Positions 1 to 64,000 of a DNA stretch of 64,000 nucleotides are shown here, in pieces (position 1 is the stretch's first letter; each line of letters begins with the position of its first letter). The DNA comes from Candidatus Nanosyncoccus sp. GTDB taxonomy: Bacteria; Patescibacteriota; Saccharimonadia; Saccharimonadales; Saccharimonadaceae. The position numbers were made by a program, and so were the translations under genes. The stretch is taken from NCBI GenBank assembly GCA_045638045.1, contig JAZUAP010000007.1:5907-69906 (forward strand). The letters are read 5' to 3'. Below the pieces are notes generated by a model. It made no database searches and was not told the DNA's origin. It worked only from the letters and a program-made list of their open reading frames with translations.

Positions 1-1665
1 ATCAGATGAAGTGCCGTTGAAAGCCTTAGTGGCAACTTGGGTATTATCTCCTGAGTTAGCGCAAGTAGAGCCAGTCCATTTGCCTTGGTAAATCATCTTC
101 ACACCACCAGAACCAGTAGTACGGACAATGCGCCAACAGGTGTCTGATGTGGTGAGGCTCCCTTTGCTGGATGCAGTTGAGAGAACTACAGTATTAGGAT
201 GAGCTGCATTATCACCATTGCTGCCATATGAACCTGTTGTATTATCTAAGATGCCGCGGTAGTAGTAGATTTTGTTGTCATTGGAAGCGTCAGAGGAGGT
301 GCCAAAGACTGAGCTATTATATTCATAAACGCCGGAATTGTCTGCAGTGATGGCGGCACGGAGTTCAGCAAGAGTTTGAGTGCCTTTGCTTTGAGCAGCG
401 ACAATGTCATACAGCTTTGTTGAAGTTGGCGGTTTAGGATCATCACCTTTTATGCATCTCACATATTGACCTCTTGTCTTTACAGCATTGTTTACTGATA
501 ATGCGTTATTCATGTATCGAAGTTGATATGTATTTGTCCCGCTACTTGCAATAGTAGTCCACCAGAAACCCCTATCAGTATTTGAAGGTGATCCGCCAGC
601 GTATGCTCCACCAGCAACTGGGGAGAAGATGTCTTTGTAGCTGGTTATCCCATTAATATCTGCCTGTGTAGGTAACTTCCAGCCAGCCGGACAAATATCT
701 TCAGTAGCATCAACTTGTGTTTGACTGCAAACTGTAGCAGCCGAAACGGAACAGTAATTATACCAAACTGTATCTCCACCTACACTATCAACTCCAACAT
801 GTGTACGGGCTTGAGTATAACTGTTGCCAGACGTCAAATCACCAGCCGATATATTCACATCATCGCCGTCAAAGTTAGAAAAGGCTGCCGATATCGTACC
901 AGTAATCCTGAGGTTCTGTGTCATCCAATAATTACCATTAATCTTGGTGATTTGATAGTTGTTTTCATCACGTTTGTCATAAAGGGTGGTACTGTCGCCG
1001 TCATTTGGCATTAATTCAGCAAGATCTGCTTTTGTCATATCCTGCATGTATGGTTTGGTTACCAAACACTCCTCCGCCATAGTAAGGTAATAAACTATAG
1101 TGCCATTATTGTTATTAGGATCATTAGTATCAGGTATCATTCTATATGATCCAGGTCTCAGATCATTTCCTACAGCAACGCCATAATATAGGCTAAATGC
1201 ATCACTAGTACTACTAGATGATTTAACTATAGCTGGAGCGGATGAGACAGCAGGAACTGCCCTAAAGACAGATGATGAAGTAGGAACATTACTACCGTCC
1301 TGATAGAATCCCCAAGTATTAGGAGCACTTGATAAAGATGTTGTACCATCAGAAGGATTGAAATATGTACCATTAGCATTATTAGAACTATCACCATTTA
1401 AATACAATTTATTATCATTGACTGATGTTGAAATAGAAAGATTATAGCCATAAGGACAAGTTGTAGTAACTGTTACTGCGTCTTCACTGATACTAGTTCC
1501 AATTCCAGAAGTATCTGGTGCTACATTGATGCTTTGAGCTCCTGAGGAAGTCATGGAAATAGTATAGTCTGCATAGGCTGAATTAGTTAAAACAAAGAAA
1601 GATAAAAAAGATATCAAAATAAGCGATATAACAGCGCTAACCTTACACTTTTTCTTGTGCACCAC
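1..1665 (-). CDS. Secreted surface protein, 3'-truncated by the window edge (signal peptide + family N-terminal module + FISUMP domain + 'YYYRG...CWRIVRTTGSGGVKMIYQG' module)
   Basis: Absent from the ORF track because its stop lies left of position 1. My reverse-strand translation from GTG 1665 is open for all 555 codons; GGAG lies 4 nt upstream and an in-frame TAA lies just upstream. N-terminus: VVHKKKCKVSAVISLILISFLSFFVLTNSAYA/DYTISM. FISUMP landmarks at about 445..990: YDKRDENNYQITKINGNYWMTQNL, ICPAGWKLPT, RGQYVRCIKG. Then IYYYRGILDNTTGSYG...CWRIVRTTGSGGVKMIYQGKWTGSTC, paralogous to 33070..36045. Confidence 0.8.
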   Translation of the reverse strand, partial: MVHKKKCKVSAVISLILISFLSFFVLTNSAYADYTISMTSSGAQSINVAPDTSGIGTSISEDAVTVTTTCPYGYNLSISTSVNDNKLYLNGDSSNNANGTYFNPSDGTTSLSSAPNTWGFYQDGSNVPTSSSVFRAVPAVSSAPAIVKSSSSTSDAFSLYYGVAVGNDLRPGSYRMIPDTNDPNNNNGTIVYYLTMAEECLVTKPYMQDMTKADLAELMPNDGDSTTLYDKRDENNYQITKINGNYWMTQNLRITGTISAAFSNFDGDDVNISAGDLTSGNSYTQARTHVGVDSVGGDTVWYNYCSVSAATVCSQTQVDATEDICPAGWKLPTQADINGITSYKDIFSPVAGGAYAGGSPSNTDRGFWWTTIASSGTNTYQLRYMNNALSVNNAVKTRGQYVRCIKGDDPKPPTSTKLYDIVAAQSKGTQTLAELRAAITADNSGVYEYNSSVFGTSSDASNDNKIYYYRGILDNTTGSYGSNGDNAAHPNTVVLSTASSKGSLTTSDTCWRIVRTTGSGGVKMIYQGKWTGSTCANSGDNTQVATKAFNGTSSD

Positions 1666-1699
1666 AAAACTCCACAGTTTAAAATTAGGTTATGTTTAT

Positions 1700-1728
1700 A
1701 TTTTATCTTTTTTATGAGAGAACGTCAA
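1700..1728 (-). promoter_or_regulatory. sigma70-type promoter of the 1..1665 gene
   Basis: Read on the minus strand: TTGACG (1728..1723), 17 nt spacer, TAAAAT (1705..1700). A leader of about 30 nt with GGAG precedes GTG 1665. Confidence 0.5.
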
Positions 1729-1730
1729 TA

Positions 1731-2969
1731 TTATTTTTGAAGCAATTTACTGATTTTGGCCTTGAGCTTGTTCTCCTCGGGAGCGCCAGCAAGGGTGTCG
1801 GTGCCGACTCTGATTAGGCCAAGAGCTGTTGCAAAGGAATGATCAAGCAGGCTGGTGCCTTCCACATTTAACTTTGCAATATCAAGATCAGGAAGCTCGG
1901 CAACGTCAATTAGGTGTATTACTGGGCGACGCGAAAATGGTAGGGTTTTGTACCAATCGGAAATAGCGAGCTCCTCCTGAAGTAGCGACAAGCTAGCGCC
2001 ACCACCACATAACAGTACATTTCGTGGTAGGCTACCCATACTATTAAATTCCTCTAAAGCAACCTCGACACCAGTCATCCAGACGGATAAATTGCGCGAG
2101 ATGGCGGTTTCGACTTTGGCTTTGACGCGATCGTCAAGTTTAGTCGTGTCAAAATCTAACTTGTATTGCTCAGCGGTATCAAAATCGACGCCAAGCGAAC
2201 CAGCTATTTGATGAGTAAAGCTACGGCCACCAATAGAAAACATCTTAGTGCCTTCGACTCCACCATCTTCTACTACCGCGATATCGGTCGTGCCACCGCC
2301 AATATCCATCACGATACCGGAAAAATTAGAGCTTAAGTCGTCGCCAAGGCAGGCGCGACAAACAGCGAATGGTTCAACGGCTACAGTAAGCAAATCGAGG
2401 TTTAGTTCAGCGCAAACTTTTTCAATGGCGGCGACATGAATGAGTGGGGCAAATGCTGTATAAAACTGGATAACTACATCGGAACCTTTGAAGCCGATGG
2501 GGTTTGAAATTTTATAGCCGTCAATAGTGAGAGAAACAATGGCGGAGTTAATTAAACGAACTTCGACATTCTTATTATCTGTTTCAATTGCGACAGTTTT
2601 TTTGGCAACTTCGCCGGATTTTTGCTGAACCTTGCGGATAATTTCTTCCATTTCGGATTCGGTAATAGGTTTGTTAGGGTTCTTACGATTATAATTAACA
2701 GTGGTGGTATTACCTTTAATGAGTTCGCCTGCGATACCAACCACAGTGAGGCCAGCGCGTTCACCAGCTTGTTCTTCAACTTGAACTAAGGCCTCCTCGC
2801 AGACATTGACGACAGCAGGAATGTCAGCTACTGCACCGGCATGCATGTTACCCTCGGTTTGTTTGGCTTTTCCAACACCGAGAATTTCGAGCTTGCCATT
2901 TTTTACGGGCTTAGCTAACACAGCCTTGACAAATTCCGTACCAATATCAAGTCCTAAAATAGTACTCAT
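1731..2969 (-). CDS. ftsA: Actin-fold ATPase, probable cell-division protein FtsA
   Basis: 412 aa. Actin/HSP70 phosphate motifs: LGLDIGTEFVKAV, DIGGGTTDIAVV, LCGGGASL. C-terminal K-rich amphipathic helix (KLKAKISKLLQK) like the FtsA membrane-targeting helix. ATGA overlap with the upstream gene. A PilM-type protein is not excluded. Confidence 0.65.
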   Translation of the reverse strand: MSTILGLDIGTEFVKAVLAKPVKNGKLEILGVGKAKQTEGNMHAGAVADIPAVVNVCEEALVQVEEQAGERAGLTVVGIAGELIKGNTTTVNYNRKNPNKPITESEMEEIIRKVQQKSGEVAKKTVAIETDNKNVEVRLINSAIVSLTIDGYKISNPIGFKGSDVVIQFYTAFAPLIHVAAIEKVCAELNLDLLTVAVEPFAVCRACLGDDLSSNFSGIVMDIGGGTTDIAVVEDGGVEGTKMFSIGGRSFTHQIAGSLGVDFDTAEQYKLDFDTTKLDDRVKAKVETAISRNLSVWMTGVEVALEEFNSMGSLPRNVLLCGGGASLSLLQEELAISDWYKTLPFSRRPVIHLIDVAELPDLDIAKLNVEGTSLLDHSFATALGLIRVGTDTLAGAPEENKLKAKISKLLQK

Positions 2970-3637
2970 ATCTCTATTATATCATATTTACCAAAAGCGA
3001 GATTGCCTAACTTATATTTTCCAAATTGGGTACGATGAAGTTTGGTAACTTTATAACCTAAAGTCGCAAAGGTGCGGCGGATTTGCCGATTACGACCTTC
3101 GGTAAGAGTAACGATATACTTTTTATCATCACGAACCACCGTAAATTTACTAGGGCCATCCTCGAGCATGACACCGAAATCGGAGATCATTTGTTGATGC
3201 AAAGGCTGTAATGGTTTGTCGAGCTCAACTTCATAAATCTTTTCTTTATGAAACTTGGGGTGGGTCATTTGATAGGCAAAATCGCCATCATTAGTTAAAA
3301 GAATCACGCCAGACGAATCCTTGTCGAGGCGTCCGACAGTTTTGAGTTTGTGAAATTTTTTGGGGAGAATTTCATAAATGGTAGGAGTTTTGCCTTGAGC
3401 GTGACGAGAGCAAACATAACCTACGGGTTTATTAAATGCAATATATAAATACTCCGCATCAAAAGGAATAATTTTATTATTATAACATATCTTTGACTTA
3501 TTGTCTATTTTATTTCCTATTATAGCTTTTTTGCCATTGATGGTGATTTTTCCTGAAGCAATCAATTCATCCGCTTCGCGCCGAGACACTCCAAGACGTT
3601 CAGCAAGGAATTTATTGAGCCGAATTTTCGTTTCCAT
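2966..3637 (-). CDS. rRNA pseudouridine synthase, RsuA/RluB family
   Basis: 223 aa. S4 RNA-binding domain (RLNKFLAERLGVSRREADELIASGKITINGK) plus catalytic motif GRLDKDSSGVILLTNDG. Confidence 0.85.
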   Translation of the reverse strand: METKIRLNKFLAERLGVSRREADELIASGKITINGKKAIIGNKIDNKSKICYNNKIIPFDAEYLYIAFNKPVGYVCSRHAQGKTPTIYEILPKKFHKLKTVGRLDKDSSGVILLTNDGDFAYQMTHPKFHKEKIYEVELDKPLQPLHQQMISDFGVMLEDGPSKFTVVRDDKKYIVTLTEGRNRQIRRTFATLGYKVTKLHRTQFGKYKLGNLAFGKYDIIEI

Positions 3638-3644
3638 TTTCGGC

Positions 3645-4217
3645 CTAAGGTTGTGATGCTGGTTCAGAATTAGCTACAGTGGTCTCAGTTGAAGCCTGCT
3701 CGGTTGTTTCGGGTGCTGATTTTTCTGGTGCTTGAGCTGGTTGAGCTGGGGTTTCAGAAGTCGGTGTTTCCGTTGCAGTTGTTTGAGCTGGTTGAGCTGT
3801 AGTTGGCGCTTCAGGTGTTGTTGCATCTGGAGCAGGGGTAGCATTAGGTTTGTCGCCGAGTACTTCATGAATCGCGTTTACGACATCTTCGATGCCGACT
3901 TGCGATTTAACCAAATAACGGTTGGCACCAAGTCGTTCACCACGTTCGCGTTGATCATCAGCGGAAAGGGCAGTCATCATTATTACTTTAATATCGGCGG
4001 TTTCCGGAGTCGATCTTAGAATATCTAACATATCAAAACCAGAAATTTTCGGCATCATTACGTCTGATAAAATCAAATCGGGTTTTTCACGTACAGCTAC
4101 TGCGAGAGCTTCCTCACCATCTCCAGCTGATACGACATCGTAACCCTCTGCGGTGATACGAATACTGTATATTTCACGTAGACTTGCGTCGTCTTCGACA
4201 ACCATTATTTTGCTCAT
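3645..4217 (-). CDS. Single-domain (CheY-like) response regulator with a Pro/Thr/Ala/Glu-rich C-terminal tail
   Basis: 190 aa. Receiver domain (MVVEDD..., LILSDVMMPKISGFD, ...YLVKS) with no DNA-binding output domain. The last ~70 aa (about 3645..3855) are low complexity: TPAPDATTPEAPTTAQPAQTTATETPTSETPAQPAQAPEKS. Confidence 0.85.
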   Translation of the reverse strand: MSKIMVVEDDASLREIYSIRITAEGYDVVSAGDGEEALAVAVREKPDLILSDVMMPKISGFDMLDILRSTPETADIKVIMMTALSADDQRERGERLGANRYLVKSQVGIEDVVNAIHEVLGDKPNATPAPDATTPEAPTTAQPAQTTATETPTSETPAQPAQAPEKSAPETTEQASTETTVANSEPASQP

Positions 4218-5815
4218 TTTGCTTCTCCGTTTAAGTTGTTATTATTTGTTGGTGAACTAGGTTGAGTTGGCGCCACAGGCGCGGGCGAAACTGGGGCATT
4301 TGGGGCAGGAGGGGCTGTAGGCGTAGTAGGAGGGGTTGGCGTTGGAGCTGGAGTAGTTGGCGTTGGAGCTGATGCTGGAGTAGTTGGCGTTGGAGCTGGA
4401 GTAGTTGGCGTTGGAGCTGGTGCCACTGGCGCTGGAGCCACTGGTGTTGTTGTAGCTATCGGTGTAGCTGGAACTGGAGCAGTAGTTGGTGCTGGAGTAG
4501 TCGGAGTGGCTGGTGTAGCCGGTGTTGCTGGGACTGCAGGAGTAGTTGGTGTCGGTGTTGCGGGTGTAGCTGGTGGAGTTGGATTAGGTTGAAGCTTTTG
4601 GTTATTTACAGCTATCATGCGTTTTTCATACTCATCTTGCGAAATGCGAGGCAGGGAAACATAAAACGTTGACCCTTCGCCAAAACCAGATTCTGCCCAT
4701 ACGCGACCGCCCATGGCTTCTACACGTTGTTTGACTAAGTAAAGGCCTAGTCCAGTACCACCAACTTCACGCGTATCGGAGTTATCAGCACGATAGAATT
4801 TTTGGAATATATGCGTCAAATCATCCGATGAAATACCAATCCCGGTGTCAGTAATATTAATCAAAACATTATCGCCATCACCACGAACATTGACATAAAC
4901 CGAACCACCACTCGGTGTATATTTAAGAGCATTTTCGATTAAATTATCTAAAATTTCACGCATGAAGCTGGTGTCTATTGAACTATAGACTACTTGGTTT
5001 AATCGATGAGATGGATCAAAATTTCCAGTATCGTTAGAACCGTAACTAAATGTTATTTTTGCTTTCTTAGCTCGTTCTATATAGTCATTGAATATTGACT
5101 GAACAAAACTACTCATTTCAACTGGTTCAAGATGAGCCCTGATTTTGCCGTCGTCAAGCTTAGTAACATCAAGAAGATCTTGAAATAGCTTACCAAGATG
5201 CTTCGAAGCTTTTTGTGCCGCAGTTAAATATCCTCTTGCACGGTCGTCTAAAGTAGCAGTTTGAGGGTTTAACGCTAATGATAGGTAGCCGTCGATAGTT
5301 GCGACTGGTGTACGCATTTCGTGCGAAGCGGTAGAAATAAATTCGGTTGTTTCGCCTTGCTGTTCTAGTTCGGCGGTGATATTACGGAAAGTAATGATAC
5401 GGTTTTGCGATAAACCTTCAGCTGGGAGCATGGAGATTGCAATCGGGATTCGTTTGTTGGATTTGGTGGAAACCAGAATTAATTCGGCACGTTCTAAAGG
5501 TTGGTTGGTTTTCATGGCAATTATTAAAGGGTTCTCATTTTCAGAAAGAGGGGCACCATCTTTGGATTCTAGTTTGATAACTAAGCCATAATCTAAACCA
5601 ATCGCATTATTAGGCGAACCAATTTCTGTCATTGTTACAGCAGCAGGGTTAATATAGCGTACAACGCCTGCCTTATCGGTCATAACTACACCATCATGAA
5701 TGGCTTTTAAGGTCATTTCAGCTAAAACCGCCTGGTTGTCAGCAGGCTTTTTAGATGGCCCATTCGGGTCGGCTGGTTTTTTGAACTTGTCAAATAAATC
5801 CTTAATCGATTCCAT
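4214..5815 (-). CDS. Soluble sensor histidine kinase (PAS + HisKA + HATPase_c) with a ~125-aa Pro/Thr/Ala tail
   Basis: 533 aa with no TM segment. H-box STASHEMRTPVATIDGY. ATPase boxes NLIENALKYT, DTGIGI, GGTGLGL. C-terminal tail PTPPATPATPTPTTPAVPATPATPATPTTPAP... 4-nt overlap with the regulator gene. Extended -10 (TGtTAAAAT, 5832..5824 read on minus) lies 8 nt from the ATG. Confidence 0.9.
   Translation of the reverse strand: MESIKDLFDKFKKPADPNGPSKKPADNQAVLAEMTLKAIHDGVVMTDKAGVVRYINPAAVTMTEIGSPNNAIGLDYGLVIKLESKDGAPLSENENPLIIAMKTNQPLERAELILVSTKSNKRIPIAISMLPAEGLSQNRIITFRNITAELEQQGETTEFISTASHEMRTPVATIDGYLSLALNPQTATLDDRARGYLTAAQKASKHLGKLFQDLLDVTKLDDGKIRAHLEPVEMSSFVQSIFNDYIERAKKAKITFSYGSNDTGNFDPSHRLNQVVYSSIDTSFMREILDNLIENALKYTPSGGSVYVNVRGDGDNVLINITDTGIGISSDDLTHIFQKFYRADNSDTREVGGTGLGLYLVKQRVEAMGGRVWAESGFGEGSTFYVSLPRISQDEYEKRMIAVNNQKLQPNPTPPATPATPTPTTPAVPATPATPATPTTPAPTTAPVPATPIATTTPVAPAPVAPAPTPTTPAPTPTTPASAPTPTTPAPTPTPPTTPTAPPAPNAPVSPAPVAPTQPSSPTNNNNLNGEAK
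4260..4600. repeat. Imperfect tandem DNA repeats encoding the kinase PT-rich tail
   Basis: Units such as ggagtagttggcgttggagctg recur back to back (for example 4335..4430). The composition is more GC-rich than the flanks. Confidence 0.8.
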
Positions 5816-5863
5816 TTATGTTTATTTTAACACAAAAATTTAAAAATGTGCTAAAATTTAATT

Positions 5864-7690
5864 ATGAATAAAGACGTGATTTATATTGAACCTGAGGATG
5901 ATATTACTGACATCATTCTCAAAATCGAAAATTCGAAAGAGAAAATCGTTGCTCTTGTCCCGCCTAAAAAAGCAGGTGTGTTTCGAAGCGTAGTTAATAT
6001 AAAATTAATCGCAAAAGCTGGCGCTTCTAACGATAAAACTGTGGTTCTAGTTACCGTAGATCCATCGATTCTAAAATTAGCCGCTTCAGCAAAACTTCCA
6101 GTCACTAAAGATTTGAATTCTGCCCCCGAAGTACCTTCTCTTGACGATGAAGATGAAGGAGATGACGACAGTGAAGAAGAATTGGTTGAAGAAGAAGATG
6201 GCACGGTAGAAACTGAAGAGGATGTAGAAGAATTAGAGCCTTCAAAAAAGAAAAAGAATCCTAAAGATGAAGCTGAGAACGAGGACGATGAAGATGAGGA
6301 TGATGAAGAAGAGGAGGGAAAACCTGCAAAAAAGTCCCCCAAATCAAAAAAGAATAAGGGTCTTTCGGGTCACAAATTACTTGATTGGATTAAAGTTCAT
6401 AAAAAGCTTTCGATCTTTATCGCGATTATGATTTTAGGACTGATTGGATTTTTGATTTGGGCATTTATTTTTGCGCCGGAAGTTGATGTAGCTATAGCAA
6501 TTAAAACCGATCAAAAGAATTTCTCGGAAAACATTACATTTACCGATAATCTTGCTGACGAAAGCGCCAAAGAAGGTAAGTTTTATTTGGAACAGAAGAA
6601 AACCGAGAACGTTCAGGAAGTTAGTTTTGATGCAACCGGACAAAAGAATCGTGGCGAACGGGCTTCAGGCTCAGTGATCGTGTTTGCTTATTTCCCAATG
6701 AATATTCGTGGCTCAATTCCAATTAATGCTGGAAATACCTTCACTGTTTCGGGTTTATCATATTCAGCAAATGCCGCAGTTTCACTTTCGTATGATGGTG
6801 ACGGTAAGAGTGGATGTGATAATAAAGATAATCCTGAAGAATTGGTTGATTTGGGCTGTCGTGTCTCTGCTAAGGTAGCCGTAACAGCAGTAGAACCAGG
6901 CACTAAATACAACATCGCCAAACAAACAACTGGTTGGAGCACTAACGCACCAGTGACGGTTTATTCTGACGACCAAATGTCTGGCGGAACCGATGATATT
7001 GTCACCGTAGTGCAACAAGCTGACGTAGAAAAAGCTAAAAATGAATTGGCTTCTACGAAAGAAGATGAATTAAAAGAGAAGCTTTATGCGACAATTGACG
7101 ATAAGTATTATGTTGTTGATTCAACTTTTGAAATCAAGGCCGATTCGGCAGTAGCTACTCCGGGCGTTGATGAAGAAGTCAAAGGTGATACTAAGCCAGT
7201 ATTAAAAGCTACTACAACAGCTTCGGTCTATGTAATCGATAAAGTAAAACTCAAAGAATTCATCGACGAAAAAGCTGACTTTAATGATGATCAAGAAATA
7301 TACGACGTAAGAGATATTTATATTGATAATATTTCAAATATCAAGAGTGGTGCTACAACCAAGTTGAAAGCACAATACTACCTTGGTCCAAAGATTACAG
7401 AAACTGATGTAGTTGACAAAATCAGAGGACGTGGTCTGGGCGATGCCGGAAGAGTAATACGTGATATTTACGGCGTATCAGATGTAAAAATTAATCCATC
7501 TTATCCATGGGTAATGTCAGTACCTGGTGATTCAAATAAAGTCCATGTATCGTTTGAAGTTAAAGACCAGGACGGCAACGAAATCAAAGAGAATGACGAA
7601 AATGCAGAAGACGAAAAATCGGAAGATTCGAAGGATTCTGAAGATAAAAAAGATGATTCTAAAAAAGAAGAAAACTCTGATAAAAAATAG
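5864..7690 (+). CDS. Hypothetical membrane protein: soluble N-domain, acidic linker, one TM helix, large extracytoplasmic domain
   Basis: 608 aa. TGcTAAAAT (-10 at 5852..5857) lies 6 nt from the ATG. D/E-rich stretch at aa ~95-160. TM helix LSIFIAIMILGLIGFLIWAFIF. Acidic/Lys-rich C-terminus. No family recognised. Confidence 0.6.
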   Translation: MNKDVIYIEPEDDITDIILKIENSKEKIVALVPPKKAGVFRSVVNIKLIAKAGASNDKTVVLVTVDPSILKLAASAKLPVTKDLNSAPEVPSLDDEDEGDDDSEEELVEEEDGTVETEEDVEELEPSKKKKNPKDEAENEDDEDEDDEEEEGKPAKKSPKSKKNKGLSGHKLLDWIKVHKKLSIFIAIMILGLIGFLIWAFIFAPEVDVAIAIKTDQKNFSENITFTDNLADESAKEGKFYLEQKKTENVQEVSFDATGQKNRGERASGSVIVFAYFPMNIRGSIPINAGNTFTVSGLSYSANAAVSLSYDGDGKSGCDNKDNPEELVDLGCRVSAKVAVTAVEPGTKYNIAKQTTGWSTNAPVTVYSDDQMSGGTDDIVTVVQQADVEKAKNELASTKEDELKEKLYATIDDKYYVVDSTFEIKADSAVATPGVDEEVKGDTKPVLKATTTASVYVIDKVKLKEFIDEKADFNDDQEIYDVRDIYIDNISNIKSGATTKLKAQYYLGPKITETDVVDKIRGRGLGDAGRVIRDIYGVSDVKINPSYPWVMSVPGDSNKVHVSFEVKDQDGNEIKENDENAEDEKSEDSKDSEDKKDDSKKEENSDKK

Positions 7691-7715
7691 GTTTTAAGGA
7701 GATAATAACTGCGAG

Positions 7716-9155
7716 ATGAAGATTATAGGACTTGACGTAGGCGAAAAACGCATCGGTGTGTCACGTGCTGATTCGGGCACCCGAATCGCAGTACCGATTG
7801 GTTTTATTGATGTTGATGGTTCGGAATGGCAAGAAATTGCCCGATTGATGAGGTTAAATAGCACCAATTTCATAGTGCTGGGACTACCTCGAAGCAATGA
7901 AGGTAATGAAACGGAACAGTCAGCTTACGTGCGTAGTTTTGCTAAGAACTTAGTTGAAAGGATTCCAGAAGCGAGAGTACGGTTTCAGGATGAATCATTA
8001 ACCTCAGTAGTTGCAGAGGAAAGATTGAAGTCTCGTGGTAAGCCTTATCAAAAGGGCGACATCGACGCTGAAGCGGCTTCGATTATTTTGCAGGATTTTA
8101 TAGAGAGTTTTAAAGAACCCGATGTAAATAGTGTTGAAGAATCGCTGTCACAACAAGACTCGAATGCTGAACCACGTGACGACGGGATTGAAAGTAAACT
8201 CGTGGCAGGATCCGCACAACTACAAAATCTAGCAAAAAAGGAAAGTGATAAAGTGAAATTACAGGCAAAAAAAACAAAACATAAAATGAGCTTACTTACA
8301 AAATCGATTTCGATTATAACTGTTTTAGTTATTCTAGGAATTTTAGCTGTTGGGGGGTTGATGCTTTACAAGAAAAATCTAGACGAGGAAAGAGCTCAAT
8401 TTTGGGCTGAACAGGAAGCATTAATTAACGAAAATGCCACTTTTTCATTCACAATTCGTCCTGGAGAGACTATCTATGAGATTAAATCTGCTCTGGTTCA
8501 AGCAGGATATTCTACTACAGAGGTAGATGAAGCTTTTAATGCTAAATATGATTTCGATTTTCTGAAGGGACGTCCTGAAGGTGCTACCCTAGAGGGATAT
8601 TTATACGGTGAAACACATGAATTATATAAAACTAATAGCGTGAAAGATATTTTGACAAAATACTTAGAGGGAATGAAGGAGATTATTTCTCAAAATAATC
8701 TAGAAAAAAAGTTTGCCGACAGAGGCCTATCACTTTATGAAGGAATTACTCTTGCTTCAATTGTACAAAGTGAAACAGGAGCTTTAGTAGATGAAATGCC
8801 AAAAGTTGCGCAAGTTTTTTATAGCCGTTTAGCTTATGGAGTACCGCTTGGAAGCGACGTAACGGTATCTTACGCGCTTGACACTATCGATCCTGACAGG
8901 CAGGCACATACCGATAATCAGGCGGCTCTTGACGTCGATTCTTGCTACAATACGCGTAAAAATGTTGGTTTGCCATGTGGACCTATTTCTAATCCTGGTC
9001 TATCGGCTCTTCTTGCAGTTGCCGAGCCATCAGATACAGCTTATCTTTACTTCTTGACAGGAGACGACGGTTTGATGTATTATAGTTATACGGAGGATGA
9101 GCATATTCAGAATATTTATTCTCATTGCCAAAACCTCTGTAATGTATCACTATGA
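7716..9155 (+). CDS. ruvX-mltG: Fusion protein: RuvX/YqgF-like nuclease (N-terminal) + TM helix + MltG/YceG endolytic transglycosylase (C-terminal)
   Basis: One uninterrupted 479-aa ORF. aa 1-135 match the YqgF pattern: MKIIGLDVGEKRIGVS..., LGLPRSNEGNETEQS, RFQDESLTSVVAEE, DAEAASIILQDF. TM helix ISIITVLVILGILAVGGLMLY. YceG landmarks: FTIRPGETIYEI, ASIVQSE, YNTRKNVGLPCGPISNPG, YLYFLTGDDG. Confidence 0.85.
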   Translation: MKIIGLDVGEKRIGVSRADSGTRIAVPIGFIDVDGSEWQEIARLMRLNSTNFIVLGLPRSNEGNETEQSAYVRSFAKNLVERIPEARVRFQDESLTSVVAEERLKSRGKPYQKGDIDAEAASIILQDFIESFKEPDVNSVEESLSQQDSNAEPRDDGIESKLVAGSAQLQNLAKKESDKVKLQAKKTKHKMSLLTKSISIITVLVILGILAVGGLMLYKKNLDEERAQFWAEQEALINENATFSFTIRPGETIYEIKSALVQAGYSTTEVDEAFNAKYDFDFLKGRPEGATLEGYLYGETHELYKTNSVKDILTKYLEGMKEIISQNNLEKKFADRGLSLYEGITLASIVQSETGALVDEMPKVAQVFYSRLAYGVPLGSDVTVSYALDTIDPDRQAHTDNQAALDVDSCYNTRKNVGLPCGPISNPGLSALLAVAEPSDTAYLYFLTGDDGLMYYSYTEDEHIQNIYSHCQNLCNVSL

Positions 9156-10243
9156 CAAAGAAGAAGACTAAAATTTGGAACGGTATGAAGCGAGTTTTGC
9201 CCTATATTTTGACGGGGATAATCGTACTTGCTTTGGTTTTTGTTGGCTCGATGGACAAACAAAACCAAGAAGTGAATTTGAGTCTTAATTCTTTTGCTGA
9301 AGAAGACTATAATGAAGTGTCAGCGGCTGACCCTATGTCAGAGCTTTACGTGGTAGCCGATTTGTCAGACGCTTTAGGGTTAGCTTCGGCCTCTGATGTG
9401 GCTTCGAATTTTGTAATTACGACTACGATGTATAATTCGGGACAAACATCTTTAAGCGGTAAACTTGAAAAACCAAGTTTGACAGATGTAGATGCTTCGC
9501 GCGGTGTGATTGAGCATACTGTAGCTGAAGGAGAGAGCGTTGATACGATTGCGGCTTTATATGGAGTATCAGCTGACCAGATTCGTTGGTCGAATGGCTT
9601 GAAAACTTCAGAGGTTGGAATTGGGACAGTTCTTTTAGTACCGAGTACCTCTGGTATCGTTTATACTGTGAAAGCGGGTGACACTATTGAGTCTATTGTT
9701 TCAAAATATGGCTCGTCTGCGGAAGAAATTATTGCTTTGAACGACCTTGAAGTATCTGGTATTTCAGAGGGAATGAGGTTGGTAATTAAGGATGGTGCCT
9801 TGCCCGAAACTGAGCGACCGGAATATGTAGCACCGTCTCGACGTTCTTATAATAACAATAACAATGCCTATACCTATACATATCTGGGTAACTCTTCTGA
9901 ACGACAAAACATCCAGGTGATAGGCTATTACCGAATTGGCCGTGGTCAATGTGTGGACTGGGCTGGTTATATGAGACCAGATCTTGGTGGTTTGATGCTT
10001 GGAAATGCCAATGCTTGGGCGCGAAATGCTGCTGCGCATGGTTATTTGGTGAATCGTACTCCTGCGGCTGGTTCAATTTTCCAAACTGGAGCTGGTTGGT
10101 ATGGTCACGTGGGTTATGTTGAATCTGTAAATCCTGATGGCTCACTAACTGTGACTGAAATGAACTATGGCTATACTCCTTATCGTGCAATTCGAGCAAC
10201 GATTCCAGCTAGCGCAGTAGGGAATTTCAATTATATTCACTAA
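9152..10243 (+). CDS. Membrane-anchored peptidoglycan hydrolase, 2x LysM + CHAP domain
   Basis: 363 aa with ATGA overlap with the upstream gene. N-terminal TM helix. LysM repeats HTVAEGESVDTIAALYGVSADQIRWSNGL and YTVKAGDTIESIVSKYGSSAEEIIALNDL. CHAP-like C-terminus: GQCVDWAGY, WYGHVGYVESV, LTVTEMNY. Confidence 0.8.
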   Translation: MTKKKTKIWNGMKRVLPYILTGIIVLALVFVGSMDKQNQEVNLSLNSFAEEDYNEVSAADPMSELYVVADLSDALGLASASDVASNFVITTTMYNSGQTSLSGKLEKPSLTDVDASRGVIEHTVAEGESVDTIAALYGVSADQIRWSNGLKTSEVGIGTVLLVPSTSGIVYTVKAGDTIESIVSKYGSSAEEIIALNDLEVSGISEGMRLVIKDGALPETERPEYVAPSRRSYNNNNNAYTYTYLGNSSERQNIQVIGYYRIGRGQCVDWAGYMRPDLGGLMLGNANAWARNAAAHGYLVNRTPAAGSIFQTGAGWYGHVGYVESVNPDGSLTVTEMNYGYTPYRAIRATIPASAVGNFNYIH

Positions 10244-11650
<1,407 letters not shown>

Positions 11651-11681
11651 TCACATTTAGTAGTACGATTAAAGCATAATA

Positions 11682-11710
11682 TTGACAATTCATAAAGTTT
11701 GTGCTATAAT
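11682..11710 (+). promoter_or_regulatory. Canonical sigma70 promoter of the orphan two-gene cassette
   Basis: TTGACA (11682..11687), 17 nt spacer, TGcTATAAT (TATAAT at 11705..11710). It lies back to back with the obg promoter. Confidence 0.7.
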
Positions 11711-11767
11711 TATAGCATATTTTAGCGCTATTTACAGGGAGCGAGTTCATTAAAAAGGAGGTATGAT

Positions 11768-12019
11768 ATGCAGATGATGGTAGAGAAACAACTCATGAAT
11801 GTTGAAGAAGCGAAAAAGTCAATCGGCATGAAGATCGAACCGGAGAAGACGGAAAAGTATTCTACGCGTTTTGAGATTCGCGAAAAAACAAAGGGTCTGG
11901 CCGATCCAAAGATTATTCCGCTCAGCAAGGAAACCCTGAAAGAGATTATGATAGGTCTTTTCTCACTGAAGGAAATAAAGGAGATCGAGAAAGAAAAAAG
12001 GGCAAGAAGGGGGAGCTGA
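11768..12019 (+). CDS. Hypothetical 83-aa Lys/Glu-rich protein
   Basis: Strong SD (AAAAAGGAGG) 6 nt upstream of the ATG. Its stop TGA is 1 nt from the next ATG. No family recognised. Confidence 0.55.
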   Translation: MQMMVEKQLMNVEEAKKSIGMKIEPEKTEKYSTRFEIREKTKGLADPKIIPLSKETLKEIMIGLFSLKEIKEIEKEKRARRGS

Positions 12020-12020
12020 A

Positions 12021-12524
12021 ATGAGTAAACACCGTAGTCGAGGCGGCCGACATGCTCGCCCCGGATGGAGAATTCCTAATGGGGTATATGCTCCGGAAAC
12101 ACCTCAGCTGAAAGATTGGATTCCATTATTCTATGAGAAGGATGGAATCAAAAATCGTGAACTTGCGGTGAAAGATTTTTACCGGATTTGGAATAATTCT
12201 TTCATCAAAGAGATCCAGCTGAGAGGTAAGCTAGTACTAGGGGGTGAGTTATACGGCTGTCATGGACATCGGAATGGTAAATTGTTTACTACGCCTTATA
12301 TCACCTCCATTAAACGACTGGCTCACGGTAGGCCATGCACAAACCGTTTTCCGAAGGATGTCCTTTGTGCAACGACCAATACTGGCGAAACCTACTATTT
12401 TAATAGTGATAATTTCGACCTTAATATGGCGTTACTCCTGTGGGACGTCGAGAACGGTAATCCTTTGAATAAGGAGAAGCATTATTATGTGAATCCCCAT
12501 TTCAGAGGAGAAGAATTTATGTAG
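12021..12524 (+). CDS. Hypothetical 167-aa protein (basic N-terminus, Cys/His-containing core)
   Basis: Translationally coupled to the 83-aa ORF and followed by a terminator. MSKHRSRGGRHARPGW..., YGCHGHRNGK. No family recognised. Confidence 0.6.
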   Translation: MSKHRSRGGRHARPGWRIPNGVYAPETPQLKDWIPLFYEKDGIKNRELAVKDFYRIWNNSFIKEIQLRGKLVLGGELYGCHGHRNGKLFTTPYITSIKRLAHGRPCTNRFPKDVLCATTNTGETYYFNSDNFDLNMALLLWDVENGNPLNKEKHYYVNPHFRGEEFM

Positions 12525-12527
12525 AAT

Positions 12528-12550
12528 ACCCGGCAATCGCCGGGTTTTTC
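12528..12550 (+). terminator. Rho-independent terminator of the orphan cassette
   Basis: cccggc-aatc-gccggg hairpin followed by TTTTT. Confidence 0.8.
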
Positions 12551-12595
12551 TTGTGGAAAACTTGACAAAATGTAGCAATATTTTGAAAAATTATA

Positions 12596-12624
12596 TTGAC
12601 AGGCGAATGCTTATGGTTTATTAT
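12596..12624 (+). promoter_or_regulatory. Promoter of the candidate sRNA
   Basis: TTGACA (12596..12601), 17 nt spacer, TATTAT (12619..12624). Confidence 0.55.
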
Positions 12625-12630
12625 AAGAAT

Positions 12631-12776
12631 AAGCTGGTACGCTTCACAGGGGTTCCACTGAATGATTTAGTGGAGTGTGGAGACTTGACAAAAACAAACA
12701 GCGGATTAAAACAAACCAATGTGCCCCAAGGGTGGGCGCGTAACAGCGGGGAAAACCGGTCGCAAGGCCGGTTTTT
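12631..12776 (+). ncRNA. Candidate ~145-nt structured small RNA of unknown class
   Basis: Has its own promoter upstream. Internal hairpins: ccact-gaatgattt-agtgg nested in caca/tgtg, and gccc-caagggt-gggc. A duplicated aacagcgg motif. Ends in an aaaaccgg-tcgcaagg-ccggttttt terminator (12752..12776), immediately before the trmD promoter. No match to an RNA family I can recognise by eye. Confidence 0.45.
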
Positions 12777-12803
12777 ACTGAGGTTTGTGGTATAATGTAG
12801 GAT

Positions 12804-13472
12804 ATGATAAAGTTTACGATAATTACGCTTTTCCGGGAGGCGATTGAACCATATCTTAAGTCTTCAATGATGTGGAAGGCGGTTGATAAGGGACTCGCTG
12901 AATTTGATTTTGTGAATTTGCGTGATTTTGGACTAGGCCCACATAAATCCGTGGATGATACACCTTATGGGGGTGGGGATGGAATGTTGCTCCGATGCGA
13001 GCCAGTTTTTGAAGCGATTGAATCAGTAAAAGCTAAGGATCCATCGGCCAAAGTGATCATTCCTACCCCTGTAGGAAAGATATGGAATCAGGATATGGCG
13101 AGAAAGATGGCGAAAGCTGATTTCCAATCATCCCTACATTATATTATCTTGTGTCCTCACTACGAGGGGTATGATGAGCGGATTTTGTCGATTGTGGATT
13201 ATAAGATTTCACTGGGTAAGTACGTGTTAACAGGGGGTGAATTGCCGGCGCTTATTATTATCGACTCGGTCGTGAGATTGATACCTGGAGTTTTAGGAGG
13301 TGAAAAATCAGCGGAAATTGAATCATTTTCCGATGGTGATAACCTCGAATACCCACAGTATACGCGTCCAGAAGATTTTCGCGGTATGAAGGTGCCTGAG
13401 GTGCTGCTTTCAGGAAATCACGGCGAGATTGCCAAGTGGCGCGAGGAACACTCAAAAAAGGCGGATTATTAG
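12804..13472 (+). CDS. trmD: tRNA (guanine37-N1)-methyltransferase TrmD
   Basis: 222 aa with the typical TrmD pattern: ITLFREAIEPYL, VDDTPYGGGDGM, LTGGELPALIIIDSVVRLIPGVLG. TGgTATAAT (-10 at 12791..12796) lies 7 nt from the ATG. Confidence 0.92.
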   Translation: MIKFTIITLFREAIEPYLKSSMMWKAVDKGLAEFDFVNLRDFGLGPHKSVDDTPYGGGDGMLLRCEPVFEAIESVKAKDPSAKVIIPTPVGKIWNQDMARKMAKADFQSSLHYIILCPHYEGYDERILSIVDYKISLGKYVLTGGELPALIIIDSVVRLIPGVLGGEKSAEIESFSDGDNLEYPQYTRPEDFRGMKVPEVLLSGNHGEIAKWREEHSKKADY

Positions 13473-15515
13473 ATGGATTTAGATGCTTCGGTCGAGACTT
13501 TAAAAGGGGTGGGGCCGAAAACAGCTGAAAATTTAAAAAAATATGGAATCCGGACGGTCAGAGATTTTTTCTATAATCTCCCCCGTGATTATGAAAACTA
13601 CGAAACACCGACCACAATTTCCGATATGCAACCAGGTAAAGTGGTGATTAGGGGTAAAATTGATAATCTGACTTCTCGCCGTGCAAGGCGACGCAATCTG
13701 TCGGTGACTGAGGGCGTAGTTAAAGATAAAACTGGGGCGGTGAAAGTGATTTGGTTTAATCAATCTTATCGGATGAAGCAGTTTTCACCGGAGAAGGAAT
13801 ATTATTTTTCGGGGAATTTTGAGTTCAAAAACGGGCGATACAGCCTGATTTCACCCTCGGCAGCGGAGGTGTCGGATATTGATTTTTCCTCGGGGCTAAG
13901 TCCGGTATACGTGGCACATGGGAAGCTCAAATCGCATGATTTTCGAAGGTTAATGAGTAATTCTAAAGATATATTTTCACTGATTCCGGATTTACTGCCA
14001 TCGGTCAAGTCTGGAGTGAGAAAAGAAGCTCTTTTTCGGGCGCATTTTCCAAATTCTCAGAAATCTATCAAGGGAGCGAGAGATTATTTGGCTTATGAGG
14101 AATTATTTGAGCTTATTTTGGCCGCTCGATTGAATCGGCTGGAGAATGAAAAATTAAAAGCGACACCGATTCCTTTTAATCTTGCTAAAATTCGTGAATT
14201 TGTGGGGGCACTTCCGTTTAAATTGACTAACGCCCAGAGGCGGGCGAGCTGGGAGATTTTCCAAAATATGGAAAATCCAGTGCCAATGAATCGGTTGCTT
14301 CAGGGAGATGTGGGCTCTGGTAAGACGATGGTGGCCGCAATGGCGAGCTATGAGGTTTTCTTGACTGGGCAACAGGTGGCGCTACTTGCTCCGACGGCGA
14401 TTTTGGCGACGCAGCATTATGAGAGCTTAAAGGCTACTTTGGAACCATTTGGGGTGAAAATCGCATTACTAACTGGTGCGACCAAGAAAAAGGCAGACCT
14501 AAAAACACAGATTAAATCTGGTGAAATTGACCTAGTGGTGGGGACGCATGCACTTTTGACTGATGATACGGAGTTTTTAAATCTCGCGCTTGTGGTGATT
14601 GACGAACAGCATCGTTTTGGCGTGGAACAGAGGCAGAAACTAGCTTTAAAGTCGCCTGAGGGCTTGGCGCCACATTTATTAGCGATGACTGCTACGCCGA
14701 TTCCGAGGTCTTTGCAACTCACGGTGTTTGGTGATTTGGATGTGTCGATTCTCGACGAAATGCCGCGTGGTCGCCAACCAATCAAAACTACGATTTTAAA
14801 AGAGGTGGAGACGCGCGAAAAACTATACCCTAAAATATGTGAGACAATTGAGTCAAAACCAGATGTTAAAAGTCCGAAAGCGCATGGTCAGCAAGTATAC
14901 TGGATCTGTAAGGCGATTGAGGAGGGGATGTCGGAAGCTACCTCGGTCAAAACCCGAGCCAGGAAGCTTACCCAGCTATTTCCGAAGTATAAAATTGAGG
15001 TACTTCACGGTAAAATGAAGCCCGCTGAAAAAGACGCGATAATGGAAAAGTTTTCAAGTGGTGAGATTGATATTTTGGTATCGACGACAGTGGTGGAAGT
15101 AGGCGTGGACGTACCAAATGCGACTTTGATGATTATCGAGAATTCTGAATCGTATGGATTGGCGCAATTACATCAACTTAGGGGTCGCGTAGGGCGCGGG
15201 AGCTCAGCTTCGTATTGCTACCTTTTGACATCTGGTGATATGGGGCCTTCAAGACGACTACGTGAGCTTGAAAAATCAAATGACGGATTTTATCTTGCGG
15301 AAGTGGATCTAAAAATGCGCGGTCCAGGGGAGATTTATGGTGCTTTGCAACATGGCGCACTAGATCTAAGAATTGCTTCGCTTTCTGATACGAAGTTAAT
15401 CGCAAATGCTCAGAAGGATGTTTTGAGCTTCTTGCAAAAACCGGAAAATATGTTAAAATATGATGAATTGATGCGCGGAATCACTAAATACCAGCAAATA
15501 ACAACTTTGAATTAG
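13473..15515 (+). CDS. recG: ATP-dependent DNA helicase RecG
   Basis: 680 aa. N-terminal wedge/OB region. SF2 helicase motifs GDVGSGKT, DEQHRFGV, TATPIPRS, QLRGRVGRG. Confidence 0.92.
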   Translation: MDLDASVETLKGVGPKTAENLKKYGIRTVRDFFYNLPRDYENYETPTTISDMQPGKVVIRGKIDNLTSRRARRRNLSVTEGVVKDKTGAVKVIWFNQSYRMKQFSPEKEYYFSGNFEFKNGRYSLISPSAAEVSDIDFSSGLSPVYVAHGKLKSHDFRRLMSNSKDIFSLIPDLLPSVKSGVRKEALFRAHFPNSQKSIKGARDYLAYEELFELILAARLNRLENEKLKATPIPFNLAKIREFVGALPFKLTNAQRRASWEIFQNMENPVPMNRLLQGDVGSGKTMVAAMASYEVFLTGQQVALLAPTAILATQHYESLKATLEPFGVKIALLTGATKKKADLKTQIKSGEIDLVVGTHALLTDDTEFLNLALVVIDEQHRFGVEQRQKLALKSPEGLAPHLLAMTATPIPRSLQLTVFGDLDVSILDEMPRGRQPIKTTILKEVETREKLYPKICETIESKPDVKSPKAHGQQVYWICKAIEEGMSEATSVKTRARKLTQLFPKYKIEVLHGKMKPAEKDAIMEKFSSGEIDILVSTTVVEVGVDVPNATLMIIENSESYGLAQLHQLRGRVGRGSSASYCYLLTSGDMGPSRRLRELEKSNDGFYLAEVDLKMRGPGEIYGALQHGALDLRIASLSDTKLIANAQKDVLSFLQKPENMLKYDELMRGITKYQQITTLN

Positions 15516-15522
15516 GAGGATT

Positions 15523-16056
15523 ATGAGTAAGGATAAAGGAGGAAGAATTAAGATAACCGGCGGAAATTACAGTGGTCGGGCTATCAAAACTCCGGGACTT
15601 GATACTCACCCGATGGGGGAAAGGGAGCGATTGGCACTATTTAATATGCTTTTTGATTATATTCCTGATTCTGTGATTCTAGACGCTTTTTCTGGTTCGG
15701 GAGCGCTGGGAATTGAAGCTTTATCACGGGGGGCTTCGTCGGTGGTATTTGTAGAGAAAAATCCTAAAGCTTGCCAAGTGATTCGCGAGAACCTAAAAAA
15801 GCTAGGTTTGAGCGCTGAAGTAATAAAGAATGATGTTGTAAACTTTACAACAGATACTCCATTTGATGTAATTTTGGCTGATCCACCGTATGATAGGTTT
15901 GAAATAAGCGAAGTGAAGCATTTGTTACAATTTATAAAAAGTGGTGGTCTATTAGTTTTATCACATCCCGGAGAGGTTCCGGAACTGCCTGATATGGAAT
16001 TTTTGAAAACACGAAAATATGCTGGAGCAAATATTTCAATTTTTTGTAAGAGGTAG
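15523..16056 (+). CDS. rsmD: 16S rRNA (guanine966-N2)-methyltransferase RsmD
   Basis: 177 aa. LDAFSGSGALGIEALSRGA and ADPPYD motifs. Confidence 0.85.
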   Translation: MSKDKGGRIKITGGNYSGRAIKTPGLDTHPMGERERLALFNMLFDYIPDSVILDAFSGSGALGIEALSRGASSVVFVEKNPKACQVIRENLKKLGLSAEVIKNDVVNFTTDTPFDVILADPPYDRFEISEVKHLLQFIKSGGLLVLSHPGEVPELPDMEFLKTRKYAGANISIFCKR

Positions 16057-16108
16057 TCTTGCTTTTTTAGCAAAAGTGTGATATAATAAGGTTATAAGGA
16101 GTTTTATT

Positions 16109-16588
16109 ATGTATAATCAGATAGAAGCTGACAAGAAGGAGCGCCGAAAAATCATTGCTGTGGCTACAATTGCAGTAGCGATTATTTTGATTTTGATTGC
16201 GGCAATTGTGGTGGTGGCAACGCGAAAGACTTCGCGCAATACTTCAAAAACCGACGAAACTGAGACTGCTCAAGTGGATGACAACGGCGGTTCAAACGAA
16301 GGTGAGAATAAAGACGAAAACAAAGACGAGAATAAGGATGAGAACAAGGATGAAAAGAAGGATGACTCAAAAGATGAGTCCAAGAATGAAAAATCTGACA
16401 ATCCTATGATGGGTGGCACATCGACTGGTTCTTCAAAACCATCGTCTAGTTCAAGCGCTAAACCAGCTGAAAAGACCGATTCACCAATGCCAACGACTGG
16501 TCCAGAAGATATCTTGCCAGTTGCTTTGATGGCAGGTGTTTTAGTAGCCTATCTTGGCTCAAAGAAACTAGCAAAAGAAGAAGCTTAA
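16109..16588 (+). CDS. Small surface protein with an LPXTG-like (MPTTG) sorting signal and KDEN repeats
   Basis: 159 aa. N-terminal signal/anchor helix. (KDEN)n acidic repeats and a Ser-rich stretch. C-terminus MPTTG (16487..16501) + PEDILPVALMAGVLVAYLG + SKKLAKEEA. Confidence 0.7.
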   Translation: MYNQIEADKKERRKIIAVATIAVAIILILIAAIVVVATRKTSRNTSKTDETETAQVDDNGGSNEGENKDENKDENKDENKDEKKDDSKDESKNEKSDNPMMGGTSTGSSKPSSSSSAKPAEKTDSPMPTTGPEDILPVALMAGVLVAYLGSKKLAKEEA

Positions 16589-16596
16589 TCAAAAAG

Positions 16597-16629
16597 AGCG
16601 AGAGCGCGAAACGTGGTCTCGCTTTTTTG
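16597..16629 (+). terminator. Rho-independent terminator
   Basis: agcgaga ... tctcgct hairpin followed by TTTTTT. Confidence 0.7.
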
Positions 16630-16655
16630 TGCTCATTATGCTATAATTGAGGCAA

Positions 16656-16739
16656 GCCCGGGTGGTGGAATTGGTAGACACGTATGCCTTAGGAGCATAT
16701 GCCTATAGCGTGCAGGTTCAAATCCTGTCCCGGGCACCA
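16656..16739 (+). tRNA. tRNA-Leu (anticodon UAG), CCA encoded
   Basis: Acceptor stem gcccggg/cccgggc. D-loop GGAATTGGTAGAC. Anticodon arm tatgc-CTTAGGA-gcata. Long variable arm. T-loop GGTTCAAAT. 3' ACCA. TGcTATAAT (-10 at 16642..16647) ends 8 nt before the mature 5' end. Confidence 0.9.
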
Positions 16740-16779
16740 AGAAGTCCTTTTAGGGCTTTTTTGATGATATAATGGTTTT

Positions 16780-17442
16780 ATGACTAAGGATAAGCGCAGT
16801 AACCAATCATATAAATCACTTTTTCAAAAATATATGAGCGGGGGTTTAAAGCTCGAAAAATACCAAAAAATTGGAGTATTGCTGCTTGTGATTGTGCTGT
16901 CTGGCATTTTTGGTTGGGTTTATGAGTTTATCTTTTACTATTTTGATGGCGGAACTGGTGAATTCTATATGCAGGGTGGGAACTTTTTGCCGTGGATTAA
17001 TATTTATGCGATTGGCGCAGTACTAATAATTATCGCGACACATAAAATTAAACGTCATCCTTGGGCGGTGTTTCTTGTCGCGATGGTGGTGTCGGGAATT
17101 GTAGAGTTGGTTGGTGGGTGGCTAGTTTATACATTGTTTGATGGTTCAAGATACTGGGATTATAATACTGAGATTCTAAACTTTGGCAATATTGGTGGAT
17201 TCGTATGTTTAAGGAGTGTACTATTCTTTGGTGTGTCGGCACTATTTTTAACCTACGTGATGGTGCCGTTTTGTATATTTCTTTCAAAACGTATGTCGAA
17301 ACGAGCATTTTTGATTCTTTCAATTTCACTATTTACGATATTCATGGTGGATGAAGTGTATAATTTACTTGCTTCAAAAGTTTTCGGCTGGCCGAACGCG
17401 ATGGACTATTACCGCTCGATTGGCTGGAAGTATTTAACTTGA
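16780..17442 (+). CDS. Multi-pass membrane protein (resembles the 'putative ABC-transporter type IV'/CmpB-like family)
   Basis: 220 aa with about 6 hydrophobic helices. The GWVYEFIFYYF...PWINIYAIGAVLI pattern is reminiscent of that family. The assignment was made by eye only. Confidence 0.45.
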   Translation: MTKDKRSNQSYKSLFQKYMSGGLKLEKYQKIGVLLLVIVLSGIFGWVYEFIFYYFDGGTGEFYMQGGNFLPWINIYAIGAVLIIIATHKIKRHPWAVFLVAMVVSGIVELVGGWLVYTLFDGSRYWDYNTEILNFGNIGGFVCLRSVLFFGVSALFLTYVMVPFCIFLSKRMSKRAFLILSISLFTIFMVDEVYNLLASKVFGWPNAMDYYRSIGWKYLT

Positions 17443-17476
17443 AAACATGTGGTATAATAGACGAAAAGGAGGTCTA

Positions 17477-17707
17477 ATGGAATTCGTAAGACTAAAATAT
17501 GCCAACAACAAATTAATAAATTCTGACATCAAAGAACATCGTGAAGTAATTGAAGAATACGTAAACAAAAAAGGTATGGAGTACATTGGTTTTATTCCGG
17601 TTTTGTTTGGCCCAAGTGGCAAAACTTTAGAGATCGACTTGATATTCAAAAAGCCTGAGGAAAAGGAAGAAGATACTGATAAAAGATCTGAAACATCAAA
17701 AAAATAA
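17477..17707 (+). CDS. Hypothetical 76-aa protein
   Basis: The track ORF begins at 17447, but that ATG overlaps the TGgTATAAT box (17449..17457). The in-frame ATG at 17477 follows the SD AAAAGGAGG. Confidence 0.45.
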   Translation: MEFVRLKYANNKLINSDIKEHREVIEEYVNKKGMEYIGFIPVLFGPSGKTLEIDLIFKKPEEKEEDTDKRSETSKK

Positions 17708-17744
17708 TCTTTGCTGAATATTTTGTGATATAATGATAAGCAGT

Positions 17745-19331
17745 ATGGGGAAAATTGCAAAATATTTAAATCAGTTAACGGTTGGCAATGTTTTTGATAC
17801 ACCGGAAATTTTAGAAAAATACTCTACAGATCGTTCCGCACTGAAAGTCAAACCGAAATTCGTGGCTTTTCCAGAATCTACAGATGATGTGCGTAAGCTG
17901 ATGAGATTTTTTAATCAACTTGCATCTAAAGATATCAAAGTCGCTGTGACGCCACGAGGAGCTGGCACTAGTGATACTGGTGCTGATTTAACTAATGGCG
18001 TAGTTGTTTCTACTGAAAAACTGAATCGTTTACTCGAGATTGATACGCGTGAAAAGTTAGTTCGCGTACAATCTGGTATTACTCTACGCGAGCTCAATAC
18101 GGCGCTTTCAGTATCTGGTCTTGAAATACCAGTTGACGGCCACGATGAAGAAACTATCGGTGGTTTGATTTCGAAAAAAATCGCGGACGAATGTTATGGC
18201 AAATATGGTGGAATTTGTAAATATGTCGAGAGAATTGAAGTTGTTCTTTCAACTGGAGAGTGTTTACAAACCGAGCGCTTGAAAAAATACGCCCTTGCAA
18301 AACGTGCCGCTGAGAAAAACTATGAAGGTGAGATTTATCGCAAAATAGCTGGACTCGTTAAGAACAATGAGAGATTATTAGAAAAGGTTACTGATGACAA
18401 TAAGAGCTTAGCTGGCTATCCGGGCGTAGCCAAAGCCCCGAAAAAGGAAACTTTGGATCTTCTCCCAATATTCTTTGGGGCAGAAGGAACGCTTGGTGTT
18501 ATTTCGGAAGTTATTTTGAAAGCCATACCTATGCGGAAGCATCCTGAACGGGTAGTAGCTACCTTTAAAGAAATTGACCATGCAATACATTATGCAAATA
18601 CTATTAGCGTACTAAAACCACGCAAAGTCAATTTATTTGACCTTAAAATAATCATGGAAGCACGAGAGACTGGCAAAAACCTAGATGGCGTGATTCGCAA
18701 ACTTGAAGATGGATTTGTAGTATTTGCGAGTTTTGATGAGCGCCCTGCTTCGACCATTAAAAAACTAATGGGTATGCGTGACGAATTCCCACGCACAGCA
18801 AAGTTTATTTACGAATCGATGAACGATCGCCCGACTTTGAACGAATTTGAAAACGCCTTAACTAGCTATCTCAACAACGTAAAAAAGGGTGAACGGGTGC
18901 CGATTTTGACTGATTTTTATTTACCAAATGAAAACATCGGCAGCTTCTTGAAAGATCTGGAAGTGTTAGAGAAGAAATTGGAGGTCAAAGCAGAATTATT
19001 TGGTTCGCTTAGTTCGTCGATATTTAGTTTGAGGCCAAAATTTGACCTTGAAGACGAGGAGTTTAATAAGAAAGCGACAATGTTCCTTCGAGCTGGTGCC
19101 TACATTATCAATCGTCAAGGTGGGGAACTCGCTGGAGGCACGCCGGAAGGCCGTTTGAAAGCGGTGGTAACTAATATTGCAATGCTCGAACCAGAGAAGA
19201 AGATGTACGAAGACATTAAAAAGATTTTTGACAAAAATGAAATCATGAATCCTGACGTCAAGCTTGGGGCAAATTCTAAATTCACTTTGACTCATTTTCG
19301 GACTGTTAATCAACCGAAAATTATGATATAA
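17745..19331 (+). CDS. FAD-binding oxidoreductase (GlcD / D-lactate dehydrogenase-like, PCMH-type FAD domain)
   Basis: About 528 aa. FAD_binding_4-type pattern: VAFPESTDDVRKLM, VTPRGAGTSDTGA, GITLRELN. The track start at 17733 lies inside the -10 box (17729..17734), so ATG 17745 is preferred. Confidence 0.65.
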   Translation: MGKIAKYLNQLTVGNVFDTPEILEKYSTDRSALKVKPKFVAFPESTDDVRKLMRFFNQLASKDIKVAVTPRGAGTSDTGADLTNGVVVSTEKLNRLLEIDTREKLVRVQSGITLRELNTALSVSGLEIPVDGHDEETIGGLISKKIADECYGKYGGICKYVERIEVVLSTGECLQTERLKKYALAKRAAEKNYEGEIYRKIAGLVKNNERLLEKVTDDNKSLAGYPGVAKAPKKETLDLLPIFFGAEGTLGVISEVILKAIPMRKHPERVVATFKEIDHAIHYANTISVLKPRKVNLFDLKIIMEARETGKNLDGVIRKLEDGFVVFASFDERPASTIKKLMGMRDEFPRTAKFIYESMNDRPTLNEFENALTSYLNNVKKGERVPILTDFYLPNENIGSFLKDLEVLEKKLEVKAELFGSLSSSIFSLRPKFDLEDEEFNKKATMFLRAGAYIINRQGGELAGGTPEGRLKAVVTNIAMLEPEKKMYEDIKKIFDKNEIMNPDVKLGANSKFTLTHFRTVNQPKIMI

Positions 19332-19358
19332 TATAGTTAAATTTAGAGGAGTTTTTTT

Positions 19359-20636
19359 ATGAAAACAAAATTGAAGAAAATTTCTGATTCGCGCGTGGAG
19401 CTCACCGTAACTTTGGACGCGAAAGATTTGAAGCCGGCCAAGGAAAAGGCTTTGGAAAAATTAGCTAAAGAATTAAAAGTTGAAGGTTTTCGCAAAGGCA
19501 AAGTACCAAAAGAGGTCGCCAAAAAATTCATTCCGGAAAATGATTTGAATGCGGAAGTGGTTGATTATGCAGTTCGCACGACAGTAGTACCAGCTTTTCA
19601 GGAAGTTGAAAAAAATCCGCTGGTGATGCCGAATGTCAATGTCACAAAATATGTACCCGATGAGATAGTTGAATACACTGCTACGGCTGATATCATTCCC
19701 GAAGTAAAACTCGGTGATTACCGTAAGCTTGGCGTGAAAAAGGACACCGTCAAAGTCACCGATAAGGAGATTAAGGAAATCCTCGACAATATTGCAACTT
19801 CGTTTGGCGAGAAAAAGGTCGTAAAGCGGGCTGCTAAGATGGGGGACGAGGTAGTACTTGATTTTGTCGGCAAAAAAGACGGTGAAGAATTCAAGGGTGG
19901 CTCAGCGAAGGATTATAAACTTACGCTTGGTTCTAAGACTTTCATTCCGGGATTTGAAGAGGGAATTGTAGGGCATAGTTCAGGTGATAAGTTTGATTTG
20001 CCACTTACTTTCCCGAAAGATTACGGCGTAAAAGAACTTGCTGGCGCAAAAACAGTATTTGAGGTCTTAGTAAAGCAGGTTAATGAAATCGTAAAGCCAA
20101 AAATTGATGATAAACTCGCGGAAAAGTGTGGTCCATTTAAGACCGTGGCAGAGCTTAAAGCCGACATTGAGAAGAATTTGAAGGCGCAAAACGAACACAA
20201 GCTCGAGGACAAATACAAAGATGATCTCGTGAATGCGCTAGTAAAAAAATCAAAGGTGCCAGCGCCGGAAATATTAGTTGATGACCAAGTGAGAATGATT
20301 CGTGATGATATGACCAGAAATGCTGCTTCGCAGGGCTTAAGTTTTGAGGAATTTTTGGATGTAAACCACGAAACTTTGGAAAACTGGGAAAAAGAAGCTC
20401 GTAAAATTGCTGAGCAACGAGTGAAGGCATCCTTGGTGTTACAAAACGTAGCGATTGCCGAAAAGATCACCGTATCAGATGAGGAAGCTGCCGCTAAAAT
20501 CGCTGAGCTTAAAGACGTCTATAAAAAATCTCCTGATGCTTTAAAGCAACTCAAAGATCCAAATGTCAAGATGGACATCAAAAACCGCATGATTATTGAA
20601 AAAACTTTGGATTTTCTTGTAAAAGTAAACAAATAG
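19359..20636 (+). CDS. tig: Trigger factor
   Basis: 425 aa. Ribosome-binding signature GFRKGKVP and an FKBP-type middle domain. SD GAGGAG. Confidence 0.9.
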   Translation: MKTKLKKISDSRVELTVTLDAKDLKPAKEKALEKLAKELKVEGFRKGKVPKEVAKKFIPENDLNAEVVDYAVRTTVVPAFQEVEKNPLVMPNVNVTKYVPDEIVEYTATADIIPEVKLGDYRKLGVKKDTVKVTDKEIKEILDNIATSFGEKKVVKRAAKMGDEVVLDFVGKKDGEEFKGGSAKDYKLTLGSKTFIPGFEEGIVGHSSGDKFDLPLTFPKDYGVKELAGAKTVFEVLVKQVNEIVKPKIDDKLAEKCGPFKTVAELKADIEKNLKAQNEHKLEDKYKDDLVNALVKKSKVPAPEILVDDQVRMIRDDMTRNAASQGLSFEEFLDVNHETLENWEKEARKIAEQRVKASLVLQNVAIAEKITVSDEEAAAKIAELKDVYKKSPDALKQLKDPNVKMDIKNRMIIEKTLDFLVKVNK

Positions 20637-20639
20637 TGG

Positions 20640-20806
20640 TATAATTATAATAAGAGTTTCAGCTTGGTTTTGATTGCTGTAAGAAACCGAGCAAAGTGAC
20701 AACGCTATATATGGAGATTTGGGGCTAGATTTAAGTGTCAAAACGCTAGATATAGCGTAGGTGAAGTCACTATATATTATATGTTAAATTCAAGAAGGAA
20801 ATTTTA
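20640..20806 (+). promoter_or_regulatory. Promoter (TGgTATAAT, TATAAT 20640..20645) plus a ~160-nt 5' leader of rpsL
   Basis: The -10 box lies directly after the tig stop. The leader contains the inverted repeat cgctatat...atatagcg (about 20702..20758). It is unusually long for this leaderless-prone genome. Confidence 0.45.
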
Positions 20807-21220
20807 ATGCCAACTATTAATCAGTTGATTAGAAAGCCTCGAAAAAAGGCTGCTAAAAAGTCGAAATCTCCGGCTCTTGGTTCAATTGTGAATACCTTGA
20901 AGACGAAGAAATACGATAAAGCTGCGCCATTAAAGCGCGGTGTATGTATTAAAGTTACTACCAAGACTCCAAAAAAGCCGAACTCAGCGATGCGTAAAGT
21001 TGCACGTGTCCGCCTTACTAACGGTCAGGAAGTTTGGGCTTATATTGGTGGTGAAGGACATAATTTACAGGAACACGCTGTGGTCTTAGTGCGCGGTGGT
21101 CGTGTGCCGGATCTTCCTGGTGTGCGTTATCACGTAGTGCGTGGTACTTTGGATCTCCAAGGTGTACAAGGCCGTAAGCAAGGACGCTCGAAATATGGCG
21201 CCAAGAAGGAGGGTAAGTAA
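20807..21220 (+). CDS. rpsL: 30S ribosomal protein S12
   Basis: 137 aa. [12 protein letters not shown]..., KKPNSAMRK. Confidence 0.97.
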
Positions 21221-21222
21221 TT

Positions 21223-21699
21223 ATGCCACGTAAGACTACTAAATCATTAGTGAGAAAAGTTAATCCAGATCGCAAATATCAATCGATTTTGGTACAACGC
21301 TTGATTAACAAATCGATGCTTAATGGCAAACGCCAAGTAGCAGAGCGTGCAGTATATTCAGCAATTGAAGGTGCTGCCAAGAAACTTGATTCTGAAAATC
21401 CAGTGGAAGTACTTGAAAAAGCCATCGCTAACGTTTCACCAGATTTTGAAGTAAAATCTCGCCGTGTTGGTGGTGCTAACTACCAGATTCCATTTGCAAT
21501 TTCAGGTCACCGACAACTTCACTTTGCGTTTTCATGGCTAGTACAATCAGCACGTGCTCGCAAAGGTATGCCTTATACAAAGCGCCTTGAAGCTGAAATT
21601 GTTGACGCCTACAACGAGACTGGTGCAGCGTTCAAGAAGAAAGAAGATTGTCACCGAATGGCGGAAGCAAACCGCGCATTTGCACACTTTGCACGTTAA
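21223..21699 (+). CDS. rpsG: 30S ribosomal protein S7
   Basis: 158 aa with the typical S7 sequence (MPRK..., VKSRRVGGANYQIP). Confidence 0.97.
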   Translation: MPRKTTKSLVRKVNPDRKYQSILVQRLINKSMLNGKRQVAERAVYSAIEGAAKKLDSENPVEVLEKAIANVSPDFEVKSRRVGGANYQIPFAISGHRQLHFAFSWLVQSARARKGMPYTKRLEAEIVDAYNETGAAFKKKEDCHRMAEANRAFAHFAR

Positions 21700-21814
21700 A
21701 CAACAAAAATGCCTATTCAGGACACGGGTCGCTCGCGCCCGTCGTTACGGGGCTCGCGCCCTAATTCTCGGTCGTGACCTCCGAAATGTCCTGAATAGGT
21801 ATTTTTTGTTGTTT
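21698..21814 (+). terminator. Very long hairpin after rpsG (about 25-bp AT-rich outer stem enclosing the GC-rich repeat element)
   Basis: caacaaaaatgcctattcaggaca (21701..21724) pairs with tgtcctgaataggtattttttgttg (21787..21811) and is followed by TTTT. Confidence 0.7.
21714..21797. repeat. GC-rich palindromic repeat element, copy 1 (intergenic)
   Basis: tattcaggacacgggtcgctcgcgcccgtcgttacggggctcgcgccctaattctcggtcgtgacctccgaaatgtcctgaata. It aligns block by block with the reverse complement of 29737..29838. Confidence 0.8.
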
Positions 21815-21862
21815 TCATACAAAGCATGGTATAATTAGACATAAGAATATTAGGAGGTAAAA

Positions 21863-22867
21863 ATGGTAAAAGTTGCAATTAACGGTTTTGGTAGAATTGG
21901 GCGGAATGCTCTAAAAATCTTATTAGACCGTCATGATGCGCAAGTTGTAGCAATCAATGATATTACTGATGCAAAGACTTTGGCTCATCTTTTAAAGCAT
22001 GATTCAACCTACGGCACATACGATAAAAGAGTTTCGGCTGGAGAAAACTCGTTAATAATCAATACGCGTGAGATTCCAGTTTTTGCTGAAAAGGATCCTT
22101 CAAAGCTACCTTGGAAAAATCTAGGTGTAGACGTAGTGATTGAATCGACTGGTTTCTTTACTAAACCGGAGGATGCTAGAGCTCACATCAAAGCCGGCGC
22201 CAAGAAAGTTGTCATTTCAGCGCCCGCTAAGGGTGAAGGCGCAAAAACCATAGTAATTGGCGTCAACGAAGAGTTTGTGACTAGCGACGATGAAATATTG
22301 TCAAATGCTTCTTGTACAACCAATTGTATTGCGCCTGTGATGAATGTACTCGAAAGTGAATTTGGTATTGAAAAAGCAATGATGACTACCGTACATTCCT
22401 ATACCGGCTCACAAAGAATTCTGGATGCTCCGGCTAAAGATTTACGCGAGACACGTTCGGCGGCTGAAAATATCGTACCAACCTCAACTGGTGCATCAAA
22501 AGCAGCTGCACTCACTATCCCTTCACTTAAAGATAGGTTCAATGGCTTGTCAGTGAGAGTTCCAACTCCAGTTGTATCTTTGTCGGATATTACTGCTGTA
22601 CTTAAGAGAAACACCACGAAAGAAGAACTCGTAAATATATTTAAAAAAGTCGCAAAAGAACCATATTATGAAGGAATCCTTGGCGTGACTGAGGAGGAGC
22701 TCGTATCGTCTGATTTTATTGGAGATCCACATTCATGTATCGTTGATTTGCCATTAATCGATGTGGTGGGCGGTAACATGGTAAAAGTCGTGGCTTGGTA
22801 TGACAATGAGTGGGGTTATTCTAACCGTTTGGTAGAACTAACCGTTGATTTCGGGAAGGAAGCGTAA
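21863..22867 (+). CDS. gap: Glyceraldehyde-3-phosphate dehydrogenase
   Basis: 334 aa. NGFGRIGR and catalytic SCTTNC. TGgTATAAT (21830..21835) plus SD AGGAGG. Confidence 0.95.
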   Translation: MVKVAINGFGRIGRNALKILLDRHDAQVVAINDITDAKTLAHLLKHDSTYGTYDKRVSAGENSLIINTREIPVFAEKDPSKLPWKNLGVDVVIESTGFFTKPEDARAHIKAGAKKVVISAPAKGEGAKTIVIGVNEEFVTSDDEILSNASCTTNCIAPVMNVLESEFGIEKAMMTTVHSYTGSQRILDAPAKDLRETRSAAENIVPTSTGASKAAALTIPSLKDRFNGLSVRVPTPVVSLSDITAVLKRNTTKEELVNIFKKVAKEPYYEGILGVTEEELVSSDFIGDPHSCIVDLPLIDVVGGNMVKVVAWYDNEWGYSNRLVELTVDFGKEA

Positions 22868-23313
22868 TGATATATATTGGCGCAGATTATCGTGGATTCG
22901 AGAAGAAAAACCAACTGATTCAATTTTTGACAGAACATGGTTACGAGGTAAAAGATTTGGGCGCTTTTGAATATAACGAAGGGGATGATTTTAATGACCC
23001 GGCAATTGCGGTTGCAATGAATGTGAGAGAAGACAAAGGGTCATTTGGAGTTTTAATCTGCGATTCGGCGCATGGTATGACTACGCAAGCCAACCGTTTT
23101 AAAGGCGTTCGAGCTGCACATTGTGATGGTGCAGAATCAGCAAAACTAGCACGTGAACACGATGATGCTAATGTGCTTTGTATGTCTGCGCACTTTATGG
23201 ATGAAGCGAAAATGGAAGAGACTCTAACTTCATTTTTAGAGACACAATTTGAAAGTTTGGAACGCCGAGTAAGGCGCATTAATCGTTTAGATGAAAGGGA
23301 AGATTATGATTAG
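22867..23313 (+). CDS. rpiB: Ribose-5-phosphate isomerase B (RpiB/LacAB family)
   Basis: 148 aa. IGADYRGFEKK..., ICDSAHGM. Start overlaps the gap stop (TAATG). Confidence 0.8.
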   Translation: MIYIGADYRGFEKKNQLIQFLTEHGYEVKDLGAFEYNEGDDFNDPAIAVAMNVREDKGSFGVLICDSAHGMTTQANRFKGVRAAHCDGAESAKLAREHDDANVLCMSAHFMDEAKMEETLTSFLETQFESLERRVRRINRLDEREDYD

Positions 23314-23962
23314 AGCTGTTTCAATCGTACCGACAATTTTGACGGATAACAAACAAGATTATCGGGCCTTGATTGAGAAGATTAATGTGTTCACAAGGCG
23401 AGTGCAAATTGATGTGACGGATGGGATTTTTGCACCGACGCAAACTTTGGATGTTACTAATATATGGTGGCCCAAAAACTGGCAAGCTGATTTACATCTC
23501 ATGGCCGTAAAACCATCAGAACATATAGACACAATTCTGAAATTGAATCCGTCGCTTTGTATATTACATGCTGAGGCACAAGAAGATTTATTGCCTAGCT
23601 TTGAAATATTAAAAAATGCTGGCATTAAAACTGGTGTTGCATTATTACAATCAACTTTTCCAGGTAATGTAAAGCATTATATCGAAGCAGCTGATCATGC
23701 TTTGATTTTTGCTAGCAAAATTGGAACCCAAGGTGCGCCGGCAGATATGATGCAAATGGAAAAAATCCCGTTAATCCGTAATACGAAACCTGAAATTGAA
23801 ATAGGTTGGGATGGTGGCGCAAACATGACAAATGTTCGCGCATTAGCGCATGCTGATCTTGATGTTATCAATGTTGGTTCAGCAATTGCAAAATCCGATA
23901 ACCCAGCCCAAACGTTCGATGAACTAGTCGCAGAAATTGATAAAAACGGAGTGGTGTTATAA
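23306..23962 (+). CDS. Divergent ribulose-phosphate 3-epimerase-family TIM-barrel protein
   Basis: Pattern IVPTIL, VQIDVTDGIFAP, ADLHLMAV, LHAEA resembles Rpe (PSIL, H.DVMDG.FVPN, DVHLMV, VH.E). ATG 23306 (SD AAGGGA) is preferred to the track start at 23291. Confidence 0.5.
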   Translation: MIRAVSIVPTILTDNKQDYRALIEKINVFTRRVQIDVTDGIFAPTQTLDVTNIWWPKNWQADLHLMAVKPSEHIDTILKLNPSLCILHAEAQEDLLPSFEILKNAGIKTGVALLQSTFPGNVKHYIEAADHALIFASKIGTQGAPADMMQMEKIPLIRNTKPEIEIGWDGGANMTNVRALAHADLDVINVGSAIAKSDNPAQTFDELVAEIDKNGVVL

Positions 23963-24924
23963 TGGCACGTATAGTATCACTTGGTTCAGCTTTACAAGAT
24001 ATCTATTTGATCGACCATGATGATTTGGTACCTACTTCAATTGGTGGAGAGGCAATTTTTGGGAAAGTATTAGTCGGCTCCAAAGTGGATATCGATCGCA
24101 TTTCTTATGAAGTTGGTGGCGGTGGAGTTAATTCTGCTATTACTTTTGCTCGTCATGGACATGAAGCCGTTTTTATGGGAAATGTCTCGCGGGATCCGGC
24201 TGGAGCAGCAATCATTCGTACTTTGGATCGTGAAGGCGTAGATAGTAGCTATGTAAATTTTTTGGAAAGGAAAACGACTGGAACTTCAATAGTACTACTC
24301 GATGCTAAATCAGGAGAAAGAACGATTCTAACTTGCCGAGGAGCTTCTGAACAGTTCGGAAATTTTGATGAGAAAAGCTTAGAAATGATTCAGCCGGACT
24401 GGCTATACGTAACAACACTTCGGGGTGATATGGATACTTTGGCGCGATTTTTTAAATATGCAAAAAACTTAGGTGCCAAAATCATGTTTAATCCAGGCGT
24501 GAAGGAGCTCGAAAACGGTAAAGAGCTAGTGGCGCTTTTGAAATATGTGGATATATTAAATGTAAATAAATCCGAAGCGTCGAAAATTGTGCCTGGCGTA
24601 GTTTTAACGGAACTTTTGTATCATTTGAGCAATTACGCTCCAATCACTATTATTACAGACGGAGCGATGGGCGGAATCGCTGGAAACGGCGAAGAAGTTT
24701 ATCGATTTGGAATTTATGAAGATGTCAAAATGAAAGATGCTACAGGTGCTGGTGATGCATTTGGCTCAGGTTTTTTGGCTGCGCTTTCAGCTGGTAAATC
24801 ATTTAGAAGTGCTTTGATTTTTGCTTCGGCCAATTCAACAGCTGTCGTTAGCAAAATTGGTGCTAATCGTGGCATTTTAACTAGTCGTGACAAACAACAT
24901 CCGATGCCAATACAAAAAATTTAA
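23962..24924 (+). CDS. PfkB-family carbohydrate kinase (ribokinase-like)
   Basis: 320 aa. GGGGVNSA and DATGAGDAF motifs. Start overlaps the preceding stop (TAATG). Confidence 0.8.
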   Translation: MARIVSLGSALQDIYLIDHDDLVPTSIGGEAIFGKVLVGSKVDIDRISYEVGGGGVNSAITFARHGHEAVFMGNVSRDPAGAAIIRTLDREGVDSSYVNFLERKTTGTSIVLLDAKSGERTILTCRGASEQFGNFDEKSLEMIQPDWLYVTTLRGDMDTLARFFKYAKNLGAKIMFNPGVKELENGKELVALLKYVDILNVNKSEASKIVPGVVLTELLYHLSNYAPITIITDGAMGGIAGNGEEVYRFGIYEDVKMKDATGAGDAFGSGFLAALSAGKSFRSALIFASANSTAVVSKIGANRGILTSRDKQHPMPIQKI

Positions 24925-24933
24925 GGAGGTTAT

Positions 24934-25662
24934 ATGTTAAAAGAAGAAGAAGAATTACTAAAGAGACTATCTATTGCTGATCTTGAGCGAGCTAATGCTT
25001 ATGCAAAAGATTTAGGACACGGACTTCAAACCATCCGTTCGTTTCCACAAGGTGTAACAATTTTTGGTTCAGCGAGGCTTGCTCAGGATTCTAAATATTG
25101 TAAAATGGCTTTTGATCTTGGACATAAACTTGCTGAAAATGGACACGCCGTAATCACGGGTGGTGGACCCGGTATTATGGAAGCGGCATCACATGGGGCA
25201 TATGAAATCGGTGGCCGAGTAATTGGCTTCAATATTACCCTTGCACATGAGCAATTTCCGAATCCATATTTAACTGACTGTGTTACTTTTGAATACTTCT
25301 TTGCAAGGAAAGTATCGCTTGCGATGGGCGCAAAAGTGTTTGTGTTTTTCCCGGGTGGATTCGGAACGATGGATGAGTTGTCTGAGATTTTATGCTTGAT
25401 GCAAGAAAAGAAAATGCCAAAAATGCCAGTGTTTTTGATTGGCGAGGATTATTGGCTTGGTTTTGACAAAATGATTGGCAAAATGATTGCCTTAAAACTA
25501 ATTAATGCTAAGGATACTGGCATCTTTAGAATTACCGACGATATCAATGAAGTGGTGAAAGCAGCTAACAAGATTGGGCATCCAAAGGTTTCTGAAAACT
25601 TCTATGATGGCTTTAGGGAAGCTAGTACAATTGCAAGAGAATCTAAGACAAATAAAATTTAA
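24934..25662 (+). CDS. LOG-family (TIGR00730-type) nucleotide phosphoribohydrolase
   Basis: 242 aa. GGGPGIMEA and PGGFGTMDEL motifs. Confidence 0.8.
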   Translation: MLKEEEELLKRLSIADLERANAYAKDLGHGLQTIRSFPQGVTIFGSARLAQDSKYCKMAFDLGHKLAENGHAVITGGGPGIMEAASHGAYEIGGRVIGFNITLAHEQFPNPYLTDCVTFEYFFARKVSLAMGAKVFVFFPGGFGTMDELSEILCLMQEKKMPKMPVFLIGEDYWLGFDKMIGKMIALKLINAKDTGIFRITDDINEVVKAANKIGHPKVSENFYDGFREASTIARESKTNKI

Positions 25663-26939
25663 AACGGGTGGGTGAGGCCGAGAGTTGAATTGGTGTCGGC
25701 GATACGGATGAGTTCGTTGTATTTGGCGATGCGGTCAGTACGGGAGAGGGAACCGGTCTTGATTTGGCCGGTGCCGAGACCAACAGCAAGATGCGCAATA
25801 GAAACGTCTTCTGTTTCGCCGGAGCGGTGCGACATTACAGTTTTGAAGCCGGATTTTTTGGCGAGTAATACCGTATCAATGGTTTCAGATAATGTGCCGA
25901 TTTGGTTTGGCTTTATTAAAATAGCGTTACCACATTTTTCGGTAATACCGCGTTCTAATAATTTAACATTTGTGACAAATAAATCATCGCCGACTAATTG
26001 AACACGGGAACCGAGTTTGTCGGTTAGAATCTTCCAGTTATCCCAATCGCTTTCTGATAATCCATCCTCGATTGAAACTACTGGATAATTATCGACAATC
26101 CAAGTATACCAATTAATCATATCTTCAGCAGATTTCCAGTCACCGTTGGTTTTGAGTTCATAATGATCTTTATTATAAAATTCCGATGCGGCAATATCCA
26201 TGGCAAGTGAAATATCATCGCCGAATTTGTATCCGGCTTTTTCAACGGCATATTTAATACAGTCGAGTGGTTCGTTGTTGCCATCACGCATTTTGGGAGC
26301 ATATCCGCCTTCGTCACCGACGGTAGTAGGATAATCACGTTCTTTCAAAACATCTTTAAGAGCATGAAAAACCTCAGCACCCATTTGTACAGCGGTAGCA
26401 ATATTGCCAGCAGAACGCGGAATAATCATATATTCTTGAAAATCAGTAGACCAGGAGGCATGAGCACCACCATTCATAACATTCATCATTGGCATTGGAA
26501 TAGACATCTCATTCTCAGTGCCTGCAAGTTTTGCGACATATTGATAAAACGGAGTTCTATTAGCCTTAGCGTTGGCTTTGGCGTTAGCTAATGAAACAGC
26601 CAAAATTGCATTGGCTCCGACATTGGTTTTATTCTCAGTGCCATCCAGATCGAGCATCATTTGATCAACCGTGCGAGGGTCGGCAGTGTTTCCAACTAAC
26701 ACGTCGCGAATTTTGGAGTTTACATTCCAAACTGCTTTTAAAACACTTTTACCGTTATATACTTTTGGATCACCATCACGTAGCTCCAAGGCTTCGCCGG
26801 AACCAGTTGAGGCGCCAGAAGGAACAATGGCACGACCAAACCCACCATTTTCCAAATAAACTTCAGCTTCGACTGTGGGGTTACCACGCGAATCTAAAAC
26901 TTGTCTTGCTTTTATTTCTTTAATCACACTATTTTCCAT
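25659..26939 (-). CDS. eno: Enolase
   Basis: DSRGNPTVE, SHRSGETED and other enolase motifs. TGtTATAAT (26954..26946 on minus) abuts the track start ATG 26945, so the in-frame ATG 26939 (MENSVIKEIKARQ), 6 nt past the -10, is preferred. The stop codon overlaps the LOG gene stop (convergent). Confidence 0.93.
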   Translation of the reverse strand: MENSVIKEIKARQVLDSRGNPTVEAEVYLENGGFGRAIVPSGASTGSGEALELRDGDPKVYNGKSVLKAVWNVNSKIRDVLVGNTADPRTVDQMMLDLDGTENKTNVGANAILAVSLANAKANAKANRTPFYQYVAKLAGTENEMSIPMPMMNVMNGGAHASWSTDFQEYMIIPRSAGNIATAVQMGAEVFHALKDVLKERDYPTTVGDEGGYAPKMRDGNNEPLDCIKYAVEKAGYKFGDDISLAMDIAASEFYNKDHYELKTNGDWKSAEDMINWYTWIVDNYPVVSIEDGLSESDWDNWKILTDKLGSRVQLVGDDLFVTNVKLLERGITEKCGNAILIKPNQIGTLSETIDTVLLAKKSGFKTVMSHRSGETEDVSIAHLAVGLGTGQIKTGSLSRTDRIAKYNELIRIADTNSTLGLTHPF

Positions 26940-27046
26940 AAGCATATTATAACACGGAAAAATATTTCAGTTTTAATAATTATAGTTCTGTTTTTTAAAT
27001 CTATGTTATAATAAGCATAAGAATTATTAACAATAAGGAGTTATTT

Positions 27047-28564
27047 ATGAATGAAAATCCGGGGGAGATGCCAAATCCCTTGAATCCAAATAACGATCCG
27101 CTCGATGCCAATCCGGCAGAATCTCAGCCACTCGAAGAAATTGTGGAGGAGGTACAAGCGGTGAATGTTACTCCAGTAGAGCAACCAATTGATGTTGCTC
27201 CAACAGGTGATCCGGTAGTTGATCCGGTGGTTAACCCAGTGGTTGATCCAACAATTGACCCAACTAATCGCCCGATGGAGAAAGCACCAGTAGCTGAACC
27301 AGTTCAGCCTAAAAAGAAAAAGACTGGCCTAATCGTTGCTGGTATTGTTGCGATTTTAGTAGCAATCGGCTGTGGTGTTGCTGCCGCAATAATGTTTACG
27401 ATGAATAGTGGCGATCCAGTAGTCAAAGCAGTTGAGAAAGTATTTGGTGGTAATATGCCAGCTTATGCATCAATCGATGGAGATATTACCGTCACACCAA
27501 ATGACAATTCGTTTGTTTCTAATTTGAAAATATCGTTGAAGTCAGATACATCGACTACATCAATGCTTAATTCAACTAACGTTAAAGTTACAGCAAATCT
27601 TGCTAATGATGATAGCGTTAGTTTTGATGTTGATGAGATGTATGGTTCGAATGGTGATTTGTATTTGAAGCTGAGTAACGTAGCTGATGCGTTGAAAGCA
27701 TTAGCTGGAAGCATTTCCAATAATACAAATAGCCTAAATAACATGGCCTGTATCGAAGATGAAAATGGCGAAACAGTTTGTGACAGTGAATATGTTGAAA
27801 CAATCGACTGTGAAACTGCAGAAGATTGCGCGTCGCTTGATACGACAAACAGTGTCAATTCGTTGAATGATTCTAGTTTTCTTGGTGCGCTAGGTGAGTT
27901 CGGTAGTGTAATTGAACTAATTGACGGCACGTGGCTAAAGATTTCTGTAGATGAATTGAATAACTTGACTGGTAGCGGTATGATTGATGCTGGCAGTGGT
28001 GGTTCAAGTTGTATTATTGGCGTAATGGCAAATTACAAAGATTATAGTAATAGTATGGTTGAAATATATAACAAAAACCCATTTATTTCATCTACTACTG
28101 ACGGAGTAACTCTTGCAAGTAAGAGTGGTCAACCAGTACGTAAGATTGTTCTCGACGACAAGAACTACAGTAGTTTCGCAAACTCAATGAAAAATTCAAC
28201 TTTTGTGAAAGATTTGCAAGCTTGTGGTAATGAAGGAGCAGACGTTCAAATAAACGATGCGGTTTCACTTAGCAATATACCTACTATTTACGCTGAAGTG
28301 GATAATGATTACAACTTTTCACGTCTCACATTTGATATGCCAATCAAAAACACTTCTTCTTGCGTTTGCGATGAAGAAGTCGATTGTACCTGCGATGATG
28401 AAATTGTGGCTAACATGAATATTGACTTAAGCTTTTCTTATCCAAGCACTATCAACGTAGCTGAACCAACTCAATACACTGATTTATCTACTTTGATGCA
28501 ACAGATGCTCCGCAATATGTATTCGACATCTGGTGGCAGCTCTAGTGTGATTATCAACCAGTAA
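27047..28564 (+). CDS. Hypothetical membrane-anchored protein
   Basis: 505 aa. Pro-rich N-terminus with DPVVDPVVNPVVDPTIDPT repeats. TM helix GLIVAGIVAILVAIGCGVAAAIMF. Large Ser/Asn/Asp-rich ectodomain with an acidic Cys cluster (SSCVCDEEVDCTCDDE). TGtTATAAT plus SD AAGGAG. Confidence 0.6.
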   Translation: MNENPGEMPNPLNPNNDPLDANPAESQPLEEIVEEVQAVNVTPVEQPIDVAPTGDPVVDPVVNPVVDPTIDPTNRPMEKAPVAEPVQPKKKKTGLIVAGIVAILVAIGCGVAAAIMFTMNSGDPVVKAVEKVFGGNMPAYASIDGDITVTPNDNSFVSNLKISLKSDTSTTSMLNSTNVKVTANLANDDSVSFDVDEMYGSNGDLYLKLSNVADALKALAGSISNNTNSLNNMACIEDENGETVCDSEYVETIDCETAEDCASLDTTNSVNSLNDSSFLGALGEFGSVIELIDGTWLKISVDELNNLTGSGMIDAGSGGSSCIIGVMANYKDYSNSMVEIYNKNPFISSTTDGVTLASKSGQPVRKIVLDDKNYSSFANSMKNSTFVKDLQACGNEGADVQINDAVSLSNIPTIYAEVDNDYNFSRLTFDMPIKNTSSCVCDEEVDCTCDDEIVANMNIDLSFSYPSTINVAEPTQYTDLSTLMQQMLRNMYSTSGGSSSVIINQ

Positions 28565-28572
28565 ACAGTGGT

Positions 28573-28601
28573 TTGACTAATTAGCGTAAGTATGATATAA
28601 T
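28573..28601 (+). promoter_or_regulatory. Promoter giving a leaderless uvrC mRNA
   Basis: TTGACT (28573..28578), 17 nt spacer, TGaTATAAT (TATAAT 28596..28601). The ATG at 28608 is only 6 nt downstream and there is no SD. Confidence 0.7.
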
Positions 28602-28607
28602 TGTAAT

Positions 28608-29954
28608 ATGGACGAGCGTTTGAAAGAGAAACTTAGTAAACTCCCGGCCCAGCCGGGGGTTTATTTTCATAAAAACGCTGATGGTGAGGTAATATATGTT
28701 GGAAAAGCAGCGGTTTTAAAAAATCGCGTTAGGCAATATTTCCAGAAAAATAAAAAGGACGTTAAGACTGAGGCTTTGGTGCGTGAAATACATGATACTG
28801 ACTGGATTGTGGTAGATACGGAAATGGATGCACTGTTTTTAGAATCGGAAATGATTAAACGTTATAAGCCGAAATGGAATATACTTCTTCGCGACGACAA
28901 AACAGTTTCTTTTGTCAGAATTACGATGAAGGATGAAGTCCCATATGTGTCGTTTACACGAACACCGATGGATGATAAGGCAACTTATATTGGGCCATTT
29001 TATGGAAAAGTGACGGTGGAACGAGCTTTGAGGAATTTGAGAAGAATTTTTCCATATTATACACGGCCTTATTCAGGGCGAAAAACTCTTGATACTGATC
29101 TTGGGCTGACACCAGGTATTGAAATTGATAAATGTACACCAGCAGATTATAAAAGAAATCTTAGAAAACTGATTCGTTACCTTGAGGGTGACAAAGAAAA
29201 GCTACTAAAAGACCTCGAAAAATCGATGAAAAAGGAAGCTCGGGCGGGGAATTACGAACTCGCAGCCGAGGCGCGTGATCAATTGTTTGGCCTTAGAGAA
29301 TTGAAGCGGAAGATTGTGTTTTCAGATAAGGAGTTTTTAGATATTTCGTCGGACAAAGCATTGGCTGAGTTGCAGGAGTTGTTAGGGCTTGAAAAGCCAC
29401 CACGCCGAATTGAGGGGTATGATATTTCGCATCAGTCGGGTGAGAATACAGTTGGAAGTATGGTGGTATTTATTAATGGCGCATCTGCGCGGGATGAATA
29501 TAGAAAGTTCAAAATCCGCACTTCTAAAAATGATGATTTAAAAAGCATGAAAGAAGTGATTACTAGAAGATTAAAACACCCCGAATGGGACTTTCCGGAT
29601 TTGATTATACTTGATGGCGGGATCACACAAGTGAATGCAATTTTGCCGTTAGTAGAACCTTATAGTATACCGGTGATTGGACGCGACAAGTCGGGTGATC
29701 ATTCGAAAAGTGCAAAAGTATGCTTGGTAATTCCAGAATATCCCGGACTGAGGGGATTTCGGAGCGCGGCAGCGCGAGAATTAGCGCGCTCGCCCCGTGG
29801 CGACGGGCGCGAGCGGCGCGACCCGAAGCCGGGATATTTGGAATTACCGTCTAGCTCTCACATTTCACGATTGATTGCCCGAATTGACGAGGAAGCGCAT
29901 CGATTTGCAATAACTTATCATTCTTTACTGAAACGAAAAAGTATGCTAAAATAA
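28608..29954 (+). CDS. uvrC: Excinuclease ABC subunit C, short form (no C-terminal HhH domain) carrying a 34-codon GC-rich insertion
   Basis: 448 aa. GIY-YIG domain (PGVYFHKNADGEVIYVGKA), UVR domain (ELAAEARDQL), endonuclease domain (IEGYDISH, ILDGG, DEEAHRFAI). The ORF ends about 15 aa after DEEAHRFAI. Confidence 0.9.
   Translation: MDERLKEKLSKLPAQPGVYFHKNADGEVIYVGKAAVLKNRVRQYFQKNKKDVKTEALVREIHDTDWIVVDTEMDALFLESEMIKRYKPKWNILLRDDKTVSFVRITMKDEVPYVSFTRTPMDDKATYIGPFYGKVTVERALRNLRRIFPYYTRPYSGRKTLDTDLGLTPGIEIDKCTPADYKRNLRKLIRYLEGDKEKLLKDLEKSMKKEARAGNYELAAEARDQLFGLRELKRKIVFSDKEFLDISSDKALAELQELLGLEKPPRRIEGYDISHQSGENTVGSMVVFINGASARDEYRKFKIRTSKNDDLKSMKEVITRRLKHPEWDFPDLIILDGGITQVNAILPLVEPYSIPVIGRDKSGDHSKSAKVCLVIPEYPGLRGFRSAAARELARSPRGDGRERRDPKPGYLELPSSSHISRLIARIDEEAHRFAITYHSLLKRKSMLK
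29737..29838. repeat. GC-rich palindromic repeat element, copy 2 (in frame inside uvrC)
   Basis: 102 nt (34 codons) bounded by aatatcccgg / ccgggatatt. Core gcgcgagaattagcgcgctcgccccgtggcgacgggcgcgagcggcgcgacccg. Translated as GLRGFRSAAARELARSPRGDGRERRDPKPG. Confidence 0.8.
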
Positions 29955-29973
29955 ACTTACAAGGAGTTATTTT

Positions 29974-30198
29974 ATGCAAATCGGAAGTTTTCTAGAAGTT
30001 ACTACATTTGTATCAGCGGCTTTAACTATTATTTTGATTTTGTTACAACAACGCGGAGCATCACTTGGTGCTGGTTTCGGTAGTTCTGGTGAGCTTTATA
30101 CTACTCGCAGAGGACTGGAAAAATCCCTATTTATTACCACAATTGTATTTGCGATTATTTTCGTATGCTCAATTTTAGGACTATTAATAATACCATAG
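29974..30198 (+). CDS. secG: Preprotein translocase subunit SecG
   Basis: 74 aa with two TM helices flanking LLQQRGASLGAGFGSSGE, the typical SecG pattern. Confidence 0.7.
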   Translation: MQIGSFLEVTTFVSAALTIILILLQQRGASLGAGFGSSGELYTTRRGLEKSLFITTIVFAIIFVCSILGLLIIP

Positions 30199-30205
30199 TA
30201 AAGTT

Positions 30206-31936
30206 ATGAAAAACTCTATTCAAAAGCGTGGGCAAAAATTTATCAGAAGATTTTCTAGAGCTTCGGTAAAAGCCAGCGAGGAAAGCCGTGAACACATCAA
30301 GGAAAATTTGGTGGATCGTTTTTCTCACATCGCCAACATTCGGCTTTTGATTGTTGAATGGTCACTTTTGGTGTCTGCTCTCATTATGCTTGCTGTTACG
30401 CAGGCTTTCTGGTTTGGTGAGTCGTACGCCGAGAATGTGTTTGTGGACGGAGGAACTTATACGGAAGCTACACTTGGTGAAGTTAAGTCAATGAACCCTT
30501 TATTTGCGACAACAAGTAGTGAAAAAGCATTAAGCCGATTGATGTTTGCGACAATTTCGACGATGGATTTTTCTGGAAATGCTGGGGCAGGGCTTGCTGA
30601 ATCAATTCGAGCGGATGAAACGGGGAAGATTTGGACGGTAAAACTACGCAGTGATTTGAAATGGTCGGACGGAGAGCCAATTACAACGGATGATGTTCTT
30701 TTTACAGTAGAATTAATCAAAAACCCGGTAGTGAATTCAATCTATGATTCTAATCTTTCTAATGTAAAAGTGGAGAAAAACGAAGCTGGAGAGTTGGTAT
30801 TTACACTGCCAGTGAGCTATGCTGATTTTATCACGGCGCTTAATTTTCCGGTACTGCCAAAACACGTATTAAATGATGCCGATCCGAAGACTCTAATTGA
30901 GAATAGTTTTTCAAATTCGCCAGTAACGAGTGGAGCATTTAATTATAATGCTACACAGATTTCAGCCAATGATGAAAAAGTATATTATTTGTCAGCAAAT
31001 CCGTATTATTATAAAGGAAAAATGTTGCTTAGTAGTTTTGCGATACATACTTTTAATACTAAGGACGAAATCGTACAAGCAATCAATTCTAATTCCGTAA
31101 CCGGAACGGCAGAGCTGACTGAGGCAGAAGCTGACAAAATTACTTCAGGGCAGTTTAATACCAAGAGTTCTAGTTTGAATTCTGGGGCGTTTATTTTCTT
31201 TAATACTTCACATGATGCAGTGAAAAATGTTGAAATGCGTTCAGCGATTAGGCAGGGAATTGACATGGGAAAAATCCGTGGTGAAGCTCCAGAAACTGTA
31301 ACATTAGATTTTCCGTTACTTAAATCACAGATTGAACTAAATAATTATCCAACAATTCCAGAAAGAAATGTTGAAGAATCCAAAGCAAAAATTGCCGAGA
31401 TTTCTGGTGAAGGGAAGTTACATCTTGAAATTGCGACGGTTAATTCGGGATATTTACCAAAGGTAACCGAAGCAATCAAATCGGAGCTTGAAGAGTTAGG
31501 TTTTGATGTAAATGTGACAGTTTATGAGGAAAATCAAGAATTTATTAATAGCGTGATATCAAAACGGAGTTATGATGTTTTAGTTTATGAAGTTGAACTT
31601 GGCACCGATCCAGATTTGTTTCCTTATTATCATTCTACACAGGCAAATGGTTCGGGACTTAATTTATCTAACTTTCGTAATGTGATTGTAGATGATTTGA
31701 TTTTGGGAGCGAGAGATGCGATGAATGATGAGGTTAGAATTAAAAAATATGAGATGTTCCTAGATTATTGGATGAATGGTGTACCAGCGATTGGAATATA
31801 CCAGCCTAATTTGACTTATTATTATAATAAAAACGCTCGAACATTTAATGATGTGCGTTTAGTGACTGCGCTTGATAGATTTGTCGATATTGATGAATGG
31901 GCGGTAAATAAGGGAACCAAGAACAAAACGCCTTAG
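30206..31936 (+). CDS. Family-5 (peptide/nickel-type) ABC substrate-binding protein, membrane anchored, orphan
   Basis: 576 aa. N-terminal TM helix. SBP_bac_5 pattern (LKWSDGEPITTDDVLFTVELIKNP). No permease or ATPase genes are adjacent. Confidence 0.7.
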   Translation: MKNSIQKRGQKFIRRFSRASVKASEESREHIKENLVDRFSHIANIRLLIVEWSLLVSALIMLAVTQAFWFGESYAENVFVDGGTYTEATLGEVKSMNPLFATTSSEKALSRLMFATISTMDFSGNAGAGLAESIRADETGKIWTVKLRSDLKWSDGEPITTDDVLFTVELIKNPVVNSIYDSNLSNVKVEKNEAGELVFTLPVSYADFITALNFPVLPKHVLNDADPKTLIENSFSNSPVTSGAFNYNATQISANDEKVYYLSANPYYYKGKMLLSSFAIHTFNTKDEIVQAINSNSVTGTAELTEAEADKITSGQFNTKSSSLNSGAFIFFNTSHDAVKNVEMRSAIRQGIDMGKIRGEAPETVTLDFPLLKSQIELNNYPTIPERNVEESKAKIAEISGEGKLHLEIATVNSGYLPKVTEAIKSELEELGFDVNVTVYEENQEFINSVISKRSYDVLVYEVELGTDPDLFPYYHSTQANGSGLNLSNFRNVIVDDLILGARDAMNDEVRIKKYEMFLDYWMNGVPAIGIYQPNLTYYYNKNARTFNDVRLVTALDRFVDIDEWAVNKGTKNKTP

Positions 31937-31968
31937 TTTTGATTAAAATGTGATATAATATATTATAT

Positions 31969-32059
31969 GCGCGCGTGGTGGAATTGGTAGACACGCTACC
32001 TTGAGGTGGTAGTGGCCACAATCACGGCTGTGCTGGTTCAAGTCCAGTCGCGCGCACCA
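31969..32059 (+). tRNA. tRNA-Leu (anticodon GAG), CCA encoded, unusually long variable arm
   Basis: Acceptor stem gcgcgcg/cgcgcgc. GGAATTGGTAGAC D-loop. Anticodon arm ctacc-TTGAGGT-ggtag. ~19-nt variable arm. T-arm gctgg-TTCAAGT-ccagt. 3' ACCA. TGaTATAAT (-10 at 31954..31959) ends 9 nt before the mature 5' end. Confidence 0.85.
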
Positions 32060-32216
32060 AAAATATAATTTTGCTGGAGTGTCATTTGACAATCAAAAAA
32101 GCCCCAATTTACAGGGGTCTTTTGTTATTTTTGGAGTGTTCCTAGTCAGCGAAAACGTTGTCTGGAATGACGCTTTTTTGCTATTTTTTCAGCTGTTCGC
32201 AGATGGTGTGCATATA

Positions 32217-32302
32217 CTGCCACCGATGCGACAGCTTAAAAACGCAATATGCCACCGATGCGACACCTTAAAAACGCAACATGCCACCGATGCGACACCT
32301 TA
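32217..32302. repeat. Three head-to-tail direct repeats of 32 bp (third copy truncated)
   Basis: ctgccaccgatgcgacagcttaaaaacgcaat / atgccaccgatgcgacaccttaaaaacgcaac / atgccaccgatgcgacacctta. No spacers between copies. Confidence 0.85.
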
Positions 32303-32366
32303 TAGTGATCTTTACACACACTAACGACGATACGATACTATGATTCTAAACGGTGAAATCATTATC

Positions 32367-33064
32367 TTAATTCATATAATCAATTACAAATTTTACGTTT
32401 TTGGGGAGACTTTGTGAGGGTCCTCTTTTAGGTAATCGTGAGCGAAAATTTTTTTTAGAAAGTCTGTTTCTTTTTCTAAGTATTGTATTTGTTGTTCTAG
32501 TTTCCCAATCATATGGATAAGGTCTGCATTAGTTTGGAGCTGAGTGTGTCCACTGCCTTTAGTTCCACGATATGGATTCTTACCTTCTAAAGCGAGGTTC
32601 TCTCTGCCGGGAAAAGCATTCTTTACATTACCATAGTAAGTTCTAAGAGAAGAGACTCTGGTTTCGCCGAGTATTTTAGGATCTATACCTTGTTCTCGTA
32701 AGATTTCAGTGGATGAACGACCTTTGGCATATTCTTTACAGAAGTAATTCTTGAAGGTCTGAGTATAGTGGACTTGGCGTGGTGTGACTTTAATTATATT
32801 TGGATTCTTGCTTAATATGCTGATTTGTTCTTCTGTGAGATAACTCTGTTTACCGCGATAGGCTTTAAGTTGTTCCTTTGGCTTTGGTTTTGTCATATAT
32901 AAACTCCCGTTGTAAACTTACCGCCATTATAACTATTGGTGGTAAATTCACCAAACATGAGCAGAAACAAAGTGTCTACTTTTTGGGGTGCATCGTACCG
33001 GGAGAGGTGTCTACTTTTTGGGATACAGTTAGAAAATAGTGTCTACTTTTAAGGGGACAGTTCA
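32367..33064 (-). mobile_element. Truncated IS3-family insertion sequence (left end + orfA + 27-codon orfB stub)
   Basis: Three tandem IR-like copies start at 32972, 33007 and 33039 (plus strand gtgtctacttttt/aa-gggg). The outermost, read on minus, is TGAACTGTCCCCTTAAAAGTAGACAC (33064..33039). The -1 frame after the A8 run stays open 27 codons and then stops (32367). No DDE transposase gene follows. The outer end lies 5 nt from the stop of the 991-aa gene. Confidence 0.6.
32393..32896 (-). CDS. IS3-family OrfA-like HTH transposase subunit (solo; orfB missing)
   Basis: 167 aa. The pattern YLTEEQISILSKNPNI..V....V.YT..FK......Y.KG.S...I....GIDP.ILG matches the HTH-type OrfA of IS3/IS150-group elements. 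C-terminal leucine zipper LEQQIQYLEKETDFLKKI. An A8 slippery run (32449..32456) sits at the usual -1 frameshift position. Confidence 0.7.
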   Translation of the reverse strand: MTKPKPKEQLKAYRGKQSYLTEEQISILSKNPNIIKVTPRQVHYTQTFKNYFCKEYAKGRSSTEILREQGIDPKILGETRVSSLRTYYGNVKNAFPGRENLALEGKNPYRGTKGSGHTQLQTNADLIHMIGKLEQQIQYLEKETDFLKKIFAHDYLKEDPHKVSPKT

Positions 33065-33069
33065 GTAGA

Positions 33070-36045
33070 CTAACGCGCGACACAACGTACGGCGAAGCCC
33101 ACATCACGGGTGGCTCCCCAACCTAGGCCGCCTGTTTGATCTACGTCGAAATAAAGCATGACGGCATGGTCCGCTGTATCCGTATCTAAAGAGGAGGTCC
33201 AATATTCTCCTAACGATCCTACATATTGGCCAAACGATTCGCCACCCCATCGTCCGCCATAGGTAAAATATACCGGAGATTTTTGAATATTGCCACTTGT
33301 AGTAGCAGTATATCTTCCGTTGATTAAGTTATAGTATGATTTTGAACCGTCACGCGTCGGTAAGCGCCATCCAGCCGGGCAAATTGATTGGTTAACATCT
33401 TGGGTACCAGCAGTGTAACTACTGGAGTCGTTCATAGCTACAGCCGCGGTCCAGTTGTAGTAATTGCCTAAATGATAATGACCGCTAGTGCAGGTCTGCG
33501 TCATATTGTCAAGTGTACCGTTCCAACTAGTATTAAGGTTTCCGTTCCAACATTTATTGCCGGGGTCGTAAGATTCTGGAGTGGTAGTTGACCATATCCA
33601 TGTTTTATTACTCGTAGCGTAAGTAGAACGATCTGGAGTCCAGTTGGCAGGTATGTCCGTATTGGCGGGGGTGAGGGTGGTAGAAGTACTGAGATCTAGA
33701 TCCAGATTCTGAGTCATCCAGATGTTACCGTCTGCTTGCTTAGCTACCAAATATTCTTTGCCATCACGCTTATCTACTACTATAATCTGTTCGCCAACAG
33801 TAGTTAATTCATCTTTCCATTGGTTTACGTCTTGCATATATTTCGGAGGATCCGGGTTGACTATCCACGGGTCCGTGGCGGTACCAGTACCACTCACGGC
33901 AGCAGTTCCAGAGGTGAGGGAAATGGACGGGCGCACCCCATACGTGTAGACGACGATGCCGTAGCCGCCGCTGAGGTCGCCGTTCGGGCCCAGGTAGAAG
34001 CCGTTCGCATAACCGCCCGAGAGGCGGGAGTAAGGGGACAGCAACCAAAAGTAAGTACCGGAATACAGGAAACTGTTAGCATGGTAAGGAGTAGTGGATG
34101 CGCTGTAGCCTGAACCAGCAAAGGCAGCTTCATCAGCAGTGAGAAGAGCGGCTGGATATTTAAGCTGATTGGATACTCCAGTACTTCCTGCTACATAACG
34201 GTAGAGGTCTACAGTGCTACGATCTATTTGACTATATTTATTGCCACAGGTGAGGGATGGGGCTTGGGCGGCATTTGCGTTTCGTGGATCTGCGCCAAAG
34301 TAGTATTCTTGTTGGCCTGAGGTGCCGTAGGTGGAGGCAATGGTGGTAGATTCGCTAAGTGGGGTGGTCCAACTTCTGGATGTATTCATAGTACGGTCAT
34401 TACAATATCCTGCACTAGCTTCTAGTTTAGAAGTGTAGCTAGTCATATTGTTAGCATACCAAGTGTCTTCAATGTATGTTTTAATAGTTGAGCGAGTATT
34501 ATTAGCTCCTGGGTTAGAGTTAGAACCAAAGATTTGAGCAATAGTACCAGACTGGGATGTATTAGTAGCATAGGTGGAGTTATGGGTGTAGCCTACACGG
34601 ACGATTTGGCGGTAGTCAGAGGAAGTACCGTTGAAGGCTGAAGTAGTGACTTGGGCGGCAGTGGTTGCGTTGGCGCAAGTACTGCCAGTCCATTTGCCTT
34701 GGTAGATCATCTTTACTCCACCAGAGCCGGTAGTACGAATAATACGCCAGCAGGTATCTGAAGTATCTTTTCCATTGCCAGTAGTGTCCAATAGAACAGT
34801 ATTAGGCCAGGCGGCATTATCACCGTTGCTACCATATGAACCAGTGGTATTATCTAGAATGCCACGGTAGTAGTAGATTTTGCTGGTGTTTGCGACATCT
34901 GATGCAGTGCCAAAGACTGAGCTATTGTATTCATAGACGCCGGAGTTACTGGTAGTAATGGCAGCGCGAAGCTGAGCTAAAGTTTGGGTGCCTTTGCTCA
35001 TACTAGCTACCGTATTGTAAAGATTAATCCCTGCTACTTCCCACATCGCATAGATGGTAAGTGGGTTACTGGATTGCGTTTGATCTAGAGTCCAAGTAAG
35101 ATTAGTTCCACCACCATCAGGATTATAGGTAGTACCAGAGCATGTGCCTCCATCAGTTGTTTGAGTGGTACACCAACCTTTAAAGTTAAAGCCATCTCTT
35201 ACTGGAACTGTACTACTTAAATTCACTATTTCATCAAAGGTAGGTTGATTTACTACATTTGTAGGCATATTAGTAACAGTGTCTTGTGTATTCTGGTTAT
35301 AGGTAATGGAATAATAAATTGGATTTGCTACGGCAGTGATAATAAAGGTATTAGCATATTTACCTGGAGATGTAGAATTATTAATTCTGGTACCTAGTGC
35401 TATATTGTATTCGTTTGCTGTAGCATTTGCTGAAGTAGTTTTATCAATAATGAATTGGTTAGTAGCACTACTTGGTCCTGGGAAGTAAAGGTTAGATGAG
35501 GTGTTATCTATCACCACATCATTATTGGTATCATAATACTTACTTGGCCTGAATCCCCAAGTATTATTTAAGTTGTTAGATGAAGCATATGTAAGATCAT
35601 TATAGTTAGTTCCTGATACTCCTGCAGAAATAGTATGGGATGGGATAGTTTTAGAACTATCAGAAGCATTAACTAAAGCATTTTCTCCTTCAGTGCTGGC
35701 TTTAATGCCGAGTGTATAGCCTGTACCATTATTAGTAGAGACGCTGATATTATTAGCAGTAGTGTCCGATGAAGCAAAGGTTCCTGCACTATCAAGGGAT
35801 GAGATGTTGAGGCTTAGTTTGTCTGTTACACTGAGAGTAAGGGTGGAAGAAGTAGCATAGGCATCACTTCCTTTCAAAATGAAAAAGCCATCACCTATAG
35901 TAACCAATCCTAGTATTATCATTAATGTAATCGAATACATTACTCTTTTCTTGATTTTAGCATCAAGAATACTAAATACTCTAACCTCTGACAAAAACGA
36001 GTATTTATTTGTAGATTGATTCTTTAAACTATTATTACCTTCCAC
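33070..36045 (-). CDS. Secreted 991-aa surface protein: family N-terminal module + Listeria-Bacteroides-type repeat + 'YYYRG/CWRIIR' module + 'WLLSP...GVRPSISL' module + C-terminal FISUMP domain
   Basis: GTG start with a TGtTATAAT promoter (36083..36075 on minus). Signal-peptide-like KIKKRVMYSITLMIILGLVTIG...SDAYA. FISUMP landmarks at about 33073..33790: VDKRDGKEYLVAKQADGNIWMTQNL, YYNWTAAV, ICPAGWRLPT, YWTSSL, GFAVRCVAR. The exact start codon is uncertain. Confidence 0.85.
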   Translation of the reverse strand: MEGNNSLKNQSTNKYSFLSEVRVFSILDAKIKKRVMYSITLMIILGLVTIGDGFFILKGSDAYATSSTLTLSVTDKLSLNISSLDSAGTFASSDTTANNISVSTNNGTGYTLGIKASTEGENALVNASDSSKTIPSHTISAGVSGTNYNDLTYASSNNLNNTWGFRPSKYYDTNNDVVIDNTSSNLYFPGPSSATNQFIIDKTTSANATANEYNIALGTRINNSTSPGKYANTFIITAVANPIYYSITYNQNTQDTVTNMPTNVVNQPTFDEIVNLSSTVPVRDGFNFKGWCTTQTTDGGTCSGTTYNPDGGGTNLTWTLDQTQSSNPLTIYAMWEVAGINLYNTVASMSKGTQTLAQLRAAITTSNSGVYEYNSSVFGTASDVANTSKIYYYRGILDNTTGSYGSNGDNAAWPNTVLLDTTGNGKDTSDTCWRIIRTTGSGGVKMIYQGKWTGSTCANATTAAQVTTSAFNGTSSDYRQIVRVGYTHNSTYATNTSQSGTIAQIFGSNSNPGANNTRSTIKTYIEDTWYANNMTSYTSKLEASAGYCNDRTMNTSRSWTTPLSESTTIASTYGTSGQQEYYFGADPRNANAAQAPSLTCGNKYSQIDRSTVDLYRYVAGSTGVSNQLKYPAALLTADEAAFAGSGYSASTTPYHANSFLYSGTYFWLLSPYSRLSGGYANGFYLGPNGDLSGGYGIVVYTYGVRPSISLTSGTAAVSGTGTATDPWIVNPDPPKYMQDVNQWKDELTTVGEQIIVVDKRDGKEYLVAKQADGNIWMTQNLDLDLSTSTTLTPANTDIPANWTPDRSTYATSNKTWIWSTTTPESYDPGNKCWNGNLNTSWNGTLDNMTQTCTSGHYHLGNYYNWTAAVAMNDSSSYTAGTQDVNQSICPAGWRLPTRDGSKSYYNLINGRYTATTSGNIQKSPVYFTYGGRWGGESFGQYVGSLGEYWTSSLDTDTADHAVMLYFDVDQTGGLGWGATRDVGFAVRCVAR

Positions 36046-36123
36046 TCTCTATTCTTGTTAAGCTTATTGTATTAATTATAACATGCCGATTAATTTTTTA
36101 GAAGTTTTATTTTTGTAAAAACC

Positions 36124-36762
36124 CTACGATCCCAGCAAGCACCTCAGCGAGTAGCCGGCGTCGCGAAAATCGCTACCGGCAGGATACACATTGCTAGAAC
36201 GGACGGCCAGGAGGTACATATAGTTACCATTGTAGTAAGTAGAAGACCAGAAGACGCTGTTGGAGCCCTGACTGAACGCCGAGCCATCGTCGAAGCCGCC
36301 AGAGAAAGGCGTAGAAAGAGCGTTTTTGAAGCTTGTGGCATCACTACTATAGGCTGCGTAAAGGGCTTGGTATTCGCCGGAGGAGTTACTCGTTGGCATA
36401 CGCCAACCAGCTGGGCAAAGGTCATATTGAGCGTTACCAATTCCTTCATATCGATCGTAACAGTAACTTCCGGTACTAGCTGCACAGTAGTTATAATAGA
36501 CACCGATTTTACCAGAACCTGAACCATAGCTTATGGTAGTAGTGTTTTTATAGTCTGCATTGGCTTTGGCTTGGTTGTAGACATTATTAGTATCTCCCTG
36601 AGCCCATGCAACGAAGCCACTACTAGCATATCGGGCATCGGCAGAGCGGTTACCGGATTTGAGAGAAGTGAGGGAAGCGGCATTTACGTGAGTATTAGAA
36701 GTAGTTAGGCCGTTTAGAATAACACACCTTTTTTCTTCCTGAAGTAATTCTAGTTTCTGCAT
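36124..36762 (-). CDS. FISUMP-domain fragment with no signal peptide and no N-terminal beta-hairpin; possible pseudogene or silent cassette
   Basis: 212 aa. Begins at the MQ that marks the FISUMP domain boundary in the paralogues but lacks the D.RDG..Y.V.K.....WM..NL segment. Retains YYNYCAAS, LCPAGWRMPT, FWSSTY, GYSLRCLLG. No SD and no convincing promoter. Confidence 0.5.
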   Translation of the reverse strand: MQKLELLQEEKRCVILNGLTTSNTHVNAASLTSLKSGNRSADARYASSGFVAWAQGDTNNVYNQAKANADYKNTTTISYGSGSGKIGVYYNYCAASTGSYCYDRYEGIGNAQYDLCPAGWRMPTSNSSGEYQALYAAYSSDATSFKNALSTPFSGGFDDGSAFSQGSNSVFWSSTYYNGNYMYLLAVRSSNVYPAGSDFRDAGYSLRCLLGS

Positions 36763-36877
36763 TTTGCTGTTCTACTTTACTGATTATTTAATAATTAGTT
36801 TCAACAACCTTGCTGATAAAATATATTTAAAAAATGAATATTTGTGTTATAATGGATAGTAATTAAGTGGAGGAATT

Positions 36878-37876
36878 ATGAAAAAAACAATTTACAAAAT
36901 TCTGTCGCTTGCATTAATGCTTGGCATTGGTGTAGGTTTTTTGACTGTTGGTGCAGTATTTGCCGAAGAGGAAGGCGGCAGTGGTACTAGTACGAGTATT
37001 AGTTTGTCACCTGTTAGCGATGTATTGGAGCTCTCTTCAAACCAGACTTACGAAAAAACATTTAACGTAAAAAACAGCGGTTCAGAAGATATGAAAGTTG
37101 AAGTGTATGCCGCGCCATACTCTTATGTATATTCTGAAGAAGAAGATGTATATAAACTTGGTTTTAGCAAAGAAAACAGTTTTACCCAAATCACCCGCTG
37201 GATTACTTTTAAAGATGCAAATGGGAACTGGGTTGCTAAGCCAACTTACACTATTAAGCCAAATGAGGCTTTAGATATTTCATATAAGGTCACAACGCCA
37301 GACAATATCCCGGCTGGTGGGCAATACGCTGTTTTGTTTGCTCATTCTTTAACTAGCGCCTCCACTGCTAGTGGGATTAAAACTGAAGCTAGCCCGGGAA
37401 TGATTATCTATGGTCGCTCAACTGAGGGTGAAGCAATCAGATCGGCAGAAATCTCTAACATGAAAATTGAACTTAAGAATAATGAAGAAACAAAGTCCAA
37501 TAATTTCTTTGCCACTGCAAAGATTAAAAACACTGGTAACCTTGATTTTAGTGCAGTTGGCAAATTAAAAGTTGACGCTATTATAGGGTTTGGAAGCTAC
37601 GAAACACCAAATACTGGAACCAATGCAACCACTTCAATTATTCCTGAGGTCGAACTGGCTATATCGGATGAATGGAAGGATTCTCCGGGTTTTGGAATTT
37701 ATAAGGCAACCTGGACAGTGCAGGCTGGAGATTCAAATGAGGTTGTGGAAAAAATCATTTTCATAAATCCACTTTTGTTTATATTTATAACCATAATCCT
37801 ATTGACAATTATAATTGGTGGTGCTATAATAGGGGTTAGGAAGCGTAAAGAGCGCCGTTCTAGATTGGCTGTCTAG
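36878..37876 (+). CDS. Cell-surface protein with DUF916/DUF3324-like architecture (signal peptide, two beta-rich halves, C-terminal TM anchor + basic tail)
   Basis: 332 aa. TGtTATAAT (36848..36853) plus SD GTGGAGG. Signal peptide ...VGAVFA/EEE. ISLSPVSDVLELSSNQTYEKTFNVKNSGSEDMKVEVYAAPYS resembles the DUF916 opening. C-terminus LLFIFITIILLTIIIGGAIIGV + RKRKERRSRLAV. The family assignment rests on architecture and pattern only. Confidence 0.6.
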   Translation: MKKTIYKILSLALMLGIGVGFLTVGAVFAEEEGGSGTSTSISLSPVSDVLELSSNQTYEKTFNVKNSGSEDMKVEVYAAPYSYVYSEEEDVYKLGFSKENSFTQITRWITFKDANGNWVAKPTYTIKPNEALDISYKVTTPDNIPAGGQYAVLFAHSLTSASTASGIKTEASPGMIIYGRSTEGEAIRSAEISNMKIELKNNEETKSNNFFATAKIKNTGNLDFSAVGKLKVDAIIGFGSYETPNTGTNATTSIIPEVELAISDEWKDSPGFGIYKATWTVQAGDSNEVVEKIIFINPLLFIFITIILLTIIIGGAIIGVRKRKERRSRLAV

Positions 37877-37952
37877 TACGAGCGAACTGTTGCGAGCAGA
37901 CTCTTTACAAAACCAAAATAAAAACATTAAACAAAAAAAGAGAGTGTAGAGT

Positions 37953-38951
37953 ATGAAAAGAACACACAAAAAAATATTTGGTCTTTTCGGACTTATATTG
38001 GTGGCTGCAGTCACGATTTTTGCAGCCTTCTTGCCGAGTCCCAAGACCTTAGCTGCAGATTCAGGCAGCTTTACTGATGAAATATCAGTAAGAGTTACAG
38101 GCTCTACTCCATCAATAGATGTGGACGGAATTGAGCAAGATTCTGTTTCGCCAGATGGTAGACGCACTGCAACAATCCCATATAGTGGGGTAGAATCAAT
38201 TGTAGTTAAAATAATATATACGGATGAGGATGGAAATGAATACGTAACTACATTGCCAACAAAGTACGTCGATTATGCAACTGGAACAGCAACTTTAACG
38301 TTTGACACCTTAACTGGTGATTATGATTTGGATGGTGTAACTGGTGGTATGGTTGCTTACGGCTATGGTGATTATGAAATTGAAGTGGAAGGATATATTG
38401 GAGATTCACTAGTCGCTGGTCCAATCCATGTTGAATTCGAAACTAACCCGATTGGTGATGGTACGCAGATCGTGAAAGAAGAAGGTGCGGGCGATGACGG
38501 TTCAGACAAGTATTATTTAGATGTGGATTATGATAACAACGGAGAGGTGCCTGGTGGAGCTGACGTAGACCGAATAAATATTAGAATTTTTAACGAGAGT
38601 GGGGAAGAAGTAACCGCACCATTAACTATTGTGGCACCAGATACGAGAGTTGAATTGCCGTTTGCAGAATGGGGAGAAGGAAAGTATAGAATCGAGATCA
38701 CGGCTTACGATGGAAGTGGAAACGTAATTTACAAATCACCTGCATATGTGTTTGAATATAACTATTCTCCTGGTGGCGACGAACCTCTCCCAGTACCTGG
38801 CACCGGTGATACAGGTGGAATAATGGGCAACTTGAACATCTCGAAGACGGACTACATTATTACAGGACTTATAATCTTTGGAATTATTGGAGTTAGCGCT
38901 GCAGTGTTTATCTCGAAGCACGACAAAAAAGCAGGGAACAGAAGAAAATAA
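37953..38951 (+). CDS. Sortase-substrate-like surface protein (LPVPGTG sorting signal)
   Basis: 332 aa. Signal peptide ...PKTLA/ADS. Beta-rich Ig-like body. L-P-V-P-G-T-G at 38787..38807, then hydrophobic YIITGLIIFGIIGVSAAVFI and the KHDKKAGNRRK tail. Confidence 0.65.
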   Translation: MKRTHKKIFGLFGLILVAAVTIFAAFLPSPKTLAADSGSFTDEISVRVTGSTPSIDVDGIEQDSVSPDGRRTATIPYSGVESIVVKIIYTDEDGNEYVTTLPTKYVDYATGTATLTFDTLTGDYDLDGVTGGMVAYGYGDYEIEVEGYIGDSLVAGPIHVEFETNPIGDGTQIVKEEGAGDDGSDKYYLDVDYDNNGEVPGGADVDRINIRIFNESGEEVTAPLTIVAPDTRVELPFAEWGEGKYRIEITAYDGSGNVIYKSPAYVFEYNYSPGGDEPLPVPGTGDTGGIMGNLNISKTDYIITGLIIFGIIGVSAAVFISKHDKKAGNRRK

Positions 38952-38990
38952 TTAGATAAACTAAAGTTTCAATTTATACTCTATTTGAAT

Positions 38991-39031
38991 AAAAAAATCG
39001 GGCACGCCTACTGCGAGGGTGCCCGATTTTT
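38991..39031. terminator. Bidirectional Rho-independent terminator
   Basis: AAAAAAA-atcgggcac-(13 nt)-gtgcccgat-TTTTT, between the convergent genes ending at 38951 and 39037. Confidence 0.85.
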
Positions 39032-39036
39032 GATTA

Positions 39037-39627
39037 TTATTCTGTAACGCCGAGCTCAATGCGTTTGAATTGGCGGATGGTGATGTTTTCGCCGGTTTTT
39101 GCAATAGCTTCTTTGATGAATTGTTCTACAGTTTTAGAATCATCCAAGATGTAAGGTTGGTTCATCAATACCTTGTCAGCGAAAGCTTTTTTCATTTGGC
39201 CTTCTAGAATCTGATCTTTCATGTTTTCTGGGCCCTTGAAGTTAGCTTCTAGCTCTTTTTTCTTAGCCTTCTTATCCTTTTCTGGGATGTCTGCCTCAGA
39301 AACATAAAGTGGATTCATTGAGGCAATTTGCATTGCCATTTGGTGAGCCAAAGTTTTGAATTCGTCAGTTTTAGCGACGAAGCTGGTTTCGCAGTTTACT
39401 TCTACGATAGCGCCAAGGCGTCCGTCGTGAATGTAAGCATCAATTAAACCTTCGCGAGTTTCGCGGTCACCACGCTTTTCAGCTTTGGTGAGACCTTTTT
39501 TACGCATCGCTTCGAGAGCTTTGTCAAAATCGCCTTTAGCTTCAACTAGAGCTTTTTTAGCATCGGTGAGACCCGCGCCTGAAAGCTCTTTTAATTTTTT
39601 AATTTGTTCAACTGAAATTTCAGCCAT
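39037..39627 (-). CDS. tsf: Elongation factor Ts (short form)
   Basis: 196 aa. N-terminal UBA-like IKKLKELSGAGLTDAKKALVEA. Confidence 0.9.
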   Translation of the reverse strand: MAEISVEQIKKLKELSGAGLTDAKKALVEAKGDFDKALEAMRKKGLTKAEKRGDRETREGLIDAYIHDGRLGAIVEVNCETSFVAKTDEFKTLAHQMAMQIASMNPLYVSEADIPEKDKKAKKKELEANFKGPENMKDQILEGQMKKAFADKVLMNQPYILDDSKTVEQFIKEAIAKTGENITIRQFKRIELGVTE

Positions 39628-39663
39628 AGTTTATGCCTCCTATAATTTTTATAAATACGCAAT

Positions 39664-40350
39664 TTATTTTTTACCTTCTTTAATAGCTTCGACAAAGTAG
39701 CTTAAAATAAGCTTGGTCGCCTTGATTGAATCATCGTTTGCTGGGATGATGTAATCAATATTTGATGGGTCGACGTTAGAATCGGTGATAGCGATGACTG
39801 GAATATGTAAAACATTTGCTTCCTTGATAGCGTTTTTGTCCTCGATTGCATCGACAACGATTACAGCTGATGGCTGATCGGTCATATCCTTGATACCGCC
39901 GTAGCGTTCGTTTAACATATCGATTTCTTCTTGAAATCTTTGAACTTCGAGCTTAGAATAGCGGTTTTCAAGTTCGCCTGAAGCCATGCGGCGTTCCAAA
40001 TCTTTTAGTTTTTTGATTTGGCGGTTGACCGTTTCGACATTGGTCAAAGTACCGCCGACCCAACGCACAGTGACGTAAGGCATATCTACTTCCTCGGCAG
40101 CCTCTTTTACAGCGTCTTTCATCTGTTTTTTGGTACCGACGAAGAGAATCATTTTGCCAGACTTTGCGATTTCGGTAAGTTTTGGCAAAGCTTTTTCTAA
40201 ACCTTCAACGGTTTTTTCAAGGTTGATAATGTGAGCGCCTTGACGCTTTGAATGAATGTATGGCGCCATTTTTGGGTGCCAACGACTGGATTTATGCCCA
40301 AAATGAGCACCACTTTCCAGCAAAGCTTTCATATCGACTGATATAGCCAT
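39664..40350 (-). CDS. rpsB: 30S ribosomal protein S2
   Basis: Canonical N-terminus MAISVDMKALLESGAHFGH starts at ATG 40350 (SD GAAAGGA). The 15-codon extension in the track (to 40395) is rejected. Confidence 0.93.
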   Translation of the reverse strand: MAISVDMKALLESGAHFGHKSSRWHPKMAPYIHSKRQGAHIINLEKTVEGLEKALPKLTEIAKSGKMILFVGTKKQMKDAVKEAAEEVDMPYVTVRWVGGTLTNVETVNRQIKKLKDLERRMASGELENRYSKLEVQRFQEEIDMLNERYGGIKDMTDQPSAVIVVDAIEDKNAIKEANVLHIPVIAITDSNVDPSNIDYIIPANDDSIKATKLILSYFVEAIKEGKK

Positions 40351-40565
40351 ATATGATTTCCTTTCTCTTTGTTCCTGGGCATTATCGGCTATCAAGCCAG
40401 GAAATCTCCCAAAAACTGTTTCATTTAATTAATAACTGTTATATTATACCACAGGACTATATTTATTGCAACACTAAAGTGGCTGTGCTTGCGGGAAATG
40501 TTTTTTTTATTATAATAAGCTGATAGACAATTATTTGGAATATGTACTTTAAAAAGGAGGGCAAA

Positions 40566-41222
40566 ATGAATCAGCACGTTATAAGAGTAGCCGATAGCCG
40601 GTTAAATACAAATATAAATTGTGACATTTGGGATTTTAAAAGAGCAAGGGAGCTGGAAGATAGACGCGTTTATCTTTATGGTGAAATCTTGCCACTCGAT
40701 AGTGATGATAGTTTTTATGCTGATGCATCGATTGCGTCATTCATCGTAGAGCAGATCTTAGATTGTAACCGTATCGATGAAGGACTGGAACCGGAAATAC
40801 GTGAACCGATCAGGTTATATATTAATTCGCCTGGTGGAGACGTAACCGAAGGATTCGCTTTGATTTCGGCGATTGAGCTCAGTAAAACTCCGGTTTATAC
40901 CATCAACATGGCGCAGTGGAGTTCGATGGCGTTTTTGATTGGGATTGCTGGGCATAAACGTTTTTCACTGCCAAGAGCATCTTTTCTGATGCATGATGGT
41001 TCAATTTTCCTGTACGGAACAGCGAATAAAGTTAAAGACAGAGTCGAATTCGAAAACCGGGTTGAAGAGGAGATGGTCAAACCATTTGTGCTGGCACACA
41101 GTAAGATGTCCGAAGCGGATTACGATAAACTGGACCGGAAAGAATTCTATATGTTGGCGAATGATGCCTTGGAGCTTGGTTTTATTGATGAAATCATAAC
41201 TGACCTTCAGGCAATATTCTAA
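40566..41222 (+). CDS. Divergent ClpP-family (S14) serine protease subunit
   Basis: ATG 40566 follows the SD AAAAAGGAGGG; the track start at 40542 is rejected. YINSPGGDV. A Ser/His/Asp triad can be aligned (WSSMAF, LMHDG, LDRKEF). N-terminal extension and an insertion relative to housekeeping ClpP. No clpX or clpA is adjacent. Confidence 0.6.
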   Translation: MNQHVIRVADSRLNTNINCDIWDFKRARELEDRRVYLYGEILPLDSDDSFYADASIASFIVEQILDCNRIDEGLEPEIREPIRLYINSPGGDVTEGFALISAIELSKTPVYTINMAQWSSMAFLIGIAGHKRFSLPRASFLMHDGSIFLYGTANKVKDRVEFENRVEEEMVKPFVLAHSKMSEADYDKLDRKEFYMLANDALELGFIDEIITDLQAIF

Positions 41223-41234
41223 ATATTTGTCTTG

Positions 41235-41258
41235 GGGCGGATAATATCCGCCCTTTTT
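41235..41258 (+). terminator. Rho-independent terminator
   Basis: gggcggat-aat-atccgccc followed by TTTTT. Confidence 0.85.
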
Positions 41259-41299
41259 CTTTACAATTTTTGTTTTATCTGATATAATGACAATTAGTT

Positions 41300-41650
41300 A
41301 TGAGTAAAAAAGAATTACATCCTAAAGATTATCGTTTTGTCGTCTTTTCGGACGAAGCTGCAGGTTTTTCGTTTTTGACGAAATCTACCGCAAAAAGCGA
41401 AGAGACTATCAAATGGGAAGATGGAAAAGAATATCCTCTCGTTAAGGTGCAGATTTCTTCTGCTTCACATCCATTCTTTACTGGTGAAGAGAAGATCATC
41501 GATACCGAAGGTCGCGTAGATCGGTTCAAAGCTCGTGCAGAGAAGGCAGCCAAGATGAAAGCTGCGCTCGAGAACAAAGCGAAAAAAGCAGCTAAAGAAG
41601 CTGAAAAGAAAGCTAAAGCCGAAGACGCAATTGAAGCAAAAGCAGAATAA
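41300..41650 (+). CDS. rpmE: 50S ribosomal protein L31, type B (no CxxC), with a Lys/Ala-rich C-terminal extension
   Basis: 116 aa. [10 protein letters not shown]..., [24 protein letters not shown]. Confidence 0.85.
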
Positions 41651-41655
41651 TCATG

Positions 41656-41681
41656 AAATCGGCCGAGTGAGGCCGATTTTT
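41656..41681 (+). terminator. Rho-independent terminator
   Basis: atcggcc-gagtga-ggccgat followed by TTTTT. The frr promoter (TGtTATAAT) follows directly. Confidence 0.8.
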
Positions 41682-41713
41682 GTTATAATAGAATATATAA
41701 TAAAGGAGTTATT

Positions 41714-42259
41714 ATGTTTGACACAAATGAAGATCGCAAAAAAATGGAGGGGGCTCTAGAGCGATTTAAAGAGGAAATGAAAAAAGTTCGAACCGGCAGA
41801 GCACATCCGGATATGCTGGCTGGTATTAAAGTCGAAGCCTACGGTCAATATATGCCATTAAACCAAGTCGCTAATGTTACAGTTGCTGATGCGACTTTAC
41901 TTGTGGTGACTCCATTTGATCCTGCAAACATACAAGCAATTGCCTCGGCAATTCGGGCAGATCAAGCTTTGGGACTTAACCCATCAGATGACGGACGAGT
42001 AGTGCGCGTGCCAATTCCAGCTTTAACCGAAGAAAGACGCAAAGAAATTGTCAAAACTGCATCAAATAAAGTTGAAGAAGCAAAAGTCGCCATCCGCAAC
42101 GCACGTGAGGATGCTAGAAAGGCAGTGAAGATTGCTTCAGAAATGAGCGAAGATGTCAAAAAACGTGCCGAAAAAGAAATTGACGAATTGACCAAAGAGT
42201 TTAATGACAAAATCGACGCTGAATTTAAGGCGAAATCTGACGAGATAATGAAACTATGA
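41714..42259 (+). CDS. frr: Ribosome recycling factor
   Basis: 181 aa with the typical Frr pattern (LERFKEEMKKVRTGRAHPDML, RVPIPALTEERRKE). Confidence 0.93.
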   Translation: MFDTNEDRKKMEGALERFKEEMKKVRTGRAHPDMLAGIKVEAYGQYMPLNQVANVTVADATLLVVTPFDPANIQAIASAIRADQALGLNPSDDGRVVRVPIPALTEERRKEIVKTASNKVEEAKVAIRNAREDARKAVKIASEMSEDVKKRAEKEIDELTKEFNDKIDAEFKAKSDEIMKL

Positions 42260-42927
42260 GTTTGCGTCATTTAGGAATCATTGCTGACGGGAACCGTCGT
42301 TGGGCTAAGTCACAAGGTTTACCTTCGATTGAGGGACATAAAAAAGGTTTATCAGTGATTGAAGAATTGGTCACTGCTTCTGGAAAGGCCGGTATTGAGT
42401 ATTTGACTTTTTATGTTTTTTCAACTGAAAACTGGGGGCGAAGTGTGGACGAGGTTTCTTATATTATGAAACTCGCGGAGACGCGAATTGTGAAATATGC
42501 GGAAAAGTTGGCGAAGAATAATGCTAAACTGGTAATACTTGGTTCTAAAAACAAAATATCACCGAAACTAGGGAGTTTGCTAAAAAAAGCAGAAGATATC
42601 ACTGCAAAATGTACTGGAATTACGGTTGGTTTTTGTTTTAATTATGGTGGGGAAGTAGAAATTGCCGATGCGGCGACAATTGCTTCAGAAGTTGAAGGCG
42701 AAATAACTCCCGAAACAATTCGTAAACATTTATACCATCCTGAGATTCCGGATATTGATATGGTAGTTCGTACTTCAGGCGAAGAGCGAATTTCTGGCTT
42801 TATGCTGTGGCGAGCTTCGTATGCTGAATTTATGTTTATGAAAAAGTATTTTCCAGAAATGGACGGGGATGATATTAAAAAAATTATAAAAGAATACGAA
42901 TCTCGTTCGCGCAGATTCGGAAAATAG
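42256..42927 (+). CDS. uppS: Isoprenyl (undecaprenyl) diphosphate synthase
   Basis: 223 aa. LGIIADGNRRWA, FSTENW, RTSGEERISGFMLW. ATGA overlap with frr. Confidence 0.9.
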   Translation: MSLRHLGIIADGNRRWAKSQGLPSIEGHKKGLSVIEELVTASGKAGIEYLTFYVFSTENWGRSVDEVSYIMKLAETRIVKYAEKLAKNNAKLVILGSKNKISPKLGSLLKKAEDITAKCTGITVGFCFNYGGEVEIADAATIASEVEGEITPETIRKHLYHPEIPDIDMVVRTSGEERISGFMLWRASYAEFMFMKKYFPEMDGDDIKKIIKEYESRSRRFGK

Positions 42928-42943
42928 TGGTATAATAGTTTTT

Positions 42944-44257
42944 ATGGATATATTTTTAGGTGTGATTGTTGGGCTGTTGGTCTTAATGTTTCTAGTAACA
43001 GCACATGAGTTTGGACATTTTTTAATGGCTCGAAAAAACGGCGTAAATGTAGTAGAATTTGGAATTTGTTTTCCACCGAGAGCGATTGCTTGGATTAAAG
43101 ATCCAAAAACTGGAAAATGGCGTCGTTTGCCACGGAAAGAATGGGACAAAGATAAAGTCTCTAAAGTAGTATATTCCAATGGTGACAAAAATTTAGCCCA
43201 GAAGGGAATGGTTTTTAGTATTAACTGGTTACCAATTGGTGGTTTTTGCCAGATGGATGGAGAGTCGGATGCAGATACTAGAAAAGGAACTTTTGGTGCC
43301 GCTAGTTACTGGAGTAAAACTAAAATTCTTTTTGCCGGAGTAACGGCTAACTGGCTAATCGCGATTATCATTTTTACGATTCTGGCGTGGACTGGAATGC
43401 CAGAATTTATTGATGGGCAGTTCACAGTTGAAGCGGATTCGCGAATTAACCGTGTGCCAGTGCAAATTACTTCTGTAGCCGAGAATTCACCAGCGGAAAA
43501 AGCGGGGATGAAAGAGGGTGATTATATTTTAGCGATTGATGGCGAAGAAGTGTGGAATTCGACTGAAATATCCGAAGCGAATAAAGCGCATGCTGGAGGA
43601 GCAGTGGAGTATAAAATACGAAGAACAGAAGCTGGGTGCATTGAACAACCGGATTGTTACGTGGAGCCTTGCCCGTGTCTTAAAGAGGGGGATACAGAAG
43701 TGGAAAAGAGTATGAAAGTTAATTTGAATCCGGAATCTGAAGAATACTTGCTTGGCGTAACAATGTCTTCGACTCAAGCTTTATCATACTCAACTTGGTC
43801 AGCGCCAATTGTTGGCGTGGGCGTGACTGCTCAAATTACTGGTGAAACGTTTAAGGGTGTAGGTATTATGTTATGGAATCTTGTCTCAGGCGTCGGGCAA
43901 TTGTTTAGCCCTGATGCAGGGGTTCGTGAGAGTGGCCAGGAAGCGATTTCATCAGTTGGTGATTCGGTATCAGGTCCAGTTGGGATAATCGGGGTACTAT
44001 TTCCGGCATTTACTTCAGCGGGTCCAACTAATCTAGCATTTCTTGCCGCACTAATATCAGTGTCGCTTGCCTGTATGAATGTATTACCTATTCCCGCATT
44101 GGACGGTGGAAGATGGCTTCTGATCACTATTTATCGACTCCGCAAAAAGAAACTAACCAAAGAAGTGGAAGAAAAAATTGTATCTCGCGCAATGATAGTT
44201 CTTCTTGCGCTGATTGCAATTGTAACCGTGCTTGATATTATTAGGATTGCAAAATGA
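42944..44257 (+). CDS. rseP: Site-2 (M50) intramembrane metalloprotease RseP with PDZ domain
   Basis: 437 aa. HEFGHF, PDZ (AEKAGMKEGDYILAIDG), NVLPIPALDGG. TGgTATAAT (42931..42936) lies 7 nt from the ATG. Confidence 0.88.
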   Translation: MDIFLGVIVGLLVLMFLVTAHEFGHFLMARKNGVNVVEFGICFPPRAIAWIKDPKTGKWRRLPRKEWDKDKVSKVVYSNGDKNLAQKGMVFSINWLPIGGFCQMDGESDADTRKGTFGAASYWSKTKILFAGVTANWLIAIIIFTILAWTGMPEFIDGQFTVEADSRINRVPVQITSVAENSPAEKAGMKEGDYILAIDGEEVWNSTEISEANKAHAGGAVEYKIRRTEAGCIEQPDCYVEPCPCLKEGDTEVEKSMKVNLNPESEEYLLGVTMSSTQALSYSTWSAPIVGVGVTAQITGETFKGVGIMLWNLVSGVGQLFSPDAGVRESGQEAISSVGDSVSGPVGIIGVLFPAFTSAGPTNLAFLAALISVSLACMNVLPIPALDGGRWLLITIYRLRKKKLTKEVEEKIVSRAMIVLLALIAIVTVLDIIRIAK

Positions 44258-45063
44258 CGAAAAAGAATTCTCACACTAAAGATTCTAAGAAACATTGGGG
44301 GAAACTAATCCTTGAAATAATACTACTACTAATCTGGGTTGGATCATCGATTATTGCTTCACAATTCATTGTAGGATATTTAATCATTTGGACTATGGGC
44401 TCAGGAGCTTTTGATAATCCTGTAGTAACGGCAGTCTTTTCGGCGGTGTCTTATCTACTAGCGATGGTTTTTATAATTATTATTCCACCAGCAATAAAAT
44501 GGAGCCGAAGTGAAAAAACGAAGGAGAAAACTAAAGAGAAAACAAAACTGGTTAATCGTGAGGAGTTAGGACTAAAAGATTTTCCGACTTGGACAGATAT
44601 TGGCTTGGCACCAATTGGGCTTATAGCTTATTATGTTTTATCTTCCGGCTTAGTGTTTCTATTCCAGTTTTTTCCGTGGTTTAATATTAATGAAGCACAA
44701 GATGTTGGTTTCAGCCCATACCTTGTTGGTCCGGACCGTTTGATTGCTTTTATTACTTTGGTAGTCGTTGCACCAATTGCGGAAGAAATAGTTTTCCGCG
44801 GATGGCTATATCAAAAGCTTAAAAACAGATTCTCGAAAGTTACTACTTATGCTATTTCGGCTATACTTTCAGCTTTTTTGGTTTCGCTTCTTTTTGGATT
44901 GGTTCATGGCCAATGGAGTGTGGGAGTAGATGTGTTTGCGATGTCTTTAGTATTATGTGGGCTTCGTGAAATAACAGGGACAATATATGCTGGAATTCTG
45001 CTTCATATGCTAAAAAATGGTGTGGCTTTTTATTTCTTATACGTAGCAGGAACAGGCTGGTAA
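44254..45063 (+). CDS. CPBP-family (CAAX-type) intramembrane glutamic endopeptidase
   Basis: 269 aa, multi-pass. APIAEEIVFRGW and HMLKN motifs. ATGA overlap with rseP. Confidence 0.8.
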   Translation: MTKKNSHTKDSKKHWGKLILEIILLLIWVGSSIIASQFIVGYLIIWTMGSGAFDNPVVTAVFSAVSYLLAMVFIIIIPPAIKWSRSEKTKEKTKEKTKLVNREELGLKDFPTWTDIGLAPIGLIAYYVLSSGLVFLFQFFPWFNINEAQDVGFSPYLVGPDRLIAFITLVVVAPIAEEIVFRGWLYQKLKNRFSKVTTYAISAILSAFLVSLLFGLVHGQWSVGVDVFAMSLVLCGLREITGTIYAGILLHMLKNGVAFYFLYVAGTGW

Positions 45064-45126
45064 AAAACTATTGACTTCAAACATTCTTTAGTGTAAACTA
45101 GTGGGAGTAAAACTTGGATTAGCATT

Positions 45127-45573
45127 ATGATTAAGAAAAATATTAGTTTAACTGCAGAGGGGAAGAAAGAGCTAGAAGCGGAGCTTGCTAGGTTGATTTC
45201 GGAGCGTCCTTTAATTGCTGAACGAATTGCGACGGCTAGATCTTTTGGTGATTTATCAGAAAATGAGGAATATAGTTCGGCGCGAAATGAACAAAAAGTT
45301 GCAGAAGGACGAATTATAGAGATTCAGGATATTCTGAAAAATGCGAAGGTAATTCGCGGTGGCAAAAAAACCAAGGTTGATCTTGGCGCCTGTGTAGTAT
45401 TAAATATGGGCGGTCGCAAAGTTGAATACACCCTTGTTGGACCAACTGAGGCTAACCCACTTGAGGGTAAGATTTCCAACGAATCGCCGATTGGCAAAGC
45501 TCTTCTTGGTCATAAAGCCGGTGAATCGTTTGAATTCAATGGCAAAAAAATTAAAGTTATTGAAATTAAATAG
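45127..45573 (+). CDS. greA: Transcription elongation factor GreA
   Basis: 148 aa. GDLSENEEYSSAR and a C-terminal FKBP-like domain. Confidence 0.9.
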   Translation: MIKKNISLTAEGKKELEAELARLISERPLIAERIATARSFGDLSENEEYSSARNEQKVAEGRIIEIQDILKNAKVIRGGKKTKVDLGACVVLNMGGRKVEYTLVGPTEANPLEGKISNESPIGKALLGHKAGESFEFNGKKIKVIEIK

Positions 45574-45656
45574 TATTAATATTTGAAGAGCCTTTTGGAT
45601 TTTAATCAAAAGTGCCCCTGTATGACTTTTTGGGGAGTATATGTTATAATAATTTT

Positions 45657-47135
45657 ATGTTGTTAGAAGATTATAGAAATGAAAGACTTAGAAAACTAGA
45701 GGAAATCCGAGCGAGAGGAATTGATGCTTATCCTTCAAAATCGGAGCGAAACACTAAAATTTCAGATGTGGTGACGCATTTTGACGAGAAAAAAGGTCAG
45801 GAAGTCTGTGTGGCTGGTCGGATTGTAGCAATTCGCTCATTTGGAAAGTTGGTATTTATTAAGTTACGCGATTATACGAGTGAAGTGCAAATATTCATGA
45901 AAGCAGTACCTGAGGAAACTCCAGCAGGAATGTTTGGCGCTAAAGATATTAAACTGCTTGATGTAGGTGATTTTATTGAAGCTAAAGGTATTGTTGATAA
46001 GTCACAAACTGGCGAGATTTCGGTGTTTTCTGATTATGTGAGGCTTTTGACTAAATCTCTAAGGCCAATGCCTGAAAAGTTCACCAATAAGGAAGAACGC
46101 TATCGTCGTCGTTATGTTGATATGAATGTAAATCCAGAAGTGCGTGAGAGACTAGTACGCCGTTCGAAATTCTGGCAGGCGACACGTGATTTTATGAACA
46201 AACATGGCTTTATTGAGATTAATATCCCGGTACTTGAACACACAACTGGTGGTGCGGATGCAAATCCATTTGTGACACACATGGACGCTCTGGATGAGGA
46301 TTTTTATCTTCGTATTTCGCACGAGCTTCCTTTGAAGAGATTACTTGGTGGTGGCTTTGAAAAAGTTTATGACATCGGACCGAGATTTAGAAATGAAGGT
46401 GTTGATGATGAGCATTTGCCGGAACATATTGCATTTGAAGCTTATTCCGCCTATGAAGATTACGAAGATGGAATGAAATTCTATGAAGAAATGATTAAAT
46501 ATGTGGCAAAGGAAACTTGGGGTACTTTGAAATTTAACGTAGGCGGATTTGAGATTGATTTAGACTGTGAGTGGCCACGTTATAAATATGCGGATCTTTT
46601 GAAAGAGAAATATGATGTTGATGTATTCAACCCAGACAGGGAACAATTAATCCGAGTATTACTGGAAAACTGGGACGCCAAAGATTTGAAGCGAGATGAA
46701 TTTGTGAAAAAACTCGAAAACACCACTACGCCACATTTGATTGATGATGTATGGAAGCTGATTCGCAAGACTTCGGCTGGTCCGTACTGGGTGATTGAAG
46801 AGCCTTTGAGCTTGTCACCACTGGCTAAAAAATCTTCAGATAATCCACTGGTAACGGAAAGATTTCATCCAGTGATTGCAGGTACTGAAATGGGGAATGG
46901 TTTTTCGGAATTAAATGACCCGCTTGATCAGTTAGAGCGCTTCGAAGAACAACAAGCTGCACGTGATGCAGGTGACGAAGAAGCTCAAATGATGGATAAA
47001 GATTTTGTAGAAATGCTAGAATATGGTATGCCGCCTGCTTGTGGTTGGGGCAATTCGGAACGAAACTTTTGGCTACTCGAAGGAGTACCAGGTAGGGAAG
47101 CAGTACCGTTTCCAACTATGCGAAAGATTGACTAG
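45657..47135 (+). CDS. lysS: Lysine--tRNA ligase (class II)
   Basis: OB anticodon-binding domain plus class II motifs (FRNEG, GNGFSELNDP, GMPPACGWG). TGtTATAAT (45645..45650) lies 6 nt from ATG 45657. The track start at 45612 lies upstream of the promoter. Confidence 0.92.
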   Translation: MLLEDYRNERLRKLEEIRARGIDAYPSKSERNTKISDVVTHFDEKKGQEVCVAGRIVAIRSFGKLVFIKLRDYTSEVQIFMKAVPEETPAGMFGAKDIKLLDVGDFIEAKGIVDKSQTGEISVFSDYVRLLTKSLRPMPEKFTNKEERYRRRYVDMNVNPEVRERLVRRSKFWQATRDFMNKHGFIEINIPVLEHTTGGADANPFVTHMDALDEDFYLRISHELPLKRLLGGGFEKVYDIGPRFRNEGVDDEHLPEHIAFEAYSAYEDYEDGMKFYEEMIKYVAKETWGTLKFNVGGFEIDLDCEWPRYKYADLLKEKYDVDVFNPDREQLIRVLLENWDAKDLKRDEFVKKLENTTTPHLIDDVWKLIRKTSAGPYWVIEEPLSLSPLAKKSSDNPLVTERFHPVIAGTEMGNGFSELNDPLDQLERFEEQQAARDAGDEEAQMMDKDFVEMLEYGMPPACGWGNSERNFWLLEGVPGREAVPFPTMRKID

Positions 47136-47143
47136 AACTATAA

Positions 47144-47362
47144 TTAAAATTCGATTGTTTTGGAACGGGATTTAAGCCCACGGGTGATTTTGATGGTGGT
47201 TTTTGGGACATTGAAATGCTTTGATAATAGCTTAATTAGAGCGGCGTTAGCCTCACCATCGTGAGGCTTGGCGCGAAGATAAACTATATACTCGTCGTCG
47301 CCAGTCTGAACGATTTTTTCTTGCGATGAGCCTGGTTTGAGATTTACTAAGATTCTTGCCAT
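47144..47362 (-). CDS. DUF167 (YggU-like) protein
   Basis: 72 aa. LKPGSSQEKIV, AKPHDGEANAALIKLLSK. Promoter on minus: TTGACA (47399..47394), 17 nt spacer, TGgTATAAT (47376..47371), 8 nt from the ATG. The -35 overlaps the stop of the 964-aa gene. Confidence 0.8.
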   Translation of the reverse strand: MARILVNLKPGSSQEKIVQTGDDEYIVYLRAKPHDGEANAALIKLLSKHFNVPKTTIKITRGLKSRSKTIEF

Positions 47363-47395
47363 ATATTTATATTATACCACTTAATTTATTATTTG

Positions 47396-50290
47396 TCAAT
47401 TATTACTCTGTTCTTTTACGATGCAGCGAATAGCGAAGGCGTCCCATTTATTCCAAGAGCCAGCAGGAGTAGCACCAGAAGCCGTGATACCGAGACGGAA
47501 GGCGTTAACTTGACCGTTTGGAGTGGCACTCCACCACCGACCAAATGAATTACGACCACCTGGTTGATTGTGATTATAATCGCCAGAATAAATGAAGTTA
47601 CTCGGGTATTTTCTATAATTCGTATCTACTTTACTAACAGAAGGACTACCTAATGCATTATCAAGAGCGGCATATTCTCCGTTGGTACCGCCAGTGGCAA
47701 GACGCCAACCTTTCGGACAGATGTCGCCCGCTACATTACCGGTTTGTACATCGAAAGTACCGTTACCGGCCGAAGCAGTGAACCAGTTATACATAATACC
47801 ATAACTATACCATGATCTATTGGGGGCGGTGCTGTCATATGAGGGGGTAAAACTGCGATTGATAGCATTGGAATTAAAGTGTATGGCGTCGGTGCAACCA
47901 TCGTTGTCTTGATTACATAATACATTCTCACTGCTAGACTGTGAGGCAGCGGTAATAAATGCAGAAGTAGGATTATTAGTATTGCTACTATCGAAAGCCG
48001 TAGTGGATGGATCGAGGCGAAGATTTTCAAGCATCCAGCAATGATTATCGGCGAGTTTGGCGACAGCATAAGTGTCGTTGTTACGAATATCCTTCAAAGC
48101 AATGACGGAGCTTAGATTAGCACAATCTTGAGCGTCAAATGTTTGCATGGTCTTAGTAGTGTGCTCAGGTATCCAGACTGCATAGAAAGGTATTTCATTG
48201 GTGACAGGATCGGCTCTAGCGAGAACTGAAGCATTGATGTCGATAGTTTCGTTCGGTCCGTAAATTGTAACAGATTGATTATTGGCGAGTTTGTCGGCGG
48301 CATCAGCATCAAGGCTCCAGCCTGCAAAGCCATAGTTCGCACGAGAATAATTGGATGCAATAAGCCGGTGTTTTCCTGCAACGACATCATGTTCGGTGGC
48401 AACACTCATCGAACCGGCATCGGCATTATTGCCGTCATACACGATAGTGTAGACCTCACGCCATATAGCATAAAGATTAAGAGTGTCGCCATCTACAAGG
48501 CCTTCACGATCGGCGGCACCAGCCACCATGCCACCCGGAGTCACAGCAACGCCGCTGCCATCTGGTTGTGAGTTCCAAGCAACGAATGCTGAATGCTCTT
48601 TAGTAAATGCATTATCGGCAGCGAGAGCCGTACCAAAATCAACGTCAGTTTCATCTGACATGGTGCCAGTTCCGCCGTTGGCATCATAATGAATATTGCC
48701 TCTGAAATGATAGCCTGGATTATATAAACAACGCACGGTTTGACCACGATTTTTACTGGTATTGTTGGAATTCATAAATACTGTACTTAATCTTATCCAA
48801 AGATTGTTGGTTCGTTTTGCATCTATAGTATTTAGCGTAGCATGACTGCTAGATATTGCGCGGTTTGAAGCGGAAGCTTTTTGCTCGCCTCCTAGGACGT
48901 AGTTAAGTGGATATTCGCGCCATTTTAATGAGGAAGCAATCCCTTCAGGGGTATCTGGGTCGTTGTTTTTACCGTTTCCGCCCATCGCTATATCTAGGAT
49001 TGCCAAATCTCCAACAAAGCCAGCACCGGCTGGTAGCCTCCAGTTGGCTGGGCAAATGTCACCATTGACAGATGCACCCCCTACATCTAGTTCAAAAGTC
49101 CCATTGCCAGCAGTGGCAGTGTACCAGTTGTAATAGTTGCCATATGAATACCAGGATTTTCTAGCACCATTATCATTATAGGAAGGGTCTAGATTTCGAT
49201 TGGTATTATCAGTGTTATGATAGATGCTGTTGATACAAGCGCTGGTATCTCCCTGACAAAAGTTAGTACTGGATGCCGGATGCCCACTATTTATAGCCTG
49301 AATAAATGAATTAGTTGGTCTATTGGTGTCAAAACTACTAATGTTAAGGTTTGAGTCAGAGAGATCGAGCCGTAAGTTTTCCATCATCCAACATTGGCCA
49401 TCGGCGAGTTTGGCGACGGCATAAGTGTTGCCATCACGAATATCAGTTAAGGCAATGACAGCATTCTGCGCCATATTGCCACAGCCACTCCAAGACTGCA
49501 AATCTCCGCTTGATGGAATCCACTTGGCGTATAATTGCAATCCTTCAGTTGAGAGGTCGCCAGGATTTATCGTCTGGTTAGGACCATAGGTAGTACCGGT
49601 ACCATCTATGGATGTATTCCAGCCTGCAAAACCATAGCCCGGTCTAGAGAAGTTTGGTGCAATTAAAACCGTATCGGTGCCGGAAGTTGCGTCTTGATCT
49701 GGCATCTCACCAACTACATCATCGCCGTTACTATAGTAACAAATTTTGTCAGGTAGACATGGATCTAATTTGGCGACTGCCTGGATGGTGACTGAGCCGG
49801 TGTAAGTACCTTGGGATTGGCTTAGTGGAACTAAGGCTCCGAATGTCAAATCATATTCGTCAGTACCAGCAGTGCTCGTTTCAAATAAGCGTTTAGAAGA
49901 GCCCGGCGCTGGAACTGGCAAATAGTTAGCTCCATCATCCGTACTGTAACCATAGCCGTAACCAGTAGAACCCGCCGGCAGGCTCGAAGAACCACTCGGC
50001 AAGGTGAAGGTGGGAATTGTAATAGTAGGATCTGACTGATGAACTAAGGCATTAGTTGATCCAGTCGGAGCTAGGTTTACATAATAGCCGGCCGTACTCG
50101 TGGATGTCACTGTTACTGTTTGTGACGTAGAAGCAAATACTCCTGGGGTCAAGCTGAGCTGTACTGAACTAGGATCAATATCTACAGTTATACTTTCGAC
50201 AGCAAAAACCGCCTGACTACTAAATATCAGGTTGAGGGCGAGTATCGTGATTGTTCTAAATAATATTTTTGATACACGACCCCTTAACAC
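47396..50290 (-). CDS. Secreted 964-aa surface protein: family N-terminal module, three Listeria-Bacteroides-type repeats and two FISUMP domains
   Basis: GTG start 7 nt after GGAGG, with a TGtTATAAT promoter (50328..50320 on minus). Signal peptide ...SQAVFA/VES. FISUMP-1 at about 48725..49470: DIRDGNTYAVAKLADGQCWMMENL, YYNWYTAT, ICPANWRLP, GQTVRCLY. FISUMP-2 at about 47415..48115: DIRNNDTYAVAKLADNHCWMLENL, MYNWFTAS, ICPKGWRLAT, AFAIRCIV. Repeats end in LYAKW, LYAIW, FYAVW. Confidence 0.88.
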   Translation of the reverse strand: MLRGRVSKILFRTITILALNLIFSSQAVFAVESITVDIDPSSVQLSLTPGVFASTSQTVTVTSTSTAGYYVNLAPTGSTNALVHQSDPTITIPTFTLPSGSSSLPAGSTGYGYGYSTDDGANYLPVPAPGSSKRLFETSTAGTDEYDLTFGALVPLSQSQGTYTGSVTIQAVAKLDPCLPDKICYYSNGDDVVGEMPDQDATSGTDTVLIAPNFSRPGYGFAGWNTSIDGTGTTYGPNQTINPGDLSTEGLQLYAKWIPSSGDLQSWSGCGNMAQNAVIALTDIRDGNTYAVAKLADGQCWMMENLRLDLSDSNLNISSFDTNRPTNSFIQAINSGHPASSTNFCQGDTSACINSIYHNTDNTNRNLDPSYNDNGARKSWYSYGNYYNWYTATAGNGTFELDVGGASVNGDICPANWRLPAGAGFVGDLAILDIAMGGNGKNNDPDTPEGIASSLKWREYPLNYVLGGEQKASASNRAISSSHATLNTIDAKRTNNLWIRLSTVFMNSNNTSKNRGQTVRCLYNPGYHFRGNIHYDANGGTGTMSDETDVDFGTALAADNAFTKEHSAFVAWNSQPDGSGVAVTPGGMVAGAADREGLVDGDTLNLYAIWREVYTIVYDGNNADAGSMSVATEHDVVAGKHRLIASNYSRANYGFAGWSLDADAADKLANNQSVTIYGPNETIDINASVLARADPVTNEIPFYAVWIPEHTTKTMQTFDAQDCANLSSVIALKDIRNNDTYAVAKLADNHCWMLENLRLDPSTTAFDSSNTNNPTSAFITAASQSSSENVLCNQDNDGCTDAIHFNSNAINRSFTPSYDSTAPNRSWYSYGIMYNWFTASAGNGTFDVQTGNVAGDICPKGWRLATGGTNGEYAALDNALGSPSVSKVDTNYRKYPSNFIYSGDYNHNQPGGRNSFGRWWSATPNGQVNAFRLGITASGATPAGSWNKWDAFAIRCIVKEQSNN

Positions 50291-50468
50291 GGGTCATCCT
50301 CCACAACTCGCATGTTCTAATTATAACACAAACACTATAAAATGGTTATTTTTTTATTATTTTTTTGAAAAACTTGTGCAAAAGTTTTTTTAATTGCAAA
50401 AAAGCATTTACGGAATGAAAATTTTTATGTATAATGGTTATATTAAAAGGAGTGTGTGAAGGTTATAA

Positions 50469-53400
50469 ATGAACCGAATAAAGTGGAGGATGTTACTATT
50501 TAGACATTTCAGGCGACGACTACGCTTGTGGATGTTTGCACCGATTTTAATCGTAGGGCTGTTTTTGGTTTTTGGCAGTCAGCCAGTGGGGGCTATCGCC
50601 AAAAAAAGTACACTTACTATTTCAGTCAGTAATCCAGGGATGGCATTTTCAGTAATTGGCTCAAGTGGTGGTAATTTTGGCAAGTCTGGTGTTAATACTG
50701 TGACCGCTACAACTGATAACTTTACTGGCTATCAGCTCAAAATTGCTTCAGTCGATTCTCAAAGTTTTTTGAATGATGATGATGGCGAAATCGAGCCAAT
50801 TGAAAGCGAGATTAACGAGACCACTTTTCAAAATAGTGCACTATACAATAATAAATGGGGATATGTACCGAGCCAATTTATAACTACGATTAACGAAACA
50901 AATACCGTTATTCAAAATACAAATTATTTGCCGGCACCGTCGTTTGAGGGTGATCTTTTGGCTATGACAAACTCTGCAAACGTCACGGCGGATACTTACA
51001 CTCTTTCGTTTGGCGCAAGGGTTGATGCGACTTTGCCGACCGGTAGTTATGAATATACTTATGTTCTGCAAATGGTGGGAAATGATGTAGTTTATAATGT
51101 AACTTTTGATGAAAACACTGAAGAGACAGTGACGGGAATGCCTAATCCTAACCCGCAACCATTGGTAATGCCTGGTGGTACGCCAGCAGAACAGAGCTAC
51201 GTCGCGTTAAGCGATGCGGTGCCAGTTATGACAAGTGGAGACGAACTAACCTTTGGTGGATGGTGCGACGTTCCTACGACTGTCGACCCTACAACAGAAA
51301 ATTACGAATGCTCTGGTACTACTTACGCAGCTGGTGCCGATTACCCGATTGACCAAACGGCAGATGGAACCAATATTACTCTATATGCTATTTGGTTGAA
51401 TGATCCATTCCCGACAGTATTTTCGCATATGGGAGCTTGTATATTTAATGGTAAAACTGGCGGAAATATTACTGGTTCAGAGTGTACAGAATATGCCGAT
51501 AAACAATATATTGATACTGGCATAGCGCTTTATAACGATACAAATTATAATAAAGATTACCAAGTGCATTTTAAGATTGATAGTTATGATCCAAATAATC
51601 AATCAGGTGAACAACAGCAAACTTTCTTTAACGATAAACTATCCTCTAAGGCTGGAAGCAAAAAGGCTCCTGGCATCATGGTGAGAAGAGAAGGTTCTAC
51701 TTCAAGGATTGAAATTAATTCCAGATTAAATGATGTCCCGTCGAATTATTCGACCACCGCCAGTAGTATATCAACAGTTGATCTTTATCGAATAAATCAC
51801 AAGATTTATTACAGTATCAATAGTGGTCCACTTGTGATGCTCCAAGATTTAACTGACTCTTCTGAAACATTTGGCATTAATGCTTGGTTTGGTGCGTATC
51901 CTTACGATGAGGATTGTACAGTTAATTGTACTAAAGCTAAGAGGTTTATTGATGCCACAATGAGCGAAATGTATATTAAACTCGGTGATTTTGACGATTC
52001 GGAACTTTATGAGATTACTTTTGATGCGAATGGCGGGACAGCCTCATCGAGCCAATACTATATTGTAGATGGAAATGCCTTGGGTAATTTACCAACAGCG
52101 ACTAGGAGCAACTGGTACTTCCTCGGTTGGTTCACGGGGCAAAGTACTGGAACCCAAATTACGAAGGATACCGTACCGACTGGAACTACGACTTATTGGG
52201 CACATTGGGTGAAAACCGTAACACAAGCAATCATTACTAACCCAGATATCACTGTGCCAAGAGGTAGTACTGAAACTATTAATATATCAAATTCAAATGA
52301 GGTTGAGCCTTATACATTTATGTCGACTAATCCAACAATTGCAACAGTTGATAGCACAACTGGCGTAGTGACTGGCGTTGCTGCAGGTTCAACTACAATA
52401 GTAATGACTGGTACTTTATCACAAGAAACGAGAACAATTGATGTAACCGTAGCTGGTAGTTCTGTCACCTTGACGTTTGATGCTGATGATGGGGCGGCAG
52501 TTGCACCGGTCACTATTGGACAAGGAGCTACTCTAGGTTATATTCCGGCTTCGATTAAACAAGGTTATATTTTAGACGGTTGGTATACGGGTACTGGCGG
52601 AACGGGTCAAAAGCTTCTTACGACTACCCAGATTAATGATGATACTACTTATCATGCTAATTGGGTGGCTGGCTCCTTTGTTTGTGAAAAAGCCAAAACT
52701 TTGCATACCGAGACTTGTAGTAGAAGCTCTAATGGTTGTAATTTAGCGGGTTATGGCTCTGGCGAAATTACTTATGGACAATTAATTCAAACCAGCACGA
52801 TGAATTATGGAGACGCTTATAATTGTGACATTAATAATGATAATAATTTTGATGAAACAAATGAAAGATTCTACTATATCGGAGTAAATCCCGATAATGA
52901 TAACGCATCTTTGATTTATTATAAGAGCTTAGTTAATAGTGATAGAAATTACAGTACAGCAATTACGGATCTTCCTACTTCATCAACTTGGACTAATGAT
53001 AAGCTAGCGGTGTTTGATGGAACGAGAGTGGGTAGATTTATGAAACGTTCAGAAGTTCAGAGGGTTTGCGGATCAGTTCAAGAGTTTCCAACCGAGCTTG
53101 GCGTAGATGGGAACTGTGTGTACCTAATGGAGCAATCTAGCTTCTATGATACTTCTCTAAGGGAAGGTATTTGGCTGGAAGCTGAGGGGGACCCTAGCGA
53201 GTCTGTTAACAGATATAGGATTCAGACCGCATCTCTAAAGGTCACCAATAAAACTAGTGGTAACACTCCGCGACCAGTGATTGAACTACCGATTGGATAT
53301 CTTGAAAGAGGTGGCTTTACACCGACACCGGCAACGACATACGATCTAACCTTTGCCCCACATAACGAAACGAGTTCAAGTGTCGTTACTATCGATGCGG

Positions 53401-56400
53401 GCGACCCGATTGGTGCTGACATGCCGAATGATCCAACCTACCTCAACCATCTTTTCCAAGGTTGGTTCACGGAGGAAACTGGCGGAACCTTAGTAACTAG
53501 TCAAACTACGCCAACTGGTGATGCGACTTACCATGCACAGTGGAAAGGCACAGTAGTACTTGCTAATATAACCAACACCAATATAAACATAGTTAAGGAT
53601 GCGACTGAGACGATAAATGTTACCAACGCGAATGAAATTGAAGGCTACAGTTTTATTTCAAATAATACATCCGTAGCGACAGTGGATAGTTCAGGTGTAG
53701 TGACGGGCGTAGGGCAAGGTACAACGACGATTACGATGGAAGGCGCGGTGTCGCACGCTACGAGAACTATCAATGTAACTGTGACAACTCCGGTAATTAA
53801 TACTTACGATTTGACATTCGAACCACATAATGGTGGTACTGCCACAATTATAACTATCGACGCTGGTGACGCAATTGGTACTTTGCCTGAGGATCCAATT
53901 TATACGGATCATTTGTTCCAAGGTTGGTATACGGCGATTAGTGGAGGAGATAAGCTAGATGGAAGTGAAAGACCAGTGGGTGATACAACCTATCATGCGC
54001 AATGGAAGCTACCGGTTACTGAAGCAATTATTTATCCTGAAATAAATGTTGTTCCAGAAGATGGGACGGAGCAATTGGTAGTATCAAACGCTAGCGAATT
54101 AGAAGAATATAGATTTAGTTCAAGTGATACAAGTATATTAGAGGTTGATGCAATTACCGGTGAACTCTTTGGGGCATCTGTTGGCGATGCGGTTATTACT
54201 TTGACTGGTAAACAATCTCATTTAACGAAAACTTTGAATATCACAGTAGCATCTGGCATTACTTCAACCAATGTTTGTATTTTGGCAGATTCACTGCACC
54301 AGGGAACCATTAAAGGCACCTCAACTGTGGTAGATTATGGACAAATAGCTTCGTCTCCAACGCCACAAATAGGTGATGCATATGACTGTGATATAGATGA
54401 TAATAGTGTTTATAATGCTTCAACTGAAAGATTCTATTATATTGGAAGAACAAGCGCTGATCCAAATGCAAATGCTTTACTTGTGGCCTTTAGTAGTTTT
54501 GATGATAACGAAGGTGATGAAAATGGTTGGCATATTCCAACAGAAACGAAAAAGGGCTCTTATCTATATGATACCGCTCTTGCAACTTTGCCGACTACTA
54601 CAAGATGGAAGAATCCTGATTTGGTTGAGCAAACAGTAGCGCAAGACGTTACTCGTGCAGCAAGATTCTTGACTTATAGTGAGGCTACTACGATTTGTTC
54701 TGGTACGTCTAATCTTGATTCTAACTGTAAATACCTACTTGAAAATACAGCTTATGATGATAAAGGTAGAACGGGTATTTGGCTGATGCAAGACGGCAGT
54801 ACATTATATAGGATTCAATCCGCCAATAAGAACATTGCTGGTGTGCAATCTGATAGTACAAATGGTGCACGCCCAGTAATTGAAGTGCCTTATAATTTAA
54901 TTGAAAAATATGAAATACCTTCAGTTTCTTACACCGTGAACTTTAATTCAATGGGCGGTTCTAGTGTCGATCCAGTAACAGTACAGGGTGGCACGGCTCT
55001 TGGCGAAAATTATCCAGCGACCGATCCAACAAAGGCTAACTATGAATTCTTTGGTTGGTATTCTGATTCGGGTTTATCGAATGAAGTTACTCCTGATACA
55101 ATCATCACTGGGGATTCGACCTTCTACGCCAAGTGGATTTATAATGGCTCCAATTTCCCGATTGTTTGGATGGAGAAAAATGCCTGTATATTTAATGGTA
55201 GTAATCCGATTGACGGTGAGTATTGCGGCAAGAAGGATCCGAATAATCCTAAGAGCTACATCGATACGGGTATTGCCCTTTATAATAGCACTAATTATGA
55301 TACGGATTATGAAATTGGCTTTAAGATATTATCGTTTGCACCTACGAGCACTCAAGAAACACTGATGAACGAAAAACTTGAATATAGTACTGAAAACTAT
55401 CCTGGAATCATGATGAGAAGAGCTAGTACTACTTCTAGTATTGAGCTTATTCAAAAGATTAATAATGTTGCGTCACCTACCGCTACAGCAACTATTGGCG
55501 CCCTAAATGACGTTCGAATAGTAAGAGAAGGTGGGGTTGTCAAGTACTCCTTTAACGGCGATGAGTTGACTACTTTGCAAGATTTGAATCAGATTACGAA
55601 GCAAACTTTTGATACGACGACTTGGTTTGGTGCTTCAGCGGCTTATAATTCATCAACTGGATTGTATTCGCCACAACGACAGATACACGGTGTTATGACT
55701 GACATGTATATTAAAATGGGTACTTATGAGGAGAGTAATGAGCGCACTGTAAGATTTAATGCAAATGGCGGAGAAACGAGCGAAGAATATAGATACTTGA
55801 TAAGCGGTAGTCAATTGGGAGCTTTACCGACAGCAACAAGAACTGGTAGTTTCACCTTCCTTGGTTGGTATACAGAAAAGACTGGTGGAACCTTAGCCGA
55901 TCCAACCGACCTCATCACTTCTAATACGACTTATTGGGCACATTGGCAATACCATTCATCAACCGAGATTATTCCGTTTAACGTAGAAAACTCAGCCGTG
56001 CGCGGTTACCAGGAGCAGATTAGTCAGTGGCTACCTGATATTACAACTTTCAACAAAGATGCTACGGATATTAATAAATCTAACTGGGGAATACCTGAAG
56101 CTGATTTCTGGCTCGCTTTGAAAAATAACTACGAAGCTAATGATTGTTACTCGCCGGCATACGCTGCAAGTGAATCTGCAATCGACTTTGATAGTGGAAC
56201 GGTGGATTGCTCTAAACCGAATGTCTATGATACTGGTGTAACTGAAGCGCTTGATGTATACGAGTATGACACCGTCAATCACACTCATGGCAGTACTCCG
56301 GTGGCTTGGGCGAAAGCAGATGAAGGTGTTATACACAACATGATTCCAGGACAAACCTACTATTGGGAGCAGCATGATGATGCGAATGTTTATGGCTACG

Positions 56401-57119
56401 TTGAGGCAACAGCCGATAATGGTCGACGGTTCATCGACTCAGGCGAAGTGAGAAATGTACGTGACCTTGGTGGTTTGCCAGTAGACGCTAACGGCGATGG
56501 TACAATAGATGGCTCATTAAAATACGAAAAACTGTTCCGCGGTGAGAGGTTATGGAAGCATGGAAACACGGTTAATGTTGAAGAAATCGCCAACCTTGGT
56601 GTAACTAAGGAAATTGACCTACGCGAAAGTGGTGAAGGTACAGATGACGACAAATTGTCCGATCTTACCGGTATATCTTCTGATTATGAGCTTAAGACTA
56701 TCAAACACTATGAATCTTATTATGGTTCATCATACTATACTGCAGCCCGAAGTGCAGTAACTCAAGTGATGGACGATGTTATCGCCGGAAAAAATATATT
56801 CTTCCATTGCCGAGTTGGGGCAGATCGAACTGGCACTTTAGCATATATTTTGGAAGGTTTACTAGGCGTGCCAAACGAGGAGCGTTATCAGGAATATGAA
56901 TTAACCTCGTTGTCTGGCATGAACGACAGAACTAGATATTACAAGCAGAAAACTGCATCAAGTAATAAAAAGTTCGTATACATGATGGGCTTCTTACTTA
57001 CAACTCAAGACGTCTATGAATGGTACATGGCTGGTAGTAGTGATACGGAAACCGTCCATCCGGATGCTGACAGAATCCAAGCCTTTAGACAAGCAATGAT
57101 TGAACCTAATTCGCCTTAA
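50469..57119 (+). CDS. Giant 2216-aa secreted multidomain protein ending in a Cys-X5-Arg phosphatase domain
   Basis: TGtATAAT (50430..50435) plus SD. Signal/anchor MFAPILIVGLFLVFGSQPVGA. Approximate modules:
- Family N-terminal module: 50601..51084.
- Listeria-Bacteroides repeats: 51087, 52008..52209, 52464..52664, 53340..53543, 53805..54005, 54930..55136, 55742..55946.
- Big_2-like domains: 52231..52452, 53569..53785, 54027..54248.
- Duplicated ~200-aa module X: 51400..52000 and 55143..55721.
- Duplicated ~210-aa module Y: 52671..53310 and 54262..54908.
- Phosphatase domain at the C-terminus. Confidence 0.9.
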   Translation: MNRIKWRMLLFRHFRRRLRLWMFAPILIVGLFLVFGSQPVGAIAKKSTLTISVSNPGMAFSVIGSSGGNFGKSGVNTVTATTDNFTGYQLKIASVDSQSFLNDDDGEIEPIESEINETTFQNSALYNNKWGYVPSQFITTINETNTVIQNTNYLPAPSFEGDLLAMTNSANVTADTYTLSFGARVDATLPTGSYEYTYVLQMVGNDVVYNVTFDENTEETVTGMPNPNPQPLVMPGGTPAEQSYVALSDAVPVMTSGDELTFGGWCDVPTTVDPTTENYECSGTTYAAGADYPIDQTADGTNITLYAIWLNDPFPTVFSHMGACIFNGKTGGNITGSECTEYADKQYIDTGIALYNDTNYNKDYQVHFKIDSYDPNNQSGEQQQTFFNDKLSSKAGSKKAPGIMVRREGSTSRIEINSRLNDVPSNYSTTASSISTVDLYRINHKIYYSINSGPLVMLQDLTDSSETFGINAWFGAYPYDEDCTVNCTKAKRFIDATMSEMYIKLGDFDDSELYEITFDANGGTASSSQYYIVDGNALGNLPTATRSNWYFLGWFTGQSTGTQITKDTVPTGTTTYWAHWVKTVTQAIITNPDITVPRGSTETINISNSNEVEPYTFMSTNPTIATVDSTTGVVTGVAAGSTTIVMTGTLSQETRTIDVTVAGSSVTLTFDADDGAAVAPVTIGQGATLGYIPASIKQGYILDGWYTGTGGTGQKLLTTTQINDDTTYHANWVAGSFVCEKAKTLHTETCSRSSNGCNLAGYGSGEITYGQLIQTSTMNYGDAYNCDINNDNNFDETNERFYYIGVNPDNDNASLIYYKSLVNSDRNYSTAITDLPTSSTWTNDKLAVFDGTRVGRFMKRSEVQRVCGSVQEFPTELGVDGNCVYLMEQSSFYDTSLREGIWLEAEGDPSESVNRYRIQTASLKVTNKTSGNTPRPVIELPIGYLERGGFTPTPATTYDLTFAPHNETSSSVVTIDAGDPIGADMPNDPTYLNHLFQGWFTEETGGTLVTSQTTPTGDATYHAQWKGTVVLANITNTNINIVKDATETINVTNANEIEGYSFISNNTSVATVDSSGVVTGVGQGTTTITMEGAVSHATRTINVTVTTPVINTYDLTFEPHNGGTATIITIDAGDAIGTLPEDPIYTDHLFQGWYTAISGGDKLDGSERPVGDTTYHAQWKLPVTEAIIYPEINVVPEDGTEQLVVSNASELEEYRFSSSDTSILEVDAITGELFGASVGDAVITLTGKQSHLTKTLNITVASGITSTNVCILADSLHQGTIKGTSTVVDYGQIASSPTPQIGDAYDCDIDDNSVYNASTERFYYIGRTSADPNANALLVAFSSFDDNEGDENGWHIPTETKKGSYLYDTALATLPTTTRWKNPDLVEQTVAQDVTRAARFLTYSEATTICSGTSNLDSNCKYLLENTAYDDKGRTGIWLMQDGSTLYRIQSANKNIAGVQSDSTNGARPVIEVPYNLIEKYEIPSVSYTVNFNSMGGSSVDPVTVQGGTALGENYPATDPTKANYEFFGWYSDSGLSNEVTPDTIITGDSTFYAKWIYNGSNFPIVWMEKNACIFNGSNPIDGEYCGKKDPNNPKSYIDTGIALYNSTNYDTDYEIGFKILSFAPTSTQETLMNEKLEYSTENYPGIMMRRASTTSSIELIQKINNVASPTATATIGALNDVRIVREGGVVKYSFNGDELTTLQDLNQITKQTFDTTTWFGASAAYNSSTGLYSPQRQIHGVMTDMYIKMGTYEESNERTVRFNANGGETSEEYRYLISGSQLGALPTATRTGSFTFLGWYTEKTGGTLADPTDLITSNTTYWAHWQYHSSTEIIPFNVENSAVRGYQEQISQWLPDITTFNKDATDINKSNWGIPEADFWLALKNNYEANDCYSPAYAASESAIDFDSGTVDCSKPNVYDTGVTEALDVYEYDTVNHTHGSTPVAWAKADEGVIHNMIPGQTYYWEQHDDANVYGYVEATADNGRRFIDSGEVRNVRDLGGLPVDANGDGTIDGSLKYEKLFRGERLWKHGNTVNVEEIANLGVTKEIDLRESGEGTDDDKLSDLTGISSDYELKTIKHYESYYGSSYYTAARSAVTQVMDDVIAGKNIFFHCRVGADRTGTLAYILEGLLGVPNEERYQEYELTSLSGMNDRTRYYKQKTASSNKKFVYMMGFLLTTQDVYEWYMAGSSDTETVHPDADRIQAFRQAMIEPNSP
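56454..57116 (+). other. C-terminal protein-tyrosine/dual-specificity-type phosphatase domain (Y_phosphatase3-like)
   Basis: NVRDLGGLPV, KEIDLRESGE, and the P-loop FFHCRVGADRTGTLAYIL (HCRVGADRTG = 56805..56834). Confidence 0.75.
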
Positions 57120-57146
57120 AGCTCCTTTGATGTTATAATCATAAAG

Positions 57147-59114
57147 ATGGCTAAGTTTAAATTAGTGTCAAAGTATAAACCGACTGGGGATCAACCTACT
57201 GCGATTCGTCAATTAACGGACGGGGTGGTTTCTGGTGCGCATGAACAAACTTTGCTGGGTGTAACTGGTTCGGGTAAGACTTTCACGATGGCTAATATTA
57301 TTGAAAATGTACAGAAACCGACTTTGATTTTGGCACACAATAAAACTTTGGCCGCACAACTTTATTCTGAATTTCGGGAATTTTTCCCAAATAATGAAGT
57401 GCATTATTTTGTGTCATATTTTGATTATTATCAACCGGAGGCTTATATCGCATCAACGGATACCTACATTGAAAAAGATTCGGCCATTAACGATGAAATC
57501 GACCGATTGAGGCACGGTACAACGGAGGCATTGCTGAGCCGGCGAGATGTAATTGTGGTGGCGTCGGTTTCCTGTATTTATGGTATTGGTTCGCCGGAGC
57601 ATTATCTTGAAATGTCATTTGAAATCGGAAAAAGTAGTAATATCAGCCAGCTAGATTTCATTAAGAAGTTGGTATCGATTCAGTATCATCGAAATGATCT
57701 CGCATTTGAGCGAGGGAATTTCCGGGTGATGGGAGACACGATTGATCTTTATCCAGCGAATGGGGAATACGCGTATCGTTTTGAATTTGGATTTGATACT
57801 TTGGAAGAGATTAAGGTGGTTGATCCTTTGACTTTTGAGGTGCACGAAAAGCCAGAGTCTGTGCATATTTTCCCAAATACGCATTATGCGACGCCGGAGG
57901 ATTCTTTGGAGAATGCGCTTTTATCGATTCGAAAAGAATATGAGGAAAGATTAAAATATTTCGAAAAACACGAAAAATACTTGGAGGCACAAAGGCTATC
58001 ACAACGTACCAAGTACGATCTTGAAATGCTCAAAGAAACTGGTTTTGTAAAGGGAATTGAGAATTATTCGAGGCACCTAGAAGGGCGAAAACCGGGGGAA
58101 CCACCCTATACATTGCTTGATTTCTTCCCGGAGGACTTTTTATTGATCGTGGATGAATCACATATGACTTTGCCACAGGTACGTGGAATGTATAACGGTG
58201 ATCACGCGCGGAAAATGTCTTTAGTGGAACATGGTTTTAGATTGCCATCGGCACTTGATAATAGGCCTTTAACTTATGGCGAGTTTCAAAAGCATATCAA
58301 TCAAGCGATTTATGTATCAGCGACACCTGGAGAGTATGAATTATCGGTGTCTGGTAAGCCAGCAGAGCAGGTGATTCGCCCAACGGGACTACTTGATCCT
58401 GAAATTGAAGTGCGCTCATCGGATGGACAGATTGATGATTTGATGGAGGAAATTGATACTCGGATAGCTAAAGGGCAGAGAACTTTGATTACGACTTTAA
58501 CTAAGCGGATGGCAGAGGATTTGACTGATCATTTGAAAGAACGAGGGGTGAAGACTGCTTATATTCATTCGGATATTGATACTTTGGAAAGAGGTGATAT
58601 TTTGCGGGATCTTCGCGAGGGTGTTTATGATGTATTAGTTGGAATTAATCTGCTACGTGAAGGACTTGATTTGCCGGAGGTTTCCTTGGTTGCGATACTG
58701 GATGCGGATAAAGAAGGGTTCCTGCGCTCTGAGTCAGCTTTGATTCAGACGATTGGTAGAGCGGCACGCCATGTTGACGGAAAAGTAATCATGTATGCGA
58801 ATTATATTACTGAAAGCATGGAAAAGGCGATTTCAGAGACCAACCGTAGGCGGGAGATTCAAAAAGAATACAATGATAAAAACGGTATCACTCCACAGTC
58901 TATTTCAAAGGAAGTATCGATGGGGCTTCGGGCGATTATCCCGGAGAAGGAAAAGGTTGATAAACTTGATATTAAGCGGATTCCGAAGGATGAATTACCT
59001 GGATTGATTAAGTCACTCACTGGAGAAATGCAACTAGCGGCGGCGAATTTGGAGTTTGAAAAGGCTGCAGCGCTTAGAGATGAGATTGGGAAGATTAAAG
59101 AATATATTGGCTAA
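57147..59114 (+). CDS. uvrB: Excinuclease ABC subunit B
   Basis: 655 aa. [24 protein letters not shown]-terminal UVR motif. TGtTATAAT (57134..57139) lies 7 nt from the ATG. Confidence 0.95.
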
Positions 59115-59192
59115 CTAATCCTTTGAAACTTAAATATGAACAGAATTGTGATTAATAAAGCTTTTAGCTAATGTTTATGATATAATTAGGTT

Positions 59193-60113
59193 ATGAGCGC
59201 GGTGGGCATTCAAGAAATCGAGCAAATCAATAATCGCGTTAAGTTATGTGATTTTTTGGTAGTAGCACAACTATTCTTGAAGGATAATTTTTTACTTGAG
59301 AGAGAGCTTACGTTTGATGACATCAAACCGAGATTGCTTGGACATTGGGGAACTTGCCACGGCATCAATCTAGCATACGCGAATTTAAAGTGTTATTTTA
59401 GGGATGACCCTAATTTTAGCTTTGTGTTAGGTCCTGGTCATGGATTCCCGGCCTTAAATGCTAATTTATGGTTAGATGAAGAACTACTAAAAGTTAATGA
59501 AAAAGCAAGCCTTGATAGAGCCGGACTAGAATATCTTTGCAAGAGTTTTTCTTGGCCGGATGGTTTTCCGAGCCACGCGAGTCCATACACGCCTGGTGTT
59601 ATTACAGAGGGCGGAGAACTGGGCTATGCTTTAGCTAATGCGTATGGAGTTACTTTAGGACACCCTGAAAAAACTATCGCTGTGATGATTGGCGATGGTG
59701 AACTCGAAACCGCTACTGCACTTGACTCTTTGAATTTGAGAAATCTTTTAACTGGATCAAAAAATGGGCGGATTTTACCGATTTTGCATTTAAATGGTTA
59801 TAAAATATCAGCACCAACTTTATATGCACGTAAATCTGAGCGTGAATTAAATGAGCTAATTCGTGGATTTGGTTTTACGCCGGTATGGATTCATGGTGAT
59901 GATTCGGAAGATTTTCAATCTGCTCTAGAAAAAGAAGTTGATTCACCGTTTTATATACTGGAAACTGAAAAAGGAAAGGGCGGACCGACAAAATACCAAG
60001 ATGCACACCAGATTCCTTTGAAAAACCCAAAGACCGACGAAAATGAGTTGCATGAATTAGAAGAATGGCTACGAAGTTATAATGCAAATGAACTATTGGA
60101 GGGAATAATATGA
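59193..60113 (+). CDS. xfp: Phosphoketolase, N-terminal (TPP/PP-domain) part
   Basis: 306 aa. IKPRLLGHWGTCHG, GPGHGFPA, EGGELGYAL, GDGELETA, ILPILHLNGYKISAPT. TGaTATAAT (59181..59186) lies 6 nt from the ATG. Confidence 0.85.
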   Translation: MSAVGIQEIEQINNRVKLCDFLVVAQLFLKDNFLLERELTFDDIKPRLLGHWGTCHGINLAYANLKCYFRDDPNFSFVLGPGHGFPALNANLWLDEELLKVNEKASLDRAGLEYLCKSFSWPDGFPSHASPYTPGVITEGGELGYALANAYGVTLGHPEKTIAVMIGDGELETATALDSLNLRNLLTGSKNGRILPILHLNGYKISAPTLYARKSERELNELIRGFGFTPVWIHGDDSEDFQSALEKEVDSPFYILETEKGKGGPTKYQDAHQIPLKNPKTDENELHELEEWLRSYNANELLEGII

Positions 60114-61282
60114 TTGAGCGTGTGAAAAACCCAGGCGAAGAATTATTCTCACCAGCCAAAAAAATCGGGGAGCTTTTGACTGAAGAATTCAAGAAAAACC
60201 CTTCATTTAATTTCTTCTCACCAGATGAAACAACCTCTAATAAATTTGATCAGATATTTGAAGTGGAAAAAAGAGCTTGGGGCGATATGCCGACAAAAGC
60301 TTGGGATTTGCCGGAATCTTCTAACGGACGCGTAGTGGAAATGTTATCTGAAAACGTGTTGTTTTCAGTAATGACCGGACATCTAATGAATGGTGAACCT
60401 GCTATGATGGGAAGCTATGAGGCGTTTTTCCCAGTAGTTACTTCACAGGTTTTGCAACAAATGAAATTTTTCAAGCAGCTCAAGAATGTTGAATGGCGTA
60501 AAGCTTTACCAGCAGTGAACTTACTTTCGACTTCGACTTGTTGGAGGCAGGATCACAATGGGTTTACGCATCAATCACCGGCTTTGATATCGACTTTGTT
60601 GTCGGTGCCATCTAATCTTGCTAACTGTATTTTCCCGATTGATGATGTTTCCGCTGAAGAGGCATACAAATTTATGATGGTTTCGGAAAATGTTGTAAAT
60701 CTTACAACATTTGATAAAAATGACCGGCCTCGTTATATTGATTCACACCATGCTAGTTTCCAATTCGCAAATGGTGGTGCGTCAGTTTTTGAATTTGCTT
60801 CGGACAGTAATCCCGACATCATATTAGCCGGATGTGGCGACATCGTTTCGCACGAAGTTCTAGAAGCAATGAAAATAATTCGTGAAGATATCCCAGAAGT
60901 AAAAATGCGGTTTGTGGGGATAAATGCGTTATCTTATCGCTCAATTGGCACCACTAACATGAAGCTGACTAAGGGGAGATTTGAGGAATTGTTTACATCA
61001 GATAAGCCAATCATCGCTAATTTTCATGGTTACCCAGAAACACTTGAAAATATTTTGGAAAATTATACCTATAAAAACAGACTTCGCGTGCACGGCTTCA
61101 ACGAGGAAGGCTCCACTACTACACCATTTGAAATGCTCAGACGGAATGCTGCTTCACGCTTTGATATTGCAATTGACGTTGCGATGCTGATGGGGCGGGA
61201 TGATTTAATTCGTAAATACCGAGAATTGCTAGAACAAAACCATCAACATGCTATACAATTCGGTGAAGATTTGATAAAATAG
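60110..61282 (+). CDS. xfp: Phosphoketolase, middle + C-terminal part
   Basis: 390 aa. FSPDETTSNKF, YEAFF, WRQDHNGFTHQSP, FHGYPE, EEGSTTTPFEM. ATGA overlap with the preceding ORF. Confidence 0.85.
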   Translation: MIERVKNPGEELFSPAKKIGELLTEEFKKNPSFNFFSPDETTSNKFDQIFEVEKRAWGDMPTKAWDLPESSNGRVVEMLSENVLFSVMTGHLMNGEPAMMGSYEAFFPVVTSQVLQQMKFFKQLKNVEWRKALPAVNLLSTSTCWRQDHNGFTHQSPALISTLLSVPSNLANCIFPIDDVSAEEAYKFMMVSENVVNLTTFDKNDRPRYIDSHHASFQFANGGASVFEFASDSNPDIILAGCGDIVSHEVLEAMKIIREDIPEVKMRFVGINALSYRSIGTTNMKLTKGRFEELFTSDKPIIANFHGYPETLENILENYTYKNRLRVHGFNEEGSTTTPFEMLRRNAASRFDIAIDVAMLMGRDDLIRKYRELLEQNHQHAIQFGEDLIK

Positions 61283-61287
61283 CCTGC

Positions 61288-61974
61288 ATGGAATTATTTA
61301 TTTTAATAATAACGTTAATTATCTTGTCAGAGACGACATTTTTAGTGTTGAGAAAACACAGGCCTACTAGAAGTGGAGTGAGAAAGATTTATGTCGATAC
61401 ATCGGTTCTAATTGATGGACGAATACTAAACGTAGCAAGAACAGGATTCATTGATGGTGATTTAATCATTCTGAAAAGTGTATTGAGAGAATTGCAACTT
61501 CTAGCGGACGGAAAGGATAATGAAAAGCGTAATCGCGCTAGAGCGGGACTCAACAACGTTTCAGAGCTTGAAAGGGTAATTGAAGTAAATACAGAAATCG
61601 TCGATGATGGCGAGGGAAAGAAAAAAGTCGATGACGAGTTATTAAGATTCGCAAAAGAAAACAAAGGTGCCGTGATGACTATTGATTATAATCTAATCAA
61701 GGTAGCAGAAGCTGAAAAAATTCCAACTTTAAATTTGAATGATTTGGCATTGGCGGTTAGGACGGAGTTTTTGCCCGGTGAGAAAATTAAACTTAAAATT
61801 ATTGAGAAGGGTGCTAACCGTGGGCAAGGAATTGGCCATTTGCCGGACGGAACGATGGTGGTAGTTGATCATGCATCGAATAAAATCGGAAAAGAAATCA
61901 CGGTAATTTTTAAACGCTTTCATGAAACTTCGGCTGGTAAAATGATTTTTGCCGAAGTAGTTAAGAAAAAATAA
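61288..61974 (+). CDS. PIN + TRAM domain protein (YacL-like)
   Basis: 228 aa. N-terminal TM helix. PIN (YVDTSVLIDGRI, LRELQLLAD, TIDYNLIKVA). TRAM (QGIGHLPDGTMVVV, AGKMIFAEV). Confidence 0.8.
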   Translation: MELFILIITLIILSETTFLVLRKHRPTRSGVRKIYVDTSVLIDGRILNVARTGFIDGDLIILKSVLRELQLLADGKDNEKRNRARAGLNNVSELERVIEVNTEIVDDGEGKKKVDDELLRFAKENKGAVMTIDYNLIKVAEAEKIPTLNLNDLALAVRTEFLPGEKIKLKIIEKGANRGQGIGHLPDGTMVVVDHASNKIGKEITVIFKRFHETSAGKMIFAEVVKKK

Positions 61975-61994
61975 GCGCCTCAAAGAGCGCTTAT
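61971..61994. terminator. Hairpin between convergent genes (bidirectional terminator candidate)
   Basis: ataagcgc-ctcaaaga-gcgcttat. It overlaps the yacL-like stop codon. Confidence 0.55.
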
Positions 61995-62007
61995 TATTAA
62001 GCCACTG

Positions 62008-64000
62008 TTATTGTCCACCCGGATTATCTGGAGTAGGATCTTTCTTACAGTTACTAGAATTGATATTGTTCATTTCGCCAGAAGTGACATAACCAGCCGA
62101 GTCGGACACATCAACACGAGCTGATGTTTCATTTCCGGTAAGCGTATAAATAGAGCCGCCACTGAGAGAAATGCCACCTTTTTCAACACCATTAATGTAT
62201 AGAGTAGCACCAGCTAGATCGGAGGAGCCTTTGCTAATATTGGCATAAATCTTACAGTCGCGAACCGAAAGATTGACTTGCGCTGGGCGGAAATCACAAG
62301 TATCGCTGACATCACGATTGTATGGTTCTGGAACAGAATAAACTTCGTTGCCAGTCATTGGATCGGTAGTTTTGGTTACTTCGATTTCAATCTTGTATTC
62401 TTCTGGGGTACAAGCTGCCGCGAGCAAGTGGTTATAGCGGTTGAAGGTGAGTTTTTCTTTGGCTACTCCAGAGTTCTTAGAGTTGAACCAGCTTGGCCAA
62501 ATGTCGGTCTTACCATTAATGGTGAGAGTTTGAATACCTTCTGGTTTGACTGGTTTATCGCCAGGATTCCAACGACCATCTTGTTGATATACTTCAGGGT
62601 GGATACGGCTCATATACTCAGCGACAGTGAAACGAGCAATATCGTGAGTATTAGAAGTTAAACCAGAGCCATCATGATTACCATTCCAAACTAGAGTTGA
62701 AACAGCCGTAGAATAGCTTTCCATTAGTGAGTCTTTGGTAATTTCGGCGTTGGCAGTAGTAGTTGTACCAGTCTTAGTGGCGGTCCAAATACCTGGTATG
62801 ACGTAACCAGCGCTCTGTGAACCACCAGGAGCATAGATACCATAACGAGCAGAGCCGTCAGCTAGAATATCAGAAATCATATAGGCAACCTGTTCGTCAA
62901 CGACGCGTTCGCCTTCTGGATCACTCCATGATTCTACGACCTCGCCGGAACTGTTTTTCATTTCAAGCACGTAGGCAATGTCTTTGTAGGAACCGCCACG
63001 AGCAATTGAAGCATAGGCGTTAGCATGTTCAACCATTCTAACACCACAACCAGAACCAATAGCGATGGAAAGACCATAGCTCTCACTGTTTTCGCAGTAT
63101 GATTTATCACCTAATGCGTGAGCAATTTCGAGTGAATTATCAATACCATTAATATACAGTGCTTTTACCGCAGCGATGTTCAATGAGTGGCCGAGCGAGA
63201 AACGAATAGCAACGTTGCCATAGAATGAACCAGTTGCGTTGGTAAGTGCGCACCTACCCGTATGGCCTGCACAATATAGCTTATCGATGTTTTCATCTTT
63301 TAGAATTGAGCCTGGACCATAATTAACTCCTTCGCGTTGCATAAATAATGGTGAGTAGTCGAGAATTGGCTTAATTGAAGAGCCTGGTTCGATCAGGGAA
63401 TCGGTGGTGGCATTTACCTCACCAAAAGAACCGTTAAAGAAGTCAGTAGAACCAACCATAGCTATAACTTGAGAGGTTTCAACGTCGATAGAAACTAAGG
63501 CTAAATCATCTGAATGGTTTTTATACATGTGAGTGGCTCCAACTGCGACTGCATCCTCAGCGATTTTTTGAGCACGCGAATCAAGCGTTGTTTTAATTGT
63601 CCAGCCACCAGCACGCATAGTCTGAATGCCATATTTTTCTTCGAGTTGTTTTTTCACTTCGAGCACGAAATGGGGAGCTTTCATGTCGGCGTACTGATTG
63701 GATTCTGGTAGAATAGTGTCGAGAATTGCCACTTCTTTGGCTTCTTTGGCTTCTTCCTCGGTGATATAGCCCATAGAAACCATATCGTTAAGAACCTTGT
63801 GTTGGCGCTCAATTAGCATCTCATTACCGTAAACGTTGTATGGATTCAAAACACCTGGGTTGTTCGGGATGGCTGCGAGTAGAGCTGATTCAGGTAAATT
63901 CAAATCTTTAGCGGATTTACCAAAATAGGTACGAGCAGCAGACTCTACACCGTTACGACGACCGCCATATGGCGATTGATTCAGATACATAGTGAGAATT
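62008..64000 (-). CDS. Class A penicillin-binding protein (glycosyltransferase + transpeptidase), 5'-truncated by the window edge
   Basis: End of the GT51 domain (RRNGVESAARTYFGK). Transpeptidase SxxK (GSSIKP), SxN (SLN), KTG (KTGTT). Long C-terminal extension. The reading frame continues to position 64000. Confidence 0.88.
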   Translation of the reverse strand, partial: ILTMYLNQSPYGGRRNGVESAARTYFGKSAKDLNLPESALLAAIPNNPGVLNPYNVYGNEMLIERQHKVLNDMVSMGYITEEEAKEAKEVAILDTILPESNQYADMKAPHFVLEVKKQLEEKYGIQTMRAGGWTIKTTLDSRAQKIAEDAVAVGATHMYKNHSDDLALVSIDVETSQVIAMVGSTDFFNGSFGEVNATTDSLIEPGSSIKPILDYSPLFMQREGVNYGPGSILKDENIDKLYCAGHTGRCALTNATGSFYGNVAIRFSLGHSLNIAAVKALYINGIDNSLEIAHALGDKSYCENSESYGLSIAIGSGCGVRMVEHANAYASIARGGSYKDIAYVLEMKNSSGEVVESWSDPEGERVVDEQVAYMISDILADGSARYGIYAPGGSQSAGYVIPGIWTATKTGTTTTANAEITKDSLMESYSTAVSTLVWNGNHDGSGLTSNTHDIARFTVAEYMSRIHPEVYQQDGRWNPGDKPVKPEGIQTLTINGKTDIWPSWFNSKNSGVAKEKLTFNRYNHLLAAACTPEEYKIEIEVTKTTDPMTGNEVYSVPEPYNRDVSDTCDFRPAQVNLSVRDCKIYANISKGSSDLAGATLYINGVEKGGISLSGGSIYTLTGNETSARVDVSDSAGYVTSGEMNNINSSNCKKDPTPDNPGGQ

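Follow-up and report, generated by a model that had tools for sequence, protein, structure and literature searches.

A dispersed family of GC-rich palindromic elements, probably mobile, in uvrC and other housekeeping genes of a Saccharibacteria clade

We report that uvrC of a Candidatus Nanosyncoccus genome, within a stretch of 64,000 nucleotides of contig JAZUAP010000007.1 that was analysed as a whole (hereinafter the window), contains a GC-rich insert that is quite probably a copy of a dispersed, hairpin-forming and non-autonomous family of mobile elements, selfish in character, similar to the Rickettsia palindromic elements (RPEs) and translated through by its host. Translation of the insert in host proteins is inferred from open frames only, without support from transcripts or peptides. 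The family occurs only within one Saccharibacteria clade (Nanosyncoccus-like, mostly from the ruminant gut). Our literature searches found no prior description of it, in agreement with a previous, sequence-only reading of this DNA, which knew of no such element in CPR bacteria.

The palindromic unit in uvrC and a second copy after rpsG

The host gene (28608..29954, + strand) codes for a 448-aa UvrC with GIY-YIG, UVR and RNase H-like endonuclease domains (Pfam: GIY-YIG, UVR, UvrC_RNaseH), the C-terminal HhH being absent by Pfam, and its close homologues (n=120, 75–88% identity) come from Saccharibacteria in every case. GC content amounts to 69% across 29737–29838 versus 40% in the remainder of the gene, with a peak of 0.80 in a 60-nt window. 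As the sequence-only reading had recognized, the frame runs unbroken through this segment; the predicted peptide spanning the insert includes RGFRSAAARELARSPRGDGRERRDPK. The same reading had delimited the insert to about 102 nt (29737..29838), which proved too narrow: the palindrome extends outward, the complete unit occupies 29726..29848 (− strand, this being the strand with the family's 24-mer, which we named F), and, compared with the empty allele L001, the gene has gained 96 nt net (32 codons). The insert lies between the positions of residues 113 and 125 of Thermotoga maritima UvrC (2NRR), and in an AlphaFold model of UvrC that is weak overall (pLDDT 52), residues 378–407 fall between two strands with pLDDT below 50.

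Inverted repeats and folding define the unit as outer arms, inner arms and a core of subfamily A. The outer left arm GGTAATTCCA (29726..29735; codons V-I-P) is host-gene sequence that is retained in the core-less allele L001, and it pairs perfectly with the outer right arm TGGAATTACC (29839..29848; codons L-E-L-P). We infer that the latter was copied in inverted form from the left arm and took the place of an ancestral IVPL, the direction of copying likewise being inferred. A single bulged G at 29736 interrupts the palindrome, inside of which the inner left arm AATATCCCGG (29737..29746) pairs with the inner right arm CCGGGATATT (29829..29838). These inner arms are the inverted repeats previously thought to bound the insert; they are indeed present, but they are not the ends of the element and are mostly locus-specific and host-derived. 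The inner left arm differs in sequence among orthologous copies with the match to its partner always preserved, and the helix formed by the two (helix 2) displays compensatory changes in 11 of 13 pairs. The enclosed core (29747..29827, − strand; nhmmer E 2.4e-21, along with structure and covariation) has a central and a small (GCGC-TGCC-GCGC) hairpin as well as two conserved segments that stay unpaired, CTAATTCTC and CTCCGAAAT, and contains the 24-mer CGCTCGCGCCCGTCGCCACGGGGC (29792..29815, − strand), the family signature common to all subfamilies. Folded as RNA, the unit reaches −79.6 kcal/mol on the + strand and −71.3 kcal/mol on the − strand (z-scores −7.1 and −6.6).

A second, intergenic copy belonging to subfamily B (21698..21814, + strand) is situated between the rpsG stop codon and the start of gap, with its core at 21720..21798 (+ strand; nhmmer E 3.9e-23), the 24-mer at 21730–21753, and outer arms made of an A-tract and a T-tract in terminator-like fashion. 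A simple terminator scan is blind to hairpins with a 60-nt loop and hence uninformative on this copy. The earlier identification of this hairpin as a second copy of the uvrC insert holds: the two share 78% identity in opposite orientation with long identical blocks, and the 24-mer CGCTCGCGCCCRTCGNNAYGGGGC has two matches in the window (the uvrC and rpsG copies) compared with none in 100 window shuffles, allowing up to three mismatches. Compared with shuffled controls, both copies form much more stable folds (z −6.6 to −9.0). Their opposite orientations are likewise real; in-place inversion (see below) can produce both, and not independent insertion alone. By eye, a TA possibly adjoins both copies, although TA is common in AT-rich DNA and there is no fresh occupied/empty pair.

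A family confined to a Saccharibacteria clade

Scanning 185,579 species genomes with the 24-mer recovered more than 118 stretches among the matches listed, about 105 of these being from Saccharibacteria/Nanosyncoccus MAGs with several copies per genome. High-GC genomes contributed isolated single matches only among the matches listed, and no Rickettsiales were among them, in a scan that detects this core only. An origin from candidate actinobacterial hosts, which the sequence-only reading had suggested checking alongside relatives, was rejected, as the matches listed include just single, chance-compatible hits in Streptomyces, Nocardioides and Microbacterium. Viral contigs gave only two GC-rich chance hits to the 24-mer and hence no evidence for a phage carrier.

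The element has a core of ~80 nt and spans ~100–130 nt as a complete unit. Copies are found within ORFs that stay open in 97 of 118 cases (82%), as compared with 70% for positions taken at random; an open frame is preserved in about 99 of 100 genic copies, and a single aberrant case (L009) possibly represents a gene split by a copy. Removal at the RNA level, whether by splicing or ribosomal bypass, was rejected on account of these open frames. The hosts fall into at least 33 housekeeping gene families, including IleRS, ArgRS, AspRS, PheRS-beta, PolA, PriA, LigA, TopA, Obg, YchF, Der, LepA, MnmA, GatA/B, UvrB and UvrC. Several intergenic copies begin 0–7 nt past a stop codon, a terminator-like position. 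Copies on the same contig agree in orientation in a ratio of 18:5, mostly following gene direction.

At the UvrC site, relatives have either no insert at all, only footprints, or entirely dissimilar peptides of about 32 aa, which are other frames or orientations of one DNA element. In UvrC orthologues at 63–77% identity, a short loop (KIIVPGKGIVPL, for example) stands in place of a homologous segment, and because these distant versions carry no insert, the segment is not ancestral. Consequently, the notion of an ancestral, lineage-specific UvrC loop of odd composition, with a merely coincidental similarity to the rpsG hairpin, retains practically no credence: while the 448-aa length is common to many close homologues, it is refuted by the unrelated insert peptides drawn from the same DNA, by the absence of the segment in distant orthologues and by the identical 24-mer, found in dozens of unrelated genes but never in shuffles of the window. 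This presence/absence polymorphism, together with the number of exact-core copies among the matches listed and their prevalence in open ORFs, supports the earlier interpretation as an RPE- or MITE-like repeat.

Further indications of movement and decay come from other loci. The genome CAZOPB has five copies of a private subfamily, with cores 90–100% identical and unrelated arms, which shows recent mobility. Loss of the core by deletion leaves palindromic footprints, e.g., in L206 and L207, where the core is shortened by 90 and 75 nt with the arms kept. Conversely, loops that are empty in the window are occupied in other genomes: those of Obg (LEHEETPRT, 11321..11347, − strand; different subfamilies in five other genomes), UvrB (FEIGKSSNI, 57618..57644, + strand; occupied in L059) and a TrmD-like gene (13113..13136, + strand; occupied in L011 and L033), the last being named by inference from a HYIILCPHYEGYDER motif without a Pfam run. 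Pfam detected no transposase or recombinase in ten window ORFs, namely the larger unidentified ones and hence only part of the window, and 2.1 Mb of related loci yielded no transposase, recombinase or autonomous relative, and 0 candidates for an ORF flanked by the same termini 300–4000 nt apart. We identified no direct target-site duplication, in the absence of a very close occupied/empty pair to read.

Arms, inversion and competing explanations

The long arms are locus-specific and derived from host gene sequence. Arm duplexes reach −33.0 kcal/mol when both arms are taken from the same locus but −11.6 kcal/mol across loci (distal 22 nt: −21.7 versus −6.2), the distal arms of different loci are only 0.29 identical, and conservation of the terminus is limited to about 8 nt adjoining the core. 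For instance, a conserved (L/F)(I/L)AD is encoded by the downstream arm of the Obg copies L112, L085 and L029, with the codons that each lineage itself uses; the reverse complement of these codons forms the upstream arm. Comparison of sequences further demonstrates inversion in place: the uvrC copy of the window is identical to its closest relative (L002) at 114 of 123 positions (93%) when flipped, versus 85 of 131 unflipped, with flanks 83–92% identical. Moreover, each variant at the UvrC site is found in both orientations and several frames, most of which are open in either orientation.

Folding with covariation across more copies, a check that the sequence-only reading had itself proposed, gave a strong signal. 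In 13 orthologous copies, 93.5% of the cells are paired compared with 77% in shuffles (0 of 500 shuffles reach this value), double changes are seen in 27 of 44 pairs, and the internal helices show 47 double changes versus 0 one-sided ones. Covariation in the stems replaces one Watson-Crick pair by another almost exclusively, a pattern indicative of a process at the DNA level. Selection on the arms at the RNA level was rejected, as 95% of arm pairs are Watson-Crick (1903 versus 83 G-U) and the G-U pairs lack a bias toward the mRNA strand (p=0.47). The loops and junctions of the core are conserved at one orthologous site down to 75% UvrC identity, beyond what pure junk would display; the core is therefore subject to some form of recognition or function.

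These features can be accommodated by a mechanism, inferred throughout, in which only the core with its ~8 nt terminus (tTTCgGGG...CCCCgAAa) would be mobile. The long arms would then arise locally through snap-back (intra-strand) template switching in replication: the nascent strand would fold on the self-complementary termini and reverse-copy the adjacent host flank to create an inverted duplication. Such switching, which can make perfect hairpins in one event (PMC10710096), would later keep arms and internal stems complementary, and the inverted repeats would permit occasional inversion. Copies persist where they are harmless, namely in surface loops of housekeeping proteins and at intergenic hairpin positions just past genes, with genic copies being presumably transcribed along with the gene and read in frame into loops rich in Arg, Ala, Pro and Gly; a still unidentified enzyme or process would seed new sites. 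The host-derived arms and the wobble-free covariation would both be explained by template switching.

A competing possibility, which we regard as open to serious doubt but still live, is that the element specifically enters the middle of palindromes or hairpins already in place, such as terminators, earlier footprints or the loops of other copies, perhaps via an enzyme acting on folded single-stranded DNA, so that the arms are the target and not the product. Relatives with an empty rpsG site do have an ordinary terminator hairpin there with the same A-tract/T-tract outer arms. In L129 and L165 extra hairpins are nested exactly in the central loop of a resident element, the UvrC and Obg loops have each been taken by different subfamilies, and L127 and L131 retain an older additional right arm alongside a complete copy. 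However, the nested copies could reflect survivorship, given that insertion in the loop alone spares the hairpin, and the distant UvrC orthologues show no palindrome (score only 4–6). The relatives of the copy upstream of radA likewise lack one, though with the nearest at 87–89% protein identity this is suggestive only. Furthermore, only one of the two Obg arms consists of conserved codons, and perfect palindromes of 10–25 bp would be unexpected in at least 33 different coding loops. The arms at the rpsG site could themselves come from a pre-existing terminator hairpin, and targeting of hairpin loops may contribute to that extent.

The inversions raise a different prospect, i.e., that these are intragenic invertons, a known class (PMC10028968), in which programmed enzyme-driven flipping provides each gene with two alternative protein loops for phase variation. 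In-place inversion recurs in every variant at the UvrC site with most frames open both ways, and a recombinase might recognise the short conserved motif that adjoins the core in both arms. Nevertheless, we judge this improbable: the hosts are housekeeping enzymes with loops that have no evident need for variation, many copies are intergenic, and no invertase gene was found by Pfam in ten ORFs of the window. Flipping looks rare, because the closest flipped pair has already diverged by 8–17% in the flanks and the identical UvrC contigs L003, L004, L005 and L126 all share one orientation. Still harder to sustain is a core acting as a functional structured RNA, either cis-regulatory or a processed small RNA, with RNA selection behind the covariation. 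It would fit the conserved loops and junctions, the intergenic copies just after stop codons, and the better folding, by 7.9 kcal/mol, of the strand complementary to the 24-mer regardless of gene orientation. Yet, the element occurs in both orientations relative to the mRNA at the same site, the covariation is essentially without G-U intermediates, the G-U pairs in the arms show no sense-strand bias, and most copies are in coding sequence and still translatable; Rfam, too, returned nothing at the gathering score on either copy, nor even at E ≤ 5 over 21600–29900. A selfish mobile family remains our preferred interpretation.

Relation to known elements and wider meaning

GC-rich palindromic mini-elements of AT-rich reduced genomes, lodged in coding genes among other places, are also known as the mobile GC clusters of yeast mitochondria and the byp elements of Magnusiomyces. 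These are eukaryotic organelle elements, and the ribosome jumps over byps; the Saccharibacteria elements, by contrast, are apparently read through. The closest bacterial counterparts are small palindromic repeats lying in frame in Rickettsia genes, the RPEs (Ogata et al., 2000, 2002, to the extent summarised in PMC10969869). Like the element in uvrC, they inhabit the reduced genome of an obligate associate, sit both in intergenic DNA and, in frame, within many unrelated housekeeping genes, are compatible with protein folds, and have neither coding capacity of their own nor a known transposase. However, RPEs are described with a conserved peptide per family, whereas the Saccharibacteria elements are read in several frames and both orientations. 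The latter also differ in being strongly GC-rich in an AT-rich genome, in their host-derived arms and in-place flipping, and in their intragenic share (82% versus roughly half). RPEs belong to a different phylum and presumably have no sequence relationship to them.

Bacterial MITEs (Correia, ERIC, RUP, Coxiella QMITEs; PMC10969869, PMC5896051) are likewise short, non-autonomous, bounded by inverted repeats and dispersed, sometimes within genes with in-frame fusion, and the Saccharibacteria elements meet the MITE criterion of being small, non-coding, multi-copy and polymorphic in presence. However, MITEs have conserved terminal inverted repeats from a parent IS and direct target-site duplications, whereas only ~8 nt are conserved here, no such duplication was identified, and no parent IS was found in ten window ORFs (Pfam) or 2.1 Mb of related loci. 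The REP/REPIN sequences with RAYT transposases are comparable as GC-rich, short, dispersed hairpins with compensatory changes, and are presumed to be processed in the form of folded single-stranded DNA (PMC3733652). REPs differ in being extragenic, 20–40 bp long, marked by a GTAG or CGTC tag and linked to RAYT genes, as against mostly intragenic elements with an 80-nt multi-hairpin core, for which no RAYT was seen in a search that was not genome-wide. Intragenic invertons (PMC10028968) also consist of in-gene segments with inverted repeats and open frames in both orientations. They are, however, single-locus, enzyme-driven and fast, unlike the multi-copy mobile elements described here, which are seen inverted only between diverged lineages.

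Quasipalindrome correction, as known from the classical bacterial literature, is grouped here with the template switching considered above (PMC10710096). An error of replication takes the opposite arm or strand as its template and thereby generates perfect inverted repeats in one step; this is a mutational process and not an element family, and here it would be triggered repeatedly by a mobile hairpin nucleus, a combination we did not find described in the literature. We tentatively raise the possibility, well short of a firm proposal, of a new type of bacterial mobile element in which mobility is limited to the structured GC-rich core, the 'terminal inverted repeats' being remade at each site from host DNA by snap-back synthesis. 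The resulting hairpin would maintain itself by template switching, flip, and be re-targetable at its loop, possibly being handled by an unidentified hairpin-specific single-stranded DNA enzyme.

The family extends the rare RPE phenomenon, i.e., selfish DNA in frame in essential genes, to the Candidate Phyla Radiation, whose tiny genomes are thought to be poor in mobile DNA and hardly able to afford insertions. In practical terms, the inserts inflate and diversify protein clusters of core genes. They can disrupt gene calling or make phylogenetic markers misleading and, in covariation screens, pass for conserved RNA structure. They also provide a natural experiment on the tolerance and acquisition of loops in at least 33 housekeeping enzymes, with several alternative peptides per residue position. 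The host-derived arms and wobble-free covariation would constitute an unusually clear genomic signature of replication template switching that recurs at defined sites, which would thereby become measurable in uncultured bacteria. If mobility is indeed restricted to the core, essential genes of CPR bacteria would harbour a DNA hairpin that perpetuates itself and rewrites the codons next to it.

The GC-rich hairpins in uvrC and after rpsG

The uvrC gene (28608–29954, + strand; GIY-YIG, UVR and RNase H-like endonuclease domains by Pfam) stays open throughout a segment of 69% GC, against 40% for the gene, as the sequence-only reading had quoted it. The inverted repeats that the same reading took as bounds exist (AATATCCCGG/CCGGGATATT), but they are inner ones: beyond them GGTAATTCCA (29726–35) pairs with TGGAATTACC (29839–48), with one bulged G at 29736, and since the palindrome extends this far the complete unit is 29726–29848. 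The hairpin after rpsG (21698–21814), proposed as a second copy in opposite orientation, is indeed one, with 78% identity, long identical blocks and a common 24-mer signature, CGCTCGCGCCCRTCGNNAYGGGGC, that matches the window twice and 100 shuffles not at all, even with 3 mismatches. Both copies are far more stably folded than their shuffles (z −6.6 to −9.0). Rfam gave no match at gathering score nor at E ≤ 5, and element profiles recovered no copies in the window beyond these two. GC-rich patches without an element-profile match lie at 33070–36045 (−; a 991-aa ORF with no Pfam match), 47396–50290 (−; a 964-aa ORF with Listeria-Bacteroides repeat and Fibrobacter major domains) and 4254–4446, within a histidine kinase ORF (4214–5815).

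The 120 closest UvrC homologues (75–88% identity) are all from Saccharibacteria, and between "LVIP" and "LELP" they are empty (416–419 aa) or carry a short remnant, completely different peptides of ~32 aa, or a longer insert; the differing peptides are the same DNA in other frames or the opposite orientation. With 80 additional UvrC loci from metagenomes added, the orthologue alignment that had been suggested as a check placed a short beta-hairpin such as KIIVPGKGIVPL, without the 32-residue segment, in orthologues at 63–77% identity. An ancestral loop is refuted by these two observations, and the segment is, judged from the alignment, an insertion. On the Thermotoga maritima endonuclease domain (2NRR) it maps between residues 113 and 125, the turn preceding the last helix, which bears the DE.HRFA motif, in agreement with its earlier placement ahead of DEEAHRFAI; a low-confidence AlphaFold model agrees on a loop (residues 378–407, pLDDT below 50, between two strands). 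The window protein and all close relatives stop directly after the RNase H-like endonuclease domain (448 aa; 416 without the insert), lacking the C-terminal helix-hairpin-helix domain of canonical UvrC. UvrC loops of similar length and ordinary composition (e.g., STNSAKMQINGADFQAATPQNSTDVQLL) in homologues P0096, P0105, P0108, P0115 and P0119, and an unrelated AT-rich 27-aa insert in UvrC at locus L168, may have arisen by mutational decay of elements or by separate insertions into this permissive turn.

Copies, hosts and sites across Saccharibacteria

Further copies in relatives, which the sequence-only reading had proposed to seek, came from exact matching of the 24-mer to 185,579 species, each represented by a single genome, which recovered at least 118 stretches. 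Ca. Saccharibacteria/Nanosyncoccus MAGs, chiefly from the gut of sheep, goat, buffalo, yak and roe deer, account for ~105 of the matches listed, with 3–6 loci per individual genome; the remaining ones listed are single matches in high-GC genomes, consistent with chance, and two short contigs binned as Firmicutes. The contigs L020 (Acutalibacteraceae MAG, 2.4 kb) and L066 (Faecalibacterium MAG, 5 kb) bear typical copies with arms and are most likely misbinned Saccharibacteria rather than cross-phylum spread. The viral contigs scanned gave only two GC-rich chance matches. Subfamilies A, B, C/D, E and private ones have the 24-mer hairpin in common and differ in other parts.

Among the 118 listed copies with enough flank, 97 (82%) lie within ORFs that the element leaves open, where random positions give 70% under the same criteria; the other 21 are intergenic (several 0–7 nt past a stop codon) or at the extreme N-terminus of an ORF, and only the aberrant 158-nt copy at L009 possibly splits a gene. 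The hosts belong to at least 33 families, and their functions are core housekeeping ones. Pfam identified IleRS (12 copies across species), ArgRS, AspRS, PheRS-beta, DNA Pol I, PriA, LigA, TopA, YchF, Der, LepA, MnmA, Dus, GatA, GatB, FemAB, class-V aminotransferase, M1 peptidase and also UvrC; Obg, UvrB and a TrmD-like gene were recognized by sequence motifs only. In the window the sites in Obg (11321–11347; a loop filled in five other genomes by different subfamilies), UvrB (57618–57644) and the TrmD-like gene (13113–13136) are empty, as are two more (45903–45932; 3119–3133). The mRNAs of essential host genes with coding copies are predicted, without expression data, to hold a perfect duplex of at least 20 bp (~−80 kcal/mol), long enough to serve RNase III as a substrate and to hinder ribosomes. 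The rpsG-gap intergenic region of L161 has, at the position that the window copy takes downstream of rpsG, a different and shorter hairpin element in two tandem copies (arms ATGCTTCTTT/AAAGAAGCAT, core AAGGACCATAAGTATAGCGCCCTTGAGCGTGTCCGAA, similar GGAC...GTCC termini), from which a wider superfamily beyond the 24-mer carriers may be surmised.

Inversion, decay and the origin of the arms

The closest relative, L002 (88% protein identity), has the same uvrC element flipped as a whole: the window copy matches it at 114/123 positions flipped and 85/131 unflipped, with the flanking gene 83–92% identical and the variable inner arms the same. The difference is, on this comparison, one insertion followed by inversion in place. 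Every UvrC-site variant occurs in both orientations (reverse/forward: A 13/11, A2 15/5, A3 11/6, B 11/8), so inversion recurs; identical UvrC contigs (L003, L004, L005, L126) have a single orientation, so flipping is not fast. The site is otherwise empty or short in 17 cases and holds footprints or decayed remnants in 24. Arms are kept where L206 has lost 90 nt, symmetrically at the stem base, and L207 75 nt between CCGAGG direct repeats; such core losses explain "empty" palindromic alleles, such as that of L001, as footprints. L129 (75 nt) and L165 (24 nt, TTCG tetraloop) have an extra hairpin inserted precisely at the resident copy's central loop, leaving the frame open, and L127 and L131 retain, next to a complete copy, a right arm of older origin. 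The L129 insert is flanked, by eye, by a TGTC direct repeat. Orientation matches in 18/23 pairs of same-contig copies (L008–L125; p = 0.01), and host genes are antisense to the 24-mer strand for 65 copies and sense for 32; the shared orientation mostly tracks gene direction.

The conserved terminus is short (tTTCgGGG...CCCCgAAa), and the 15–30 nt inverted repeat beyond it differs at each locus. Arm duplexes reach −33.0 kcal/mol at their own locus and −11.6 kcal/mol when swapped between loci (distal 22 nt: −21.7 against −6.2 kcal/mol, with 97% of own-locus values under the 5th percentile of the swapped control), and between-locus identity of the distal arms is only 29%. In genome CAZOPB a private subfamily has five copies whose cores are 90–100% identical, which, as far as sequence can tell, is direct evidence of recent copying; two of them (L021:6946 and L102:7743) are identical across 80 nt with unrelated distal arms, so the element does not bring its arms along. 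The downstream arm of three Obg copies (CTAATCGCTGAC in L112, TTTTTGGCTGAT in L085, CTAATTGCTGAC in L029) encodes the conserved (L/F)(I/L)AD in each lineage's own codons, and the upstream arm is its reverse complement in place of ancestral residues (VYK -> VSK in L029). Such comparisons indicate that the arms come from the host. The UvrC GGTAATTCCA/TGGAATTACC palindrome is limited to the element-bearing clade (more distant orthologues score 4–6, the background), which makes an inverted copy of the "VIP" codons the best reading of "LELP"; the insertion upstream of radA, where relatives at 87–89% protein identity have no palindrome, is only suggestive. By eye, the arm matching ancestral host residues is on the 5′ side of the 24-mer strand, with its inverted copy 3′, in 6/6 assignable occupied/empty pairs (Obg L112, L085 and L029, UvrB L059, L122, L011), and on the gene's downstream side in 5/6; this suggests a polarity in arm copying, in a sample too small to separate the two readings.

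Mechanism, alternatives and classification

Covariation, envisaged as a check once more copies were found, is pronounced. Thirteen orthologous UvrC-site copies, structurally aligned, fit three hairpins within a long stem, with 93.5% of cells paired against 77% in shuffles (0/500 as high), compensatory double changes in 27/44 pairs, and pairing falling to ≤50% when partners are slid by 1–3 columns; loops (GTCGCCAC, TGCC) and junctions (CTAATTCTC/CTCATCCTC, CTCCGAAAT) are conserved. A functional RNA, an improbable alternative, fits poorly with covariation that lacks wobble: internal helices have 0 one-sided (G-U type) against 47 double changes, and arms in the 118 copies listed have 1903 Watson-Crick against 83 G-U pairs, the latter not favouring the mRNA strand (73 vs 83, p = 0.47). 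Together with both orientations at one site, this argues against selection on RNA and in favour of a process or constraint at the DNA level. In the 118 copies listed, folding favours the strand complementary to the 24-mer by 7.9 kcal/mol on average (p = 1e-34), whatever the host gene orientation, perhaps a hint that what is handled biologically is one particular single strand. A programmed intragenic inverton is also improbable, if slightly less so. Insertion into hairpin loops is a tentative possibility, partly compatible with our main explanation, and finds support in the nested copies and at rpsG, where empty relatives bear an ordinary terminator hairpin with A-tract/T-tract arms like the outer arms seen at occupied sites; insertion there may have made use of a hairpin already present.

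What these genomic comparisons show is a clade-restricted family of mobile, non-coding hairpins in many copies that survives in frame within permissive loops and undergoes recent copying, in-place inversion and deletion to footprints, with host-derived arms. As the preferred explanation, we infer that the moving unit would be the core plus a ~8-nt self-complementary terminus, and that the nascent strand would, as this unit arrives or afterwards, snap back on the termini and copy the adjacent host flank in reverse, yielding an inverted duplication; the same template switching could later transfer changes between arms or stem halves. Template switching makes perfect hairpins in one event (PMC10710096), and would account for covariation limited to Watson-Crick pairs, for the mirrored indels and for the chimeric L029 arm. 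No transposase or recombinase was found in the scanned window ORFs, nor an autonomous relative in 2.1 Mb of related loci.

The proposed RPE/MITE-like nature is supported, with qualifications: the element has the lifestyle of Rickettsia palindromic elements (PMC10969869), but is placed outside them by lineage and, provisionally, by sequence, lacks their conserved peptide per family (PMC10969869), and fails the conserved terminal inverted repeats that define MITEs. Literature searches over 8.3 million papers found no joint mention of Saccharibacteria with miniature inverted-repeat elements or of Patescibacteria with palindromic elements, and broader ones no earlier description, in line with the remark that none was known in CPR bacteria. 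We classify it as an RPE-like element of CPR bacteria, distinguished by host-derived arms, probably templated on the flank, and by in-place inversion.

Follow-up and report, generated by a model that had tools for sequence, protein, structure and literature searches.

The largest ORF in the window, by which we mean the whole 64,000-nucleotide stretch of DNA analysed, encodes a 2216-aa protein that, from its sequence features and structural models, we favour on balance as a Sec-exported phosphomonoesterase, targeted by lectin-type modules, that works from outside on components of bacterial envelopes. Phosphorylated wall glycopolymers are our leading, though weak, guess at its substrate. The producer is probably a Saccharibacteria-type epibiont, judging from the homologues of the window alone. 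From N- to C-terminus, the protein is predicted to consist of an N-terminal module, a stalk of Flg_new and Big_2 repeats bearing two further kinds of module (X and Y), and a rigid unit formed by a pre-phosphatase domain (LINK) and a Cys-based phosphatase. What is new is that the Ala-type clade to which this phosphatase is assigned appears to be always extracytoplasmic, phage tail modules included.

The extent (50469..57119, + strand, as for all features below unless stated) and length (2216 aa plus stop) of the ORF given in an earlier note proved exact. A promoter-like site, TTTACG-17-TATAAT (50407..50435), falls within the 178-bp divergent intergenic region, and Shine-Dalgarno-like motifs, AAGGAG and GAAGG (50448-50463), lie upstream of the ATG at 50469; both are consensus matches only. 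The signal peptide of the earlier note is predicted here as Sec-type at residues 1-42 (50469..50594), with an Arg-rich n-region, a 15-residue hydrophobic core, MFAPILIVGLFLVFG, and V-G-A followed by I43. Sequence comparison showed that the N-terminal module starts directly past an AxA-like site in 25 relatives. Every sequence feature expected of an exported protein is present, and the mature product has a computed mass of ~237 kDa and pI of ~4.4. A recognisable wall or membrane anchor was found at neither end, and the protein may simply be released.

The core of the N-terminal module (residues 43-208; 50595..51092) carries the conserved motifs TDNFTGY, NKWGY.PSQ and NYLPAPS; no Pfam or PDB relative of it was found. 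That this module belongs to a family, as had been claimed, is borne out by a second ORF in the window (33070..36045, - strand), a paralogue without phosphatase that matches residues 1-286 with 31% identity (E 4e-30). The divergently transcribed neighbour (47396..50290, - strand) encodes another surface protein of this repertoire, 964 aa long and exported, which combines Flg_new repeats with a Fib_succ_major domain.

The stalk was described previously as seven Listeria-Bacteroides-type repeats and three Big_2-like domains, and both counts hold, the former as six clear Flg_new repeats plus one degenerate copy. Pfam recognised Flg_new in six stretches (E 1.6e-51), at residues 514-581 (52008..52211), 666-733 (52464..52667), 958-1026 (53340..53546), 1113-1180 (53805..54008), 1488-1557 (54930..55139) and 1759-1827 (55743..55949), and Big_2 in three (E 1.1e-14), at residues 585-651 (52221..52421), 1030-1095 (53556..53753) and 1184-1250 (54018..54218). 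The degenerate seventh repeat (residues 209-310; 51093..51398; YNVTF...GGWC...YAIW) belongs to the conserved N-terminal module, and the equivalent region of the 33070..36045 paralogue matches Flg_new at 1e-4. The seven '[YF]..A.W' repeat ends lie at residues 306, 576, 728, 1021, 1175, 1552 and 1822.

Modules X and Y are each present twice, with the motifs quoted earlier all in place: ACIFNG at 323 and 1572, MYIK at 501 and 1746, ERFYYIG at 799 and 1320, and RPVIE at 935 and 1468. X1 (residues 312-511; 51402..52001) and X2 (residues 1561-1756; 55149..55736) share ~38% identity (E 2e-35). According to the X1 model (pLDDT 88), X is a laminin-G/ConA-like beta jelly-roll, and Foldseek matched it to the BoNT binding region, the LG domains of agrin, laminin and neurexin, and PL7 lyases (E ~2e-5, TM 0.4-0.5). 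Y1 (residues 734-947; 52668..53309) and Y2 (residues 1262-1480; 54252..54908; missing from the Nanosyncoccus orthologue) share ~33% identity (E 5e-24). Y1 has two halves: the N-terminal one is Cys-rich and contains a D-x-D-x-N/D loop, and the C-terminal one is a remote relative of DUF6273. Members of the Y family match DUF6273, in two cases with scores that exceed the gathering threshold, and by this sequence comparison Y is a remote DUF6273-type domain. X and Y would both be lectin-type or sugar-binding-type modules, with binding predicted from their folds alone. The mirrored order X-Y-Y-X reported earlier is real, but its significance is not demonstrated: there is no inversion, all copies being direct and collinear in the blocks [X-Flg_new] x2 and [Flg_new-Big_2-..-Y] x2, and the order varies among relatives (XYX, XYYX, XX). 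The mirror is an order of labels only.

The C-terminal Y_phosphatase3 domain that had been proposed was confirmed by both profile search and structure prediction. Pfam assigned Y_phosphatase3 to residues 1993-2167 with 72.8 bits, where the cutoff is 22.2, and the PTP-fold catalytic domain spans residues 1987-2214 (56427..57110). It is preceded by LINK (residues 1836-1984; 55974..56420), which comprises helices, a beta-hairpin (PGQTYYWE..D..VYGYV) and the pair Cys1893/Cys1914, and which almost always accompanies the phosphatase in relatives. The two were modelled confidently by AF2 as one rigid unit (pLDDT 90, pTM 0.92). The family profile matches 8dhi at 7e-9 and PtpB 1ywf at 3e-6; 8dhi/8dhj and 1ywf/2oz5 were also the top PDB matches in Foldseek (best E 2e-8, TMq 0.35-0.38). 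The motifs NVRDLGG, IDLRE and FFHCRVGADRTG are located at residues 1996, 2049 and 2111, respectively. The P-loop HCRVGADRTG (residues 2113-2122; 56805..56834) contains the presumed nucleophile Cys2114, Asp2119 and Arg2120. Cys2114 is the sole Cys of the catalytic domain; the other cysteines sit in modules and are disulphide-compatible.

Of 145 relatives, 141 retain H-C-x-x-G-x-D-R-T-G, and C, G, D and R are present in every one of these 141. The P-loop Asp was shown by mutagenesis to be catalytic in MptpB, Lmo1800 and LM1 (PMC3091653). Conservation of Cys, Arg and the P-loop Asp was confirmed, but not that of a general-acid loop: the position that a visual alignment puts opposite the MptpB Asp82 loop varies, reading 'HYESYY' here and 'HYNFDY' in many relatives. 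With Cys, Asp and Arg conserved and the fold modelled confidently, the phosphatase is real and looks active. Ala2118 occupies the position of the Lys in the ALP signature HCxxGKDR, a residue tied to phosphoinositide binding by Beresford et al. 2010 (PMC3091653). This position is never Lys among the 141 motif-bearing relatives. On sequence, the phosphatase belongs to a distinct clade of the Y_phosphatase3/ALP family with the P-loop HCxxG(A/T/S)DRTG. The tyrosine, dual-specificity or phosphoinositide specificity suggested earlier is not supported.

Where do the members of this clade act? They include Bacteroidales-type lipoproteins (lipobox-like leaders, by eye), signal-peptide proteins and dockerin-bearing proteins (P0049, P0102). 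Phage tail modules hold clade members in at least four loci: L005 and L011 have the phosphatase gene between Tal/BppU_N and the lysis genes, L002 has it between capsid and amidase/holin, and in L009 it sits on a phage contig. With one phage tail-module protein the window domain shares 32% identity over 219 aa (BLASTP, E 3e-23), and no library gave better structural matches than three ~600-aa phage proteins (Foldseek, E 8e-19, TMq 0.61). At one non-phage locus two paralogues adjoin LicD and an NAGPA phosphodiester glycosidase. As judged from sequence, every other placeable clade member is extracytoplasmic or virion-associated; on this ground we take its members for envelope-directed 'outside-in' phosphatases rather than intracellular pTyr or phosphoinositide signalling enzymes. 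The earlier suggestion of action at the host cell surface gains independent support, since the nearest phosphatase relatives outside Saccharibacteria include prophage tail/receptor-binding-module proteins.

The proposed mechanism has three steps. First, the protein would be exported by Sec and cleaved by signal peptidase past Ala42, as its sequence features suggest. Second, X and Y, going by their folds, may bind glycans or other surface structures on a neighbouring (host) bacterium. Third, the phosphatase would hydrolyse a phosphomonoester on, or released from, the envelope of the host cell, with Cys2114 as nucleophile, Arg2120 binding phosphate and Asp2119 as catalytic acid; these roles are carried over from the mutagenesis of MptpB, Lmo1800 and LM1, conservation alone being established here. 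Several points count against this scheme, among them the missing anchor and the varying Asp82-like position noted above, and the C-terminal anchor of some relatives described below. In addition, PTP-fold enzymes are monoesterases and envelope phosphate is mostly in diesters, so a partner enzyme is needed, and none was recognised among the proteins encoded in the window. Moreover, an extracellular Cys nucleophile is sensitive to oxidation and tolerable only in an anoxic habitat.

The enzyme could instead be a promiscuous ecto-phosphatase for nutrient scavenging, which would supply an auxotrophic epibiont with free phosphate or bring nucleosides, inositol or sugars into a form that it can import, while the lectin modules only hold the enzyme near the food source. 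We regard this as unlikely, though with points in its favour. MptpB and Lmo1800 are promiscuous towards pNPP, pTyr, phosphoinositides and, weakly, 5'-AMP and IMP (PMC3091653); Pho16B, a Y_phosphatase3 protein for which a signal peptide is predicted, accepts InsP6, ATP, sugar phosphates and further compounds as substrates (PMC6409689); and the dockerin- and lipoprotein-linked relatives of gut and rumen bacteria suit extracellular nutrient processing. Scavenging would, however, be useless to a phage virion, and a scaffold of 2000 residues with lectin modules, which many lineages have conserved, is costly for a general phosphatase.

The placement of the domain in relatives raises another question. 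The overall architecture recurs, as LINK and the phosphatase end 23 of 147 further X-containing cluster representatives and one Ca. Nanosyncoccus orthologue. Of 61 relatives, 15 continue directly past the phosphatase with a spacer, a PLGV motif and a transmembrane helix, the anchor lying ~100 residues further on. The phosphatase is thus not reliably 'at the tip', as had been proposed; by its sequence, such an anchor would put it beside the producer's own membrane, where action at the producer's own surface fits as well as action on the host. The enzyme might then process a phosphorylated wall or membrane component of the epibiont itself, such as a lipid-linked precursor or glycopolymer, with the lectin modules binding its own surface layer. 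We consider this quite improbable: the anchor is missing in most relatives, the window protein included, phage tail homologues by definition act on a foreign cell, and variation in copy number, domain number and genomic position is what one expects of interaction proteins rather than of housekeeping wall enzymes.

A silent or slow phosphatase that mainly binds a phosphorylated ligand, in the manner of substrate-trapping pseudophosphatases, would make the protein a plain adhesin. The lack of a conserved general-acid loop and the constant position of the PTP domain among binding modules are consistent with such a receptor, yet the invariance of Cys, P-loop Asp and Arg in 141 of 141 motif-bearing relatives makes it very improbable, as one of the three is usually missing from pseudophosphatases. 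Members without Cys or Asp were set aside by Beresford et al. as probably inactive (PMC3091653). Barely credible is a translocated effector that, like PtpB or LipA, dephosphorylates pTyr proteins or phosphoinositides inside a bacterial or mammalian host cell: the Pfam family and fold are common to PtpB, a secreted virulence factor, but the phosphoinositide-binding Lys is replaced, the domain terminates a 237-kDa multidomain protein and sometimes has a membrane anchor behind it, PtpB and the C. difficile PTP are only 12-17% identical to the domain whereas phage tail proteins reach 32%, and neither a cleavage site nor a translocation signal nor a linked secretion system was seen in the protein and its annotated neighbours, leaving the earlier 'delivered into the host' unsupported.

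We return to the proposed lectin-targeted envelope phosphatase and compare it with known systems. The ALPs (M. tuberculosis PtpB 1ywf/2oz5, Listeria Lmo1800/LipA, Leishmania LM1) share its Pfam family, Y_phosphatase3, its fold, the NxRDxGG and LFR motifs at the domain N-terminus and the P-loop H-C-x-x-G-x-D-R-T-G with the catalytic Asp immediately before Arg, and likewise have no WPD, KNRY or Q-loop. They differ in the phosphoinositide-binding Lys at P-loop position 5 (Ala here), show only ~12-17% identity in structural alignments, and are small free proteins, whereas the window phosphatase lacks the mycobacterial insertions and is fused to LINK and a ~1800-residue surface scaffold. The Clostridioides difficile PTP (8dhi/8dhj), for which our literature search found no publication, is the best solved structure by both profile and Foldseek, though with TM-scores of only 0.35-0.38 (query) and 0.54-0.59 (target); it is a 249-aa stand-alone protein with a canonical HCTAGKDRTG loop. 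Pho16B and the PTP-like phytases (such as S. ruminantium PhyA), which serve in nutrient release, are also extracellular Cys-based phosphatases with a signal peptide. Pho16B contains Y_phosphatase3 but is a single-domain enzyme of 38 kDa in which HCxxGKDR is retained, and a Pfam scan (E up to 10) found no match between the window domain and the PTP-like phytase family.

The glucan phosphatases laforin, SEX4 and LSF2, in which a PTP/DSP-fold phosphatase with carbohydrate-binding modules dephosphorylates a polymer, offer a functional analogy only. They were weak structural matches (4rkk, 4kyq; Foldseek E ~2e-3), belong to another PTP subfamily, are intracellular, carry CBM20/CBM48 in place of LG-like or DUF6273-like modules, and have no sequence relationship to the window protein. 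Cultivated Saccharibacteria have essential glycan-binding envelope proteins, for which host glycans have been proposed as targets (PMC10633639). Of these, Southlakia epibionticum SEML1_0890, SEML1_0891 and SEML1_0315, likened here by description, are likewise large and exported with lectin-type or dockerin domains; glycans of the host cell are their proposed targets, and epibiotic growth depends on them. A phosphatase domain is not reported for them (PMC10633639). Closest to the catalytic unit are the 'tyrosine phosphatase family proteins' of tailed phages and prophages (A0A8S5V632, A0A8S5T7U1, A0A8S5QN55; P0105, P0111, P0095, P0100). No PHROG family was found for the phosphatase domain. These proteins differ in their size (~500-650 aa), in having no signal peptide, X, Y, Flg_new or Big_2, and in a tail-fibre-like N-terminus and another C-terminal domain behind the phosphatase, but they share the Ala-type P-loop (HCAAGADRTG and similar), and their location suits an encounter with a bacterial surface from the outside.

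The longest ORF in the window (50469-57119, + strand) encodes a protein of 2216 aa. A sigma-70-like promoter match and Shine-Dalgarno-like motifs lie upstream of its ATG, within a 178-bp intergenic region shared with a divergently transcribed neighbour. Residues 1-42 resemble a Sec signal peptide: the n-region is rich in Arg, MFAPILIVGLFLVFG makes up the hydrophobic core and I43 is preceded by V-G-A. In 25 relatives the module next to the signal peptide starts straight after an AxA-type site. The features read from the sequence are those of an exported protein. A Pfam scan of the whole protein returned three families above threshold: Flg_new (PF09479; six stretches, 172.7 bits, E 1.6e-51, above the threshold of the repeat HMM), Big_2 (PF02368; three stretches, 54.5 bits vs a cutoff of 22.8) and Y_phosphatase3 (PF13350; residues 1993-2167, 72.8 bits vs a gathering cutoff of 22.2). 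The Listeria-Bacteroides repeat model TIGR02543 scored 48 bits. The motifs quoted in the earlier note were all found at their expected positions, and its three Big_2-like domains correspond to the Pfam stretches. Of its seven Listeria-Bacteroides repeats six are clear by Pfam, whereas the seventh is a degenerate Flg_new-like unit (residues 209-310) that belongs to the N-terminal module (NT). With F for Flg_new, B for Big_2, X and Y for the two duplicated modules, LINK for the pre-phosphatase domain and PTP for the phosphatase, the order after the signal peptide is NT, X, F, B, F, Y, F, B, F, B, Y, F, X, F, LINK, PTP. Most of the 21 cysteines lie inside the extracellular modules, and the only cysteine of the catalytic domain is the nucleophile.

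We then examined the phosphatase domain. Residues 1985-2216 alone matched Y_phosphatase3 with 79.6 bits (E 4.5e-22), and the P-loop was found as H2113-C-R-V-G-A-D-R-T-G2122, with C2114-RVGAD-R2120 as the C-x5-R motif. Residues 1836-2216 (LINK and PTP) have 280 relatives; those closest either carry a Candidatus Saccharibacteria name or come from metagenomes as unnamed fragments. Homologues of this kind, together with one from Candidatus Nanosyncoccus, suggest that the window stems from a Saccharibacteria-type bacterium. A number of the short matches are visibly only the 3′ end of a giant gene in which X, Flg_new, LINK and PTP follow one another. The idea that homologues of 246-427 aa are genuinely small stand-alone proteins was rejected, since many are fragments on short contigs; one relative (P0014) is encoded by the downstream (3′) half of a giant orthologue gene that has been split. 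In an alignment of 25 sequences, seven P-loop residues (H, C, G, D, R, T and G) were invariant. The pattern [H/N]CxxGxDR[T/A/S]G occurs in 141 of 145 retrieved domain-bearing proteins, and C, G, D and R are kept in 141/141. Three of the remaining four deviate in the last residue alone (HCAVGADRTA), and the fourth (P0032) matches the domain profile over positions 1-60 only. An AlphaFold2 model of residues 1836-2216 reached a pLDDT of 90.1 and a pTM of 0.92, and because of the high pTM we treat LINK and PTP as one rigid unit. Foldseek comparison of the model with the PDB gave probabilities of 1.00 for PTPs, DSPs and PFA-DSPs; the best matches were a C. difficile PTP (8dhi/8dhj, E 2e-8) and M. 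tuberculosis PtpB (1ywf/2oz5, E 2e-7), followed by PFA-DSP1, TpbA, Siw14 and DUSPs. The family profile found the same proteins by sequence (8dhi, 7e-9; 1ywf, 3e-6). The C-terminal PTP domain put forward in the earlier note thus stood up to the profile search, to structure prediction and to the check on conservation of its Cys and Arg. Our results show that the window protein carries a Y_phosphatase3 member that, as modelled and aligned, is intact in fold and catalytic residues. The predicted catalytic unit spans ~380 residues and appears well folded; its active-site geometry and general acid are putatively assigned by homology to the atypical lipid phosphatases (ALPs).

The duplicated modules were compared by BLAST of each fragment against the protein itself. 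The X copies (residues 312-511 and 1561-1756) share ~38% identity (E 2e-35) and the Y copies (residues 734-947 and 1262-1480) ~33% (E 5e-24), so that two copies of each, as previously described, are borne out. Matching blocks are collinear, [X-F] pairing with [X-F] and [F-B-(F)-Y] with [F-B-Y], and inversion was seen nowhere. An orthologue of 1848 aa in a Candidatus Nanosyncoccus MAG, 40-65% identical along the whole length, has the order X-Y-X with a single Y, and its neighbourhood differs from that in the window, with rubrerythrin upstream and RmuC downstream. Of 25 giant proteins with LINK-PTP at the C-terminal end, seven have the order XYX, six XYYX, five XX and seven another one. The mirrored X..Y..Y..X arrangement is therefore one order among several, and we rejected inverted duplication or functional symmetry as its explanation, as the copies are all direct and the order varies among relatives. 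The duplication of X is old, because X1 is closer to the X1 of the orthologue (50-62% identity) than to X2 (~38%). These comparisons show that the architecture is conserved in many Saccharibacteria-type genomes. In GCA_052829825.1 the orthologue is split within LINK into products of 1591 aa (4091-8866 of locus L007) and 246 aa (8950-9690); the rubrerythrin-to-RmuC neighbourhood is the same as at locus L001, and the split reflects either a pseudogene with a frameshift or a misassembly.

Searched as isolated segments, X, Y, NT and LINK gave no significant family in Pfam and NCBIfam. For X, the structure search proposed in the earlier note was informative: the model (pLDDT 88) is a beta jelly-roll that finds 62 structures in the PDB at E <= 1e-3, the best at 2e-5, with TM 0.4-0.5. 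Foremost are the botulinum neurotoxin receptor-binding region, the LG domains of agrin, laminin, neurexin and Gas6, and PL7 alginate lyases; galectin-type lectins are also among the matches. X is thus shown, as a model and at the level of fold only, to be of the laminin-G/ConA-like lectin type. A word-indexed search found only seven X homologues vs 679 cluster representatives by exhaustive profile search, 285 of the latter at E <= 1e-30; we therefore discarded the notion that X is very rare as a sensitivity artefact. The representatives are mostly large Flg_new/Big_2-rich proteins, often with two or three X copies. For Y, the word-indexed search, which was the only one used, yielded 18 homologues, all of 280-365 aa and most with an N-terminal hydrophobic segment, including one (P0135) with the prepilin N_methyl motif (E 3.7e-9). 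The N-terminal half of Y is Cys-rich and contains a D-x-D-x-N-G-D-G-type loop. In the Pfam scan neither Y1 nor Y2 of the window protein matched DUF6273 (PF19789). The C-terminal half of the DUF6273 model is matched by 8 of 20 aligned Y-family members through their own C-terminal halves, two of which (25.7 and 25.9) exceed the gathering score of 23.5, and by these profile matches Y appears remotely related to DUF6273. Sequence and profile searches of Y and NT against the PDB gave nothing beyond a lone tropomodulin match (E 0.09), which is noise, and NT (residues 43-208) and LINK (1836-1984) have no sequence relatives in Pfam and the PDB. X (P0124-P0127) and Y (P0130, P0135) also occur as the sole globular domain of ~250-360-aa proteins with leaders of the 'MKLNNKG[FY]A...' type, and these binding modules may also be displayed on type IV pilin-like proteins.

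The window encodes several other surface proteins. Three further products are exported and carry Fib_succ_major/DUF1566-style ends (...AIRCIV.., ...AVRCVAR, ...SLRCLLGS): those of 47396-50290 (-), of 33070-36045 (-), a 991-aa paralogue with the NT module, and of 36124-36762 (-), a 212-aa protein with a weak Fib_succ_major match. Together with the window protein they make up a sizeable lectin-type surface repertoire within 64 kb. A transposon-related HTH protein (PF20310; 32393-32896, -) is encoded between a tRNA-Leu (31969-32059) and the surface-protein cluster formed by the latter two genes, and the surface-protein genes here may belong to a variable or mobile region. When the window was scanned for Rfam families and tRNAs, two tRNA-Leu genes were the only result. 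Two tandem genes (36878-37876 and 37953-38951, +) encode 332-aa proteins with an N-terminal signal peptide, a C-terminal hydrophobic helix and a basic tail, which look like C-terminally anchored surface proteins. A phosphoketolase (XFP) gene is split into overlapping ORFs at 59193-60113 and 60110-61282 (+), with XFP_N in the 306-aa product and XFP plus XFP_C in the 390-aa product; a frameshift, a pseudogene or an error in sequencing could account for the split.

The window protein stops two residues past the phosphatase domain, and its C-terminus contains no LPXTG-type motif or other anchor. We took a census of the tails of 61 LINK-PTP relatives in which PTP is complete at the C-terminal end. 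Like the window protein, 44 stop shortly after the phosphatase. Another 15 extend 93-130 residues beyond it: a low-complexity spacer comes first, then a conserved Y-x-x-P-L-G-V-S/T motif that 14 of them show clearly and, ~20-30 residues further on, a hydrophobic helix with a charged end; the last two have long tails in which a clear helix is absent. Tail-bearing relatives are P0147, P0152, P0153, P0156, P0160, P0163, P0164, P0224, P0175, P0009, P0011, P0017, P0020 and P0022. By its layout this PLGV-helix tail looks like a C-terminal signal, so far undescribed, by which Saccharibacteria-type bacteria anchor or sort proteins. The phosphatase had been placed at the tip of the giant protein; in the 15 tailed relatives it would instead be the membrane-nearest domain, and a position at the tip is not supported. 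The window protein itself could be released or be held on the cell by its NT module.

Relatives beyond the Saccharibacteria-type proteins share 30-36% identity and fall into three groups. The first consists of ~610-aa proteins with lipobox-like leaders recognised by eye (...A/F-S-C-S), the named ones from Alistipes and Bacteroidaceae, and the second of signal-peptide proteins, some with dockerin (P0049, P0102). Proteins of the third group have 500-660 aa, no signal peptide and N-termini like '..IADAIREKTGG..YKIAQM..'. We examined the genomic context of six members of this group. The gene for P0105 (locus L002, 10001-11881) follows terminase, P22-type portal, Prp and capsid genes and precedes Amidase_2 and holin; that for P0111 (L005, 10001-11899) follows capsid, tail-tube protein, tape measure and Prophage_tail and precedes amidase and holin. 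P0095 (L011, 10001-11629) comes after portal, capsid, a 799-aa protein in tape-measure position and then faint Prophage_tail and BppU_N matches. P0100 (L009, 10001-11488) shares a phage contig with genes for TerL, portal and connector, and P0080 (L010, 10001-11761) adjoins a GH25 lysozyme. The Y_phosphatase3 proteins of these five loci (495-632 aa) are thus encoded in phage or prophage structural modules, after tape-measure, Tal or BppU_N-type genes or between the capsid genes and the lysis cassette, which points to a virion tail-associated cysteine phosphatase. At the sixth locus (L004), P0081 and a paralogue (2131-3972 and 7716-9551) adjoin LicD (9584-10393) and a 1659-aa NAGPA (phosphodiester glycosidase) protein (10535-13972), a neighbourhood that hints at a pathway on sugar-phosphate-containing surface polymers. 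At L006, around a Bacteroidales-type lipoprotein relative, the neighbours are housekeeping genes and were uninformative.

With P0111 the window domain shares 32% identity in an alignment that spans the entire catalytic domain (E 3e-23). In a Foldseek search of predicted viral structures its best three matches were ~600-aa phage proteins annotated 'tyrosine phosphatase family', from a myovirus, a siphovirus and an Ackermannviridae phage (E 8e-19 to 4e-14, TMq 0.51-0.61), far better than any match to a solved structure. PHROGs contains no family for the phosphatase domain, none of 71 pattern matches in IMG/VR was confirmed, and tblastn against INPHARED phages gave only five weak matches (29% identity) on unannotated fragments. 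We found no description of a virion tail-associated cysteine phosphatase in the literature searched. These comparisons show a phosphatase clade with an Ala-type P-loop whose members occur in extracytoplasmic or phage-tail contexts. On the basis of E-values, P-loop signatures and a handful of contexts we propose that this clade is outward-facing. The window domain fits it, with the P-loop HCxxG(A/T/S)DRTG, and is nearer to the phage, lipoprotein and dockerin members than to the ALPs.

The picture of how ultrasmall Saccharibacteria recognise and exploit their bacterial hosts is still sparse; so far it has implicated type IV pili along with a small number of envelope proteins that bind glycans. 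The protein family described here is a concrete enzymatic candidate at this interface, with defined Cys, Asp and Arg. We suggest that the enzyme would act from outside on a bacterial envelope, with X and Y supplying the targeting and a phosphomonoester on, or derived from, envelope polymers as the substrate. In its widest form our reading is tentative, possible rather than probable: the Ala-type clade would comprise unrecognised outside-in envelope-attacking enzymes, carried on phage tails and on giant lectin proteins of Saccharibacteria, which dephosphorylate a Gram-positive wall glycopolymer or a lipid-linked envelope component and so enable or end attachment as a receptor-modifying or -destroying activity. 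In the chief alternative, a promiscuous ecto-phosphatase would scavenge nutrients, in keeping with the broad substrate range of Pho16B (PMC6409689) and MptpB (PMC3091653), but this reading leaves the phage tail proteins unexplained. Less likely are processing of the cell's own envelope, a non-catalytic role as adhesin, and injection as a PtpB-like effector. If the clade does consist of envelope-attacking enzymes, it would provide the first known example of a cysteine phosphatase that virions or epibionts carry as an envelope enzyme, and a molecular tool common to viral and bacterial parasites of bacteria. The link to phage tails suggests that agents attacking bacteria from outside repeatedly rely on the removal of envelope phosphate, and it makes phage adsorption an independent system for finding the substrate. 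A sub-clade of the 'tyrosine-protein phosphatase' annotations in gut metagenomes is probably unrelated to tyrosine phosphorylation.

Finally, we compared the protein with known systems. The Pfam family and the superfamily of the catalytic domain are already known. The fusion of a phosphatase to LINK and a lectin-bearing giant scaffold, the Ala-type clade and its occurrence in phage tail modules appear to be undescribed: the literature searched on Saccharibacteria tyrosine or surface phosphatases, Y_phosphatase3, phage tail phosphatases and 8DHI/8DHJ contained neither the architecture nor the clade. Southlakia glycan-binding envelope proteins are essential for epibiotic growth, and none has been reported with a phosphatase (PMC10633639). 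Pfam matches to residues 1985-2216 at E up to 10 included neither a classical PTP family nor the PTP-like phytase family, and the domain lacks all of the classical PTP motifs, WPD loop, KNRY and Q-loop. WPD and KNRY are absent throughout the window protein, a likeness to the ALP family. ALPs are diagnosed by the P-loop signature HCXXGKDR[TA]G (PMC3091653). HCRVGADRTG of the window protein shares its H, C, G, D, R, T and G, whereas Lys is replaced by Ala; across the 141 relatives this fifth position is A, T, S, R or C and never K. The ALP P-loop Asp is catalytic, with <10% activity in mutants of Lmo1800 and LM1 and an essential role in MptpB (PMC3091653), and corresponds to Asp2119 at position 6, where all 141 relatives also have Asp. 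The Lys, in turn, has been linked to phosphoinositide binding (PMC3091653), and its loss, as read from the P-loops, argues against efficient phosphoinositide use. Because the replacement is clade-wide, we do not class the domain as an ALP or a likely phosphoinositide phosphatase; the Y_phosphatase3 type first suggested for it stands, and phosphoinositide activity is not supported. In glucan phosphatases, a further analogy, a PTP fold is joined to carbohydrate-binding modules. From this analogy and the LicD/NAGPA neighbourhood, phosphorylated glycopolymers would be our leading, if weak, guess at the substrate.
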